Origin: Amphiscolops sp. MND2022
Taxonomy: Eukaryota
NCBI GenBank assembly: GCA_964187785.1
Contig: OZ076409.1
Location: 41,480,001-41,544,000 of the forward strand
Reading direction: 5' to 3'
Length of the DNA stretch: 64,000 nt
The notes below the pieces were generated by a model. That model saw nothing but the letters and a program-made list of their open reading frames with translations. It was not told the origin of the DNA and searched no databases. A program made the position numbers and the translations under genes. Every line of letters begins with the position of its first letter. Positions within the stretch are counted from its first letter, which is position 1. Positions 1 through 64,000 of this stretch are shown one piece after another.

Positions 1-1357
1 TGATGCATGTAAACACTGTATGTTTAATGTATTAGCTAAGAAATTGGACACCAAGGCGTACAGGAAAGGAAACGAGTTCAAATGTTTCCTCTCCTGTCTC
101 GCTGGACACGCAGTCCGTCCAAATTCTTAGCCAATCAGAACACGCCATTCATTTCATTCACTGTGCGCAGTATTCTAAATTAAAGGACTCTAAGGCCACG
201 CGCCGTCAGCTAGTAGTAATTTGCTGCCTATTTACGGCAAACGGACACTGAGTCCAAATTAAAGTAAAGTGCAATTTACAGTGGTAAATAAAGGCTATGA
301 TTGGTGTTTCTAATAAATACTCGTTTTGATGAAGATTACTGGACCATTTGTACCATTTGATGCTAGATATTAATAATTTACATGAATACTCAGATTAATG
401 AGTTGGTACATGTAAGTTATGGTTGATCAAATGTAATTGCATGTAATGTTGCTTAACCTCACATATGAAAGGCCTTGAGGGATGCTTGGACCTACAATCC
501 TTCTATATATGGAATTGTTGAAGGCGCTTGAATAAATCACCCCTTTGAAGTGACCCTTTCGTCATGCCGCCTTCATGGCTATAAATAGTAGGTGCTATTT
601 TTAGATAGCTGTGAAGGCTATTTTTAGAACGTGACCCTCATTATTTTGCAAGTCATGTAAACCTGAGTATATATACCGTGGACCCTAGGTCCCAAGGACT
701 TTTTTCAATTTCCTTGATACCGTAATACTCAAACTTGTTAAAATCGTTTCAACATACTCTGTTTGCAAGCCTGAGAACTTAATTTAAATTCTTACCTCTT
801 GCAATAAACTCTTATGCCTTCCACAAGAAGACAGAAAGCGAAAGCTAGAAAATCCAAAGAGATGGACATGTTGTCCGATATGGATAATTTAGACGTGATG
901 ATAGGGAGTGAAAATCCTTTAGAAAGAGAGTTAGCAGATGTAATAGACCAATCTTCCATTAATGGTGACATAGAAATTGGTAGTCACTCAAGAAATGATC
1001 TTGGAAATTTCATTCAAGGAAATGAGCCTCATGGTCGAAACGACATAAGACAATCCTTTGAAACCTTTTCAAATGAATTTAATCTTAGGTTATCTCAAGA
1101 GATGGATTCCATGATGGCCATGGTACATAGTCAGATAAATAGAGCAATCAGTACCGCCATATCAGAGAAGGTGTTACCGGAGATTCAGAATATTGTGAGT
1201 TCAATGTCTTCCTCTGGGAACAGGGACACTGAGATGAGTATGTCTCCTAGTAGTCAGGAAAATAGGGAAAATCCATCTGGCTTGAAAACAAAATTATTGA
1301 AAAAGGATTCACGGTCCGTTGGTGATTTGAGAGACACCACGGGACGTGGCTCTTACA
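1..1357 (+). mobile_element. Long (~1.37 kb) ORF-containing LTR, probably solo; its 5' end lies just before the window
   Basis: Ends in TCTTACA at 1357, where composition switches from purine-rich to pyrimidine-rich. Colinear with a minus-strand copy at 28502-29610 that begins TGTAAGA (inverted complement of TCTTACA). Shared blocks: GAAAGGAAACRAGTT, TTAGCCAATCA, TAAGGCCA, TGCTATTT. No PBS follows 1357. Confidence 0.7.
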
Positions 1358-1479
1358 CTTACCACGACTCTACTTGCCCTCTCGTTGTCCCTCGAGAAGC
1401 TCTTAACCTCAGCGATGACTTTCTATTCCCAACTGACATCCTCACTAACTATACCTTTTTCGCAAACTCAATGAACTAG
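814..1479 (+). CDS. 221-aa ORF: 181 LTR-encoded codons (basic N-terminus, helical middle; probable Gag-leader) reading through into the flanking retroelement relic
   Basis: Intact ORF MPSTRRQKAKARKS...KKDSRSVGDLRD. A decayed homologue (MPSTRRQKAKARKSRE*...KKDSRSLADFRE) starts at 28936 on the minus strand. The last 40 aa come from outside the LTR. Confidence 0.55.
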   Translation: MPSTRRQKAKARKSKEMDMLSDMDNLDVMIGSENPLERELADVIDQSSINGDIEIGSHSRNDLGNFIQGNEPHGRNDIRQSFETFSNEFNLRLSQEMDSMMAMVHSQINRAISTAISEKVLPEIQNIVSSMSSSGNRDTEMSMSPSSQENRENPSGLKTKLLKKDSRSVGDLRDTTGRGSYTYHDSTCPLVVPREALNLSDDFLFPTDILTNYTFFANSMN

Positions 1480-3892
1480 TTGATTCTCTTTCTGACGATC
1501 ACGCACGCTCTTTTTATACTACTCTCGTTCACAAACATTAATCAAAAGCCCAGTTGAACATCATTATCACGAAACTCTCCTCAATACAAATTGAAATTTT
1601 CCGCCAAAATCAACATTCCTGAAGAAATTAACAACGCTCTACCTAAACTACACCCTTCTCAATCTGCTTGAACTGAAAGTTTCCCAAACCTCACTTCAAC
1701 CTCAAACTTTTTCATTCAAACTCCTAGTCCTTCTGCATAAGTTCTCCGAACCGTAAATTCTAATGTCTGTGTAAATGCATTTTCATGCCCTACCGACAAA
1801 CGTAGAAGCGTGTCGTACACTCTAAATCTCCTTCAAATCCACCGAAATGACATCATAAGCGTACAGTTTCAACACTACACAATATTGTCTTCTTGAAGAA
1901 GCTCACTCTGCTCGAAACTCCTTCTTTTGCTAAATCCTCAAAAATTCTATCAACTATCCTTTTCTTCAATTTTCCTTCATCTCAATATACACAAGACCTC
2001 GAATTAACCAAGGACAACCTCAAAAACAGAATATATTTCTCACATAAAACTCATCTTAAAATCCTAGTTTTATTGTTCCTCCTCATGCACAAGTAACAAG
2101 TCGATGACCGTTCCGAAATTTGAATTCTGAGTAACTGTTTACGAAATTCTTTTTGTCAAAAAAATCTTCTCCTATCAAAACTTATATCTTTTTGTGACAG
2201 TACTATCAGAGAAATTGACAGAAATATCTGTAAGTTATGCAAACAAGGACAATTCTTCTCCTAACCCAGAACTTTAAAATAAATTTTTTCTTAATTTATA
2301 AACAATTCCTCAAAATAGAACACTAACGGCAATTCTCTTCAACTTTTAATGTTTTACGAAACATGAACAGTTCAACAACGTTTTTGGTGTGACCAACGGT
2401 CTTGTTAAGATTGTTTCACAACCCTTTTTTCCATCATAATCTTTGAACTGAATTCGGCACAAATCTAAAAACATAGCGTCGGTTTGGATTTCACAATCAT
2501 TCTGTTTCATTGTAACCCATCCTTCTGGTTGCTTCATTCAAATCGTTGCAAATTCCCTTTCAAAACATTTCTCCTGTTTCTTCACAGAAACCCCCCTGTT
2601 TAGCATTTCAGCAACTCCGACTCTTCTTCTTACTACCTTGACTCACGTACTGCTTACCCGCTCAACAACCAGTTTTCAGATGCCCAGTTAACTTCAGATG
2701 CTGCAACGATGACTCCACCCGTCTCTTCTGTTTTGCCACACGTCCCTTCTATTCTGCCACCGTACCCACTGCTCCAAAACACACTTTCATTTTTGCTCTT
2801 ACTACTTCAACACCCGTCTCCAATTCTAGTTGCAATCATTTCACACGGACTCCGTGTCAAATGATTGCAACTAGAATTGGAGACGGGTGTTGAAGTAGGA
2901 AGAGCAAAAATGAAAGTGTGTTTTGGAGCAGTGGGTACGGTGGCAGAATAGAAGGGACGTGTGGCAAAACAGAAGGGACGTGTGGCAAAACAGAAGAGAC
3001 GGGTGGAGTCATCGTTGCAGCATCTGAAGTTAACTGGGCATCTGAAAACTGGTTGTTGAGCGGGTAAGCAGTACGTGAGTCAGGGTAGTAAGAAGAAGAG
3101 TCGGAGTTGCTGAAAGGCTAAACAGGGGGTTTTCTGTGAAGAAACAGGAGAAATGTTTTGAAAGTCGGACTCCTCCATTGCTACATCAAGATAGCTTCAG
3201 CCTATCCTGAAGCTGGATATATAACGAAGAGAATACAGTTCACGCAGTGGTTTACAAACAAAAACTTAATAATTATCATGAAGCACTCAATTACTATGAA
3301 AAAAATTTAGACTCGTTACTACATAAACGGATCACTGATCTTACTAATATCGCAACAAACTTAACAGAAATTGCCTTTAATCACCAACTGACTTTGTCCT
3401 TGAAATGAACTTTGATTACGCCGCTAACTTACCATTGAAGCGTTTGAACTTCCCATTCACATTTATTTTCGCGAATTGATGCATAAGATTAAAGCTTAGT
3501 TGAAACGAAAACAAAATTCCTAATAAGTTCCTGCCCACGTTTCATGTTTGTCAACATTTTCCCCGTTTAATCAATCAACTTTAATTTCTCATAATTTCAC
3601 AAGGCCACGAAACAACTTTCATTGATGTCAACCATCTGTCCTCTCACTCAAAAACAAAACCCGCTCGAAATCTAAGAAGAAAATGCAATGATGTGAATAA
3701 CAAAATGTTCTTTTCGCATGTAAATCATAAACTTATAACCCTCACACTTATCTTAAATTGACTCTAACCTGAAGCCTTGTTAACCTCAACTCGACCTCCA
3801 TTGAATTGTCTCTAACTCAATATTGCAAATTGCTCGAACTCAACATCAGGAAAGAAATTTAAGAGATACATGAAGAACTATGAGCAACTTAG
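1358..3892 (+). mobile_element. Decayed 3' internal region of a diverged relative of the 18-kb element; probably continues after 21921
   Basis: 1358-1580 translates to YHDSTCPLVVPREALNLSDDFLFPTDILT and LVDSLSDDHARSFYTTLVHKH*SKAQL. These align with YNNTSRPLIVPQEYLIHYDDFLLPCNIPT and LVSSPLDDKDRTYYTALYKQTYSYNEL of the element's post-env ORF. Same G-poor sense strand. Extent beyond ~1600 is inferred from composition only. Confidence 0.6.
2557..3164. repeat. 608-bp near-perfect palindrome (inverted duplication) with 1-nt centre
   Basis: Left arm 2557-2849 (293 bp) is the reverse complement of right arm 2851-3164 (314 bp, including a 21-bp tandem duplication AGAAGGGACGTGTGGCAAAAC), with only a few mismatches. 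Centre is ACACGGA-C-TCCGTGT. Confidence 0.97.
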
Positions 3893-4304
3893 TGAGCTGT
3901 TAAAAAGTGTTGTGGTTGTTTCTTTTAGATGTTTTATTACAGACATAAGAAGTCTAAGATTTTAACAGCAGGGTCGTCTTACTTTTATCTTATAGCTAGC
4001 TAGGTCTGAGTACAATCTATTTCTGAGATCTCAGTTCTTGAAGTGCTGGAGGGAAGACCGATCGTCAGGATGAATTCTCAATTTCTCCGAGTAGATATAT
4101 TCTATTAACTAGGGTAGGTTTCATCAATTAACAATGTGACAGCAACAGGACGAATCTAAGAAGCTTGTTACAGGATATATTAAGTGAAGTTTCTTCTAGA
4201 ATAATTAGCTTTCAAATGAGATTACATTTACTAATTACTTTGGTTAAGAGTTCAGAGTATTTCGGGTTTGTAGAATCTTTGAGGACATGCATCATGGCAT
4301 CACA
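3893..4304 (-). repeat. 3' LTR (412 bp)
   Basis: Direct repeat of 21520-21921. By manual count ~9 substitutions plus one 10-bp indel. Minus strand reads TGTGATGCC...AATAAA...ACAGCTCA. Confidence 0.97.
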
Positions 4305-5365
4305 ATCAACCGGGAATATAAAATTGAAATTACATATGTTCACTTTGGGTTTGAGGAGTTCTAAAAGTTTTTGTTTTGGATGTTATATGCATGGGTTTGT
4401 TTCATATGTGTTGTACTTGAGTTGCATGAGTTTCGTTCTGTAGTGTACTATACTTAAGGAGTGAGAACAAACTAAGACGGTTCGACTTCTTACGTCATAG
4501 ACGATTCAATTGGTGCAAAAAGGTTCAAGTTCTTTCAGTTTCTTTAACTGACAGTTTTCGGTCAAGTTATTGTTGACAACTATTTACTATTTCATGTTTC
4601 TTTTTCGTATCAGCCATCGGCTTGTTTGAAAAAATTTTCATCAGCATGAGTTAGTCAGCATTGAAAGCTTTTCAAGTTGTAGAAGTAAAGCGTGAAGTTG
4701 TCAATGAGTTGTGAACCAACATTGGCGGGTATGTGAACCAAAAGTGAAGAAGTTTCTAAAAGTCAAGGTTGTAGTGAGAGTTCATTTTCAACGAAAGTGA
4801 AGAGTAGAGCAGAAGCAAAAAGTTCAAGAAAGAAAATAACTCTATCAATTGAAGATTTCAAACATTGAAAAACGAGAAGTTACAGTTTTGAAAAGTTCAA
4901 AAGAAAAATTTTGAAAATTTTTGGGGATTGCTTTTGGGAAGTAAAACAAAGTTGTAGAACATGTTTTGTAAAAGAAAAAAATTTTTTCAAAAATCTTAGA
5001 AAATTTCTTGTGCTGCGAGTAGGACTTGTTTTCTGTGAAAGATGGGGATTATAGAATTGTTAAATAGATGTATTATGCACATGACAATGGGGATATAATT
5101 TGGGAAGATATATTTTGAAAAGTTACAAAGATAATTAAAGATACAATTTTGTAAGGATTAAGCAACAGAGGGGGTAATGATAATACGATTATAAAAGATT
5201 AAGATTATGAGAGTATATAGCACTACACTGTATTGGAGTTATAATTTGATTAAATTAGGTTACAATAAGCTACAAGTTATAATTGGTAAAATTGACTGTA
5301 TAGTTCAGTTTGTAATATGACTCAATTTGGATCACATTGTTTGAAGTTTGGAGAAGAGTGTAGTC

Positions 5366-5501
5366 CATTGGAGTGTGAAGACAAGTCAAGAAGTTGACGG
5401 ACATTGGAGTGTGAAGACCAGTGAAGAAGTCGACGGACATTGAAGTGTGAAGACCAGTGAAGAAGTCGACGGACATTGAAGTGTGAAGACCAGTGAAGAA
5501 G
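5366..5501. repeat. 36-bp tandem repeat, ~3.8 copies, in the element's 3' region
   Basis: Unit CATTG(G/A)AGTGTGAAGAC(A/C)AGT(C/G)AAGAAGT(T/C)GACGGA at 5366, 5402, 5438 and 5474. Confidence 0.92.
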
Positions 5502-5743
5502 CAGGTTGAGACGACCAGTGACGAGGACAAGAAGAATGTTGGCAACGTCTGCGAACCCAGAGTGTGGATGGATGATGTTGACCATCGTGTGTGGGTGTAG
5601 TGAAGAATGTCAGCATGTGTAGGAGAAGTCCTTTGGAGGAGTGATCAGCAACCACATTTCAGTGCATCATCGAAGAAAGATGAAGGATTGAAGACGAAAT
5701 GCAGTTGAAGAGTGAAATAAAAGTGAGCAGAAGTTTTTGTAGA

Positions 5744-6195
5744 TTATTGAAACAGAGGATGTTGCGACGGAGGATGAGCTTGGTGTTGAAGCGGGTCATA
5801 TAGTTCTAATTTTTCAGTATACCCGAAATCTTTAAGCATGTTGTTAAAAGCGTCAGTGGCTTCTTGAAGAGCGGTACGGAAGTATTGATCCTTTGAAGTA
5901 AAGGAGGAATATAAGACGAAAACGACATTGGACGCCGTTTCGCAAATCGCAATTTTGGGGCCTTCAAGGTGAATGCGCGAGTATTGATCAAATGTATTTT
6001 TTTCTTCTTTATTTGTGGGACATTGTAAAGGACCTTTAAGAAAGCAATGAGACATTTCGGAGTTATTTCGTTTTTGTTTATTTCGAGCAAGAGTTTAAAT
6101 GCCATGGTGTGGAATATGGCGGCTTTGAGGCTGTGCACGTTTGAGAAATCTGAGGTCATGGTAATAATGTCTTCTGTTTCAGCATTGGGAGCCAT
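5744..6195 (-). pseudogene. Small accessory ORF B (~130-150 aa, unknown function, probably frameshifted)
   Basis: ATG-initiated 129-aa ORF (5806-6195) overlapping a protein-like 103-aa frame (5744-6055), on the element's sense strand. Confidence 0.45.
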
Positions 6196-6365
6196 GGTGA
6201 CAAAGTTCTGAAGATCGTGAAGAGAGAGAGGTGGAAATGTTCTGAAAGAATGCGGATGGAGGAGGAAGAAGAATAGATGTTTCTAAAACAAAAGAAGTGT
6301 AAGAAGAATGTTAATGACAAGTCAAAGGTGTACAACAAAATTGGGTGCTAGAATGTATCATATTC

Positions 6366-6425
6366 AGTTTTGTGCTATACTGTCTTGTATGTCTTAGTTT
6401 TGTGCTATACTGTCTTGTATGTCTT
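6366..6425. repeat. 30-bp perfect tandem duplication
   Basis: AGTTTTGTGCTATACTGTCTTGTATGTCTT twice. Confidence 0.92.
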
Positions 6426-6641
6426 GTAGCGTAGTTTTTTTACATAAATAGTTCTTTTTGACATGTACTATAGGAAAGAAGTATGTACTTTAAAGCTAGT
6501 CCTGAGGTTTCATTCAGAAAGCAAGATATTACTTTGATTAAGTAGGTAAAAATCTAAGTACCTTTGATGTTGTGTCAAAGATGTATCATAGAGTGTACCA
6601 GAGAAGAAAAATTAAGAAATTTGTATTACCTGTATAAGAAT

Positions 6642-8050
6642 TTATTGAAGATTAGTTGAGTTAAAAAGAGTAGTTACAGTTTCCAAAGCAGATTGAATTG
6701 CTTGGGATGATTGAGTAATGCGTTGAGAGTCTAAATCGAGTGTTTGAAGAAGTTTGTGTGTTCGGTCAGAGCAGTGTAGTATATGTGTGAGTGTTGTGAT
6801 AGGTGTTTCAGAGGAGTTTCGTTTATAGGGTTCAAGTAAATTTGTCATGTAGCGAAGTGTTCGGTTATTCAGTACAGAGGAAAGTTTGTAAGGAGCGTTT
6901 TTTATAGGTGAAGAGTGTGATTTATGTTCAGTTTTTTGTTCAGCTTGTACCATAAAAGAAATAGTCTTTGCAGAAATGAAGAGAAGTTCATTGTAGGAAT
7001 ACGTTTGTTTGTAGAGTGCTGTATAGTAAGTTCTATCTTTATCGTCAAGTGGAGAAGATACTAGGAGATGACAGTGAGAGGTTTGACAATTTGAGTTGGA
7101 ATGTTGCAAGGCAACAAAAAGTCATCGTAATGTATGAGGTATTCTTGAGGTACAATAAGTGGACGTGAAGTATTATTGTACGGAAGCAAACAGAAGTATT
7201 GTTTTATAGGGTCAAAGTTTCGAAGATAGCCTGTTATACAAGAGTGGTCAAGAGTGTACATACTGGTCATTGTGAACGGTGATGTATATTTGTAATTGAC
7301 GAAAATGTGATTTTGTGGTTTGGTGTATTGTAGAAATTTAGTATATGTTTGATGATGAGTAATTTTTTGTGAAATAGAAAGGAAAGATGGATCAGATTCA
7401 TCTGTTTTGAGATCGTAGATAGAAGGACGGAGAAAGTTGAATTGTAGAGAAAAAACTTTAACTCCATTATCGAGCCAATATTGGTATGGACCCAATATTT
7501 TGGAGGCAATGGTTGTGAAGAAGTCTTGATTTTTGTCATACAAGCGGAATGAATAATCAGTAGGATGCATATATAGAGAAGTTAGTTGTGCTTTAAAGAC
7601 AAAATCGCCAGTAGAAAGAAGTGGGATCAAATGATCATCGCGATTCGTGCAAATGAAATCTTTGAAGGTATTAAAGGAGGGTATATTGGTGACGAAAGAA
7701 AGATTGGATCTTTCATAATTTCATATCGCTTTTTTGGAGGAGGTGGTGTTGTTTGTGTATGATCATTATCATCTTGTGAAGGAGCAGGTTTTGAATTTTC
7801 GTGTTCAACTTTTGTGTGTTCCGTTTGTTCAAGAAAAGTTGGAGGTGTTTGTTCAGAAGTCTCGATATAGAGAACAGGAGAATCATTTGAAAGAGGTCTA
7901 GTTATAAGATCTGTTGGGGTAGCTTGTTCAAGCTGTGTTTGTAGATCAATTTGTGCTTGTGTCATTGTGTTTAAAGGAAAAACATCAACAGTCACAGTGT
8001 TATCTATTCCAAGAGGCCTTATCACTTTAAAGTGAAAGTACTGTAAATGA
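6642..8050 (-). pseudogene. Post-env accessory ORF A (~470 codons, two frameshifts, unknown function)
   Basis: Three abutting or overlapping ORFs (7627-8025, 7061-7630, 6642-7109). Contains PPPPKKR. Protein-level homologue at 1358-1580. Confidence 0.7.
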
Positions 8051-8236
8051 CACTAACGAGTGGATTTATCAACTTTAGGTGAAGAGTTTTTGAAGATTGC
8101 AATGATTAAAGAGGTGGTATTGGATTGAGGAAGATGATTTTCTGCAAGGGTTTCAAGTGGTGGAGGAGTAGCAATTGTGAAGAGAAGTAGTAGGCAAGTG
8201 TGCTGGAAGAGAGTTTGCAAAAAACTGAGAGAGTGT

Positions 8237-10985
8237 TCAAGAAGATGGAGGAGGAAAAGGATAGTTTATCGGTGAATATATTTTAACTGGTGTATCCGTA
8301 TTGGAGGTGACAGGATTGTTAATTAAAGTGTCATGTTGAGTAGTTAGATTGTCATCCGGATGAAAATTTTTATGAGTATAATTAGGAAGTGGAGGATGTT
8401 GAACAGGAGAGAAAGGAAGTGGAGCTGTTTTTTGGTGAGAATTGTGGTGTCGTTTCAGAAACAAGATATTTTTAGGAAATTGAATTTTGTTAGGACGTTT
8501 AGTATAGAAAGGTGGAGGGGAAGTAACATCGATAGAATGATTAATTAAATTTGTTGAAGTGTCAATAAAATTAACTAAGGATTTGGATTTTAAAAAGGCA
8601 CTTTTGGGTTTTTTGTTTTGAGTCTCATTGAGGACATTGACCATTCGTGCTGTAAGAACATTAAAAAAAAACCATGTGCTATGGAGCTAAAAATGGTAAT
8701 ATTATTTTTTAAATTATATTCAAAAGATATTGTTTTGTAGAGTTTGACAATGAGTGTAAGAGTAGTTTGTACAAAAAGGAATGTAGAAAAGTATATACCA
8801 CCTTGTGTGAGAATATAACAAGGGTATCCAAGAAGTGCAATAAAAGCATCTGAAAACCATGTAGGCGTAAAAAGAGGAGTTAAATTCAAGAGTTTGTCAT
8901 GTAGTCCTATACGTAATGTATTATAAGGATTACCAGAGTCTTGAGGGGAGTCTGCATCATAATTAGGAGTATTAGATGAAATGAAAGAATAGCTAAGAGC
9001 TTTGCCTAGTAATTGAAGTGTAGAATCAAAATGTTTGGAAAATAAAATACGATTCCAAAATTGGTCAAGTTGTGCATTAGAATATATACCAGCATCTTGA
9101 GCTGTAAAGGTGTTAGGACGTATTGTAGTTTTAATTTGTGAAGGTGTAAACATTAGTGGAGGTTTGCGTTTAATAGGTTCAGGTCAAAGAATGTAAAAAT
9201 CTTGATCGTCTGAATCAGGATCTAGTTCAATAATGTTACGCGGATTATTATCACATGTAATTGGTGTAGCATAATCATAAGTTTGTCTTGTAATGGGATC
9301 AACGTACATTAATGTATCTTTAAAATGTATAGGTATACGGTCGAAGCATCTATCAGTTTTATATAAAGGAGATAAAAAAAGAGGACAGTCATAAAGCCAG
9401 GCGGTTGAGCCTTCAACGTATAAGAAATTACTTCAATTATCGGTTAAAAGAAAACCAGCAAGTTGAGGATTTTGCACTGTCATTGCGAGTATTGTAAGAA
9501 GTTGATTTCGTTCTAATTCGCATATGGTATGTAGAGTATTCAGTTCTTGTACTGTCATTGATGTAAAAACATGGTTGATAGTGTAATCTATTTTCGTGTT
9601 TATATGAGCGTCAAAGTCAATGGTAGCAAAATTGTTTGTTACATTTAATGCAGGAAATATAAATTCGTTATTTGAAGTGTCCAATACTATTTTACCAGAA
9701 ATATATTCATCAATCATAGAATGAGGATTGGGTTGTCCTGTATGCATATTGAAACCATCAGTGTATGTAACAAAAAGGTCTGAGTATTGTGTAGAATAAA
9801 GAGGGTCTGGTTTACCACAAAAGTTTTGTGCTGTAGGAAAAACTTCAAATCTTGAAAGACTTGGGTTATTTGGATGTTGTGTATGAGGAGCATAAACATA
9901 GGGATGTTCTGTACCTTTGATACCAGAAGTTGTTTTAGGTTTTATTGAGTGTAGAGAACGTACAAAAGAGTCTGTTTCAATCCAATATCTATCTTCAATT
10001 TTAGTCATACGACCAATGAAATTTTGTAATGTGAAAATTAGGCAATAGTCTTCATTGAACCAAACAAGAGTAAAAGGGGTTTTCCTTGTGGGTTTACAAA
10101 AACCATCTGCAAAATAGCAGGGTAATGTATGTCCATCTATTATCATGTCAATAGATGTGTCATCATAAGTAAGTTCTACTTCGGAAATTTCTAATCGCCA
10201 ACTAACTAGGTTGACTTCGAATTGGTGATGAGCAGGACAGTTATGATAGGGGTTTTGAGTAGGGTCATATATCCAGTTTTTATCGGCGGGCATAAATGTA
10301 AATGTACCTGTGTACATTTTGTTCATATGGTATACAGTGAAAGGAGTTTGATATTGTTCCAATCGTTCTTGAAAATAATGGTCTTCTAAGAGTGTGAAAG
10401 TTTTATTGTAGTGGAGGTTGTTCAATATTTCATCATTTGTACCATTTAAATGTCTTATAATGTTTTTACATTCTAATGGATCACGAGTAACAGGAAGCGG
10501 TAATGTATTATGATTCCATACTGTTCTATCAACACGAGGTATTTTACGGAGCATTGAAAGCATACTTTTCGTTCTTTCTTTGCATAAGCAACACATTTAA
10601 AAGCTTTGATGTGTTTAGTTTTTGCGCGGACATAGACACGGGCTTTAACACTTGCATGTTTAATGTCAGAAGGAGCTTCAGTGCATTGTTTTACATTAAG
10701 TAAATTAAATTGTCTCAAATTGTGTTGTTTTGCACAGTCATAATGAGAAACCATGAGATTTGTAATATTCGGATCATCCGATGGAAGATAGTTTTCTGTG
10801 TCAGAGGGTGTTATATGTATTGAAAAGGTAAAGTTAAATAGGTGTGAATAGAGTATGAGAATTGTTATATATGAAGTTGTAAGGAGTTCAAAAAGAGGTA
10901 GTATAATTAAGACCAGAGTACGGGTTACAGAAGATGATTTCGCCATATATGATAGTAGGTATATTGAGGTCTTGTTCAAAATCAA
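8237..10985 (-). pseudogene. env: Envelope glycoprotein, class III fusion type (chuvirus G / herpesvirus gB-like), ~900 codons, disrupted
   Basis: Hydrophobic leader, then YDC...LLNVKQC, KC...RKVC, CYFADGFC...TLVW...C, FCG...YSTQYSDLFV, HINTKIDY...ICELERNQLLTILAM...NPQLAGFLL, VEGSTAWLYDC, CFDRIPI. Several N-x-S/T sites. Hydrophobic C-terminal segments near 8650-8870 and a P/T-rich tail. Confidence 0.85.
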
Positions 10986-11466
10986 TGTGTATCACTTCAG
11001 AAGGAGCAGGAGAAGTTTTATGTTCTATCTTTGAGACGTGAAACATTGGATGTGGATTTAAACCTTGAAACTTGACTTTTACTTCAAACTTGAGTTCTCG
11101 ATTCGGTGTCTGAAGGCGTTTTAGTTCTGTTTCCTTTCTTTTGTGAGATAAGAGATCGTTATTTGTAATGAAACGTTCTGCAAGGATAGAAAATCAAGGA
11201 TCGTGCTGTGGGTCGTAGATGGTTATACCATCGACACTAAGTGGGTAGTCAGCAAAATTTGGAGTTGGAGGTCTAGATTGATCTGCAGTATAATATTCAG
11301 GTATTCTAATATGTGCGGGGACAGGAGTAGGTATTATAACTTCTGAGAAAAGATTTCCGGAAAGGAATGCAGTCTGAGCGTCTGAGGAAAGTAGAGAAGC
11401 GGTATCAAAACCAGATGTAAAATATGAAGAAGGTATAAAGTCAGAAGAATTTGTTTCAGACGACAA
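10830..11466 (-). pseudogene. ~200-codon reading frame between pol and env (internal stops), unknown function
   Basis: ORF 11194-11466 continues in frame past a stop as FSILAERFITNNDLL...RELKFEVKVKFQGLNPHPMFHVSKIEH...IIYGEIIFCNP and overlaps the env start. Confidence 0.4.
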
Positions 11467-12524
11467 CGGTTGTGCGTGTTGTCGTAGAAGTCTTAAAGTA
11501 GAACTGCTATAAAGAGCAGATAGATTAAGTGTAGAAGTGTCTGTACTAAGTCTTCGTGAAGGAAGATCTCGAAGATTATATCTATGATGTGGTACAAAAA
11601 GTGAGCCTGTTGTATCTTGTGTTGGAATGTATTCTGATGTATTGTCTAAGAGATTTGAGAGTGATGTAGAAGGTTTTCGAAGAGGTTTTAATGGTGGATA
11701 AAGTTTTGAAGGAGTAGTACTAAGATCTGATGGTCTTTTCAGTGAAGGTAATTTTGTATATTCAGTATCAGGGATTTGTACAAGATTGAGCTGAGGTTGT
11801 AGTCTAACAGTTTTGATAGCTGTAGGATGTTTGTAATTTACGTATTGTTCAACACTTTTAGGGTTTGGTTTGTGTACTATAGGAGTGTTAATAGGAGTTT
11901 GTTGAGTACGAGTGTTATAGGTATTTCAGTTATAGGTGGTCTATGATGGAGTGATGAAGATGTTGTTTCAGAAACGTATGATCTTGGTCGTTTAGAAAAG
12001 TAGTAGGAGTTACATTACTAGAGTTTGTAGTGTTTGATACTGAAAATTCAGAAGTAGAAGGAATACTTGGAGGTGATGGAGTTATATCAGAGGAAGAATC
12101 CAGGATTCTTGAAATGTTTTGAACAGGTTATCTTTGAGATAACTTGTTATTGGTTATCTTGCATTCAGCTGTAGTGACTAGTTTCGATAGAGCCAGCGGA
12201 TAGAATGATGGGGTTACAGTTTTGAGGGTGTAATAAAAAGTCTATAATCTAATTTGGGTTGTTGTCGTAGTTAATAAGTAGTTTTAGTAGTTCTGTCATT
12301 TAGAGGAGGAAGTGAAGTTGTTTGGTTATTAGAAGGGTGTCTTGATCTGTCACTAGAGATGTTAGTGTGAGGGGTGTTAATTATATGTTTAAAGAAGGAG
12401 TTGTCATTGGTTGAGGAAGTTAAAGACTTGTCATTGGATGTTGTAGATGGTGTATTTTGATTGGACGTTCTAAATGATGATGGTGTCACAAATGTTTGAG
12501 AATAATTATCCGTTGTGGATGGTG

Positions 12525-15500
12525 TCATGAATGTTTGAGAATCTTCGTCTGATAAGATTCGTCTGAGTTAAAAGGGGAAGAATCACTGTTTGCATATTTG
12601 GTAGGTTGTGGAATTTGGAATTGAGTTGTGCCTGAAAAGCGCATGAAATTACGCAAATGTGGATATAAGAGTGGTTCTTTTGGATAATATGGAATTAAAT
12701 GATTTCTATGAACATGTATTGTAGAGCCATCTTGTGCAAGTAGTTCATATGTAACATCTGATAGTCTGTCAATAATTTTGTATGATCCAATCCGAAGGGG
12801 TTTTAGTTTGTCAGAAAAGTGTACGTGTGTGAAATTGCGTTTTAAAACAAAGGTACCAATAGGAAGGGGTTTACCTTCGTGGTATGTTTTCGTAATGTAT
12901 GCGTGTGAATTGATTTTTCGTAAAATGTTTTCGTATACTGTGGAATAAATTTGTAACATAGCAGTTTCTACGGCGAGAAACCAATGTGGAATGGGTTTTG
13001 AAAGTGTTTTATAAAAAAATGGGTTAAGATCTGATTTATCATAGTGGGAGTGTTCTGGAAGTTGAGAGCAATAGCGCGAAATACATGATTTAGAGGTGTC
13101 TCTGTTAAGATTTAAATCGAACGTAAGGGGGATTCTGGGTCTGGAGTGAAAAACAATTTCATGAGGAGAAATACTGAGTTCTGAAAGTGGTTGTGAATTA
13201 TGTGCATAAGCGTACATATGGACTTGGAATGCCCAATCTTTAGGCGTGTCATGTAAGAACATTCGTAGATGTGTACCAAGGTTTCTGTTTTGTACTTCGA
13301 CAAGGCCATTTGTCCAAGGAGAGTAAGCTGTTCTTGGAGAATGACGAATTCCCATAAGTGTACAAAGGTGTGCCATTTCTTTAGTAACATATTCTGATCC
13401 ACGATCAGTGACAAGATATATAGGTGGTCCAAATTTAATATTCCAATGGTGTAGATAAGTTTTGATAGCAGTCTTTGCGTTGTTTAATTTGATGGGTACT
13501 GTAACAACAAAGTGACTAAAAGCGTCAATTATTACATGTATATATGATTTGTTGTGAGAAGGAGGATTAATAGGTCCTTTAGTGTCCATTGAAATGCGGT
13601 AATTGAAGGATGGAGTTCCTTCTGAAAAGGATTGTGTAGGAGCAGTTTGAAGTTTCATGTTAAAGTGTTTATTGCGTTGACATTCAATACAGTCATGTAT
13701 AAAAATGGAAAGCCATTTTTCAACAAATGGATTGTAGTAATATTGTGTGAATGTGTTATATGTAAGTTTGATGCCTGTATGGGAGTGTTCATGAAGTTTG
13801 TTAAAAACAGTTTTGAAGAGTCGAAATGGAAGACATATTCGAATAGTAGCGCGTACAAAATCTGGAGTGGAAGATTGGTTTAGAGTAGTAGGGTGTTTAG
13901 TATAAAGGCTAATAAGACTTGTGGAATCATCTATTAGAAGTTGTGTAAATCGTTTGTAATAAGCATGTAGAAAAGGAGTGCCAGTGATAAGTGGTGTTAG
14001 AGTCTAAGGTTTTTCATTTTTTTGATACAAGAATAAACAGTTCTAAGAACCGGGTCTTGGGATTGTTGTTGTTGAAGTGTTGTTATGTCTAATGAATAGT
14101 CATCTGGGAGGAAAAACCTTGAAAATAGTTTTTGTACTTAAAACATGATGTATCATAGAAAGGTATAATTTGTGGAGAATGTGTGAGAGATGGTAGATTT
14201 GGTTGTACATTTATTGCAGAAACAGATTTTTGTGTAGTATTTGGGGTTAATTGTTTAAGAGTAGAATAGTTTTCTGTTCGCAATGTTGTGTCATGTAGGA
14301 AAGAAGAGTAAGATTTTGGAATTCTGGTATAGATATGAACTTCGTCATCGCTTGTAACATCAGTATCATTGAGTAAGAGAGATTGTTGATGAAGGGTTTC
14401 ATTGTTTTTTTATAGGTGTTTTGAACTTGGTTTGAAAAGGAGGTATAGATTTGAATGAGAAAGTTTGTAACGGTTTGACAACAATGTCATTTCCTTTATC
14501 ATTGATACGAATAGAGAATTGATATGTACCATAATCAGCGAGAATTGGGTGAGAGTCATGTTTTTGTTGAGGTAAGATTTCTTCATGTTTAATTTAGTAA
14601 TGTACAGGTTTAAGAGTGGTATCTTGTAGAAGTGCAAAATCAATTTGTGGTGAAAGTTGTTTATGTTTTAATTGGTTGATTTGTGATTCAGCTTTTGTAA
14701 AAGAGCGACTTAACATATCGGCAACAGAGAGATTTTTTCCTGGAGTGTGAATAATTTTGAGTTTCGAAAATTTTGTTAGTTGCATTTGAGCTCTATAGAA
14801 ACGAGGACTAAGGTAACCTTTCTTTGTAAAACAATGTAATAAAGGTTTGTGATCAGTAAAAATGTGTATTGGATGGGGAGAACCAATGATAAGAAATTCA
14901 TAAATTTGGAGAGCATGTACTATACCAAGAAGTTCTCTATCAAGTGTGGAGAGTTTTTTTTCTTGTGGGTAAAGTATACGAGAGTTGTACGATATAACTT
15001 TCATTTTGTTTTGTTCATTTAATTGGAATAAGACAGCGCCTAATCCAATAAGGGAAGCGTCAATTGTAATGAAAAATGGATGTTTTGTATTTGGTATTGT
15101 AAGTTCTGTTTCAGAAGTGAAAGACATTTTAAGTTTTTGGAAGAGACTTTCGTGTTCGTCTGTCCATTTCCAAGGAGTGTTCTCATGTAAAAGATCGTAA
15201 AATGGTTTGAGGTTAATATGTAGTTTTTCAATAAATTTGGTGTAAAAATGAGTGCACCAATGAAACTCATCAGAGCGACTTTTCCAGTTGGAGAAGGTAT
15301 TTTATGAATAGCTGCAAGTTTCGAATGGATTGGTTTAATTGTATTGTAACCAATTTCATGTCCAAGAAATTTACCTTTAGGAATCATGAAAAAGGATTTT
15401 CAGGGGCTAGTTTAAGATTGTTTTTCGTACTAATATTGTGTAGTTGTTCGATAAATTGGAACATATGTTCTTTAGAGTCAGGTAAAAGTAATATATCGTC

Positions 15501-17135
15501 TATGTAGACAATAGCAAAACCTTGTTCTATAAGAGTTTTAAAGAAGGTAGACATTTGTTTTGTAAAGAAGTTTGGGAGTCCTTTGAGACCATAAAAGCCT
15601 CGGATGAAAGCGAAAAGTTTATCTCCTGAGGAGAAACTGGTAAGTTTAATAGTGTCTTCATCAAGAGGTGTATGTGCATAGGCATACATAAGATCAATAG
15701 CAGATTTGTACTTTTTGTTTGCGCGTGCTAATTGTGGAGAGAGAGGTTCAATAGGCCAAGATTCATCAGATTGTTTTGCATTGGAGTTAAGATGTCGAGC
15801 GTCTAATACACATTTTATAGTATCTCCCTTGGGGATTATAATGAGAGGGTGTAAATAAGTTGTGACATAAACGGGTTTGTCTTGTGGAGAGGAACCAGTT
15901 TGTTTGATAATGTTATATTTTTCGAGTTCTTTGAGAAGTACATAAAGTTTGTCTCGGTAGTGAATAGGGACTTTAGAAGGACGTTGTGTCATAAGTTGAG
16001 CATTAGGTTTGAGTCGAATACGGAAGGGTGTTGGAATTTTTCCAACATCGTTTTTATGAGTTGCATAACATGTTTTATACTTGAGTAACATATTGCAAAG
16101 AGTAATGTATTCGGTGTCTGTAAGGTGAGAAAATTGGAAGTTAAAATTATTAATTAGATTCAGGTTTTCAGAAATGTATGGTAGAGAAGGAAAAATGCGT
16201 TTTTCGGAAGTATGAGAAGTAGCCTGAACCTTATATAAAGGAGAAGTCTGATTTGGAATGTCATCGTTTGTCATATAAAATTGATGTAAAGAGATTGAGG
16301 AGGAGGGGTTGTGGGATCATCGTACTGTACAATTTAGTTAGTTTGTGGAACTGGTTCAGTGATTTCAGGATGGTAGGTATGAGTAACATTATGTATTAAA
16401 GTGTTAATATCACTATCTTGGAAGAATTTGGGTTTTTCATTAGTAATTGGAACTTCAATGTATCCAATATGTCCTGTAGGTAGTGTTGCAACATGTTTTG
16501 AGGTGTTTTGGATGATAGTTGCACAGATATCTGGTTTGTCATCAGTGAATACTTCAATAAAATTGAAATTTGTACGAAATTTAGTAGCAAAATAGGTATG
16601 AGGTACTGAAGGGAAGAATTGGGTTTGTGGTGTAGTTGTAAAATGGAGGTTATGATAAGTTTTTATTGGAAAGTGTGCAATTTTTGAAGACTTGGGTTTC
16701 AGGCGTATTTGAGTCTTTGAATTAATTCTTTAAATGTAAAAGAAATATGGAGAATCTTTAGATAGGAGTGTTGTGAACTTTGTATAATTTGGGTGTGTTT
16801 TTGATTGGTATTTGAATTCGAGTGTAAAGTCTTTTATGTTTATGTTTTGTATATTATCTTCAAAGCAGGGTGTGCCAAGAATGTTGTATTTTATATCAGC
16901 TACTGCAAAAGGTACTGAAAAGTAACGGGTGTTCTCATCAATAGTAGTGTTCAGAATTATTTTTGCATAGTGTAAAATAGGAACTTCAGTTTGGTTTGCA
17001 ACGGTTAATGTTTTGAATTTCGAGTTGGTCCAACATCGGAAGTGTGATTTGATCTGATATCTAAGAGTTTCGTAAGAGTTATGTATGTTGGGTAGTTTAA
17101 TACAGAAATAGAAGCACCGCTATCTAGAAGGAATG
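12525..17135 (-). pseudogene. pol: Pol: aspartic protease, reverse transcriptase, RNase H, integrase (frameshifted)
   Basis: Protease FLLDSGAS (17116-17124). RT CVLDARHLN, SAIDL, YGLKG, YIDD (15495-15506). RNase H IDAS..GLGAVL, RELLGIV, FTDHKPL. Integrase HEHSH...CIEC, ISMD, VTDRGSEY, NGLVE and a GPY/F-like motif. S/T/P-rich tail continues to ~11500. Confidence 0.95.
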
Positions 17136-20100
17136 CACTTTCCAATCTAGATGGGTTGTCTCTTTGTACTATACTTGATGGTGTATGTACATATAATGTA
17201 TGAAACCAACTTGTAGGTGTGACAGCATTTGCCATTGCTGTTGGGTGATACATGTGCACTTCAAATTTTATTGGGTCAGATTGGTCTTGTTGTTGTATCA
17301 TATTAATTTTGTTTCTAGAATTGGAGTGTGAGCGAGATCTAGAAAATCTAGAGTCTCTTGGTCTTGAAGGTGGTCTGTATGAATTTGTATATTTTGTGAA
17401 TTTGTTGTCTCCGGAATAGGAGCTTGATATGTATCTAGGACGAGAGTTTTGTCGATATGGAGTTCTGTATGAAGATCTGTAAGGAGAACGGTAGGACCGG
17501 GAATCACGTTTGTATGTATCATATCGTGATCTAGAGTAGTGTGGAGGAGTAGTACTTTTATCGTAACTAAATCTATCTCTAGATGTAGAACGGTATCGAT
17601 TTTGTGAATGGTTTTTATTGTAAGAGTTGTCTCTTGAGGTACTTCGACTTCGGTATCGATTGTCATAGTGTTTTGTTCTATCGTTTGAAGGAGAACGGAA
17701 GTATTGTACAAAAGATTTTTGTGGAGATTTAGATCGAGCATATGCTTCTCGTTTATCTTCATCATCTCGTTGTTTTTTGATACAAGCAGAAATGGAGTGA
17801 TTTGTTCTATGACAGTAAGAGCAATATTTCTTATATGCAGGTTTATTTTTGTTATTTGGATCTTTGGGTTGTGTAAACATAAGTTGTTCTTGAGATGAAT
17901 GTTCGAGAGTTTGAGTGTTCAACTGTTTTGTAATTTTGTTAATTTCAAGTGCAAGATCATATGTTCTGATTTTGTCGTTTGCGATATCTTTTGCGTCAAC
18001 AAGTTTTACTAATGTATGAAAAGGAATTGAAGCTTCTAAAACAGTGGAAGTGTGTTTTACTTGTCTTTTGTTTGCAAAGTCTTTAAGATTTTTTGGAAGT
18101 CCTTTTGTAAAGATTTCATTACATTTAAGGTTAATAGTGGATGCATTCTCATCACACCAGCCTTTTTCAACCAGCTGTTGAACTTTGAGTGCAAAATGAC
18201 GTACTGTTTCGTTATCTTTTTTGGTTAAATTAAGGGCTTCAACTTGAGCAAAATAAGCGTTCTTTTGTGAGGAAACTTGTTTTTTTGAAGGCTTGTACAA
18301 AAGCGTGCCAATCATGTTTATAGGTGTCGTTTAAACGAATGTACCAGCTAAGTGCTGTACCTGTCAAAGAGCATTGTATGAAAGCCATGCGACGAGCGTG
18401 CCAAAAGTTATAATCATGTTCTGATGTAGGTTGTAAACCTAAGGAAAATGAAACACGTGCCTCAATATGTTGTAAATATTCTTCAGGTGTATAATTATGA
18501 TCTAGTCCATCAAAAGGTTTAATGGGTTCCGATATAGAAGTAGAAGAGTTAATATATGTTGGTTGTGACATAGTATTATAAGATACAGTAGAGGGCGGTA
18601 TTGTATTGTAAGTAGGATTATTTGAAATATTAGTTAAAGAAGTAGTAGAAGTGTTATGAAAGTGATGGTTGGTTCTAATTGTTGTTGAAGGAGGATTTTG
18701 TATTTGGAATTGGGAAGTTTGTAATATAGGTGTGATTGTATTAGACGTATGTTGAAAAGAAAGAGTATTTAATGGATTGGGTGTGTTCTAATTTATCTGA
18801 GATTGTTGTGTATAACTTGGATTAGTACTAGTGAGACTGTACGATAATGGATTAGTTAATATAGTTTGTAATGGAGATCGGGAAAGATGTCTGGCAGTGG
18901 TATAATTGAAGGATGGGTTGGAATGAATGGTGTTAATATTTAATGTAGGTTGTGTAGTTGGTACTGGGTTAGTTTGAGCTGGAGTATAAGTTGAAGTTTG
19001 TATTTCAGCAGGTGATGGTGGGGTTGGTGTTTGAAAATGTACTGTATGAGTGTTCTGTGTAATATGGTGTGTATTTGATGAGCTTTGTTGAGGAGAATTA
19101 TGGGTGTTTATCTGAGTTGAGAATTGAGGTGGAACAGGAGGTGGATTATAATTTCGAGGAGATGGTACTTGTGTCTGAGAAGATTGTGTAACATTAGTAT
19201 TGGATGTAGATAAAACATAGGTATTGTCTGGATTTGTAGTGAAAAAGTTGTCTTGTTTTTGGTTGTTAAATTCATTTTGTGTAATATTGTGGGTAGGAAT
19301 TATTATAATATTTGAATCATCAGATATTGTAAAGCTTCGTGTATTTTGTACTGTTTCTTCAGAGAATTCCGATGTATCGTGAAATGTAGTTGTTTCAGAC
19401 GGATTTGGCTGTTGTATATCTGAGATTTGTGATAGTGGTGGGTATAGTGGTTGATCTTGAGGATGATCAGAATTTTGAAACAGGTTAGCAAGGGCTTCTT
19501 GTTCTGATTGTTCTGATTGTTGTCTCGTATATAAAGGTTCAACATTAGAGGTTTGTTCTTCAGAAGTTGTTTCAGGAGAAGTATCGGATGTATAAAAAGG
19601 TCTGTTATCTGATGTTTCAGAATGTTCAAGCAAAAAGTTGTGATCTAAGTTCATTTGTTCCAAATGTGTAACATTGAATGATGTAAGATCTCTGTATTGT
19701 AAATGTTTGTTTTCATTTTTGATAATGTATGGTAAATGTTCTATATGTGTTAATTTTTGAGGGAAGTTAATGTAAGCTTTTTGATCTTTTTGTTCCCAAA
19801 GTAATTGATAGTTAAATCTAAGAAACTTTAATAGGAAATGGGTGAGAAATTTTGACTTGAGGTATAGTGTCATCCGTGAGAATAATGTTGTTGAAGAATC
19901 TGTATTGAAAATTTTTCATTTGTAAAATATCTCGTTGTAGCCAATAATAAAGGTTATCATGTCTTTGAACTTTTGTGTCAAGATCAGGGACCTCGAAATA
20001 TTCAGATCTGTGTTTTAGTTCTTGTAGATGAGAAGGACAATAGAGTGGTGTGTTTTGGTTTTCATTGATTTCGATGAGTTTTTGCATATATGTGCGGAAA

Positions 20101-20394
20101 ACATCTTGTATAGAAATAAAATGTCCCAGAGTTTATTCCTTTAACTGGGTTAAAAATAACTTGGAAAGGGGTTTGTGATGATGTTATTTCAAGTGTTTTA
20201 TATCGAATGTAATAAAGATAAGAATCACAATGTTCTCGTGCTTATGGAATAGTATGTATTGTATGGTGTTCTGTTTCAAATGAAAGTGGATTTGTGTTCT
20301 GAAAAATGATGTTATTCAGAAAAGGTGTTACATCTTGTATGAGAGATCGATTTTGTCTTTTTTCTGTATTTAATGTAAATGGAGTAGGAAGCAT
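17136..20394 (-). pseudogene. gag: Gag with long N-terminal extension, capsid domain, CCHC zinc knuckle and RS-rich tract, in frame with protease
   Basis: Capsid-like PIKPFDG...LTGTALSWY...DWHAFVQAF and ETVRHFALKV...FTKGLP. CSYCHRTNHSISAC at 17782-17823. ORF 18788-19873 is in frame with the capsid ORF across one TAG. Confidence 0.88.
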
Positions 20395-20409
20395 TATATG
20401 ATGTAAGAT

Positions 20410-20784
20410 TTAGTTAGTAAAATAAGATTGCCATAAAGGATAGATGTAATGGAAAAGAAGATATTTTGTATTGAATTGTGAATTATATGGTAAGATTTGG
20501 TCTATGAATACAACTTGTAAGAAGATTGTAAGTGCTGTACTTATGAAAAGAAGAAATGGGTTTTGTATATATTGGATAAGCGTATAAAAGGTATGGTAGA
20601 TACTAAGCAGTCCAAAAAGAGGTAGTGCTATACTTCTTAACATAGAAGGAAAAAGTTGTACTTTAAAATTTTGGTATGAACGAAAATAAGAGTTTTTCAA
20701 GAAAAAGTGCACGACCGGCAACAAAGCAATAAAGAACCAAAAGCAGACAATGAGCTTGACTACAATGTCTATTGATGACGGCAT
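20410..20784 (-). CDS. 5' hydrophobic ORF with ~3 predicted transmembrane segments, same frame as the start of gag
   Basis: IVVKLIVCFWFFIALLPVVHFFL, IALPLFGLLSIYHTFYTLI, FLLFISTALTIFLQVVFI. Its TAA is 5 codons upstream of the in-frame ATG at 20394. Confidence 0.55.
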   Translation of the reverse strand: MPSSIDIVVKLIVCFWFFIALLPVVHFFLKNSYFRSYQNFKVQLFPSMLRSIALPLFGLLSIYHTFYTLIQYIQNPFLLFISTALTIFLQVVFIDQILPYNSQFNTKYLLFHYIYPLWQSYFTN

Positions 20785-21193
20785 GTACAATAGAGTTCAA
20801 TTAAGAGTGTGTCAAAGAGGTTGTATAAAAGTGTATTATATAAATGTAGGAAAAATAAAGTTTAATAGATTTGTTATAAATTTTAATTGTTATGTATTTG
20901 TTATGTATTTGGATCCGTAAACTTGTTTTGAAAGAGTTTTGTATGATGTTTGTACTATAGAAGAGAGAGAAAGAAAAGTGTTATAATGGTGTTATGTAAA
21001 AAATATATGTTATATAGGTGTGCCAACTTTAAAGTTGACCCTAGCGGCTAGAACCAAAGAATTGTTTACTAGCAGGTATCGCTGGATAGCACTGTAGAAG
21101 GGCCAACACGTATCGCACGTCTGCGGTTGGAACGGAAGAAAGAGAGAAAGCCAACACGAATTCACTCAGAGGTGATTGGAACGAAAAATTTTT

Positions 21194-21325
21194 ACTGGCA
21201 GGAATTACGCGAATAAACGAAGTCAGAACCAAGAAATATGACTGACAGGAATTACGTTGAGAAACGCAGTCAGAACCAAGAAATGTAACTGACAGGAATT
21301 ACGTGAGGAGACGTAATCAGAACCA
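21194..21325. repeat. 47-bp degenerate tandem repeat (3 copies) in the element's 5' leader
   Basis: ACTG(G/A)CAGGAATTACG...TCAGAACCA at 21194, 21241 and 21288. Confidence 0.85.
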
Positions 21326-21504
21326 TAGCAACACGAATCAATTTCTAGTGGAAATTGGTTGCAACGATGAAGTTAATAACGGTAGGCTATATTGAGAGGT
21401 GGAGAAACTGTGTGTCGAACAAAGAGATATCGGATGAGAAAGTCGAGAAAAAGTGTACAACAATTGTAGAGGTGTGAAATGAATGGGAGAGAAAGAAGAA
21501 TTTT

Positions 21505-21517
21505 CTTGGTCGCACCA
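21505..21517 (-). promoter_or_regulatory. Putative primer-binding site TGGTGCGACCAAG
   Basis: TGG starts 2 nt after the 5' LTR's CA end. Cognate tRNA not determined (TGGTGC resembles Gly/His acceptor ends). Confidence 0.75.
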
Positions 21518-21519
21518 AT

Positions 21520-21921
21520 TGAGCTGTTAAAAAGTGTTGTGGTTGTTTCTTTTAGATGTTTTATTACAGACATAAGAAGTCTAAGATTTTAACAGCAGGG
21601 TCGTCTTTCTTTTATCTCATAGCTAAGTACAATCTATTTCTGAGATCTCAGTTCTTGAAGTGCTGGAGGGAAGACCAGTCGTCAGGATGAATTCTCAATT
21701 TCTCCGAGTAGATATATTCTATTAACTAGGGTAGGTTTCATCAATTAACAAGGTGACAGCAACAGGATGAATCTAAGAAGCTTGTTACAGGATTTATTAA
21801 GTGAAGTTTCTTCTAGAATAATTAGCTTTCAAATGACATTACATTTACTAATTACTTTGGTTAAGAGTTCAGAGTATTTCGGATTTGTAGAATCTTTGAG
21901 GACATGCATCATGGCATCACA
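21520..21921 (-). repeat. 5' LTR (402 bp)
   Basis: Matches 3893-4304; adjacent to the PBS; TG...CA ends. Confidence 0.97.
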
Positions 21922-23673
21922 TTAGATCACATGAACAATTCTATTTTAAGACGCCACCTCTATTCACAACTCAATTTTGAACCGAGCTCCAGTCCTTTAC
22001 TCTCTGAATTCCTTCTTCAATGAACATAAAATTTCTGTGAAAAACGCTTCTCTACGATGCTACTCTATGAGAACTGTTTCTTCAAAACCGGTCGGATGAT
22101 ATATCTATTTTACTATACCACTACCCTCACCTTTATAGCCGCCTAGACACCTATGCACTTGTCTCGAATATCAATTTAACCTGCCTTGTATTCATAACGT
22201 ATTCTACTCTGTAACTGTAAAGCTTTTTCGATTTATACACTCCACCTCAGATCGGAAAATTCATTCTTGTGGAATAGTTGTTCATGTACTCAGACCTTAC
22301 ACTGTAGCTCTATTAGCGTCTTTCTGTGAAGTACTTTGTCAACGTCAGCCTTTTCCATCTGAAACAAACAAACCGTTCTAAAAGATAATATACCCAAAAA
22401 AACTGATTAACATTCTACTTTAAAGAATACCAGTAAGTTTATAGCCGGTTAAAACACATGTTACTAGGCAAGGTATTTTTTTGAACTTGGGAAATTTTGT
22501 AAAAGTCATCGACTGCACAGTCAGAAATACCGATTGCTTGTATCTAGTTACTTTGGTCCGCTTTAGTTATACCACCTGGCTTTCTGAATATTTCTCTCTC
22601 TGATTATGAAAAGCATTTGTCATTCGAATGTTAAAGAAACGTGTCAGACAACGTTTAGAGAATGCTGAAAAACCACTATAGGTTTGGTAATAAAAAACAA
22701 TTACTAAACAATATAGTATTTTCATAACACACTGAGAACACTTTATTGCGTACGGTAGAAACAAGATATGTATTAAATATTACAATCTTATACTTTCTTG
22801 GACCTTCTTTCTTTTCTTGTGTAAGTTTTCACAGAGAATCATTTTCCACGAGTTATTTCATCTTAGTTTTACTCAATTACCATTACTTTTAGCTCGCAAA
22901 GCTTCGAAGTCATCGCTTTTCAATATAGTCTTCTACATTTCGGAAGAGATGAAATTGTGAGATTACAAACTGTGAGGTTAATTGCCAAAGGCGCCAGTTT
23001 CTTTACAACCTGTTGTATTGCCTGTGATTTTTATTAAGAATTAGGATGCAAATGGTAAGCCGATCTGTCATTGAATGCCTCGTGCGAATAACTAGAAATG
23101 ACCATCATCAGTACCAGATATAAGAGGTTCTAGCTACAAACGATCATCAACTAAATTGATATATGAAATGATTGATGGTTCAAATCCTCACTACATTCCA
23201 CCATGCTAATTGGGTGAGATTTGACCAATAGTGTACCAAAATTGTCGACCGCTTGTCCGAGACAGCGAGTAAAAAGTTGATTCGCTAGATATTACTGTAG
23301 CTATTTTCGGACGGAACAATGTCGGGGCTTTTCGTCTACGCTTTATGGTGAAGTTTTGTGGTTGTCTTCTGCCACAAAATATTACCCCAAGATAGTTAGG
23401 TGTTTACACAATTTGTTTTCTCATGTAACGTCTGTCACTTCTGTAACGTCTTAGAGGTAGATTTCTTTTGTAATTTCACTCCGGACAATCCGTTCCTATT
23501 TTGCTATAACCAAATCAATTTTCCGAATTGAAACTTATGAATTTATTTCATGCCGTCGCGCATCAAGAACTCTATGATTCGAAGACTCCATGATACAACC
23601 CTATGATTTGAAATACAACTTGAATGTTTCAAAACCTGACTTCTGATTCATTCAAAGTTGAAAACGAACAATA

Positions 23674-23833
23674 ATGGCTCAAGTCAGTGGTATCCCAGAA
23701 GATGTTTTGATGTTCTACAAAGAATTGGATGAGTTCGAAATACAATTACCCGGTAACAAGGCAGAGACCTTTTGCTGTGATGAAACTTTGCTAGAAATGT
23801 CCGAGAAACAGTATCCGGAATGGAAAAACCAGG
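23674..23833 (+). CDS. Probable first coding exon of the NERD-helicase gene
   Basis: ATAATGG start, protein-like MAQVSGIPEDVLMF...QYPEWKNQ, donor-like G|GTTGGA. Phase does not match exon 2 directly, so a micro-exon or other site is needed. Confidence 0.45.
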
Positions 23834-26800
23834 GTTGGAAAACAGCTTTTTCTCAAGATTATTTATCAAAACAACTGCTAACTATACATCGTTAATTAAT
23901 TGCAAATAATTAATGTGAGACTGCGTAAAAAACTCAAAAAGCGTCACTAATTGTTCGAATTTTTCTTCACAAATTAGTCATAGAAACAATATCAAGCAAA
24001 CCTAATGTTGATATTAGAGACTACTTGTCAACAGTATGCGCATAACTTCAAAAAATGTCATACATTGCTTTCAAACCTATCAAAATGTAGCCTATTGATA
24101 CAAATTTAGTGAAATTCAAGCATTACAAACTACCGAAACTGTCGAAGTACCATCGTGATACAATGAGTTCAAATGAGTTCACTTATTCCGGGCAATTTCA
24201 AACAATATGACTTTTAACCAATTAGTACTAAGCTAGAAACCACAAAAAACGCTCTTGCAACAACTTCCGCTTGTAAATATTCTGTGAATTTATGGTTATA
24301 GTTCATGATTGCCACACTTCATTTTTTACAGTAAGATAAACCACATGCGTTTCGTATTACGATATGTGACAGGAATTGCAGTACGAGTTGCATCGTTCAA
24401 AGGATCTTCAACCCGTTCATCGTTCAAAGGATATTAAAAACAACTTCAACCCTGGCTTGTTAGGCAAAGTGACGTCAGTCCCAGTGGCAAGAGTCCCGAA
24501 ACTGTTTATAGATAGTGAGCAAATGCATAAAAAGCTACAGCATGAAGTCAAAGGAACTATAAAAGGAGAAGAAGCCGAGCAACAGCTGTACCGATTATTT
24601 ACGGAACACTCTGGTTGAAAATATGAATTCCTCACAACACAAAAGTCTCTATTAACTTTTTATTTTAGGTCTTGTCCAAATTGAGTTTCATGGCAATGAA
24701 TCGGCGTTTCTGTTTCATTTGCATTTCATTTCTCTCAATTATATCTTGAAGTAGTTACTGAAAATTACCGTTTCATAGGAAAAAATGTAGGAACAACATC
24801 TGCTATAATCTTAAGTCAAGAATTTGAATTTGTTATAAATTTGATAGTCAAAATCTGAAATAGCAATGATTTTTCACAGTCTTCATTTGCCGGGATCTCG
24901 AATTGTTAAGACATCCAATTGGAAGTGATGACTACAATTGAGGTGATGACGAAATTGCAGTACCTTAATTTGCTAGGATCTTGACATTTGATAATCTCGA
25001 ACAGCCATGATCTAAAATTTCCAATATTTTGAACTGCCAGGATCTTCATTTGGCCAAAATTTTGAATTGAAAGGATCTAGAATGTTAAGGATTTAGATTG
25101 GCAGGATCTTGGCAGCTAGTAACGTTTTTTAGAACGCTCTCAATAACTTTATTGAGTTTTCCATATTGTCGGCCTGATTTATGTTTTTAGATTTTGCAAA
25201 ATTTTCATAACTGGAGAAGGAATACATTTGCGGTCGACAGGAGAGGCGTTTAAAAATCAATTCGGAGTAATGATTTTCCCAAACCTTGATGGTTCCCACA
25301 TCTTCAAATCCAAAGTTGCTTGTGTTGAAATTGACATGGCTCTCATTCATCCCACAAAAGGAGTTTTTGTTTTCAACGTGAAGAAGGAAGGTAGATTCAA
25401 CCGCAAACAAGTTCACTGTGACAAACAAACTGAAGGAGTCAAGAAAGATATCAAGAAACACACGAATTTCATTCGCTTGCTCATAAACTACAAATCCAAA
25501 GCCGATCTTCCAATACACTCAGTCATTTGTGATTTCGCGAGCGAAAACTCCAAATTTACTGAATTGAAGAACGAAGATTCCAGCGAAAAGGTTATCGTTT
25601 TTTCAAAAGAGGAGCTGAAAAAAAGTAATTTCGTCAAACTCTGGAGCTCTAAACTTGCAGAGATTGGATGCAAAGCGAAGCCCAGTGAGGTTGATTTGGT
25701 AGTTGCTCGTATGATAGCTCTTGCTTCCATTGAAGGAGCAGCCGTTTTAATAGGCGAGAAGATGAAAAGAGGTCTACTTCAATCCGTCTCTCAAAAGAAA
25801 CGTTTACAAACTCAATTGTGTGCAAACAACGACGAGAAATTCAAGGAAAACGTTTGCAAACTCTCTGAAATTGAACCTTTGCAAAAACATCCTGTTGAAC
25901 GCCGGAAAAACGTTTTCATTCTTTGGAGTGCAGACCAGTTGGAAGTTATTGGAAGACTATATGCTCACCTAACGAAAGAATTACCTAAAGGAGCACGAAT
26001 TTTAGTCAATGGCAGGTTTCCTAGCATATCAAGAAATAATTTGCTTCTTAACATTTCAAAAAGAAATAATCAGTGGTTGAGTATTTTTCTCATTTTCCCT
26101 GGACGAGCCAACGTTTAGACAATGGAATCACTTAATGCATCCATGATGAATTTTCGCTATCATTCAGATGGAAAGAAATAACATTATGATTGTTGATTTA
26201 TCACACAAAAGTATAAATTAAACATATCGAAATTACTATGCAGCCACTGAAACTGACCTCTAAAAGCATTTGGCTTTGAGAAATGAAAGTCTTTTGGTAA
26301 TTTAACTTTTTCGTGACAGAACACCATTTTTGCTGTTGGAAATTCCCTTCTCAGGAAACAGTTTTTTAAAATCTAAGTTCTATGGAATCCTAACTGCAGG
26401 GGGTAAAGGCACAGGAAAAACTATGTTGCTAGTTTTCCTCGCCAAAATGGCACAGATATTGCTGGAGTTGGAACACAACTTGGTGGAAAAATTTGCAGTA
26501 GAGCCACAACCCAAGAAGGATGAGAATAACAAAACGACCTCAATTTTGGTGTGTCACGGCGATCTCAGCTGTCGGAGTTTGACGACTGCACTTAAGGAAG
26601 CTTTTGAGGGTGTTGACGTCACTGTGGAGGATCTAAAATGTTAGTCCGATGCACGCATATACGTACGTTAAAGTTATATCAATCAATCAACAAGCAAGAA
26701 GGGTTTTTGTGATAAAAAACACCTCCGAAAAGATTCATTAAAATCTGAAAAATTTGATGAACATATCGTTGAGGAATTTTTATTACTGCATACAGAAGTA

Positions 26801-29800
26801 TGCAATATATCTAAATCATTTCTTGTTCAACTCTGTAGATAGTCATACTCACAAAAGCTCTATATTTTTCCAAAAAAAAAGTGCTGCACGGCTGTTTATT
26901 TTGTTGTTAGATACTCATATCAACAAAGACATCCAAAAAGTTCAACATTTCGCTTGAAACAGTTGAGAGTTAGGAACAAAAAAGTAGTAAGTTCAATTGT
27001 AGTATACAGTGAGGTGGATGCAGAATCACCAGTTCTGCTTTTCTAAAACAGTGCCTTTTCCGGATGCTCCCTATAGCAAGCTACGCCACCCTTTTAATTT
27101 CCAATTCGTCAGAGATAGTCTGCTTGTATCTGTAACGTCCACCAGTTTGGTGGCACCTGCTAGAAATTTTAAATTCAATTCCAATTGTGACATGGCCGAC
27201 CTGGCATGTGCCCAAAATCAGGTCAGAAGTCGGTGCACAAGAAAAAGAGAGATAACACCCCGGACAGAGAAAAAGAGAAAAAGAACGCCCAGAAGTCTCC
27301 GAAAACAGCTACTTATCCTCCCCAAAAGCGAGATATGACACTGTTTGCACCATTTTAATTTCAGCAGAAATGACGATATTTCGGAAGACAGAAGAGGAAT
27401 GGAACTTTCATACAAACTGTAACGGTGACCCAAAACTCGTTCCTGATGCCTTCTCGATTTGTTATTGTTGTTTTATTTTAATTTACAGGTATTTGGTGAT
27501 GTGTGATATGCTAGATCTCCTATCGTTACCACCCATGAAGCCCAATGTAATGTACTTCAGATAATTGCCTCTTTGGACCTCGGTAGTTTATAGGAAGTCA
27601 CAGGAACCTTAGGATTCGTTCTTACGTGCTTGTGGAATGTTCCCGGACTTTGAGTGTGTCGACACGTCGCCTCGGATCTCTTATAGAGGAGTCTCCTTGA
27701 CGTTAGAAATGTCCCCCTCGGAGACCATTTTTGGGACAAAAACTGATTTTTAGAGTTGTAGTAAGACCATGATCTCATGTCAAGACAACCAAGGCATTAT
27801 CGCAGCTCTAGCATGTACGTCTCCTGCTTGACGCTACAATCTGTGATTTCATAGTGACTTTCATTTTATCTCAATGCTTCTTCCCAGTTGTCCTTCCCAT
27901 TTTTGTTCTCTCCGTAAAACGTTTTCTCCCATTTTTTTCATAGCCGTACCACTGGGCTGGAAAAATACTTGAATCAAACTAAAAGTTGCCAGAGGGAGAT
28001 TCGTAATTTTTTAGAAACTAGTCTTCAAGCTCTTACCCACTATAACATGATCCTCAGATTTCGTTTTCCTTCTAGTTTTTTTTCATAAATATTTACCTTT
28101 TTTGAAAAAAAAACATACTGAATTATTCAAAAATGTGTTTGGTAGCCTGAAATGCTGATTTTATACTTCAACCACTAACTTCTCTCAACAAAAAAATTGT
28201 GCAAATGAAGAACTGTTTAAAAAGTATTGATTGAGTAGTACTCATCAGAACATCCGAAACTTGAACAGAAAACGAACAAAAGAAGGGATCTTTTTTGTTT
28301 TGTGATTTTTGTTTAGCAATTTTTGTTTTCTTTGGATCTTTTCAAAGAATAAATTCCGAAAGTTGCTACTCAGAAGCATCCTAAAAGTTCAACAAAATTT
28401 TTCAGATGTCGCTTGACAAAAGATTCAACTATATCGACATACACGTATCCCACGAGACTACTTTCATGGCAGTTTTTGGGGAAAAAACGCGGCTGAGTTA
28501 GTGTTTGGAGTGAAGTCTATGTTTTCCCTAAAATCTGCCAAAGACCTTGAGTCTTTCTTTATGAATTTCGTATTCGGCTCTTTAATGACACCATGTTTGC
28601 ATTAGGTTCTTTAGTGATTACATTTCTTAGACAACCTGACGTTCATTGCACTTAATAGTATCTCGATAGACTCTGCAAGTCTGCCGTGTCTAACTGAACT
28701 GTTTCAATTATCGATGATCCTGATCTCATTTTCTTTCATTTTTTCTTTTCACTTTCATTTTTAGGTTAATACTCAAAGTAGTGATGCTTTTCGGGGCCAA
28801 TTATCACATTATCAAGTTCTCTCTCTATGGAATTTGAATTTCAATTCCTAGCATTATGTCCATCTTGCGGTAATGAGATATTAACCTATTCTCTAGATTT
28901 TCTAGCCTTAGCTTTTTGTCTTCTAGTGGAAGGCATAAATGATAGTACAGGAGGAATATTTAATTGCCATTTGTATTTCAACTTTTGAAGTTCAACGGTT
29001 GCACATTTAACAGTATCAAATCGTATGAAAGTTGTGTGTCCTGAGTGACCGTCCAGCGTTTATTTACCCAGTAGGGCATGACATTCAGAATAGGATTGGT
29101 CATGTTTCTAAAATAGGCTTTTTTGCTAAGTATAGCGTCATCATCTATAAATAGCATCATCATGTCACTGTTTGTTTATGACTGCGGTAAGATCAAAACA
29201 TTTAACAGTCGGAAAGGGGCGTGATGACTAGACTGGTTCATCTAATGAAGAAATTACATGTGACAGCAACTTTACATCGGTACGTCCTTTCATGTAGGGC
29301 TTTTACTTGAATAAAAACTTCACTAATACACTCTGCTTTTATCCACAATCATAATAATAATACTAGCTAAATGTATACTTAGACCTGTTAGGCCGCATGG
29401 CCTTACTCGTACTTTCCCGCTGACTATGAATATATTACAGCAACAGCGAACAAAGTGTTGAATAAATACTACGCTGTGATTGGCTAATACAACGCCGAAG
29501 CTATGCTAGCTATACTGAACAGGCAGACATTTCAACTTGTTTCCTTTCTGGCTGTCACTAAAGCTTTGCTGTCTATATGATCAACTGTATTCATGCAAAT
29601 TTATCTTACATATTTTGAAAGTCAGATAAAAAACAGTTTCCAACATATTAGTTTTTATTAAAGGTATAGTCTCGAGATGGGCAATTGGTCTGATGTGGTC
29701 ATTTGTATAGAGGTTGTCATCACCCGTTGCAGCCTGCTACAGTTATTTTCCTATTCTGTATGGACAAAAGCGGAAAGATGCACTCGAATTACAAAACAAA

Positions 29801-32800
29801 TCTCACAAAAAGAAATTTTGACACGTCTTGAATAAAACTTTCCTTAGAATAACTAGTTTCTGTTTACATAAAATTGCCATTTAGCTGAGTGTTTTTGTAT
29901 TTGAGCCCTGTGGACACCCATGCCCAAAACTGCATGATATGGCCCAGGGTTTCCTGTCGGAACCGCCTTAAGATAATGACCAAACCATGCGATTTGAGAC
30001 TTTTTCATTCGGCCATCATAGAACGGCAAAACAGGAAGCTGAACAAACCTAGTTGTGGTTACAAGTTGATTATGGACTAGATCTTATAAGGTTCAGTCTT
30101 TGGTTCGTAATGTCCCGTAATTGTTTTACCAGCTTGAGTTAGTCATCAATAGCTAACATATTAGAAATCTCGAGTACATCTGAACAAACGCGCTTTTTTG
30201 TACCACATAACTAAACAAAATACTTGCGTTTTGATTGTTACAATACAAGCCATTTGATTGTTGTCCAATACTGAGTTATTCACAATTGATTTCAATTGAA
30301 GCACAAATCTTCTTCGAAGTTGAGAAAAATTGCAATAAAACGACTGCGCTTGGAAAAAATACCTGTTTTATCATGATTCAGAGTGATGAGTAACATTTTA
30401 AAAGTAGCAGGTTTGAATCTAGAAGAGTTGAATGTATCATCGTAATTTTGATCGCAAAAAAAGACGAATTCGGTCCTTTTCAACAACGAGGTTTTGACTG
30501 TTTTTCGTAAATTGAACTTTCAAAAATTGCAATGCAATGCTACCAGGGGACATGTCATTCATAATTCGAGACTAGAAAGAGCAAGCAAGGTGTTGTCTTT
30601 GATCAGCCACGTTGTGATGTCACAATTGCTCACAGATCAATGAAAACGTTCGTATCCACGACGCTACTACGTGGAAATGCTGTTGGTTCAAAAGAAGGAA
30701 TTCACGTCAACACAACGCAGCACTGTTAAAAGGCTAACAAACAATTGATATGATCTACGTCACCGCTGGTTTTAAGTTTCCAATAAGCGTTGACTTTGTG
30801 CTCATCTGACCTACGTGATGAAAAGTATCGAAGGTACATAATAGACAATGGAATATGTTTCCTCTTCAATTTAGGATTGAAATTAGGAAGGTCGCAGAAC
30901 ATTTGTGGAAGTCCATATCAAAGATCAATCCTTCCTAAATATGAAACCTAAATCCGTTTTCCTTCAGTCAAAAGAGTTAAAACTTTCCTTGGCCTGGAAC
31001 CCTGAGCGGAGACCGATTCCGATTTACTGGCCAAACATGTTAACCAATTGCTTGATAATTCCGAACTAGGAACAAGCTTTTCCCAATAAAGGACCTGTAT
31101 GTATGGTAAATGATAATTTATTACTTTTCTATGGATAAATCTATTGTGTGTTAGTAACACAGTTGATATTTTCCCCTATTGAAGGAGTTCATTTTACGTC
31201 GTAGCAACGCGTCATGTTTGAAGCTCTGTTCAGTGTTTAAGTACGTTGCTAAAAGCCAATATTGAAACGTTAAATGGAAACCTATTTCCTAGAAACCTTG
31301 TCGAAACTCTAGCCGTCATACCGCTGACTCAAACGTTAGATCAACGATTAGTTGACGCGAAATTCAAACAAATCTTATACAGTAATATTATGTTGCAAGG
31401 CCAACTCCTGTTTATGCTTGAAAAACAGTTAAAATTTCCTTCTCACTGAGAATAGTCTTATCATAATTCCTTTGCATTTGGCTAAACTGTTGACGAAAGT
31501 GCAATTTAATAGTAAAATCTTTCATATTTTGATCCAATCGTTGACAAGTCGTTGTTTGCGACGTAGTGTTGACGTAAATTCAAAATCGGTCCGTATTGTC
31601 TTTTTTGCAACGTTGTCTAGACATGTGTAATAAAATCGGCTATTTAATGGCAGCGATATTCGTGCCAGTGACGTCAACAAAATTTTTTCCAAATTATAAA
31701 GTATTGCTGGCATAGCTGTCTTGATGACGTCAAAAGAATCATTCCAATTAGTTCATCACAGCATTTTAAATTGCAGTAATCGAGTTCAAAGCGATAACAG
31801 TCGGGAGCTGGCTGTGATAAAACTACTCGGAAAAGAAAGGAGGCTTTATGTAGGTTTTTGTCATTGTACTTGTTTCTTCCATCAACGGGGATTGTTAATT
31901 TCTGACTGAAACTCGTACTTTCTTGGGTTCGGTGCTTTCACTAATTGATGCCTTGCAGATCGTTCCGCTTGCTATCACATCTAATTTGTGTTTCTCTACT
32001 GATTTACACGAACGTTCACCTATCGCAGTTTTCCTCCGGTTAGTCTGCAGATTCTCCCTTCCATTAACCTCGGTGATTCTAACCTTCATGAAGTGGCGAG
32101 CTTCACTATGTAAGTCACAACTTATCTTTTCGGGCGCGCCAAAAGATAATCCATTCATAGTCGCAAGTCTTGGCTTTTTACTGCACTCGCCCAACGTCAG
32201 CCTCCCGTCCATGAGGATGTACTCTCTGTCATTGCTCAGTGTGCTACTGATCCGGGTAAAAATTGCTACATGTACATTGAGCGAGATCTTCCACTCTCCT
32301 TTGGACTGACCGGGATGTCGTCTTTCAATTCTGTACTGGCCCAATTTATCGGCGGGTGCTTTAAGGAACTTTTTGTGCGATTTGTGTAACGCAGAAAACA
32401 CGAAAATAAAGAATGCTTGTTTTTGCTAGATAGACATTCAGTGATTTATCAGTCGACAATTAATATCGTCCGCAACATGTGACTAAAGTGGTACGCTAAT
32501 CTAGAAAATGTCAATTTGATACCAATGAGTCGCAGTTGTGCACCGTTTTCATAGTGATCGTTTTCATGCACTGCTTGATAGTACTAACGAGCCACCGGTC
32601 AGGTCAGTCAATAACATTATTGTATCGACGGAGAAATGCCAAGGTAATTCCTAGCTTGTAAATCGTGTTTTTGAGAGTGCAACATTTGCTTGGGTAGGCG
32701 AGAGCAGGACAAATGAGAGCTTCTCAAAAAAGACATCAGTGTTGTTACCACATTCCAAAGTCAATTGTCTACTCGGACTGTAAAACGTTTTGCTCTCGAC

Positions 32801-35800
32801 CGTTTTATATCAATGGATTCCACTGTTCAAATATGCTTCGAATGCTTCGTCGTCAAAGCTTCGTCTATAGTTTGGTCAAATTAAGTACCACGTGAGCTCG
32901 CAAGCAACCAGAGTAAATTATGAGTGAAACTGCGAGTTAGAAGGGAGTTTCCACTGGCTTGGAATATTACGTCATTCAGTCGTTGGCTTAGAGTAATCAG
33001 TCGCAGAAAAGTCGGTGAGAAGTTTGGGCGAACGGTGGTCGATTTTTCGGCAAAAGGTGACTTATAGAAGAGAACACTTCGACCACAACAACAAATTCAA
33101 TGGAGACACCGTTTTTGAAGTTGAAATTAAACAAAGAACGCCACGGAGAGTCACCGTTCCGTACGTTTGACTAGCTGACCAAAGAGTGTGTTCCTAGTAA
33201 AAGAGAGTTTAACTTTGGCGGCGTCAAAACCTTCTCCAGGCACTACTCTGTTGTAAATGTCATTTTGAAGTTGCTTTGACTCAGAGAGGTGTTGTTTTCA
33301 CGTAGGCTCTAGGCGTTTCCGCTTCTTTCGACGATTTGTTTTTACAGTTGGGGTTTGAGGATAAAGTTGCACTCTAGAGAAATTCGATTGCAAAATTGTT
33401 TTCCCATTTTTAACTGATGCAGAATTACAAACAACTAACTTCTGTATTGTCTCTAATATGCCTTCCTAGCATCTTTCGTTCACTCCTAAAAACTCCTAGG
33501 AATTTCGAAAACGAGAAATGTTAATGACTATATCGATAACATCCACTTCATTAAGACAATTACAATCAATCGTCATATTGTTGACACAAATTCCTAGATT
33601 TTCTCTTACTTTCGTTGATTAAGGTACCAGACAGTGTTGAAATCATTTTTGTTCAGCCATGTGTTGTTTTTGACTTGTCGTCAAATGGAAGGTATTATCT
33701 GCGTTATTCAACCACGCTAGGTGTGAGCAAATAAAATAATTTTGTAGAATGTGACCAAAATTTGACGCAGATGGGACTAATGAGAATAATATTCCGCAGG
33801 AGAATTGAACGAAGATGCTTGATGAAAGCAATGGAAAAGAATAGGAATCGTAACATCTGGTTAAACTGACACTTCTAACTATTTCACAGTTTTCAATTGA
33901 AACGTAATTATAACATTAAAACAACAACAAATATCTAATTCGTAAAAATTGACAAACGTCGTCACTATTACGTCCCAATATAATTACGATAAGAAATCTT
34001 TGTTTGACACAAATACGTAACAGCGGTTTCTGTAACATCAATTTGATGTTTATAATGCATCAGTGATAATTTGTGACGTTTGGCAATTGTTTTACACTGG
34101 GCATGTTGTAAAAACTATCGTTCGAAATCAGGTCAACGATTGATTGGTTGAAGTAAAATTTCAAACAACTCTTATACAGTAATATTATGTTGACGTAATG
34201 CCAAACCCTGTTTATGTTTGCAAAGCTTCGTTGAAATGTTCCTTCTCACAGAGAAAAATCATATTATAAGTCCAATTCAGTTGGCTAAACTGTTGACGCA
34301 AGTGCGACGTATTAGTACAATCTTTCATAATTTGATACTATCGTTGACGGTTTGTGGACGTAGATTCAAGATCAATCCTTATTGCCTTGTTTGCGACGTT
34401 GTGTTGACGTAAATTCAAATTCAGTCCTTATCGCCCTATTTGCGACGTAGTCTTGAAATGTGTTATATTATCGGCTATTTGTTGGCAGCAACATTCGTGC
34501 CAGTGACGTCACAGAAAATCATCATAAATTATAAAGTTTCCCTGGCCTTGCTGTCTCGATGACGTCACAAAAGCCATTAGTGCATCACAGTAAATTAAAT
34601 TGTAGTAGACGTGTTCAAAGCGATAACAGCCGGGAGCTGGCTGTGACATCGAGAGCAAGTTACGACAAATTGAAATGAAAATAAGGACTACTTCATGTCC
34701 ACTAGAGTGAAGTAAAAACTACTTCCTGTTCGCGGGATGGCTAATTAACACCACGGTACTGAAATATTTTCATATTCGTTGATAAATAATTGACGCAATT
34801 TTGAACTATTTCCTAATAGTTTTCGAAGGATTGTTGCCAGCTTGAACTGATTGGAAAAAAATACGAATTTTCATCTGGTGACTCCTTTTTCAGGATTATA
34901 AAAGTTGATGAGGCTGAACACATAATGCTAGGAGAGAGAAACACGAGCTGCGTTTTTGTGACTTTAGTCAACCAGTTACCCTGCTTGTAATTGTGTTTAA
35001 AACTTTTACGGTGTGAAACACAAAACCGTTTTTCAAATATGTTCACTAAAATTCAGAAAAAAAACTGTTCGAGAGGAGGAGAAAATTGTAAATCCCATTG
35101 AAGACGACAAACTAAAAGTAGTTGTCCGTGAATAAGCGGTCGCGTCCCCCATGAAAACCAAAGTCCCCAGATTTGAAAATAATGATGGAGATACTTGAAG
35201 CAACGTCGAGCGAAGAAATAACTTGAGTGATTTTGAAACTCATAGTCTATCACCAAAAAACTATTCAAAATTCGTTAGGCTGGAAATGACTACACCACTG
35301 TAAACTCCATTGAAAACGCTATATCAAGAGAAGGGTTTTCACTCCAATTAAAAACTACGTCCAAATGATGTAGTAAATAGCGGATCGGAAGCGACCCGTC
35401 AAATGTGTTTCCTTCTGAATAAGATGAGAAAATTTTTTGAACTCTCCAGATTTGGCAAACTTTATAATAGAGAATTTGAGTTCTTTGGACAAAAATTGGC
35501 GTTTCATACCTAAAAACAATTGAAAACGAAAGATTTGGTGATATCAAAAAAATGCCGAAACGTCGCGCAGTGCTAAAAACAAACCTTTGGTCTCATGTAG
35601 ATTCTACGATACCGTAAATTTATGAAAAGGTACTTCAAGGTACTTCAAGGTACTCAAATGGTACGCTTTGGCATCTAAGGGCGCGCTTTAGATCTTATGC
35701 GTACATTGTGAAAAAAATGACCATTGGGTAAGCTTCGTGTCTGTGATCTGGAGAAAACAACTAAGTGTCGTTTAAGATGGGCGTATTTTTAAAATGAAGT

Positions 35801-38800
35801 CCAGCGACTAATAAAAACGCGGCTTAGTTAGTAGTTTTTCACACCCACATATAACTTACGGCCACGTGAAATTAAAATCGTATTTTGTTAAGAGTCTTTT
35901 TCTAATAAAATATGTTTTGCTTTTTAATATAGCTATTGGGCTTCAACAGCAATTACAAAGCTTCAAGATGATACTATGCGACGAAGCCTCGAGCCGAATC
36001 ATTCGACTTTTGCTCGATAATTCGACAGAAGAGCAACATTTAATTCTCTTCACCGCAGAAAAGAAAAGAAACGTGGACCCACAACTGGAACAGTTCTTTC
36101 TCAGAACTTGCCTCCGATCCACTTCACAGTTGGCATGGTTTGCAAACACTCACCATTTGAGACAGTTGGAAAATGTCTCAGTTCACGTAGCTTTTCCATC
36201 CAAGACTTTCCACGGTGAACTCCCAGACATAAGGTGGGCAGATGAAAATTCAAACGAAAATGACTTCTTGCAGAAAAGTATCGATGCAATTCTTGAACTT
36301 GTTGCCGAACCCGGACTTGACTTCGCCATTGTGCCGTTATTGCAGAAAGATCTTCTTCAACGAATATTAGACACTCTGAGTGGAAACCATTTGTGTAACG
36401 TTGACAAAGCCCTGGTTGAGAAAAAAGGCTCTCATCGCCAAATTCTTTCAACATCTAGCAAAGATAGTGGAGTCTAGCGAAGGTAATGGAACTTGAGAAA
36501 CAATTCTTTAAAATTAATCAACCTCTTTGTTTATTGGGGATTTTTTGATAAATTGCCCGCGTTGGCTTTTCAACAAGAAACATGTAAAACATAAAATTTC
36601 ATAAACATGGAGATAGATGCAACGATGACCATTCAAAAAATAGAACTATGCAAATCTTACAACGAACATGCTAAGGTCACTATAGGATAAAACTGCTCTT
36701 CACAGTGTTTTTAATACATGGCATATCGTGAATAAATATGCATAACGTAGTTAGTTATTGCTTATTTGGTCAGATTATTGGCTATGTATTTAATATTAGC
36801 TTATTATTGGCTTCCTCAACCGAAGTATCTTTTACTACCAAAACAGTGCCCTAGTCGAGACTGCTGGAATTTTTTATATGCTGCACGTACAGTTACTTTT
36901 CATGAAATCTAGAGAATTCAAAAAGCTTCCGGTCGTACACCTTGTAGGATTGCTCTGCAGCTTGCAGTAATTAAAATAAAATTGAAAAAAAAAACATTCA
37001 ACTTCCTTGCCGACACGACCAAGTTGTATTATTAACACTTTGGCAACTGATCCGCGATCTGATGTGATCACCATTTCTCAAATAGCACGCCAAACTTGGC
37101 GCTAATTTGCAGTTTAATTCATGACTGAGGTCATTTTGCATTAAAAAGGCGGCAAGACTGATAGCAACTCAGTTGTACGTTAAACTAAAACTGTTTCTTG
37201 ATGAAACCTGCAAAACTTCGAGGCTTCAAATTTTCGGCAAAATTAGTATGGGTCTTTCAGGCAGTGAATACATTAGGGAAAATATTTTTGCATGAACGTT
37301 TCCGTAAGCGTTGTAAAAGATTATTAAACAAGTCGCTTGCAACATTAAACTGCATACGAAAAGATCAACAAGGATGAGTAAACAATCACAATGCGAATTG
37401 TTGGCATCTGATGCTGATTTGTCAATGATTATTGTGTGAAAAAAAACACAAATCGTCCAGAAAAATTGGTGTGATTGTATCGAAAGTAATAAAGTTAAAT
37501 GTAGATACTAACTTAGAGGTTTTAAAATTTATTTATTTAAGGTTTAATTTGCGTATTCAAACACCTCCAGTGTACCAGTTGCCGATATCGGAGGTTAGAA
37601 ACGCGTGAGTGTCAATTCCAGCTCAAGCTTATACTAAAGAAAGCTACTGCTAGTTGAAAGCTTCCATGTTAAATGAACGTTAACTATGATCATTCATGAA
37701 AACATGAAGGTGATCCTCATTTATGTTTTTAACGTGACAATAAAAAATTCTTCAGTTATAGCAACTTGATTTCAAATATGGAAACATTTTGTGAACTACA
37801 TTTCAGGTCAATTGGGTTTGCAAAAAAGTACCTTCCGCGTACATACATTGACTGACGTTATCTGTCACAAAACAAATCTTCTCCACATCAACGAAAACGG
37901 TACTTGAAGCATATTGTATGACGTCACCCGGATAGGCATTCCATCAAAGCACCGGTCGCCACTTTTGAAAATATTCAGTAAGGATCCAAAATTGCCGCCA
38001 CTGGTGGTCACTGGTAATCAACCGGAGTTTGGCAGTTGATTGCCAGCATGCGCAGACATCGAGATTTTCAGACGGACCGTCATGAAAAATTCCGTGAGGA
38101 ACACAGCGTGTTTTTAGCTCGTCGAAAACTTTGAACGTGACTATGTTTTTCAAAAAGCATCACTTCACGCAAATTTTGCGAAGTTTTGAGCCGCTTGCCC
38201 GGTCGTGTCGAAACTCAACGCTTTTTAGATTTTCCAGGAGCCCTACGACAACGAGGTATATGACGACTGGCATGACGTATCATCTTTAGGCAATCACTGG
38301 GGAAGCCTATGTTTTATTCAATCAGTCGCGATTGATACGCTTCTGCTAGGCTACCTCATACCAGTGTGCACGGAACTCTTGGTTTTCGCAATCACAAATT
38401 CATTATTGTAGAAGGAGGAAAATCGATCTTTGTAACGTTTTCTTTTCAATTTTTCCAAATATCCTTTTACGATTCTATTTACATAGTGTAGTTACTTATT
38501 AGGTAACTTGAAAATTGTGGAATTCTAATCACAGTAGCACAGTTGGTAGTGCTGCCACCTGGGAGACAGGAAGATGTGGGTTCAAATCCAGGCTAGCGAC
38601 TGGAACATTTTTGGGTTTCCCAAGAACTAGGTGATCAGTATATTTCTGGATGGGTTTCGAACCTCGCCTTCCCTACTTTTTGTGTGGCGGAAAATATCCC
38701 GGTATTGCAGGGGTCTTGATGTAGTATACTAAGAATACCATTTTAAATTGCCTCCTGAAGTAGTAGTTCTATGTCTTTCCGACATACGACGGCTTCTGGA

Positions 38801-40543
38801 ACCCTTCCGTTAGCTACGCCTCTAGGCTACAGGTTGACTTTACATTAGAATGTTTGCTTTTTTGTACCATTCTCAAAATAAAGGTCTTGCTAAGAATGAA
38901 CTTTTAAAGAGTGAGGATCTTGTAACCATTCATTTCTCAACCAGGGAACCCTCTATATCAAAAGTGGCGTTGAAATGCAAACCCGAAACAAAACCATAAT
39001 TAACTTTTTCCACCCTCTGACAATCGAAGGTTTTGAGTTTTCGAAAGTTCTCATTTTGCTAGATAACAAAAAAAGTTTCTTGCAATTTGACGACAGTCAT
39101 TTCTTCACTGCCTGCACTAGAGCTTGTCTGAAGCTGTTAGTCGTTACCAATGAATGCAACGAGCATGACAAAGAGTGGCAAGATTTTGCAAGAAGTAACG
39201 TGGACAAAATTCTATCCGAAATTTCACCTGGTGTAGAAAATCCTTATGTGTTGTTAGTGGGACGAATTGAGCATTTGCTTGAACGTTTGAAATGCTACAA
39301 AACGGCCCAAGAACATAAATACACCGAATTTCAATCAACTCTTTATGAATATGAAAGAGATGGACGTAAATTTTTACAATCTGATTTTGTCTATCTGGAA
39401 CGCGAATTGAAGGAGATGTTAAAATTGGGGGTAAAGGGAATAGTCTTTGCGACTGACAACGCCTGTACCAACAAATGGCAGTACTACTTCACGACTCTGA
39501 GCTACTGGTTCTGTTATGACTTCAACCGTCGGAATGCAAACTGTTTTGAGTTGGAGGATTTGATGCAGAGTGCTGACGAATTAAACTTCAGGATGAATTT
39601 CCGGAAAGCTTTTCTTCATCGACTTTCAGGCCAAATTGATGTCGAGTTTCCTCGTTTCTGGCTCAAGTTGGAGAAGAATTCTTTGTCTTCTGCATTGATT
39701 GGTTGGGAAGAGTGGGTAGCGATAGCGGAAAAGTGTCAAGAACGAGATTATATTACACAAACAATTTTCATTTACGAGTGTGGAATGGAAACTTTACGCC
39801 AGCAAATCACGTCCGACGGATCAGAAAACTTTCTTCAGAAGAAACTTGCTGATTTATCACTTTTCGTTGCCAATGCTTACATCGACAGTTTGAGTATCAT
39901 CGTTGAAGAAAGCAAATGTTCGTACTGGGTCCCAACCACCTCATATGAAGTATGCTTGCTAAAAGCTTTCAGACATGCTGCCAATGCACTCAAATGGCAT
40001 GCGTCAAATCTCTATTTGAAGTTTAAGTCACTCGAACGAATTTTTCAAGAAATGGAAAAGTACCCAAAAACACAATTGTTTAAGACAGAGGTGGAACAAA
40101 TGAACAAAGACGACATTTCAGGAATGATTTTCGAAACCAGACTGAGACATGAATTGCCTCAAAATCAGTTACTCTTATTTCCTGAGTTCGAGGAATGCCT
40201 TTGCGAGCTAGAAACTCTTATCTGTAACTACGAAAAAAGAAGTTTCGGTAGCACCGACCCATACTCCATGAGAAAAACCATTTCAGCATTGGCCGGAGAA
40301 TTAGCGGGAAAAGGTCGTGTATTAGAAGTTGAGCAAAGTGATGATGCGTTTCAAGCGGCAATAAGCAAGATGATGGTGCAACTTGATTATCCTGTACAAC
40401 TAGCTATGATAGCACTTCATTGGGATCACAAACTAGAAGACAATTTGAAACTTCTATCCGATGCCCTGATCAGTCTAAAACAGAGTTTCGAATTGGTCAA
40501 GAGCGAAAAACGGTATCACCCAATGGATCCAATGAATCGATAA
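23674..40543 (+). CDS. Spliced host gene: NERD-like nuclease domain + SF1 (UvrD/Schlafen-group-like) helicase + helical C-terminal domain, ~1,110-1,160 aa
   Basis: Phase-compatible exons 24373-24613, 25241-26011, 26400-26639, 35933-36414 and 38945-40543 total 3333 nt with no internal stop. A probable first exon starts at 23674, but its splice to exon 2 is unresolved. Motifs occur in the expected order. Confidence 0.8.
24373..24613 (+). CDS. Exon: N-terminal part of the NERD domain
   Basis: ACAG acceptor, KGEEAEQQLYRLF (NERD G-x-x-x-E helix), donor G|GTTGAA. Confidence 0.7.
25241..26011 (+). CDS. Exon: NERD core and helicase Q-motif region
   Basis: EIDMALIHPTKGVFVFNVK and ILWSADQ; phase-1 acceptor GACAG|GA. 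Confidence 0.82.
26400..26639 (+). CDS. Exon: Walker A
   Basis: GGKGTGKTMLL; acceptor CTGCAG, donor T|GTTAGT. Confidence 0.82.
28502..29610 (-). mobile_element. Decayed solo LTR of the ORF-containing family (intronic)
   Basis: Begins TGTAAGA and ends CCAAACA on the minus strand. Colinear with 1-1357, including a broken MPSTRRQKAKARKSRE ORF from 28936. No clean TSD. Confidence 0.78.
31335..31818. repeat. Dispersed ~0.5-kb TGACGT-rich repeat, copy 1 (left edge approximate)
   Basis: Aligns with 34128-34648, e.g. TCTTATACAGTAATATTATGTTG and GTTCAAAGCGATAACAG(T/C)CGGGAGCTGGCTGTGA. Confidence 0.8.
34128..34648. repeat. Dispersed ~0.5-kb TGACGT-rich repeat, copy 2
   Basis: Direct, diverged copy of 31335-31818; ends sharply at GGCTGTGACA. 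Confidence 0.8.
35933..36414 (+). CDS. Exon: Walker B and central helicase motifs
   Basis: MILCDEA and FLRTCLRST; T-rich acceptor ATAG|CT (phase 1), donor CTG|GTTGAG (phase 0). Confidence 0.82.
38527..38740 (+). mobile_element. tRNA-derived SINE (3' end approximate)
   Basis: Pol III A box TAGCACAGTTGG and B box GGTTCAAATCC at tRNA spacing, poor acceptor stem, followed by an unrelated body. Confidence 0.65.
38945..40543 (+). CDS. Last exon: SF1 motifs V/VI and ~470-aa helical C-terminal domain
   Basis: LTIEGFEFSKVLIL and FFTACTRACLKLLVV; long stop-free frame; CCAG|GGA phase-0 acceptor. Confidence 0.87.
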   Translation, partial: GTLYIKSGVEMQTRNKTIINFFHPLTIEGFEFSKVLILLDNKKSFLQFDDSHFFTACTRACLKLLVVTNECNEHDKEWQDFARSNVDKILSEISPGVENPYVLLVGRIEHLLERLKCYKTAQEHKYTEFQSTLYEYERDGRKFLQSDFVYLERELKEMLKLGVKGIVFATDNACTNKWQYYFTTLSYWFCYDFNRRNANCFELEDLMQSADELNFRMNFRKAFLHRLSGQIDVEFPRFWLKLEKNSLSSALIGWEEWVAIAEKCQERDYITQTIFIYECGMETLRQQITSDGSENFLQKKLADLSLFVANAYIDSLSIIVEESKCSYWVPTTSYEVCLLKAFRHAANALKWHASNLYLKFKSLERIFQEMEKYPKTQLFKTEVEQMNKDDISGMIFETRLRHELPQNQLLLFPEFEECLCELETLICNYEKRSFGSTDPYSMRKTISALAGELAGKGRVLEVEQSDDAFQAAISKMMVQLDYPVQLAMIALHWDHKLEDNLKLLSDALISLKQSFELVKSEKRYHPMDPMNR

Positions 40544-41532
40544 CTCAATGAAAACACTCAGCATTAAAAAATAGTCAACTTTTTGTTTTCGTTGTTTTTA
40601 TCATTTGATAGCTTTTTGGTAGGAAGAATGACTTTCGGCTAATCGGAATTTACAGGAAAGTCTGTTTTCAATCGAATGATGCTGTTTTCTGGCTCAATTT
40701 CCGGAAAATTCATCTTCCAATAATGAGCCAGAATTCCAGAGGCGAAAAGAACATATTAGTACCGTCCGGAAAATCAACGGAATCATCTTGGAAATATTAA
40801 GAAAAAGCATTCTTTGAAGCATAGATAGCAAAATTAGCTACTGATGGTAAAATACTTCATCTCAACTTTTTATTCCCTTGAAACACTTTAACCAAAGCGA
40901 AAACAACTATTCAAAAAATAATGCAACAAAACATCAAAATAAAAGCGGGCCATTTCTAGCTATTTTACTCCGGACGAATTTTTTCCTACTTATAAGCATT
41001 AGATTTATATACGTTCAGTTATGCTTCATTTGGGTTCTTGTTTGTAAATCATTTGTATATACTATGAGTTTCAAAATTATATTTGACCTAACTAGGTATT
41101 TATCAGCTGATAAACGAGAATCATTTCTTGATAGTTTTTCATCATTGCAATCGAAAGCTTACATGAAGGGTATACGAAGAGATGTCGATCTGAGAACTAT
41201 ACTACAATGGAATAGTAACTACCACTTGGAATTTGCAAATGATTAAATATCTATCAGGTCCGATGATCAGAAGTGTCGTTTATGACAAAGACCAATTGTC
41301 GAACAGAGCAGCAAAAACCCCAAAAGTGTAATCCTTCAACCTTTTACCATGGCAATAATCGTCTACACCGCAGGGGAATCTGCAAATGCAGAACAAACTG
41401 AAACCATTGATTGAAACAAGAGAAGCTTCCGTTCTTCAACTTTCTTTAAATCAGAAACTGTATTCATTCACAATTACGTTAGAGAAAAATTTGAAACCGG
41501 TTAAGTAAACGATGTTATCGTCTTTTTTGAGG

Positions 41533-42010
41533 AAACAAGCCGGGAACGGCCCAAGTCGGCGCCATATCCAAGGCTCAAAAATAGCAAAAGGACTTCACAA
41601 TTTCCAAGTATTGGTGAATTGGGACTACTTTTATGAATTTTTTTTTTGAAAAAAAGTCTCACAATGCCGAAAAAACTGAAATGGAGGACCCTTTGAGTTT
41701 TTTCAACATCCATTCTGTTGCAAAACTCCAAAAAAATTTAAAAGGGCCCTTTCGTGGGGAAAAAGTTTTTCTGAAAAAAGTCGCACAGTGCCGAAAAAAT
41801 GGACCCTTTGGTCTCATCCGGTATCGTATGTTACGCGGGAAACCTTTTTGGTTCAGTTCCTTGGGCCAATGGGTAAATTTTGGCGTCTTCTGAAAATTTT
41901 GTAGAACTTTTGGTAGAACTATTTTGGTCAGTTCAGGTGGTCTTTAAAAAACACTGACGAAAAGCCATGACTATAGTCGTCTCTTTTCTAAAGAAAAGCG
42001 CCGACTAAAA
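41533..42010 (-). mobile_element. Helentron-associated (HINE/DINE-1-like) non-autonomous element
   Basis: Subterminal inverted repeats AGTCGGCGC (41554-41562) and GCGCCGACT (41998-42006). Palindromic inner repeat at 41975-42006. Terminal hairpin GCCG-GGAA-CGGC (41539-41550). T-rich ends on the minus strand. Confidence 0.65.
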
Positions 42011-45000
42011 ACGCGAAACAAAAAGTTTTAGCAAGAACACTCAAATGAGGTAGCCACAAGCACGAGAAAAAAGATCTCGCGTATTCTCTAAGAGATTTAA
42101 TAACCCTCACTCTTGAGTATTTTGAAGCGGTGAACTAGTTTTACTTCAAAATGGGCAACTGGTTCTGATTTTACACCTTTTCTTGATGGCTTGTACAAAC
42201 GGTTTCCGAATTTGGGACTCAATAAGTCTGTTTATCACAGTTTGATGAAGTTCTGGCAGACTGTTACAAAAGAACGTAGTAAAGACGAATAAAATTTCAC
42301 TAATCAGCAACTGTCAATTCTGAGATCTATTATTTAGTGTTGATTGACGTCATCAAGTTCCCATTAAACAGTGAATTTTCAAAAGATGTCTGCGAGCGGC
42401 AAAAATCTGTACTGTTGGCGTCGGTCAATTGCCAGACAGAACAATCGATAACGAGCACATTGGAAGAAAAAATAACTGAAAACTCTTACAAAGATATTGA
42501 CATTTAATGCGGAACTCAGCCGTCGCGAAAGTTGAAGTTGAACACCCCAACTAAATTGATGAGTTCTTCACAGAACTAGATAAAAACTTGCAAACGTATG
42601 AAAGCACCCATTTAGACCCCATAGCCAAAGTTCCAGATCATCCTTCTATTATAACCCAAATTACCTCTCACATGTGTGTTTTTCAAGATGAATAAATGAC
42701 AATGTAACCATTGTGATTTTTCTCAACGATCTCGAAATGTCATTCCTGCTCTATTGGCAAGCAATTTTACAGTATCTAAAACCAACTGCTGAGTCAACAT
42801 GACACGCATTTTAAGTCAGCGTTCCATGAACCGAAACGCGACAATAAAGTTAATTATTCATCAATCTACAGGTACTGACCAATTTAGTTCCACCAAGTTC
42901 TAGAAATTTTGAAAAAAGGCCAATGTTTACTAATTGGCCCAGGAAACGGAACTATAACAGTTGTTAATTTTTTAAAGTAATATCCAGAATGATTTGGTTT
43001 TGTTCGACACTGTGAGATTTTTTTGGAAAGATTTAAATGTCCCTTCAGTTGTTTTGATGTTTTGCACCAGAATGGATCTCAAAAAAAATCCATAGGGTCC
43101 TCCCTTTTAGCGTGCCAGTTCGGTTCCCCTTTGGGTTTTTTGGGTACTGTGGAAGATAATACCGGACAATTTGAAATCCTTCGGCTATTTTTGAGCCTTC
43201 GGCAGGGTGACGAAAGTTCCACAAGGAAAAAACAGTTGCTTTACAATCGAACTCCAAGAGCATAAAACAATTTCCAAGTATTGGTGAATTGGGACTACTT
43301 TTATGAAATTTTTTTTTGAAAAAAAAGTCTCACAATGCCGAAAAAACTGAAATGGAGGACCCTTTGAGTTTTTTCAACATCCATTCTGTTGCAAAACTCC
43401 AAAAAAATTTAAGGGGGGCCTTTCGTGGGGAAAAAGTTTTTCTGAAAAAAGTCGCACAGTGCCGAAAAAATGGACCCTTTGGTCTCATCCGGTATCGTAT
43501 GTTACGCGGGAAACCTTTTTGGTTCAGTTCCTTGGGCCAATGGGTAAATTTTGGCGTCTTCTGAAAATTTTGTAGAACTTTTGGTAGAACTATTTTGGTC
43601 AGTTCAGGTGGTCTTTAAAAAACACTGACGAAAAGCCATGACTATAGTCGTCTCTTTTCTAAAGAAAAGCGCCGACTAAAAACGCGAAACAAAAAGTTTT
43701 AGCAAGAACACTCAAATGAGGTAGCCACAAGCACGAGAAAAAAGATCTCGCGTATTCTCTAAGAGATTTAATAACCCTCACTCTTGAGTATTTTGAAGCG
43801 GTGAACTAGTTTCACTTCAAAATGGGCAACTGGTTCTGATTTTACACCTTTTCTTGATGGCTTGTACAAACGGTTTCCGAATTTGGGACTCAATAAGTCT
43901 GTTTATCACAGTTTGATGAAGTTCTGGCAGACTGTTACAAAAGAAAGTAGTAAAGACGAATAAACTTTCACTAATCAGCAACTGTCAATTCTGAGATCTA
44001 TTATTTAGTGTTGATTGACGTCATCAAGTTCCCATTAAACAGTGAATTTTCAAAAGATGTCTGCGAGCGGCAAAAATCTGTACTGTTGGCGTCGGTCAAT
44101 TGCCAGACAGAACAATCGATAACGAGCACATTGGAAGAAAAAATAACTGAAAACTCTTACAAAGATATTGACATTTAATGCGGAACTCAGCCGTCGCGAA
44201 AGTTGAAGTTGAACACCCCAACTAAATTGATGAGTTCTTCACAGAACTAGATAAAAACTTGCAAACGTATGAAAGCACCCATTTAGACCCCATAGCCAAA
44301 GTTCCAGATCATCCTTCTATTATAACCCAAATTACCTCTCACATGTGTGTTTTTCAAGATGAATAAATGACAATGTAACCATTGTGATTTTTCTCAACGA
44401 TCTCGAAATGTCATTCCTGCTCTATTGGCAAGCAATTTTACAGTATCTAAAACCAACTGCTGAGTCAACATGACACGCATTTCAAGTCAGCGTTCCATGA
44501 ACCGAAACGCGACAATAAAGTTAATTATTCATCAATCTAGGTACTGACCAATTTAGTTCCACCAAGTTCTAGAAATTTTGAAAAAAGGCCAATGTTTACT
44601 ATTTGGCCCAGGAAACGGAACTATAACAGTTGTTAATTTTTTAAAGTAATGTCCAGAATGATTTGGTTTTGTTCGACACTGTGAGATTTTTTTGGAAAGA
44701 TTTAAATGTCCCTTCAGTTGTTTTGATGTTTTGCACCAGAATGGATCTCAAAAAAAATCCATAGGGTCCTCCCTTTTAGCGTGCCAGTTCGGTTCCCCTT
44801 TGGGTTTTTTGGGTACTGTGGAAGATAATACCGGACAATTTGAAATCCTTCGGCTATTTTTGAGCCTTCGGCAGGGTGACGAAAGTTCCACAAGGAAAAA
44901 ACAGTTGCTTTACAATCGAACTCCAAGAGCATAAAACAATTTCCAAGTATTGGTGAATTGGGACTACTTTTATGAAATTTTTTTTGAAAAAAAAGTCTCA

Positions 45001-46609
45001 CAATGCCGAAAAAACTGAAATGGAGGACCCTTTGAGTTTTTTCAACATCCATTCTGTTGCAAAACTCCAAAAAAATTTAAGGGGGGCCTTTCGTGGGGAA
45101 AAAGTTTTTCTGAAAAAAGTCGCACAGTGCCGAAAAAATGGACCCTTTGGTCTCATCCGGTATCGTATGTTACGCGGGAAACCTTTTTGGTTCAGTTCCG
45201 TGGGCCAATGGGTAAATTTTGGCGTCTTCTGAAAATTTTGTAGAACTTTTGGTAGAACTATTTTGGTCAGTTCAGGTGGTCTTTAAAAAACACTGACGAA
45301 AAGCCATGACTATAGTCGTCTCTTTTCTAAAGAAAAGCGCCGACTAAAAACGCGAAACAAAAAGTTTTAGCAAGAACACTCAAATGAGGTAGCCACAAGC
45401 ACGAGAAAAAAGATCTCGCGTATTCTCTAAGAGATTTAATAACCCTCACTCTTGAGTATTTTGAAGCGGTGAACTAGTTTTACTTCAAAATGGGCAACTG
45501 GTTCTGATTTTACACCTTTTCTTGATGGCTTGTACAAACGGTTTCCGAATTTGGGACTCAATAAGTCTGTTTATCACAGTTTGATGAAGTTCTGGCAGAC
45601 TGTTACAAAAGAACGTAGTAAAGACGAATAAAATTTCACTAATCAGCAACTGTCAATTCTGAGATCTATTATTTAGTGTTGATTGACGTCATCAAGTTCC
45701 CATTAAACAGTGAATTTTCAAAAGATGTCTGCGAGCGGCAAAAATCTGTACTGTTGGCGTCGGTCAATTGCCAGACAGAACAATCGATAACGAGCACATT
45801 GGAAGAAAAAATAACTGAAAACTCTTACAAAGATATTGACATTTAATGCGGAACTCAGCCGTCGCGAAAGTTGAAGTTGAACACCCCAACTAAATTGATG
45901 AGTTCTTCACAGAACTAGATAAAAACTTGCAAACGTATGAAAGCACCCATTTAGACCCCATAGCCAAAGTTCCAGATCATCCTTCTATTATAACCCAAAT
46001 TACCTCTCACATGTGTGTTTTTCAAGATGAATAAATGACAATGTAACCATTGTGATTTTTCTCAACGATCTCGAAATGTCATTCCTGCTCTATTGGCAAG
46101 CAATTTTACAGTATCTAAAACCAACTGCTGAGTCAACATGACACGCATTTTAAGTCAGCGTTCCAAGAACCGAAACGCGACAATAAAGTTAATTATTCAT
46201 CAATCTACAGGTACTGACCAATTTAGTTCCACCAAGTTCTAGAAATTTTGAAAAAAGGCCAATGTTTACTATTTGGCCCAGGAAACGGAACTATAACAGT
46301 TGTTAATTTTTTAAAGTAATGTCCAGAATGATTTGGTTTTGTTCGACACTGTGAGATTTTTTTGGAAAGATTTAAATGTCCCTTCAGTTGTTTTGATGTT
46401 TTGCACCAGAATGGATCTCAAAAAAAATCCATAGGGTCCTCCCTTTTAGCGTGCCAGTTCGGTTCCCCTTTGGGTTTTTTGGGTACTGTGGAAGATAATA
46501 CCGGACAATTTGAAATCCTTCGGCTATTTTTGAGCCTTCGGCAGGGTGACGAAAGTTCCACAAGGAAAAAACAGTTGCTTTACAATCGAACTCCAAGAGC
46601 ATAAAACAA
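41597..46609. repeat. Three near-identical tandem copies of a ~1,670-bp unit
   Basis: Units start at 41597, 43267 and 44936. ACAA is shared at all junctions. Few substitutions or indels between copies. Confidence 0.97.
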
Positions 46610-47334
46610 GAAAAATCTAAAACTTTATACTTTCCTTTATGAGTCCGTTTTATGCGTTAGTCAACGGATGCACTATGGAGATCTATACCAATGAAACGAT
46701 TCCCAATGGAACCCGTAGGCCTGGCAGTGCTAAAAATGAGTCTTGGAAACCTTTGACTTTTTCTCATTTGCAATTTTTTCATTGTTCTCTTTTGCTTTCT
46801 TCTCATTTCGAATGATTTGCTTCTCCACTTCGTAGAAAATTTGGAAAATGTGTTCCTAACTTGAGAAAAATGTACTTCGCAACGCTAGAGCGGAACATTC
46901 AAGCTTTTTCCAGATCAACAACTACTCTTTTCGAGTATCGCATTTTTTTATGTAGTTCTTCACAATTCATGTTTTGAAATGTTTCCAGGTACATGCGACA
47001 ACTTCAGCATCGTCCCCTGTAGTGCTGGAACTGCTCAGATCTCGAAGACTGCCATCAGAACTCATTCTTTGTTTAATGGATAATATATCTCCAGCTTTCG
47101 AAGTTTTGCAAATTGTGTTGCTGTCCGTGGAAGAAACAAACTCCATTTGACAAACTTTCGCATGATTTTCCAATTTTCTTTGGTGCTGCAACTACAATAC
47201 TTACTGTTATAATATTTGAAAATCGAAACAATTAAATTTTGGTTATTCCAGTTTTCGAAAATATTCAATATAAAATCTCAAATGGCTCAAAAACACACGT
47301 AGAACGTATTAAGCTTTGCAAGTTACAACGAAAA

Positions 47335-47601
47335 TCTTGGAATGCTTTGCAAAATGCATGAAAAAATCCTGGTTGGATTGGCAAGATGGATAGAAAAATC
47401 TTGGTATGCTTGGCAAGACACATGGAAAAGCTTGGTAAGATACATGGAAAATCTTGGTACGCTTGGTAAGACGCATGGTCAGCCTTGCCATGATCTTGCA
47501 TGATCATGGTAGCCTTGGTAAGATCTTGGCAAGATCTTGCCAAGATCTTGGCAAGCATACCCATGCATCTTGGCAAGCGTGCCAAGATTCGTGTCACTGG
47601 G
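47335..47601. repeat. Degenerate CTTGGCAAGAT-type short repeat array, likely one arm of a MITE
   Basis: Many CTTGG(C/T)AAGA and CTTGCCAAG motifs ending in GTGTCACTGGG. Confidence 0.6.
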
Positions 47602-47819
47602 CTACCCTATAAAGCAAAGTATCAACTAGTATCCCAACAAAAGCTACTTAGCAAAGCCGACTTTCAGAAACACCCAAACCAATGAAGTCTCGGCTCAGAA
47701 TCGGACTAATTTTTAGATACCAGCATGCCCTAACAAATTACGCCGTTTTATTGAGAGCTGCGTGAATTGTAGGCGCTTCACGTCGACGTCTACTATACAA
47801 TAGATAGGAAAACTTCCAG

Positions 47820-48293
47820 AGTCATGGAGTTATATTCCTGCTAAAGGAACTAAAGACGATGGAATAGCTTTTGGAGGACTTTTTACACAACAGGAATCAA
47901 ATTTCGGTATACATTCAACCCGCAAATACTTGTCTCTGCTGTCATGGGAAGCAAACTTCATCGATTTCTACAGAGAAACATCAACGTTGTCAAAAAATGG
48001 TGCAGTAATGGAGAATTCACATGAACGGATCCAAAACTGAAATAATGTCCAAAAACTCCGATAGAGGGAAGACTCTCACCTCAAATCTCGGACATGATGC
48101 ATGCAAAGTTGAAAACAAAAGCAAAGTTCTCGGCTTGTTTGTTGATAATGCTTGTTTATTCGAGGATCACACGGAAATGGTAGTAGCCCGTTCTAAGGAC
48201 CAATGGAGAGTGCTTAGACATCACTGTAGTGACATATGGGGTCTGTACCGAAACACACTAACAGTTTTACACAAAACACGGGTTCCACAGTAG
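47820..48293 (+). pseudogene. LINE reverse-transcriptase C-terminal relic
   Basis: KKWCS...MNGSKTEIM and KSKVLGLFVDNACLFEDH match the RT thumb pattern W..W...N..KT...K.LG+.+D....F..H. Confidence 0.65.
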
Positions 48294-50620
48294 GTGGGCA
48301 GAATGCTTGCGTAAATGTCATTAGAGCGGACACATTGTAAGCGGTCCGAGAGATTTGAGGCTAGTAACATTGCGATATTTCGGTCGAAACTAAAAGACGG
48401 AGGCTATTTGATGAAAAGACAATGCGGGTCGCTGTCGAACGCTTTAGCAAAAACAAATAATAGAAGAAAAATGGGTGTTATTAAAAACAATCTTACGGGG
48501 CATACTGAAACAGTTGGGTTGCTGTATTGCGCATTGTCATAAAACCGAATTGTGTTTTAACGATTTTAACTCTCACACCAGGATAAAATGTTAAAAAGAA
48601 TTTTCTCTAGATTTATTGGAATGCGCGGTGAAACTCTGATTGACCGGCGGTTAGTAAATCAAGAAACAGATCCAGACTTACGCAAAGGGGTGACAAGCAT
48701 TTTCCATTCAGAAGGCCAGCTACAAGATTGAATAATTGAGAGAAACAAATACTACTTATAACTAAACAATGATTTATATCTTTCAAAGGAAGATAATTTC
48801 TTCACAGATATTGAGGCAAGCTACATAGGTAGCTTTCTCATTTTTATCCAACTCTCTCTGTAAGGATTTATCACAAATTGCTAAGTGGATATCAAGAAAG
48901 AGAGGAAATATGGATACAATTAACGGTTGCTACGTTTGCTAGAGGACGAGTTTTGGACGACTTCTCAAAAAAACTAATAGTACCATATCTCGACAACGTT
49001 GATCGGAAACGTCAAACAGTTGGAAACTAAGTTATAAGATGGACTGAAATTTTCGTTGAAAACTGTCAGAAGTGAAGAGGATCGATTGTATTGTTTGACA
49101 GTTGGAAGATATATTAGCATTTGATCCTTTTAGTGTTTTCCACTTTGTACCAAGAAAATTGAAATCACTGATCCTGTGCACGTTGCCAGAAAAATTTTGT
49201 AAACCATAATCATGCACTGAGCTTGGAACTCGCATATGTATGCCTGGAGTCATCTCACTTTAGTGAGTAGGCATCTTTGTATGGCGAACGTGTTTTGAGG
49301 GTTGTAGATTAATACATGCAAGAAAATACAAGAACTGCGATAAGTCACTGAACAGCCGTTGCTAAATTTGCAGAATTTTTATATTGAGTAATTAGTAATT
49401 TTCCCTACAAAATTTGTGTTGAAAACAACAAGTAGTCCACCATGTTCCTCTTTGTTGCGATCAGTACGGTCAATCTTTTTTAAATGGGAACTTTGCATAC
49501 TAGTTTATAGGAAGAGTTAGCACAGGAAAAACATTGATATAATGGGCACAATCAGACTCATTAGTGTTTGCTGTTTCGAGGAATTTTTCACAGTCTGAAA
49601 ATATATGAAAGCAACATTTAGGAGGGGGGTCATTCTTCAGTAATTTAAACTTCTTTTCCTTCGTCACAAAGCCTCAAACTGTTGACTTTGAAGTACTGTT
49701 TGTCTGCGTTCTCTTCATGGATCATGGAATACCGTTTGCATAGAACTTTTTTCTTCTAAAAACCGCTTAGCTGAAAGGAGAAGTTTTTTCAAAAACGCAG
49801 GATGTTCGAATTGTTGGAGATTTTTACACTTAAAGAAGCATCTTTGCAAAAACGAACCACGGTCATTTTCAAATGTTATTAGTGAAGGTTTTTGCGTGGA
49901 CGAGTTGGTATCCGGCGTCTCGTTCTTCCTTTTCCTAGTCGACGAAATGATTTGACATGCTCTCTGCTTTTTCTCAGAAGAAATAATACCACGACTCATA
50001 TGGCTATAGTCAGAATCATGGAGTTCAGATAAGCAAACAATACTTTAGTGTACACCTTTGATTTAAAAAATTGGACACTGGAGGATACAATTTTTGGGGC
50101 CGATCACTATTTCAAAATGTCAAATTTAGGGATACTATTCACGATTTTGAGATAATTTCTGCCTACTTTTCCTCAAGACCTTTTTCCACAAGAGCTTCTA
50201 TTTGAAAATTGTCAGTAGAAGAATCAACCAAAAGTTTGTTTCAAAACAACTTCTCGGGGGGATTTTATATAGGATGTTATGTTTTCATTTAGTAATGAAA
50301 TGTACTCAGTTTGTTGTATTATTGGAGAATTGTTTTCAAGACGAGCAGCAGTTCATTCTGGAGCCTAGCCGTTTGACTTCATCATTGGAGAGTGAGACAC
50401 ATTGACCATGAAACCGTTTCACAAAGCCATGGTATCCTTACCCTGTGTGGTGGTCGTCCTTCACCACTTTTGTAAGAACTATTTGCGACGGCAGTTCTGG
50501 AGTTAATTCCTTATATTGAGTTTTGAGCACTCATGTCGCAAAATGAAACTGCTATGTTTAATATAATATATTTTGCTCTGTGTACTACTTTTTTGAAAAT
50601 ATGTAACAAAACTCACGTGA

Positions 50621-52965
50621 ATGTCACTTATCAACGTTAGATCTGACTTCTTTGGTGCGAAATTAATTGCGCTGAAAAAACCCGTAAGAGGATTTTGTCC
50701 TATTGCTGTAGAACTTATTTTCTGCCAATTGTCCTCAAAATGTGCCCTATACTATGTTTTCGAATCACCTCCAGCAAGACACGTAGGTCCACAATTAGGT
50801 GTAGGCATCGTAAGGGCGCTAAAATTACCTCAAATGGTTTCAGTTGTCTGATTGAAAACTCCCAGCCCAAATGAAATTTAATCTTTAAAGTTGGCTCTAA
50901 GAACGCTTTCAATGCAAATAAACCAATGATTCATCTCGCGATAACCTTTGAAAAATACAGTGAAGTAAATATTTACTCACACTCAAAGTACAGTCAGCTA
51001 AGTTTTCTTTTTTACGGTAATTCGGTAATGCAATCTTCTGGAGAGACCAGCAATGAAAACTGGAAAAAACGCTGGGACTCAAAATTTAACCAACCAAGTG
51101 CAATTTTTTCCTTGAAAACTTCTTCCGACAAAATTGCATCTTTCCAAAAAATCAACCGCGAGATCAGCACGCCAACGAACGAAAGATGGACTCGTCATAC
51201 ATCGATCAGTCCGAAAGAGCAGGCAGACGTATGGGAAACGAAACCTGTTGAATTGGAAAACGTTTTGTAATTATTGAAAAACTTGACAAAATGCTTCAGT
51301 CTGCCAAAATTGCTGTACTTCTTGAGAACCAGAGCATCTTTTAATCATCTAGCTCTCTTGGAAAAGACAAAACGATACGCGACGGGCTTTCCAAAGTGTG
51401 TATTGTGAACTTTGCCAATACTTCGAGTACTCAGCTGGCTCTGATCGCTGAAATGTGTGGTCTTGGTGTTTCATCCGCATCATTTTTTTGCAATTCCGGC
51501 CCTTGTGGCCTCAGTTTTTTTTCTCATGACGTTTATCTCAAAAATCTTGGAAGACGCTTCGTTCACAAAAGCGCTTGAGAGATAGCTGAGTTTGACGAAT
51601 GAACAAGAAAGTCCTCTCGAATGAACCCAGAAAAATTGACCCAACCTGTCTATGTCGAAACTACTCCAGATTTATTTCCTTTTAAATGGATAACAAATGT
51701 TTGAATGTTTTCAACGCTCTTCACGGCAAATTCGGGTTTCAGTGGTTGAATGTTGTTCCTTGCAAGAACCTATTCCCTAAGCTTGATGATGAGCAGCTCC
51801 GGATTTCGATTGGTTCACGTCTCAGAGTCAACATCTGTGTTGCGCATATGTGCCACTGTGGGGAACAAACTACGATCTAAGGAATAAGATTGAAACGCAC
51901 TCCTGTAAGATCTGAAGAATTAAATTTCAATTGTCATTTTGTGTAACTAGGATCTGGAAATTGGCAGCTCCTAAATCGTAACTAACTGCGAAGTGTTGAA
52001 ACGTTTAAATTGTGCTTAGGATATGTCAGCATTTATCCCAGTGCCCCGCGGCCCCTTGGGGCCGCTTTTAATCCCAACTTGCTTAGCGATGTTGAACAGG
52101 AGAAAAGATCTAGCGGGAACGGACAACGCGAAGCGATCGTAGTTGGAGCCGGTCTTTGCGACGGTGAGGGCGAGCGTGCATACACAGCATATGCACCACG
52201 TTATGATTTTTTTGATTTCAGAAAGTCCATACGGGTTAAAAATCCCTTTTTGTATGATTTGATGGTCCAGTAAAAATGTCCTTTGATTTTTAAACCTTAC
52301 TTATGGTGCATGTTTGTGGGGTTTTGGTTCTTTAGATCACTGTTACAACAATTTCTTTGGATCTTGATCCTTAGACTTTAGTTACTGTCTACGTGCCACT
52401 GTGGTAAAAGATTTGAATGGAACGGTTTACACGGTCTTTTTTGCAGCAAGGGTGATGGTCACTTCTCACTTCTTTCTACTGTCAATTCTATCATGAAGCA
52501 GACGTAGGGATTTCTCGGCTTGCCCTCGGTGCTGGAGACGCGACGATTGATGGCAAATATACAGACGGTGTTACCATGATTCCTTGGGAATTGTGTAAAC
52601 AACTGGTGTGGGATGTCACGGTTGTGGATGCTCTTGCACCCAGTCGCCTGAATCAAGGCCCCTTATGCAACCCAGGAACAACCACCATCGAAGTTGAAGC
52701 ACGCAAAACTGAGAAGTATTGCGATTTGATAGACAATGGATACATTTTTCAACCAGTGGCCAAAGAAGTATTGTGTTCTTGAGGTGAGAGCAAAGAACAT
52801 TTCATTACGCGCCTATTTGAAATGCTGTCGTTTGCACACGACGATCAACGAGCTGGCAGCTTTTTGAAGCAGCGGATCTCCACGGTTCTTCAGATCTGCA
52901 ATGGGGCCTCTGTTTTAGGAAATGTGAGCGACAGCGATGCGTTTGAAGAAGTTTGTTACATTTAG
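50621..52965 (+). mobile_element. Decayed CRE-like non-LTR retrotransposon (RT + zinc finger + restriction-like endonuclease)
   Basis: FFGAKLIALKK..RGFCPIAV, QLGVG, KNAFN, GLGVSSA, WLNVVP...LRISIG.RL...CHCG, HGLFC, TDG..IPW...LVWDVTVVD, EARKTEKY, FQPVA.E, FLKQRIS..LQ..N. Confidence 0.82.
51860..52392. mobile_element. MITE-like insertion in the CRE-like element with 10-12-bp target duplication (Mutator-like)
   Basis: GTGCCACTGT(GG) at 51850 and 52393; imperfect TIRs AACTACGATCTAAGGA / TCCTTAGACTTTAGTT; AGATCT-rich arms. Confidence 0.68.
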
Positions 52966-53131
52966 TAATTCTCATTTTCAAACATGTGTTTCCTAGCGGC
53001 CTTTTTAAACATGATTCTACCGGTCGACTGGAATCGTGGCTGATATGAGTAGTTTGCTAGTTCTTTTTGTTGCTACTCGTCTACCCTGGTTAGTGGTTGA
53101 TATGGGGTTCCTTCCTTTCGTTGCAGACGAC

Positions 53132-55654
53132 GGGTTTATGTCTTCCCCCAACTTGATGACGAGCATGGAACTTGATTGAAGACGAAGATCCATGATACGG
53201 AAAAGAAGCGAAATTCTGGCCATTATTTGTCTCAAGAAAAGATTTGTTTGAATATCATTGTTTGGCGCTTCAATGGCTCAATATCATTATTCAACATAAT
53301 AGCTGGCCGTCATTATTGGCTTTTTTTTTTCAATGTATTGAAAACCCTGACTTGTGTGACAAGATTGACCGTATAGAACTAATGACATGTAGAGGAAGGT
53401 TTTGAAAATCAACCAATTCCTAATGTGTGAAGTATGACAAAATTACTGTACATGTGGTAAACATCACTTATAAAATTGGGGGCTCAATTCGAAATCAATG
53501 ATAAGAACTGTAGAGAGGACTACTGGCGACGCTCTCTCTGTTAAACTAAATCCTTCCGAAAGTTTCGACAAGGTGACTGAGAAATATTTGCACCGTAATA
53601 CCAACAAAGCAGAGCTTTTCAACAAGTACTTTGTCTCTATCGGGTCCTCTAATCATGCAAGTGGAGTTTGGGGATATCACTTTTCATATCGATGAACTTG
53701 ATATTAGCAAATATCTGCTTTGGCTCAAAATCCGTAAAAGCCGTGGAGCCAATGGGTTTTTCCCAGCCTTTTTACGGGCGAGGGGAATAGAGATAACGCG
53801 GTACATGAACATAAAACGACTATCTAACTTCCCGCCTGGAAAGAAAGGAAATTGTTCGACCAATCCACATAGAAAGTGAAAGAATATTGTTGAAAACTAT
53901 CGTCCAGTGACACCTTTGAGCATAGTTTGAAATTTTTTTGAAAGCATATTCTTTCTGACAGTTCAACGAACAATCTTGATTTGCGTTAGCAAGTTTCAGT
54001 ACGGGTGTTACCCAGGAAATCTGTTGTCCGTAAGCTAACTAGAAGTTGCTTAAGAATATATGGAACCAAAAACACTGCCGGCCATGTAAATTTGCTAACT
54101 CTAATCGATTCCTCCGAAGCATTTGATGAAATTACGCACAATTTTGTACTCAAGAAACTGATACAACTCGGTGTTAGTGAGCCATTTCCCTACTTGCTCC
54201 AAGACTACCTAACTGGCCGAACTAAAAGGGTAAAGATCAACAACACTCTTTTAGACAACATGCTCATCACGTCGGGCGAGCATCAAGGTTCAATTCTGAC
54301 ACCACTCTTTTTCTTGATATACATAAACGATCTACAGAGTGTTGTGTTTTCCTCGGTGGCATCACTATTTGCTGATGACTTGAAATTGATCAAGGGTTTA
54401 TGTCTTCCCCCAACTTGATGACGAGCATGGAACTTGATTGAAGACGAAGATCCATGATACGGAAAAGAAGCGAAATTCTGGCCATTATTTGTCTCAAGAA
54501 AAGATTTGTTTGAATATCATTGTTTGGCGCTTCAATGGCTCAATATCATTATTCAACATAATAGCTGGCCGTCATTATTGGCTTATTTTTTCAATGTATT
54601 GAAAACCCTGACTTGTGTGACAAGATTGACCGTATAGAACTAATGACATGTAGAGGAAGGTTTTGAAAATCAACCAATTCCTAATGTGTGAAGTATGACA
54701 AAATTACTGTACATGTGGTAAACATCACTTATAAAATTGGGGGCTCAATTCGAAATCAATGATAAGAACTGTAGAGAGGACTACTGGCGACGCTCTCTCT
54801 GTTAAACTAAATCCTTCCGAAAGTTTCGACAAGGTGACTGAGAAATATTTGCACCGTAATACCAACAAAGCAGAGCTTTTCAACAAGTACTTTGTCTCTA
54901 TCGGGTCCTCTAATCATGCAAGTGGAGTTTGGGGATATCACTTTTCATATCGATGAACTTGATATTAGCAAATATCTGCTTTGGCTCAAAATCCGTAAAA
55001 GCCGTGGAGCCAATGGGTTTTTCCCAGCCTTTTTACGGGCGAGGGGAATAGAGATAACGCGGTACATGAACATAAAACGACTATCTAACTTCCCGCCTGG
55101 AAAGAAAGGAAATTGTTCGACCAATCCACATAGAAAGTGAAAGAATATTGTTGAAAACTATCGTCCAGTGACACCTTTGAGCATAGTTTGAAATTTTTTT
55201 GAAAGCATATTCTTTCTGACAGTTCAACGAACAATCTTGATTTGCGTTAGCAAGTTTCAGTACGGGTGTTACCCAGGAAATCTGTTGTCCGTAAGCTAAC
55301 TAGAAGTTGCTTAAGAATATATGGAACCAAAAACACTGCCGGCCATGTAAATTTGCTAACTCTAATCGATTCCTCCGAAGCATTTGATGAAATTACGCAC
55401 AATTTTGTACTCAAGAAACTGATACAACTCGGTGTTAGTGAGCCATTTCCCTACTTGCTCCAAGACTACCTAACTGGCCGAACTAAAAGGGTAAAGATCA
55501 ACAACACTCTTTTAGACAACATGCTCATCACGTCGGGCGAGCATCAAGGTTCAATTCTGACACCACTCTTTTTCTTGATATACATAAACGATCTACAGAG
55601 TGTTGTGTTTTCCTCGGTGGCATCACTATTTGCTGATGACTTGAAATTGATCAA
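53132..55654. repeat. Near-identical tandem duplication of ~1,261 bp
   Basis: 53132-54393 is repeated at 54394-55654; identical ORFs are offset by 1261. Confidence 0.97.
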
Positions 55655-56200
55655 CGGTGGTAGTCCAGAGCATTTGAAACGTTTGCAAAGTGACATTGAT
55701 AGTTTACACTTCTGGAGTACACCAACCTGTCTCTTGTATAATGCCAAGAAGTGCTCTGCGATCGAATTCGTGCCTGGAAAAAACCCAAAAAAAAACAAAA
55801 GTTCCCTTTCTGCTCGAAGTTCAATTCCTGGAGCGCAAAACGTCCTCCAAAGTTGTAAAGCACATCTTCAATGAATCATTCATTTGGAATGAACAAGTGG
55901 AATATCGTAGATCAAAAGCCTTTAATCGTTTGTTTCGTTTGAAACGGAACACCCTTCAGTCACTCATCATAACTGCGAAAGTACTCCTTTACAGAGCTAT
56001 CACAAACCTCATACTGTTGTTTGGTTCTGAATATTGGGAATTGAAAAAGACTGAGCACAATTCGTTCAAAAATTTCAACGCCGAAGCCCTCAAATGGACC
56101 TATGGTAACATGAACTATATTGACTCAGTATTTTCGACGAACTTATTACCACCATTTTCTACAAGGCTCTTAAGGATTAACGGCTACTGTACAGTTGACC
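53590..56200 (+). mobile_element. CR1/L2-like LINE ORF2 relic, partly duplicated; 3' part resumes at ~58254-58640
   Basis: KAELFNKYFVS, KSRGANG, ENYRPVT, IDSSEAFDEITH, SGEHQGSILTPLFFLIYINDL, LFADDLK, LQSDIDSL..W, NAKKC. Confidence 0.88.
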
Positions 56201-56204
56201 TCCA

Positions 56205-58251
56205 GTCAGATACTCCAGGTATTATTGAGACTCTCGGTGTATTTGTCATTGAAATACCACCCGAGGTAGCCCAGGAATCGGTGTTTTAGACCTTGAAGAA
56301 ATTTGAAAATGACTGATTTGGGAAGTCTGTTTATGAGTGCACCAGTCCTGTAGAAGAAGCTGTTTCGACAAAATTTCTTTTTGGGTTTCTTGTTATCAAA
56401 CCTTAAACAGTCACTCGATCTCAGCAATCGTTGAGAGTCCCTCAAACGAAGAAAATCATTAAAGTTATAATCATAATGCTTAAATGCTCGCTTAGAAACT
56501 TCGATATTGTCAGTAGATCTTGGAGTTAGAGATAGAAAGCAATAGGAAAAATTTGGTATTTTTTCAATATGTCTAGATATTTTTGGACTCCATTGATTCA
56601 TCTCAGACTGTCTTTGTGGATTTTTTCAAGAGTTTTGCAACATTGAAAATTCGGGTACCATACGTTACTACCGTAGATCAAAATGGACATTATCATGGAT
56701 TTGTAAACACTTAGCCTAGCTGAAGGAGTTAATATTGGAGAGCTTCGCTTGACCATCCATTTGTTGCTTTAGTAACTGCTTTGTTATTGTGTTCGTACCA
56801 TTTTAGATCGTCAGATAATACTACACCAAGGTCTTTCTGAAGCAAGCTCGTTTTAATTAGTTGACCTGAAAAATATAAGAGATTGTCTTGTGGTCGAATT
56901 TACATGCGTGAGCACTTGCCGAGTCTTAGGGGTAAGTTTTGGTTTTCACTCCATCTTTTGTTGGGAAAGATCAAGTTGAAATTTAAGACCAAGTGCTCCA
57001 ATGTGTAAGAATTTTGCATTTTGTAGAGGGATATAATAATGATAAGTTCCAGGCAAGTCAATAATTTATATTAGGGAGAGAAGACTAGAGAAAATGAAGC
57101 CTTGAGGGACACCACTTATTACGTTGACGTAGTCTGAATAGTGACCGTTGTCTCGGACTCTTTGTTGACGATTGGTTAAACATGATTTCAGGAGAATTAG
57201 CAGTTTGCCTGAAAATCTGTATTCGTGGAGTTTTCGCAACAGTAGGCCGTGATCAACAAGTTCGGTCGAAAGCTTTCGCGTAGTCTGTTTATACCAATTT
57301 GACTTGCTTATCTTCCTCCAGTGATTTATAAATAGTCTCGAGGGTACCAGAAGCTGAAAATTACAAGAAAGCCGCTTTCTAAATCCGAATTGTGGAGAAA
57401 TAAGCGTCGGTTCGAAGTGTTTATATGGATCCACGTAGATACGTCTTTCAAGACTTTTTGAAGCAGTTGTTGGGTGTGATAATTGTCTGTAGTTTTCGAC
57501 ATCATATTTGTAGTCTTTTTTGAAAGTTGGAGATACTGTTGATACTTTCAACATGTTTGGGAATACACCTGTTTGGTGTATTGAGTAAAAAAAATTGAGT
57601 TAAGGAATTGCTAAACGTTCTGGCACACTTTTTGAACACAATTGGTGGGATTTCGTCAGACCGAGAAGCCTTTGTTGTATCAAGACCTTCAGCGATACAT
57701 TCAATCGTGTTGATAGATGTGTCAAATTCTTCCAAAATCGGGAGAATTGAAACAATTGAGATGGGTTGGAAGTCACTATGTTCGACGAAAACTGACGCAA
57801 AGACTTCATAGTCAGATTTGTCGTCTTGCAGCATTTTTTGATATAACGTTCGAAGTTTTTCGACTTCGGAAAAGTTAGGTTTCTCGGATAGTTTTGCCTA
57901 TTCTAGGTACTTAAAAATTTTAGACGTGGCAGGTTCGTCCCAGGAAGATAAACTGCTATGATGTGCGGTACGTTTTAGACAGTTCTCGCTAGAATATCTT
58001 TCAAACAGTCCCACTACTGCTCAAGAAGTACTTAAACATTGCTCCAACAAATACCGTTGAATGGTTTGTCTGCGATTAATTCGTGCATCACTTCGTTGTT
58101 GGCTCGAAACTAACTGAGGCCTAAATTAGGTAAATTAGTTTGTAGACAGTTGTTGAGAAAATTCCGGATGCCTATCTTTAAGTTTATTCCTTTATGGTTG
58201 GAAAGAAGGTAGATTTCAGCATTAGTTGGATTACAGGAAATGACTTCGATG
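56205..58251 (-). mobile_element. Internal duplicate of the LINE segment 59733-61772
   Basis: Colinear, moderately diverged copy lacking both LINE ends; SGVPQG, ENYR and QFGF motifs present. Confidence 0.88.
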
Positions 58252-59011
58252 GACCTCAAAAAGACCTCATGGTAACATGAACTATATTGACTCAATGTTT
58301 TCGACAAACTTATTACCACCACTTTTTACAAGGTTCTCAAGGATTAACGGCTACTATACAGTTGATCTTACCGAGCACTATGAAATCAAGCGTGCAAGAA
58401 AACAGACAAGAATTTTTTACAGACAGTCGTTTACGAAACATAACGCAAAACTTTCTGGTACTGAACTGGATTAAGAATCAGTATAATACAGAACAACCTT
58501 GACCTCTTCAACCAACTAATCCTGAAACAGAGATTGTTTATTCTGATGAATTATCCTAAATAGTATTGGGCAGACAACAATCAATGTTCGCAACTTTCAA
58601 AAAATGACTCATTGGTAAAAGATGATTAAACATCTCAGAACGTATCGTTACGTGTTTTATGCCATCCCTAGCATTGACGGTTTCTATTATCTTCAATATT
58701 CTGCGATTTATTGCTTGAATGACTCAAATTAAAGATTGTATTTTGTAACTGTAGTTTTTTCTGAGTTAGCAGGATGGTCCGCTGAAATGAATAAAACAAA
58801 AGTCCGTGAGTAATACAACTGAGCATCGGCAAGATCAATCCGTGTACTTGCAATTTTGTGTGTTTATTCGAACCATGTTGTGCTAACCCCTTGATTTAAT
58901 TACGGATGCTTCTCCCTGTGGCATGTCAACGAAGCCCTAATAATATCAAGATGCTCGCTAAGCACCGGGATAAATTCCTCCCTTTTCGCCTTCATCACTT
59001 GACCCATAGCT

Positions 59012-59256
59012 TTTTAGGGAGGGGTATAGGATCTAAATAAAAAGATCTGAAACTTAGTGATTTTAGATCTTATTCCCTTTAGATCTTATTCCCGTCCTGA
59101 AATTTTAGATCTAAGTCCCTTTGGATCTTAATCGCATTTTTACTTTAGATCTTGTTTCCATCAGATTTTATACTCGTCCGGAATTTTTAGATCTTGTTCC
59201 CTTTGGATCTTATTCCCTTTTTTGCCTTTGGATCTTATTCCCCCCTTCTTCTAAAA
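59012..59256. mobile_element. Small MITE-like element with (A/G)GATCT repeats
   Basis: Imperfect TIRs GGGAGGGGTATAGGATCT / GGATCTTATTCCCCCC; repeated TTAGATCTTATTCCC. Confidence 0.55.
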
Positions 59257-59429
59257 TAGTCGAGTAACTAAATAGTCAAGTGATGGAGCGTGGATATTTG
59301 GCAGAGTTTGGAGAAAAACGCAACACAGTTGATTATTTTCCTCCCCATTGAAAATGTGGGTCGGAAAATAATAAAAAATAGGAATACTTGTAATGGGATA
59401 ACGGTTTATACCATTTCACTCCTTGAAGA

Positions 59430-62400
59430 AAAACATTTCATTTGTTTTCTTACTGTGCCTAATTTTTTTGTAACACTGTACTTTTGTGTTTTCCGAAAAT
59501 GCATGTATTTGCGATAAGGTTCACTGTAGAGTTCCACACATAGATCTTCGGTTGCACTCAATAAATCAATTTTGGAAACGACTCTTGAACACAGGCAGGT
59601 AGATACTGGTGATCTGCAGGCCACAAAAGCCTCTGTCGATTAGTTTTTCAGTTGTAGGTAGGTATGTAGGTTTGAAGGCAATATGGTTTAGGCCATCACG
59701 GCCAGGGATTTCCTCCCCTGCAAAATTCGTTGGTCAGATACTCCAGGTTTTACTGAGAATCTCATTGTATTTGTTGTTGAAATACTTCCAAAAGTAGCCC
59801 ATTAATCGTTGTTTTAGCCCTTGAAGAATTTTGAAACTGACTGATTTGAAAGGCTGTTTATGAATGCACCAGTCCCGTAGGAGAAGCTGCCTCGACATAA
59901 TTTCTTCTTGGGTTTTCTGTTATCAAACCTTAAACAGTTACTTGATCTCAGCAATCATTGAGAGTCCCTCAAACGAAGAAAATCATTAAAGTTATAACCA
60001 TAATGCTCGCTTAGAAACTTCGATATTGTCAGTAGATCTTGGAGTTGGAGATATAATGTAATTGGGAAAATTTGGCATTTTTTCAAATTATCTAGATAAT
60101 CAATCTAGTCTCCATTGATCAATCTCAGACTGTCTTTGTGGATTTTTTCAAGAGTATTGCAACATTGAAAATTCGGGTACCATACGTTACTGCCGTAGAT
60201 CAAAATGGACATTATCATAGATTTGTAAACATTTAGCCTAGTTGAAGATGTTAATATTGGTGAGCTTCGCTTGACCATCCAGCGCTCATTTGTTGCTTTA
60301 GTAACTGCATTGTTATTGTATTCGTACCATTTCAGATCGTCAGATAATACTACACCAATCTCTTTCTGAAGCAAGCTCGTTTTAATTGGTTGACCTGAAA
60401 AGTATAGGAGATTGTCTTGTGGTGGAATTTACATGCGTGAGCACTTGCCATGTCTTAGGGGTAAGTTTTGGTTTTCACTCCATCTTTTGTTGATAAAGAT
60501 CAAGTTGAAATTTAAGACCAGGTGTTCCAATGTGTAAGAATTTTGCATCATCGGTATTTTGTAGAGGGATATAATAGTGATAAGTTCCAGGCAAGTCAAT
60601 AATTTATATTAGGGAGAGTAAACTAGAGAAAATGAAGCCTTGAGGGACACCACTTATTACGTTGACGTAATCTTAATAGTGACCGTTGTCTCGGACTCTT
60701 TGTTGACGATTGGTTAAAAATGAGTTCAGGAGAATTAGCAGTTTGACTGGAGTTTTCGCAGCAGTAGGCCGTGATCAACATGTTCGGTCGAAGGCTTTCG
60801 CGTAGTCGGTTTATACCATATTGACTTGTTTATCTTCCTCCAGTGAATTATAGATAGTCTCGAGGGTAACCAGAAGCTGAAAAATACAAGAAAACCGCTT
60901 TCCAAACCCGAATTGGGGAGGAATAAGTATCGGTTCGAAGTGTTTATATAGGTCCACATAAATGCATCTCTCAAGACTCTTTGAAACAGTTGTCAGGTGT
61001 GATACTTGTCTGTAGTTTTCGACATCATATTTGCAGTCTATTTTGAAAGTTGGAGATACTGTTGATACTTTCAAAATATTTTGGAATAAACCTTTTTGCT
61101 GTATTCAGTAGAACATTTGAGTTAAGGATTCGCTAAACGTTCTGGCACAATTTTTGAACACATTTGCTGGGATTTTGTCAGGCCCAGAAGCCTTTGTTAT
61201 ATCAAGACTTTCAGCGATACATTCAATTGTTCTGATAGATTCGTCAAATTCTTCAAAAATCGGGAGAATTGAAACAATTGAGGTGGGTTTGAAGTCACTA
61301 TTTTCGACGGAAACTGATGCAAAGACTTCATAGTCAGATTTGTCGTCTTCCAGCATTTTTTCGTGTAACGTTCAAAGTTTTTCGACTTTGGAAAATTTAG
61401 GTTTCTTGGATAGTTTTGCACATTCGAGTTTTTTAAAAATATTAGACGTGGCAGGTTCGTCCCAGGAAGATAAACTGCTAAGATGTGCGGTACGTTTTAG
61501 ACAGTTCTCGCTAGAATATCTTTCAAACAGTCCCACCACTGCTCAAGAAGTACTTAAACATTGCTCCAACAAATACCGGCGAATGGTTTGTCTGCGAATA
61601 ATTCGTGCATCATTTCGTTGTGGGCTCGAAAATAACGGAGACTTAAATTAGAAATTTAGTTCGTAGACAGTTGTTGGAAAACTTCCGGATGCGTATCTTT
61701 ATGTTTATTCCTTTATGGTTGAAAAGAGGGTTGATTTTAGCATTAGATGGTTTACAGGAAATGACTTCGATGTTGTAATTCACCAAATTTAAATCGAATA
61801 TTACTGATGCCGCTGTTAGGAAGTCAAAAAATTGATTCATAGCGTGACCTTCTAATTAATCGGGAAGAAGTTGATCGTGAGCATTGTTTGGCAGTTGCTT
61901 GTCTCAGTCATTTTCTTGCATTTTTATATCACCGCAAATTAAAACGAAAATTTTGATCATTTTATCTGCTTCGATGAAATAAAGACTGACCTATGGGGGG
62001 TTATGGAAACATACAAGCAGGAGCTTTTCATTATCATTATTCAAGGTACTTGCTATTACTGATACTTTCGGAGCACTAGTTATCATTAGTAGCAGGGATT
62101 GCAATTTCAAAAGCAATTGAATGCATGCAATTGCAATTCATTGCGACTTTGAGGGATGCAATTCAATTAGCAGTCATCAAAAACACTGAGGACAATTTGC
62201 AATTACCAATTAGTGCCACATTTTGCGCAATTTTGAAATTTTCCAGGGTGCTCCTCACCTCAAAAAATCGATTTTGGTTATAACCTTGAATAAGAACGAG
62301 AAGATTTTTTAAATTTGTATTTTTACTTTTGAATACAATCCACTGGGGTTCATGACCTTCAGTGAATTTGTTAAGCGAAGCTGTCCCGACGACGAAATTG

Positions 62401-63350
62401 ATATCTCACAAGCTGCTTTTTCACAAGATTTATTGTCAATTTCTGATATTCTGATAGATACTAAAAACCAATTGCAATTGCAATTTTAAAATATAAAATT
62501 GTGCAATCGCAATTAGCAATTATTTCTTTCTCATACAAGTTCAAGTATCACATTTTGCATTTAATTGCAATCCCTGACTAGTAGGGTATGACTAGTATCG
62601 AAATGAGATTTCGTAGCAATTAAGACACCTCCATTATTGCTGATAGTTAACACCTCTATGTTGGTTAATTTGGTTAGCAGCTTTCCACTCTGATCTAGGG
62701 ACAGAATAGTTTGGTAAAAACAGATCATTGTAGGAAATTTCTTCAATTTCAACGCCAAGTCTCACATATAAGGACTATGTCAAGTTTTTGCCGAGTTGAT
62801 TAGGTTGGCAAAGTCCATTCGTTTCTTAACGTAGATTTTTCTCTGACTATTCAGCAATAGAAGGTTGAAACATTCACTTTTATCGATGTTCGTTTGATGT
62901 AGTCATTCAGAAATGTTCACTTCTACTCGATTGTGGTAAAAATTTAAATTACTAACTTTCAGGCTGTCTCCTGAGTACTTTTTTTCGATAGTCAGTTTCC
63001 AGCTCAGGCATAGGCATTTCCTTCCGAGTTCTTGTTCATCGAGTGTGCGATTTCCCAACATGAATTTTACAATTGTTTGCTTTATTGTTTTCGTTCATTG
63101 TGTGTGCTCTGGACAAGATTTTTCGTACTGCCCACGATTTAGTAAGACTCAACAGAAGCGGACTCGGTCTTTGATCAATTTTACCTGCTTTCCACTTTCC
63201 CAGTCTACGAACATCTGAGACACAAGAACGGATCTCGCAAAGGTGATTCAAAACCTTTTCAACTTTAATTTTATCGTCTTCCATCGTTTGAAGAAGGCCG
63301 ACTTTATCAAATTTGTCTTTTGAATGATAATCACTGATTGGCTTGCAACA
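59430..63350 (-). mobile_element. Near full-length decayed CR1/L2-like LINE (ORF1 C-terminus, APE endonuclease, RT)
   Basis: ORF1-type VRRLGK...RPSPLLLSL. APE GGVLIA, FHNPP, ICGD, FDLNL, NHKGI. RT KASGPDKIP, ENYRQVS, QFGF, SGVPQG, IGVVLSDDLKW. Confidence 0.87.
62093..62576. mobile_element. hAT-type MITE (484 bp) inserted in the LINE endonuclease
   Basis: 14-bp TIRs CAGGGATTGCAATT / AATTGCAATCCCTG; 8-bp TSD ATTAGTAG / ACTAGTAG; GCAATT-rich arms. Confidence 0.88.
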
Positions 63351-63352
63351 AC

Positions 63353-63857
63353 AGCGTCGAATTTTGGCACGTCGAATTCCTAATGTCGAATCATTAGAGT
63401 CGAAGAACAACGTCGAATCATTAGAGTCGAAGAACAACGTCGAATCTAGTGGAACAAGCAATGTCGAAATTTTCTCGAAATTAGGTCGAATTTCAGACGA
63501 AATATTCCTATTTGTTTCTGATTAAAATGGTTGATAATACCGCTGCTAATGACACCAAACAAGCCTTTTCCCACCTGATATGAGGTCATATACGGTGTAT
63601 ACACGCTCGCCCTCACCGTCGCAAAGACCAGCTCCAACGACAATAGCTTCGCGATCTCCGCTAGGTCTTTGCTCCTGTTCGACCTGGCTCAGCAAGATGG
63701 GATAAGCGGCCCCAAAGGGCCGCGGAACACTAGAGGAAATGGGGGCGCATCCGAGGGCCAAAAACCTTGTTATTTGCGACGCAAATGTATTTTTGGCGAT
63801 TTACAAGCATCGACACAGTCACTTCGACAAAAGTCTTTCGACAAGGGGACTTCGACC
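63353..63857. repeat. MITE-like element with GTCGAA (left) and TTCGAC (right) repeat arms and a GC-rich core
   Basis: 27-bp tandem GTCGAATCATTAGAGTCGAAGAACAAC on the left, inverted TTCGAC motifs on the right. Core 63585-63761 is homologous to 52010-52200. Confidence 0.5.
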
Positions 63858-64000
63858 AGGCATTTCGGACTCGGGTTCGGGTTTTTGGGTTCGGGTCAAG
63901 TTTTTCGGATAATCGAATATTTTCGGATCGGGTTCGGATATCGTACTAATTTCAGGATCGGGTTTCGGGTATCAAAACTACCGGTTCGGGTTCGGGTAAT
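63858..64000. repeat. TCGGGT-rich repeat arm, likely a MITE end running out of the window
   Basis: Repeated TCGGGTTCGGG / TTCGGAT motifs. Confidence 0.55.

Follow-up and report, generated by a model that had tools for sequence, protein, structure and literature searches.

What the extra DNA of an 18-kb LTR retrotransposon encodes, and how its genes could be expressed, is the question raised by a locus in the genome of Amphiscolops sp. MND2022 (assembly GCA_964187785.1). The locus lies in a window of 64,000 nt (contig OZ076409.1, positions 41,480,001 to 41,544,000), which is the whole stretch of DNA that was analysed. An earlier note on this DNA had described a giant, recently active and possibly infectious Ty3/Gypsy element with env and accessory genes of its own. 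The following features define its ends.

3893..21921, minus strand: whole element, a Ty3/gypsy LTR element of ~18 kb
21922..21925, no strand: right target-site duplication TTAG, identical on both sides
3889..3892, no strand: left target-site duplication TTAG
21520..21921, minus strand: 5' LTR, 402 nt, TG...CA ends
3893..4304, minus strand: 3' LTR, 412 nt, TG...CA ends
21507..21517, minus strand: primer-binding site (PBS), 11 nt, 2 nt inside the 5' LTR
4305..4320, minus strand: polypurine-tract position, not purine-rich, with an A-run/CCCGG-type motif common to all lineages

Alignment of the two LTRs gave 97.8% identity (393 matches, 9 substitutions and 10 gap columns), and with the 4-bp duplication TTAG and the tRNA-Met-type PBS this bears out the ~98% identity, duplication and PBS reported earlier. 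The 11 nt of the PBS are the complement of the 3' end, CCA included, of a host tRNA-Met(CAT) gene; a gene called as tRNA-Val(TAC) fits equally. No purine tract was found before the 3' LTR, either at 4305..4320 or in the sister lineages inspected, and the plus-strand primer is presumably atypical. The Ty3/gypsy domain order Gag-PR-RT-RNase H-IN is present. Ty3 gave the best match of the reverse transcriptase (E 5e-36); caulimoviral, foamy and other retroviral enzymes ranked behind it, and a Pfam search of the element proteins returned no BEL/Pao matches. LTRs, duplication, domains and RT match thus confirm a Ty3/Gypsy element of ~18 kb at this position. Its anatomy shows that replication follows the ordinary route of tRNA-primed reverse transcription and integrase.

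Between the LTRs, we assigned the following features.

21194..21325, minus strand: leader tandem repeats of 47 nt, likewise seen in family B
20662..20784, minus strand: uORF1, 39-48 aa with a single hydrophobic helix, AUG context weak, end only approximate since the frame continues into uORF2 in the window copy
20410..20643, minus strand: uORF2, 77-78 aa, hydrophobic, weak AUG context
12214..20394, minus strand: gag-pol, one frame of ~2,700 codons, frame end ~12214-12217, broken in the window copy
10888..12103, minus strand: ORF X, between pol and env, CUG at 12103-12101, broken in the window copy
8237..10946, minus strand: env, ~910 aa, Monjiviricetes (chuvirus-like) fusion glycoprotein family PF24664, broken in the window copy
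6642..7965, minus strand: ORF A, 430-500 aa, soluble, no known family, broken in the window copy
5744..6195, minus strand: ORF B, ~150 aa, conservation limited to families A and B
5366..5501, no strand: 36-nt tandem repeat in the 3' region

The window copy is defective, and every long frame in it is broken. Compared with single natural frames in other copies, its gag-pol aligns in 10 pieces, its env, X and ORF A in three pieces each and its ORF B in two, with in-frame stops. The gag-pol frame, 2,695 codons long in family B, encodes in order a 640-aa N-terminal extension, Gag (PF03732, with a CCHC knuckle), a protease motif, RT, RNase H, integrase and SH3. Pfam matches were PF03732, PF00078, PF17917/9, PF17921 and PF00665; the protease has a DSG motif without a Pfam match, and the spacer between RNase H and integrase is long (~325 aa). 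A dUTPase-like segment between protease and RT was unsupported when checked. Gag-Pol had been put at ~3,000 codons. It really comprises ~2,700, and a further ~410 codons belong to the separate ORF X in another frame. Since X had been merged into pol, the most unusual feature of the element was missed.

Both env and the post-env ORFs A and B were found as claimed. The env gene is a separate ORF after pol, at a distance of 1.3-1.7 kb that contains ORF X, and it matched PF24664 at 41.9 and 80.5 bits (cut-off 27). The tie of this chuvirus-type env to the gB fold is taken from Chary and Hayashi (PMC13524379). A furin site (R-x-K/R-R) was absent from the two env proteins inspected, the C-terminal anchor was below the hydropathy cut-off of 1.6, and there was no PDB sequence match. 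Env might serve as a fusogen for cell-to-cell spread. For ORF A we obtained no Pfam family, nothing below E 0.14 in a PDB profile search and no usable match in the ESM Atlas. A Tudor/SH3-like barrel suspected by eye in ORF A was unsupported; the AlphaFold2 models reached a pLDDT of only 35.5 and 39.1. A weak search with a single pattern did not detect ORF A among metagenome or viral contigs. One relative of ORF A shares no more than 44-50% identity with the copies in this genome, a hint that the layout exists in other animals as well. Its product might be a soluble core factor of the lineage. ORF B has no Pfam family either, and its position, the last slot, is filled by other proteins in C and D; it might hold exchangeable host-modulating cargo.

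The extra regions recur in other copies. Eight of nine other LTR pairs were colinear with the window element, extra regions included; the ninth (L011) has a different, family-D-like interior and was left out of the colinearity count. Four sister lineages of 17.8-19.0 kb share a core of gag-pol, X, env and ORF A, have LTRs 98.8-100% identical and also show 4-bp target-site duplications. Their layout was kept in all elements studied (6/6 in B, 6/6 in C and 6/6 in D, one D element carrying a nested insertion). These copies were chosen as the top matches to an open ORF A, so the sample is biased towards young, whole copies. Between lineages, X and ORF A share only 37-45% identity, and the gene order is unchanged. 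The dN/dS values (A-B and C1-C2, respectively) were 0.10 and 0.09 for pol, 0.13 and 0.09 for env, 0.14 and 0.09 for X, 0.14 and 0.06 for ORF A, 0.32 and 0.11 for uORF1, and 0.19 and 0.20 for uORF2. These ratios indicate that the extra genes are under purifying selection. A complex element with its own accessory genes, as proposed before, is thus upheld by other copies, by four sister lineages and by selection. Recent activity is supported for the group by the near-identical sister LTRs and by 1,801 exact LTR-PBS junctions in the assembly, but not for the decayed window copy.

In the leader, the proposed 5' membrane ORF resolves into a pair of small hydrophobic frames. An ORF of 124 aa is peculiar to the window copy. 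The first ORF has 40 aa in seven of eight other family-A leaders and 32 aa in the remaining one; it is followed by a distinct second ORF, of 77 aa in four of the eight. Two small conserved ORFs precede gag in families A, B and C, whereas family D has a different leader ORF of 60 aa. The products of uORF1 and uORF2 might be membrane microproteins.

ORF X begins 65-350 nt downstream of the pol stop, in another frame, and has 405-446 codons across lineages. It consists of an S/P/T-rich N-terminal part and a conserved C-terminal part of ~180 aa. Methionine is absent from it in all five lineages. Instead, X appears to start at an in-frame CUG, flanked by A (-3) and G (+4) in every one of 27 sites (26 elements), which amount to ~3-5 independent observations because the five lineages share one ancestor. 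CUG is rare in pol (1/233, 1/218, 2/217 and 3/119 Leu codons; ~1%) and occurs in none of 38 Leu-Asp pairs. In B and C1, an in-frame stop 18-21 nt upstream of the CUG closes X, with no AG in between, and protein similarity of X between lineages begins at the CUG.

Out-of-frame AUGs in X were fewer than expected across the five lineages (observed/expected: 3/7.2, 3/6.7, 0/6.3, 1/7.8 and 2/7.6; p = 0.05, 0.066, 0.001, 0.002 and 0.007, in the same order). The depletion is clear in C1, C2 and D and borderline in A and B; in B, the 3' portion of X lacks it (3 vs 4.5, p = 0.29). For ORF A and ORF B, the same test showed no such shortage of AUGs (p = 0.43-0.97). The AUGs that remain in X open frames of only 1-16 codons, and one C1 copy has 1,667 nt without any AUG. 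C2 and D do have several AUGs in the stretch from the pol stop to the CUG. No stem-loop was found downstream of the CUG (z from -1.45 to +1.34); a stem-loop at ~14 nt enhances such initiation and is not required. A conserved near-cognate codon, A or G at -3, G at +4 and AUG depletion are hallmarks of non-AUG initiation with leaky scanning (PMC3542737). The best reading of these data, we infer, is that X is a CUG-initiated ORF with leaky scanning onward to env. X itself has no Pfam family and no PDB profile match, and its C-terminus had no usable match in the ESM Atlas. Its product might be a mostly disordered protein that is regulatory at low dose or associated with the particle.

From this arrangement, the genes of the element appear to be expressed by ribosome scanning. 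Gag would be reached by ribosomes that leak past the two weak-context membrane uORFs or reinitiate after them. Where ribosomes enter an RNA directly behind pol, some of them would start X at the strong-context CUG. With a start of X at CUG and not at AUG, the remaining ribosomes would be able to read on, scanning ~1.2-1.4 kb of AUG-poor X to the env AUG. One message would thus set a low ratio of X to Env. Entry after pol could come about by splicing, an internal promoter or reinitiation, with splicing as our first guess.

Splicing could, however, account for X in another way. X may be a spliced or trans-spliced exon that takes its AUG from an upstream exon or leader, with env on its own spliced RNA and the conserved motif serving as an RNA signal. 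In its favour, the sense strand is rich in pyrimidines, and the spacer between pol and X contains acceptor-like sequences in several lineages; spliced env is the rule in Drosophila errantiviruses. Among invertebrates with LTR-rich genomes, at least one subjects 30% of its genes to spliced-leader trans-splicing (PMC9911081). The missing AG between stop and CUG in B and C1 and the onset of protein similarity at the CUG nevertheless argue against an exon boundary there, and splicing alone does not predict the loss of out-of-frame AUGs within X. We therefore consider a spliced exon unlikely, though a serious alternative. Recoding by readthrough or frameshift, which would make X a C-terminal extension of Gag-Pol in line with the earlier figure of ~3,000 codons, suits the position of X directly behind pol and would need no Met start. 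But the different frame, the distance of X from the pol stop and the stops in the X frame of the spacer all oppose it, and it leaves the conserved rare CUG unexplained, so that we regard it as very improbable.

Two further explanations concern the element as a whole. The heavily broken window copy, and the lack of a known family for any of the extra proteins, could suggest that the extra regions are insertions nested in an ordinary gag-pol-env element, or passenger DNA that codes for nothing. Collecting other genomic copies, as the earlier note had proposed, spoke against this: the extra regions were kept in eight of nine pairs and the gene order persisted at 37-45% identity with dN/dS of 0.06-0.14. 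Such an origin is contradicted for X, ORF A and the uORFs and is conceivable only for the 3' repeat region; for the extra regions at large its probability is close to negligible. The family could also be listed already with all these genes, for instance in Repbase or Dfam, leaving only annotation detail as new. It has thousands of copies, and public assemblies already include its proteins, as predictions without a name. Yet none of the 86 cluster members inspected is named, our literature searches found no description, and the survey in PMC13524379 left out regions >10 kb and LTR pairs >14 kb apart. Prior cataloguing is thus rather improbable, if less so than recoding. We return to the reading of a CUG-initiated X within a stable gene set and compare it with known systems.

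The claim of an undescribed system was too strong, given gB-env gypsy elements (PMC13524379), Burro (PMC6431247) and the small ORFs before gag in the MDG1 group (PMC11952523). Ty3/gypsy elements with gB-type env are described as widespread in animals (Chary and Hayashi, PMC13524379). The 'ancient errantiviruses' of that survey resemble the window element in Ty3/gypsy pol, gag-pol-env order, chuvirus-like glycoprotein, LTRs, tRNA PBS, multicopy state and recent expansion. They differ in their three-ORF layout of ≤10 kb, whereas the window element has 18 kb, X between pol and env, and ORFs on both sides. Neither 'accessory' nor 'splic' occurs in the main text of that paper. The survey kept elements of ≤10 kb with a pol-env gap of ≤1 kb and LTR pairs ≤14 kb apart; multi-gene members longer than 10 kb therefore could not appear in it. 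Judged by its sequence, our element is of the gB-env errantivirus-like kind, beyond the size filter of the one broad survey that we found. Insect errantiviruses of the Drosophila gypsy type have instead an F-type env with a furin site.

Burro/GYPSM1, a giant planarian gypsy element, is similar in its size, thousands of copies, env homology and extra domains or accessory ORFs, and it carries a MATH/TRAF domain, as does family F of the genome studied here (PMC6431247). However, Burro exceeds 30 kb and has env and extras in one polyprotein of ~4,900 aa rather than in separate ORFs (PMC6431247), and BIR, BCL2 and ankyrin matches were absent from the window element proteins. The Drosophila MDG1 group also has two small conserved ORFs before gag (sORF1 and sORF2), at least one encoding a membrane protein, but lacks env; sORF2 has a basic patch or tail and often an N-myristoylation motif, both absent from uORF1 and uORF2 (PMC11952523). 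Rice tungro bacilliform virus has a strong-context non-AUG start and an 895-nt AUG-free stretch leading to a downstream ORF, and allexiviruses have a conserved CUG with A at -3 and G at +4 and leaky scanning (PMC3542737). These are plant viruses, whereas in the present case the predicted arrangement belongs to an LTR retrotransposon of an animal, in the stretch from pol to env. Literature searches found no case in print of env expression by a CUG start and leaky scanning in an LTR retrotransposon. Anakin-type BEL/Pao elements have likewise captured a chuvirus glycoprotein but have a BEL/Pao pol (PMC7642597), and rotifer LTR elements carry extra ORF3 types, though as a single enzymatic or env ORF3 (PMC5408684).

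Taken together, the element is probably one decayed member of a Ty3/gypsy (Metaviridae-like) LTR lineage of high copy number, in which a chuvirus/gB-type env is combined with a stable complement of about five conserved genes beyond the usual ones, the last slot being variable, and whose genes would be expressed by scanning. Across deep splits, the lineage has kept several accessory genes under purifying selection and nevertheless reached 1,800 copies or more. Both X and ORF A represent conserved families of proteins for which Pfam, PDB and the ESM Atlas gave no match. The signature of CUG start and leaky scanning is a testable prediction of how env could be expressed without a dedicated AUG leader. 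More tentatively, and with the odds in our view against it, an old and still-spreading invertebrate Ty3/gypsy lineage may have independently reached a complex-retrovirus organisation, with ~8 genes, a bicistronic message on which X starts at CUG and env follows, microproteins of the membrane, a slot for exchangeable cargo and spread between cells as enveloped particles. If this is true, size filters have hidden such elements, which may be common. Other env families in the same genome carry different cargo, including a captured TRAF-like gene. A genome with such varied env-family cargo would be a natural system for the passage from a simple retrotransposon to a complex retrovirus-like element.

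The element under study, a Ty3/gypsy LTR element of family A with a gB-type (chuvirus-like) env, was delimited in the window by its LTR pair and flanking duplication.

3893-21921, minus strand: the element

In a pairwise alignment, the LTRs (412 and 402 nt) were 97.8% identical, with 9 substitutions and 10 gap columns, and TTAG is present on either side as a 4-bp duplication. The primer-binding site (PBS) begins 2 nt inward from the 5′ LTR and agrees over its 11 nt with the 3′ end of a tRNA-Met(CAT) gene of the host. These termini agree with the earlier note, which had reported LTRs about 98% identical, a 4-bp target-site duplication and a PBS. A gene called tRNA-Val(TAC) gives the same match, but Met is the likelier primer because in a distant family of this genome the match to the Met gene extends to ~18 nt. 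A purine tract ahead of the 3′ LTR was not found in the window copy; a non-purine motif at the polypurine-tract position (4305-4320) is common to all six lineages. The long frames are all on the minus strand, which is the sense strand and contains very little G across 3893-21921 (6-15%); the resulting GC skew of 0.25-0.5 stops at the element borders. The window copy is defective: in alignment, gag-pol is broken into 10 pieces and ORF B into 2, while each of env, X and ORF A falls into 3.

Pfam detected Gag, RT, RNase H, integrase and SH3 in the window copy, which is the Ty3/gypsy order, and the best match of the RT among solved structures was Ty3. The env claimed previously was borne out, as three fragments in the window copy match PF24664 and the intact natural env frames of other copies exceed the cut-off of that family. 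The Gag-Pol of roughly 3,000 codons was not: gag-pol is one frame, with 2,695 codons in family B, where two of six elements have it open. In the window copy it ends at position 12217, and the ~410 codons that come after it belong to a gene of their own, ORF X. Gag also carries an extension.

20394-18480, minus strand: N-terminal extension of Gag, ~640 aa

It had no Pfam match. Families A, B and C appear to share its first ~200 aa, which are different in D.

We searched the 1.07-Gb assembly for further copies. Of 2,837 candidates from the LTR search, 40 were scored, and all 40 were close to full length. The exact LTR-PBS junction common to families A and B occurred 1,801 times (control: 0). Of nine other LTR pairs examined, eight enclosed sequence that runs colinear with the window copy (90-96% identity) apart from a duplication and some scattered deletions, and the ninth had a different interior. 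The extra regions are therefore not nested insertions, and the accessory genes proposed in the earlier note withstand this test. Nesting is common in the genome, with D-like pieces inside or beside A and C copies and one D copy interrupted by another retroelement with long ORFs (loci L011, L049 and L065-L066).

Sister lineages were found through homologues of ORF A. The B, C and D elements were the top matches to open ORF A frames, so that this sample leans towards young copies: six of B (17.8-17.9 kb, LTRs 98.8-100% identical), six of C1 and C2 together (18.2-19.0 kb, 99.4-100%) and six of D (18.0-18.5 kb, 99.6-100%), five of the latter with an LTR pair and one split by a nested element. In RT-RNase H, A is 83-89% identical to B, D 77% and C 72%, and the gene order gag-pol, X, env, ORF A, last slot is the same in all lineages. 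For pairs of single natural copies (A-B/C1-C2), dN/dS by the Nei-Gojobori method was 0.14/0.09 for X and 0.14/0.06 for ORF A, compared with 0.13/0.09 for env and 0.10/0.09 for pol; the leader frames gave 0.32/0.11 (uORF1) and 0.19/0.20 (uORF2). In more distant pairs, X and ORF A reached 0.23-0.63, with synonymous sites near saturation. The selection on X, ORF A, both uORFs and ORF B shows that the element needs the proteins they encode. Its anatomy shows an LTR retrotransposon that has copied itself recently and often: a tRNA primes reverse transcription, and integration duplicates 4 bp.

ORF X lies 65-350 nt downstream of the pol stop in a different frame. Simple readthrough or frameshifting from pol is ruled out by this frame change and by the stops of the X frame in the spacer. 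X contains no Met residue in any lineage. Every lineage has a CUG in the X frame, flanked by A at -3 and G at +4, which was present at 9/9 sites in A (eight elements including the window copy, one carrying the site twice) and at 6/6 each in B, C and D, counts that are not independent, the lineages being related. Retention of Leu does not account for the conserved CUG, since in pol only 0.4-2.5% of the Leu codons are CUG, and CUG was used in 0 of 38 Leu-Asp pairs. Protein similarity of X between lineages starts at the CUG codon, and the DNA 5′ of it is dissimilar among A, B, C and D. Compared with codon shuffles, out-of-frame AUGs in X were fewer than expected (C1, 0 vs 6.3; C2, 1 vs 7.8; D, 2 vs 7.6), the deficit being borderline in A (3 vs 7.2) and B (3 vs 6.7 in the 5′ 356 codons) and absent from the 3′ part of X in family B (p 0.29). 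The leftover AUGs open frames of 1-16 codons only, and in one C1 copy an AUG-free run of 1,667 nt ends at the env start. There was no deficit in ORF A and ORF B or in the Gag N-terminus, which is as low-complexity as X (14 vs 10.4 expected). A hairpin downstream of the CUG was not found. Strong context, a conserved CUG and AUG-free scanned ORFs are described as marks of non-AUG initiation with leaky scanning in the available text of a review whose examples are rice tungro bacilliform virus and allexiviruses (PMC3542737). We consider it probable that X initiates at the CUG and that env is reached on the same RNA: ribosomes would start X at this strong-context codon, and the remaining ones would scan past X by leaky scanning to the env start. 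The weak AUG deficit in A and B, the missing hairpin and the kinship of the lineages speak against this reading.

Ser, Pro and Thr make up 35-40% of X, whose C-terminal part is conserved. It has a Tyr-x-Leu-Arg/Gln basic motif, which may resemble the chromatin-binding motif of foamy virus Gag. Searches of Pfam, PDB profiles and the ESM Atlas returned no function for X or ORF A, whose homologues are unnamed predictions in public assemblies.

The 5′ membrane ORF of the earlier note stands as hydrophobic leader coding but not as a single ORF, its 124 aa being uORF1 and uORF2 fused in the window copy. uORF1 (39-48 aa) has one hydrophobic helix and a motif pattern shared by A, B and C; uORF2 has 77-78 aa. 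The C leader holds a third small hydrophobic ORF, and the D leader a different ORF of 60 aa. In A, B and C a pyrimidine occupies position -3 of uORF1 and of uORF2; the gag start has an A there in families A and B, not in C. At the other end, ORF B is 61% identical between A and B and 64% between C1 and C2 but is not conserved between these groups, and D has two other ORFs in its place; the last slot thus holds variable cargo. ORF A and ORF B have strong AUG contexts, each behind an AUG-free gap of roughly 320-510 nt, an arrangement compatible with reinitiation or with separate RNAs.

Two more distant env families, E and F (RT 45% identical), lack homologues of X and ORF A and carry other ORFs 3′ of env.

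L078:5404-6975 (scaffold C7 of G000, the assembly), minus strand: family E post-env ORF, 524 aa
L084:6013-7164 (scaffold C1), minus strand: family F TRAF/MATH ORF, PF21355

Family E is 12.3 kb long, and its single post-env ORF belongs to no known family. Family F (18.8-19.5 kb, LTRs of 2.1-2.4 kb, 100% identical) has a 1,168-nt AUG-free stretch without a long ORF ahead of env; its coiled-coil and TRAF/MATH ORF (E 5e-23) may be an immune-signalling adaptor that was captured. Cargo behind env and AUG-free stretches leading up to env therefore recur in this genome. Several short, mutually similar-looking ORFs also lie between pol and env in family F.

Other features were noted in passing. Locus L103 (scaffold C12, 35.59-35.66 Mb) holds tRNA-Met(CAT) genes in a long tandem array, and they were six of seven genes in a 3-kb sample; many of the 508 tRNA pattern matches fall in it. 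In the window, long open plus-strand frames at 25156-26118, 35815-36477 and 38915-40543 mark a probable host gene, the first with a NERD nuclease-related domain scoring at the cut-off. A 1.67-kb unit is repeated in three tandem copies, 98-99% identical (41600-46550), and direct duplications of 1.26 kb (53132-55874) and 3.5 kb (56205-61772) contain RT fragments that look LINE-like by eye. A near-perfect palindrome of ~600 nt (2557-3164; arms 204 nt, 98%) has 21-nt repeats. A 223-codon frame (808-1479) and a 49-nt stretch 28 kb off (28890-28938) that matches the start of this frame in inverted orientation are remnants of another repeat family flanking the element on both sides.

Elements with a gB-env of the errantivirus kind occur across animals (Chary and Hayashi, PMC13524379). 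As far as its available text goes, that survey left out regions >10 kb and LTR pairs >14 kb apart and did not have Xenacoelomorpha among the groups searched; a keyword check of seven of its supplementary files gave no match. Planarians have giant gypsy elements with env, and fish have foamy-like ERVs of 17 kb that carry accessory ORFs (PMC6431247, available text); paired small ORFs upstream of gag, like uORF1 and uORF2, are known from the MDG1 group (PMC11952523, likewise). In the literature covered, which included few subscription papers, neither this layout nor a gene between pol and env that starts at CUG was found described. The earlier observation is partly confirmed, and the actual gene set is more unusual than reported. 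In its workings the element resembles a gB-env errantivirus, and it may be a member of that clade. Env might mediate cell-to-cell spread, and it is conceivable, though doubtful, that these elements represent an infectious metavirus lineage of a complex-retrovirus-like kind.

Follow-up and report, generated by a model that had tools for sequence, protein, structure and literature searches.

The 64,000-nucleotide stretch analysed here (the window) contains, on the + strand, a gene that begins with an ATG at 23674 and ends with a stop codon at 40541-40543. The interval 23674..40543 likely represents a spliced acoel gene of six exons (Table 1), whose predicted product of 1,133 aa is free of stops and colinear with paralogues that are encoded as single open reading frames (ORFs). 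Upstream of the gene lies a Ty3/gypsy-type element (3893-21921) with LTRs that are 95% identical and a TTAG target duplication. The GC content of the window is 37.0%, and that given for Symsagittifera roscoffensis is 36.7% (PMC9911081).

Table 1. Predicted exons and introns of the gene and the residues and motifs assigned to them
Feature	Position	Strand	Description
Exon 1, N-terminal extension	23674..23833	+	aa 1-53; tblastn of P0001 44% identity, E 3e-8; GT donor at 23834, phase 1
Intron 1	23834..24463	+	630 nt, GT-AG; 12-nt inverted repeat 23826-23837 / 24447-24458 straddles its ends
Exon 2	24464..24613	+	aa 54-103; NERD motif I Glu92 (24577-24579); tblastn of P0001 68% over 50 aa, E 1e-16
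Intron 2	24614..25240	+	627 nt, GT-AG, weak donor; ORFs of P0016 and P0129 start with the same acceptor-like context
Exon 3	25241..26011	+	aa 104-360; NERD core, linker helices, Q motif
NERD residues in exon 3	Asp135 (25333-25335); Asn149 (25375-25377); Lys151	+	Asn149 replaces the ExK Glu
Intron 3	26012..26399	+	388 nt, inferred GC-AG, within Walker A
Exon 4	26400..26639	+	aa 361-440; Walker A, altered motif Ia
Intron 4	26640..35932	+	9,293 nt, GT-AG; oldest intron, common to the 29-row clade
Exon 5	35933..36414	+	aa 441-601; Walker B, altered motif III, motif IV
Intron 5	36415..38944	+	2,530 nt, GT-AG; P0125 has the same acceptor-like context; ORFs of P0009-P0013 read through
Exon 6	38945..40543	+	aa 602-1133; motifs V and VI, then a tail of ~460 aa (unresolved segment plus TPR-like helices)

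Gene model and neighbouring retroelement

The original prediction described five exons with a stop-free frame of 1,110 aa. Such a chain exists (23674-23752, 25220-26015, 26320-26639, 35933-36471 and 38945-40543) and, judging by its length, is presumably the one that was meant. However, it skips exon 2 and half of exon 1, which hold the conserved N-terminal motif of the family and NERD motif I. At least 95 stop-free chains of 1,100-1,120 aa can be assembled in this region, so phase compatibility alone is weak proof and homologues must decide. P0001, which is a single genomic ORF, matches four segments of the window in order, including 24463-24612. The six-exon model scores 421 bits against both P0001 and P0015, compared with 304 and 303 bits, respectively, for the five-exon chain, which the six-exon model replaces here.

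We infer that the six exons are spliced because, in paralogues of 58-76% identity, homology ends at these same junctions with their frames still open. For intron 3, an alternative GT donor at 26016 would add extra residues, and Walker A aligns without gaps to P0001 and P0002 only with the GC donor at 26012; the homology of P0014 and P0129 stops at the codon of this intron. The choice of the exon 5 donor is ambiguous: a donor after 36414 fits three homologues better than one after 36471 (280, 300 and 261 bits versus 266, 277 and 243 bits for P0128, P0013 and P0010), and the latter would yield a protein of 1,152 aa. The donors are weak, as two lack a G at +5 and one is GC, and together with the short inverted repeat at the ends of intron 1 and a 19-nt tandem duplication with a stop directly past exon 5, they would also fit a pseudogene, in which insertions broke an intronless gene and the supposed introns stay unspliced. 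We consider this improbable, since the six exons are open, in phase and colinear with single-ORF relatives, and the paralogues break at the shared junctions with open frames. Moreover, under neutral substitution to 85% identity, exon 6 was stop-free in 0/300 simulations, which indicates that its frame is under selection.

The 9.3-kb intron that had been predicted corresponds to intron 4. With regard to its description as repeat-filled, a comparison within the window shows that an element of ~500 nt occurs twice in it (31346-31817 and 34142-34646; 75% identical), and a 49-nt piece matches window positions 812-860.

The ATG of the gene is 1,753 nt from the LTR edge, which would fit a gene carried by the neighbouring LTR element or by some other transposon. 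This explanation is very improbable. Both LTRs and the 4-nt target duplication that bound the element lie ahead of the gene; among the families listed, none of the transposase, Rep or RT type matched the exons or 57 relatives; and the window self-comparison revealed no flanking repeat pair around the gene. Searches of viral contigs, metagenome contigs, genome contigs and plasmid collections recovered no DNA loci of the family. An Rfam search was blank. LTR elements fill half of the S. roscoffensis genome (PMC9911081), so that such adjacency is expected by chance and is probably a coincidence, as the original prediction allowed.

Expansion and intron history of the acoel family

The named relatives of the gene are all acoel and belong to Convolutriloba macropyga (P0044, P0073) and S. 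roscoffensis (P0094, P0036, P0102, P0116). A phmmer search with exon 3 against 1.84 billion representatives matched 73 clusters at 50% identity (E<=0.001), which agrees with the expanded invertebrate family that had been proposed; the number mixes several species and haplotypes and is not a per-genome copy number, and the S. roscoffensis assembly paper cautions on haplotype duplicates and false expansions (PMC9911081). Three copies of the last exon share each of two stated contig sizes (364,283 and 341,568), which suggests that these copies are arranged in local clusters. In 12 of 13 comparison intervals, P0123 shares 88-100% identity with the exon of the window gene; in the remaining one the value is 70%, and there P0123 is 100% identical to P0126, a mosaic pattern typical of gene conversion. 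Mosaic neighbouring copies, expansion and varied tails are signs of fast diversification; drift can also produce expansion where LTR elements make up half of the genome. Literature searches, whose scope did not extend to preprint supplements and most subscription journals, found no paper on this acoel family, and supplements of cross-domain defence surveys could contain it.

Among 126 matched proteins, a set that includes alleles, 83, 90, 73, 42 and 40 read through junctions 1 to 5, respectively, as single ORFs. In a quick tree of 81 rows, a 29-row clade (SH-aLRT 97) contains no protein that spans junction 4, and the breaks at junctions 2 and 3 concentrate in a 4-row clade (SH-aLRT 99) that includes the window gene; seven further junction-2 starts are scattered in the tree and mark starts of BLAST homology. 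The comparison of paralogues with bacterial homologues called for by the original prediction was made by quick tree searches with 17 bacterial rows as the outgroup (L130 and L144 left out) and no mollusc sequence. In the resulting tree, the acoel rows form one group (100), in which the single-ORF lineages are basal and the window gene is nested. The simplest reading is that introns were gained stepwise (0, then 1, then 5) from an intronless core. Stepwise gain is no proof of horizontal transfer, because S. roscoffensis genes have a mean of only 3.2 introns (PMC9911081) and the trees are quick ones. With regard to an introner origin of the newer introns, one 12-nt inverted repeat was found, at intron 1, and no clear target duplications. 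If the reading of stepwise gain is right, the family provides a clean case of stepwise intron gain within one gene family.

Conservation of the NERD pocket and the helicase motifs

The Pfam NERD profile PF08378 scores 22.0 bits (E 2.4e-4) on the exon-3 ORF of the window alone, against a cut-off of 22.1, and exceeds the cut-off on the paralogues P0015 (32.1 bits) and P0036 (30.2 bits); 44 of 57 members match at E<=0.3. In the model of P0036, the secondary structure shows the alpha-beta-beta-beta-alpha-beta NERD core. For the NERD RNase ZwsA, four residues (E535, D567, E580 and K582) are described, and four NERD substitutions impaired defence (10.64898/2026.04.06.716636). The corresponding tetrad E...D...ExK is incomplete in the window gene, where Asn149 takes the place of the ExK acid and the other three residues are kept. 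Of the 75 acoel rows, 70 cover this site and none has the acid (Asn in 56, Ser in 10, other residues in 4), whereas it is present in 19/19 bacterial relatives. The rest of the pocket is kept in the family at 92-98% (motif I Glu 54/59, EID Glu 63/66, Asp 65/66, Lys 66/70, His 66/71), and in the window gene it comprises Glu92, Glu133, Asp135, Lys151 and His177. Amide residues occur at the ExK position in active Mrr-type nucleases, and the conserved pocket would also fit a live variant nuclease.

The features on which the original prediction was built (NERD core, Q motif, Walker A and B, CLRST, and motifs V and VI) are all present, and the model of the window gene contains the complete set of ATP-pocket motifs (Q, I, II, IV Arg, V GxE and VI Arg). 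Across the acoel proteins, the pocket is retained almost without exception: the Q motif and GKT in 39/39 each, the Walker B Asp and Glu in 25/27 and 22/27, the motif IV Arg in 22/23, and motif V GxE and the motif VI Arg (the Arg finger) in 22/22 each. Other motifs have been lost across the family. The motif III Asp occurs in 0/25 acoel proteins, compared with Asp and Gln in 19/19 bacterial relatives; F/Y-N of motif Ia in 0/38 (of 39 rows), compared with 17/19; and the motif V Lys in 0/22, compared with 19/19. PcrA, UvrD, HelD and SLFN11 all keep the Asp and Gln of motif III. In PcrA and UvrD, hydrolysis is coupled to movement through motifs Ia and III, which also touch ssDNA; the motif V Lys likewise has a role in DNA contact and coupling. 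The pattern indicates strong selection on the nucleotide switch, but not on the motor or the canonical nuclease. SLFN11, which likewise lacks the motif V Lys, still binds ssDNA (PMC9482658), which argues against over-reading motif loss.

The designation NERD nuclease-SF1 helicase is right about the NERD plus SF1 architecture, but a nuclease-helicase in the stated sense is not supported. The originally favoured view, an active Nhi-like effector, would here cut foreign nucleic acid at a rearranged site, with another conserved acid standing in for the ExK Glu. It would account for the conserved motif I Glu, EID Glu and Asp, Lys and His and for the architecture shared with Nhi. It is rather unlikely, given that the ExK acid is found in 0/70 acoel proteins and that motifs Ia, III and the motif V Lys, kept in 17-19 of 19 bacteria, were lost in parallel.

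Searches of PDB sequences with acoel profiles gave chance-level matches only and none to Schlafens. With a best match of E 0.04 for the family profile and no match for P0053 at E<=10, there is no sign of orthology to a housekeeping helicase (Upf1, Dna2, Pif1 or FBH1). In structure, the P0036 model has the tandem RecA-like fold of UvrD (4c2t; Z 24.1, rmsd 3.1, 303 residues aligned).

The tail after motif VI varies greatly among 14 members with a full core, being 19-26 aa long in six and 328-910 aa in eight, and two family members add beta-helix and MYND domains. The helical domain that had been placed after the helicase is recovered as a predicted helical tail, but the window tail is modelled with low confidence (pLDDT 45.9), and the TPR-like matches of this model do not rise above background (Z up to 9.7). 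Searches with the tail were blank or at chance level in Pfam and reached 0.79 at best in the Atlas; homology to the tails of distant paralogues is weak (best E 0.0014; hhalign 7%).

Proposed function and comparison with known systems

Because the ATP motifs are kept and the nuclease residue and DNA-coupling motifs are lost, an ATP-gated switch is suggested rather than a DNA-shredding motor. We tentatively favour the reading that the predicted 1,133-aa protein could act as such a switch in innate surveillance, directed at foreign or mobile elements, and that the variable C-terminal tail could be its recognition part. ATP would be bound at the conserved pocket, as its motifs imply. Once a ligand binds to the variable tail, or to the still-conserved NERD pocket, a nucleotide-dependent change between the two RecA-like lobes would follow. 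Consequently, the NERD face would be exposed and could serve as a binding platform or as a weak non-canonical nuclease. The purpose would presumably be defence, the function of the closest characterised relatives, Nhi and SLFN11. A layout of effector, NTPase and variable tail is the logic of STAND/NLR proteins, which the acoel layout may be said to resemble by analogy. The same motif pattern fits a functional NTPase switch that is not antiviral and serves algal symbiont control, germ-line transposon silencing or stress signalling. Convolutriloba is photosymbiotic, as is S. roscoffensis, so that both named host genera share this habit, and the large LTR fraction of the S. roscoffensis genome would suit a role in silencing. 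We hold a non-antiviral role to be unlikely, as the characterised relatives are defence proteins and the nearest Atlas clusters are molluscan, so that similar proteins are not tied to acoel symbiosis. If the surveillance switch is right, a large animal gene family from an early-branching bilaterian joins the eukaryotic immune parts shared with bacterial anti-phage systems, and an enzyme pair was converted into a switch across a whole family.

The bacterial set for comparison consisted of 19 RTasNERD-Hel proteins (from 18/251 genomes), 6 NERD+UvrD proteins (7 loci) and 2 usable Nhi proteins (4 loci). By hhalign, the acoel profile (aa 87-671) matches the RTasNERD-Hel set at 99.4% (E 4e-21, 485 columns), and a second run against bacterial RT-associated NERD-helicases gave 99.2% (E 7e-20), in line with the proposed kinship; a PD-(D/E)XK domain and an SF1 helicase are thus found in one chain. 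PADLOC matches were weak (best E 6e-8; P0073 to Nhi, E 7.8e-6). In bacterial genomes, the acoel profile found weak motif V/VI matches in 5/401 and 1/401 and none in 5 more, and no close donor was found in those searched. The acoel proteins share with RTasNERD-Hel (PDLC03813) and NERD+UvrD (PDLC01087) a colinear NERD domain and compact SF1 core with the same ATP-pocket residues. They differ in their N-terminal extension of ~85 aa, their introns and long variable tails, and in lacking the ExK acid, motif Ia, the motif III Asp/Gln and the motif V Lys, at ~17% identity. In the ESM Atlas, two clusters of uncharacterised molluscan NERD proteins (91 and 245 members) rank first, at 0.97, followed by bacterial NERD-helicases; the molluscan likeness is one of language-model features, and no sequence search here recovered these clusters. 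Nhi (SERP2475), a staphylococcal nuclease-helicase immunity protein with a PD-(D/E)XK domain and a DUF2075 helicase (10.1101/776245), is similar in that the N-terminal PD-(D/E)XK domain is fused to an SF1 helicase, and the local profile match (hhalign 97.8%) covers the helicase part only. Exonuclease, nickase and helicase activities have been shown for Nhi, whereas the acoel proteins have neither the ExK acid nor motif III.

Of the profile and Foldseek searches recommended earlier, the Pfam search identifies NERD in the paralogues, and Foldseek places a paralogue's model nearest to Schlafens. With the AlphaFold model of P0036, a paralogue of the window's protein (pLDDT 86.5, pTM 0.87), SLFN11 and SLFN14 occupy the first nine Foldseek rows (best E 4e-17; first non-Schlafen 1e-7), in agreement with the supposed kinship with long Schlafens. 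Ranked by Z, UvrD chains come first (24.1, helicase only) and Schlafens reach 20-21; BFVD matches are generic helicases. VIA aligns 431-446 residues to five SLFN11/14 chains (rmsd 14-15); the number is 318 or fewer for UvrD and 291 for the SLFN11 S753D monomer. The Schlafen alignments start at residues 383-389, inside the linker, which spans 354-576 in SLFN11 (PMC9482658). The surplus over UvrD is about the size of a NERD core, which suggests that the Schlafen linker (SWAVDL) may be a dead NERD domain. This equivalence stays a lead, because the rmsd is 14-15, no residue pairs are displayed, and NERD-only profiles (acoel or bacterial) match no SLFN among PDB sequences at E<=10; the full bacterial profile matches SLFN11 in its helicase portion only. 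A link between Nhi and Schlafens at the helicase level, via DUF2075, is already in print (10.1101/776245), and literature searches with the scope given above found no paper on an equivalence of NERD and the Schlafen linker.

Among the long Schlafens (SLFN11, SLFN14 and SLFN5), the likeness thus covers linker and helicase, since VIA pairs model residues 28-671 with SLFN11 389-899. They differ in that SLFN11, described as not a strand-opening helicase (PMC9482658), keeps motifs Ia and III, and in that the acoel protein lacks the AlbA_2 RNase core of group III Schlafens (~340 aa): ~85 aa precede NERD, and Pfam finds no match to this core in the window exons or P0036. A wider scenario, which we regard as less likely than not, is that a bacterial anti-phage NERD-helicase entered animals, that acoels (probably also molluscs) carry an AlbA-less sister of the vertebrate long Schlafens, whose linker would be a dead NERD domain, and that acoels independently made an NLR-like ATP-switch family with swappable sensor tails. 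The structural overlap between NERD and the Schlafen linker offers a testable origin for a domain called 'of unknown function' (PMC8789055).

Splice sites of the NERD-helicase gene

The inferred GT donors of the gene, at 23834, 24614, 26640 and 36415, all start with GTT, and G|GTTG is common to three of the four. Taken with the short inverted repeat of intron 1, this likeness may reflect either a shared (introner-like) origin or relaxed splice sites. Downstream of exon 5, a 19-nt tandem duplication places an in-frame stop directly ahead of a strong donor-like site at 36483; the conserved acceptor (38944) is in a different phase from that site.

Repeated elements around the gene

Features in and around the gene (window coordinates)
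Feature	Position	Strand	Size; identity
Open frame	808-1476	+	223 aa
Imperfect palindrome	2557-3164		608 nt; 92%
LTR retroelement	3893-21921	-	18 kb
Env-like match	9436-10596
Inverted repeat of part of the open frame (intron 4)	28890-28938		49 nt
Tandem duplication	36454-36490		19 nt
Three tandem copies	41597-46609		~1.67-kb unit; 99%
Tandemly duplicated block	53132-55658		1.27 kb; 99.8%
Tandemly duplicated block	56205-61772		~2.05 kb; 89%

The retroelement upstream of the gene has LTRs of ~410 nt each, 95% identical to one another, and its target duplication reads TTAG. Within it are fragments of RT, RNase H and integrase, its env-like frame gives a weak Monjiviricetes fusion match (E 0.012), and many stops and frameshifts interrupt the element. 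The palindrome adjoining its left LTR is possibly a MITE. The open frame near the left end of the window is without a confident Pfam match, and part of it recurs, inverted, in intron 4. Immediately downstream of the gene lie the three near-identical copies, whose unit contains internal inverted similarity; the duplicated blocks farther on enclose decayed LINE-like reverse transcriptase fragments.

Unusual paralogues

Several paralogues of the family (P0017, P0046, P0058 and P0077) match the same stretch of the gene model twice, which suggests that the NERD or N-terminal region is duplicated within these proteins. Two others, the single-ORF paralogues P0056 and P0063 (1,549 and 1,598 aa), carry at the C-terminus a right-handed beta-helix together with a MYND finger, a sensor-like tail that is unusual for a NERD-helicase.
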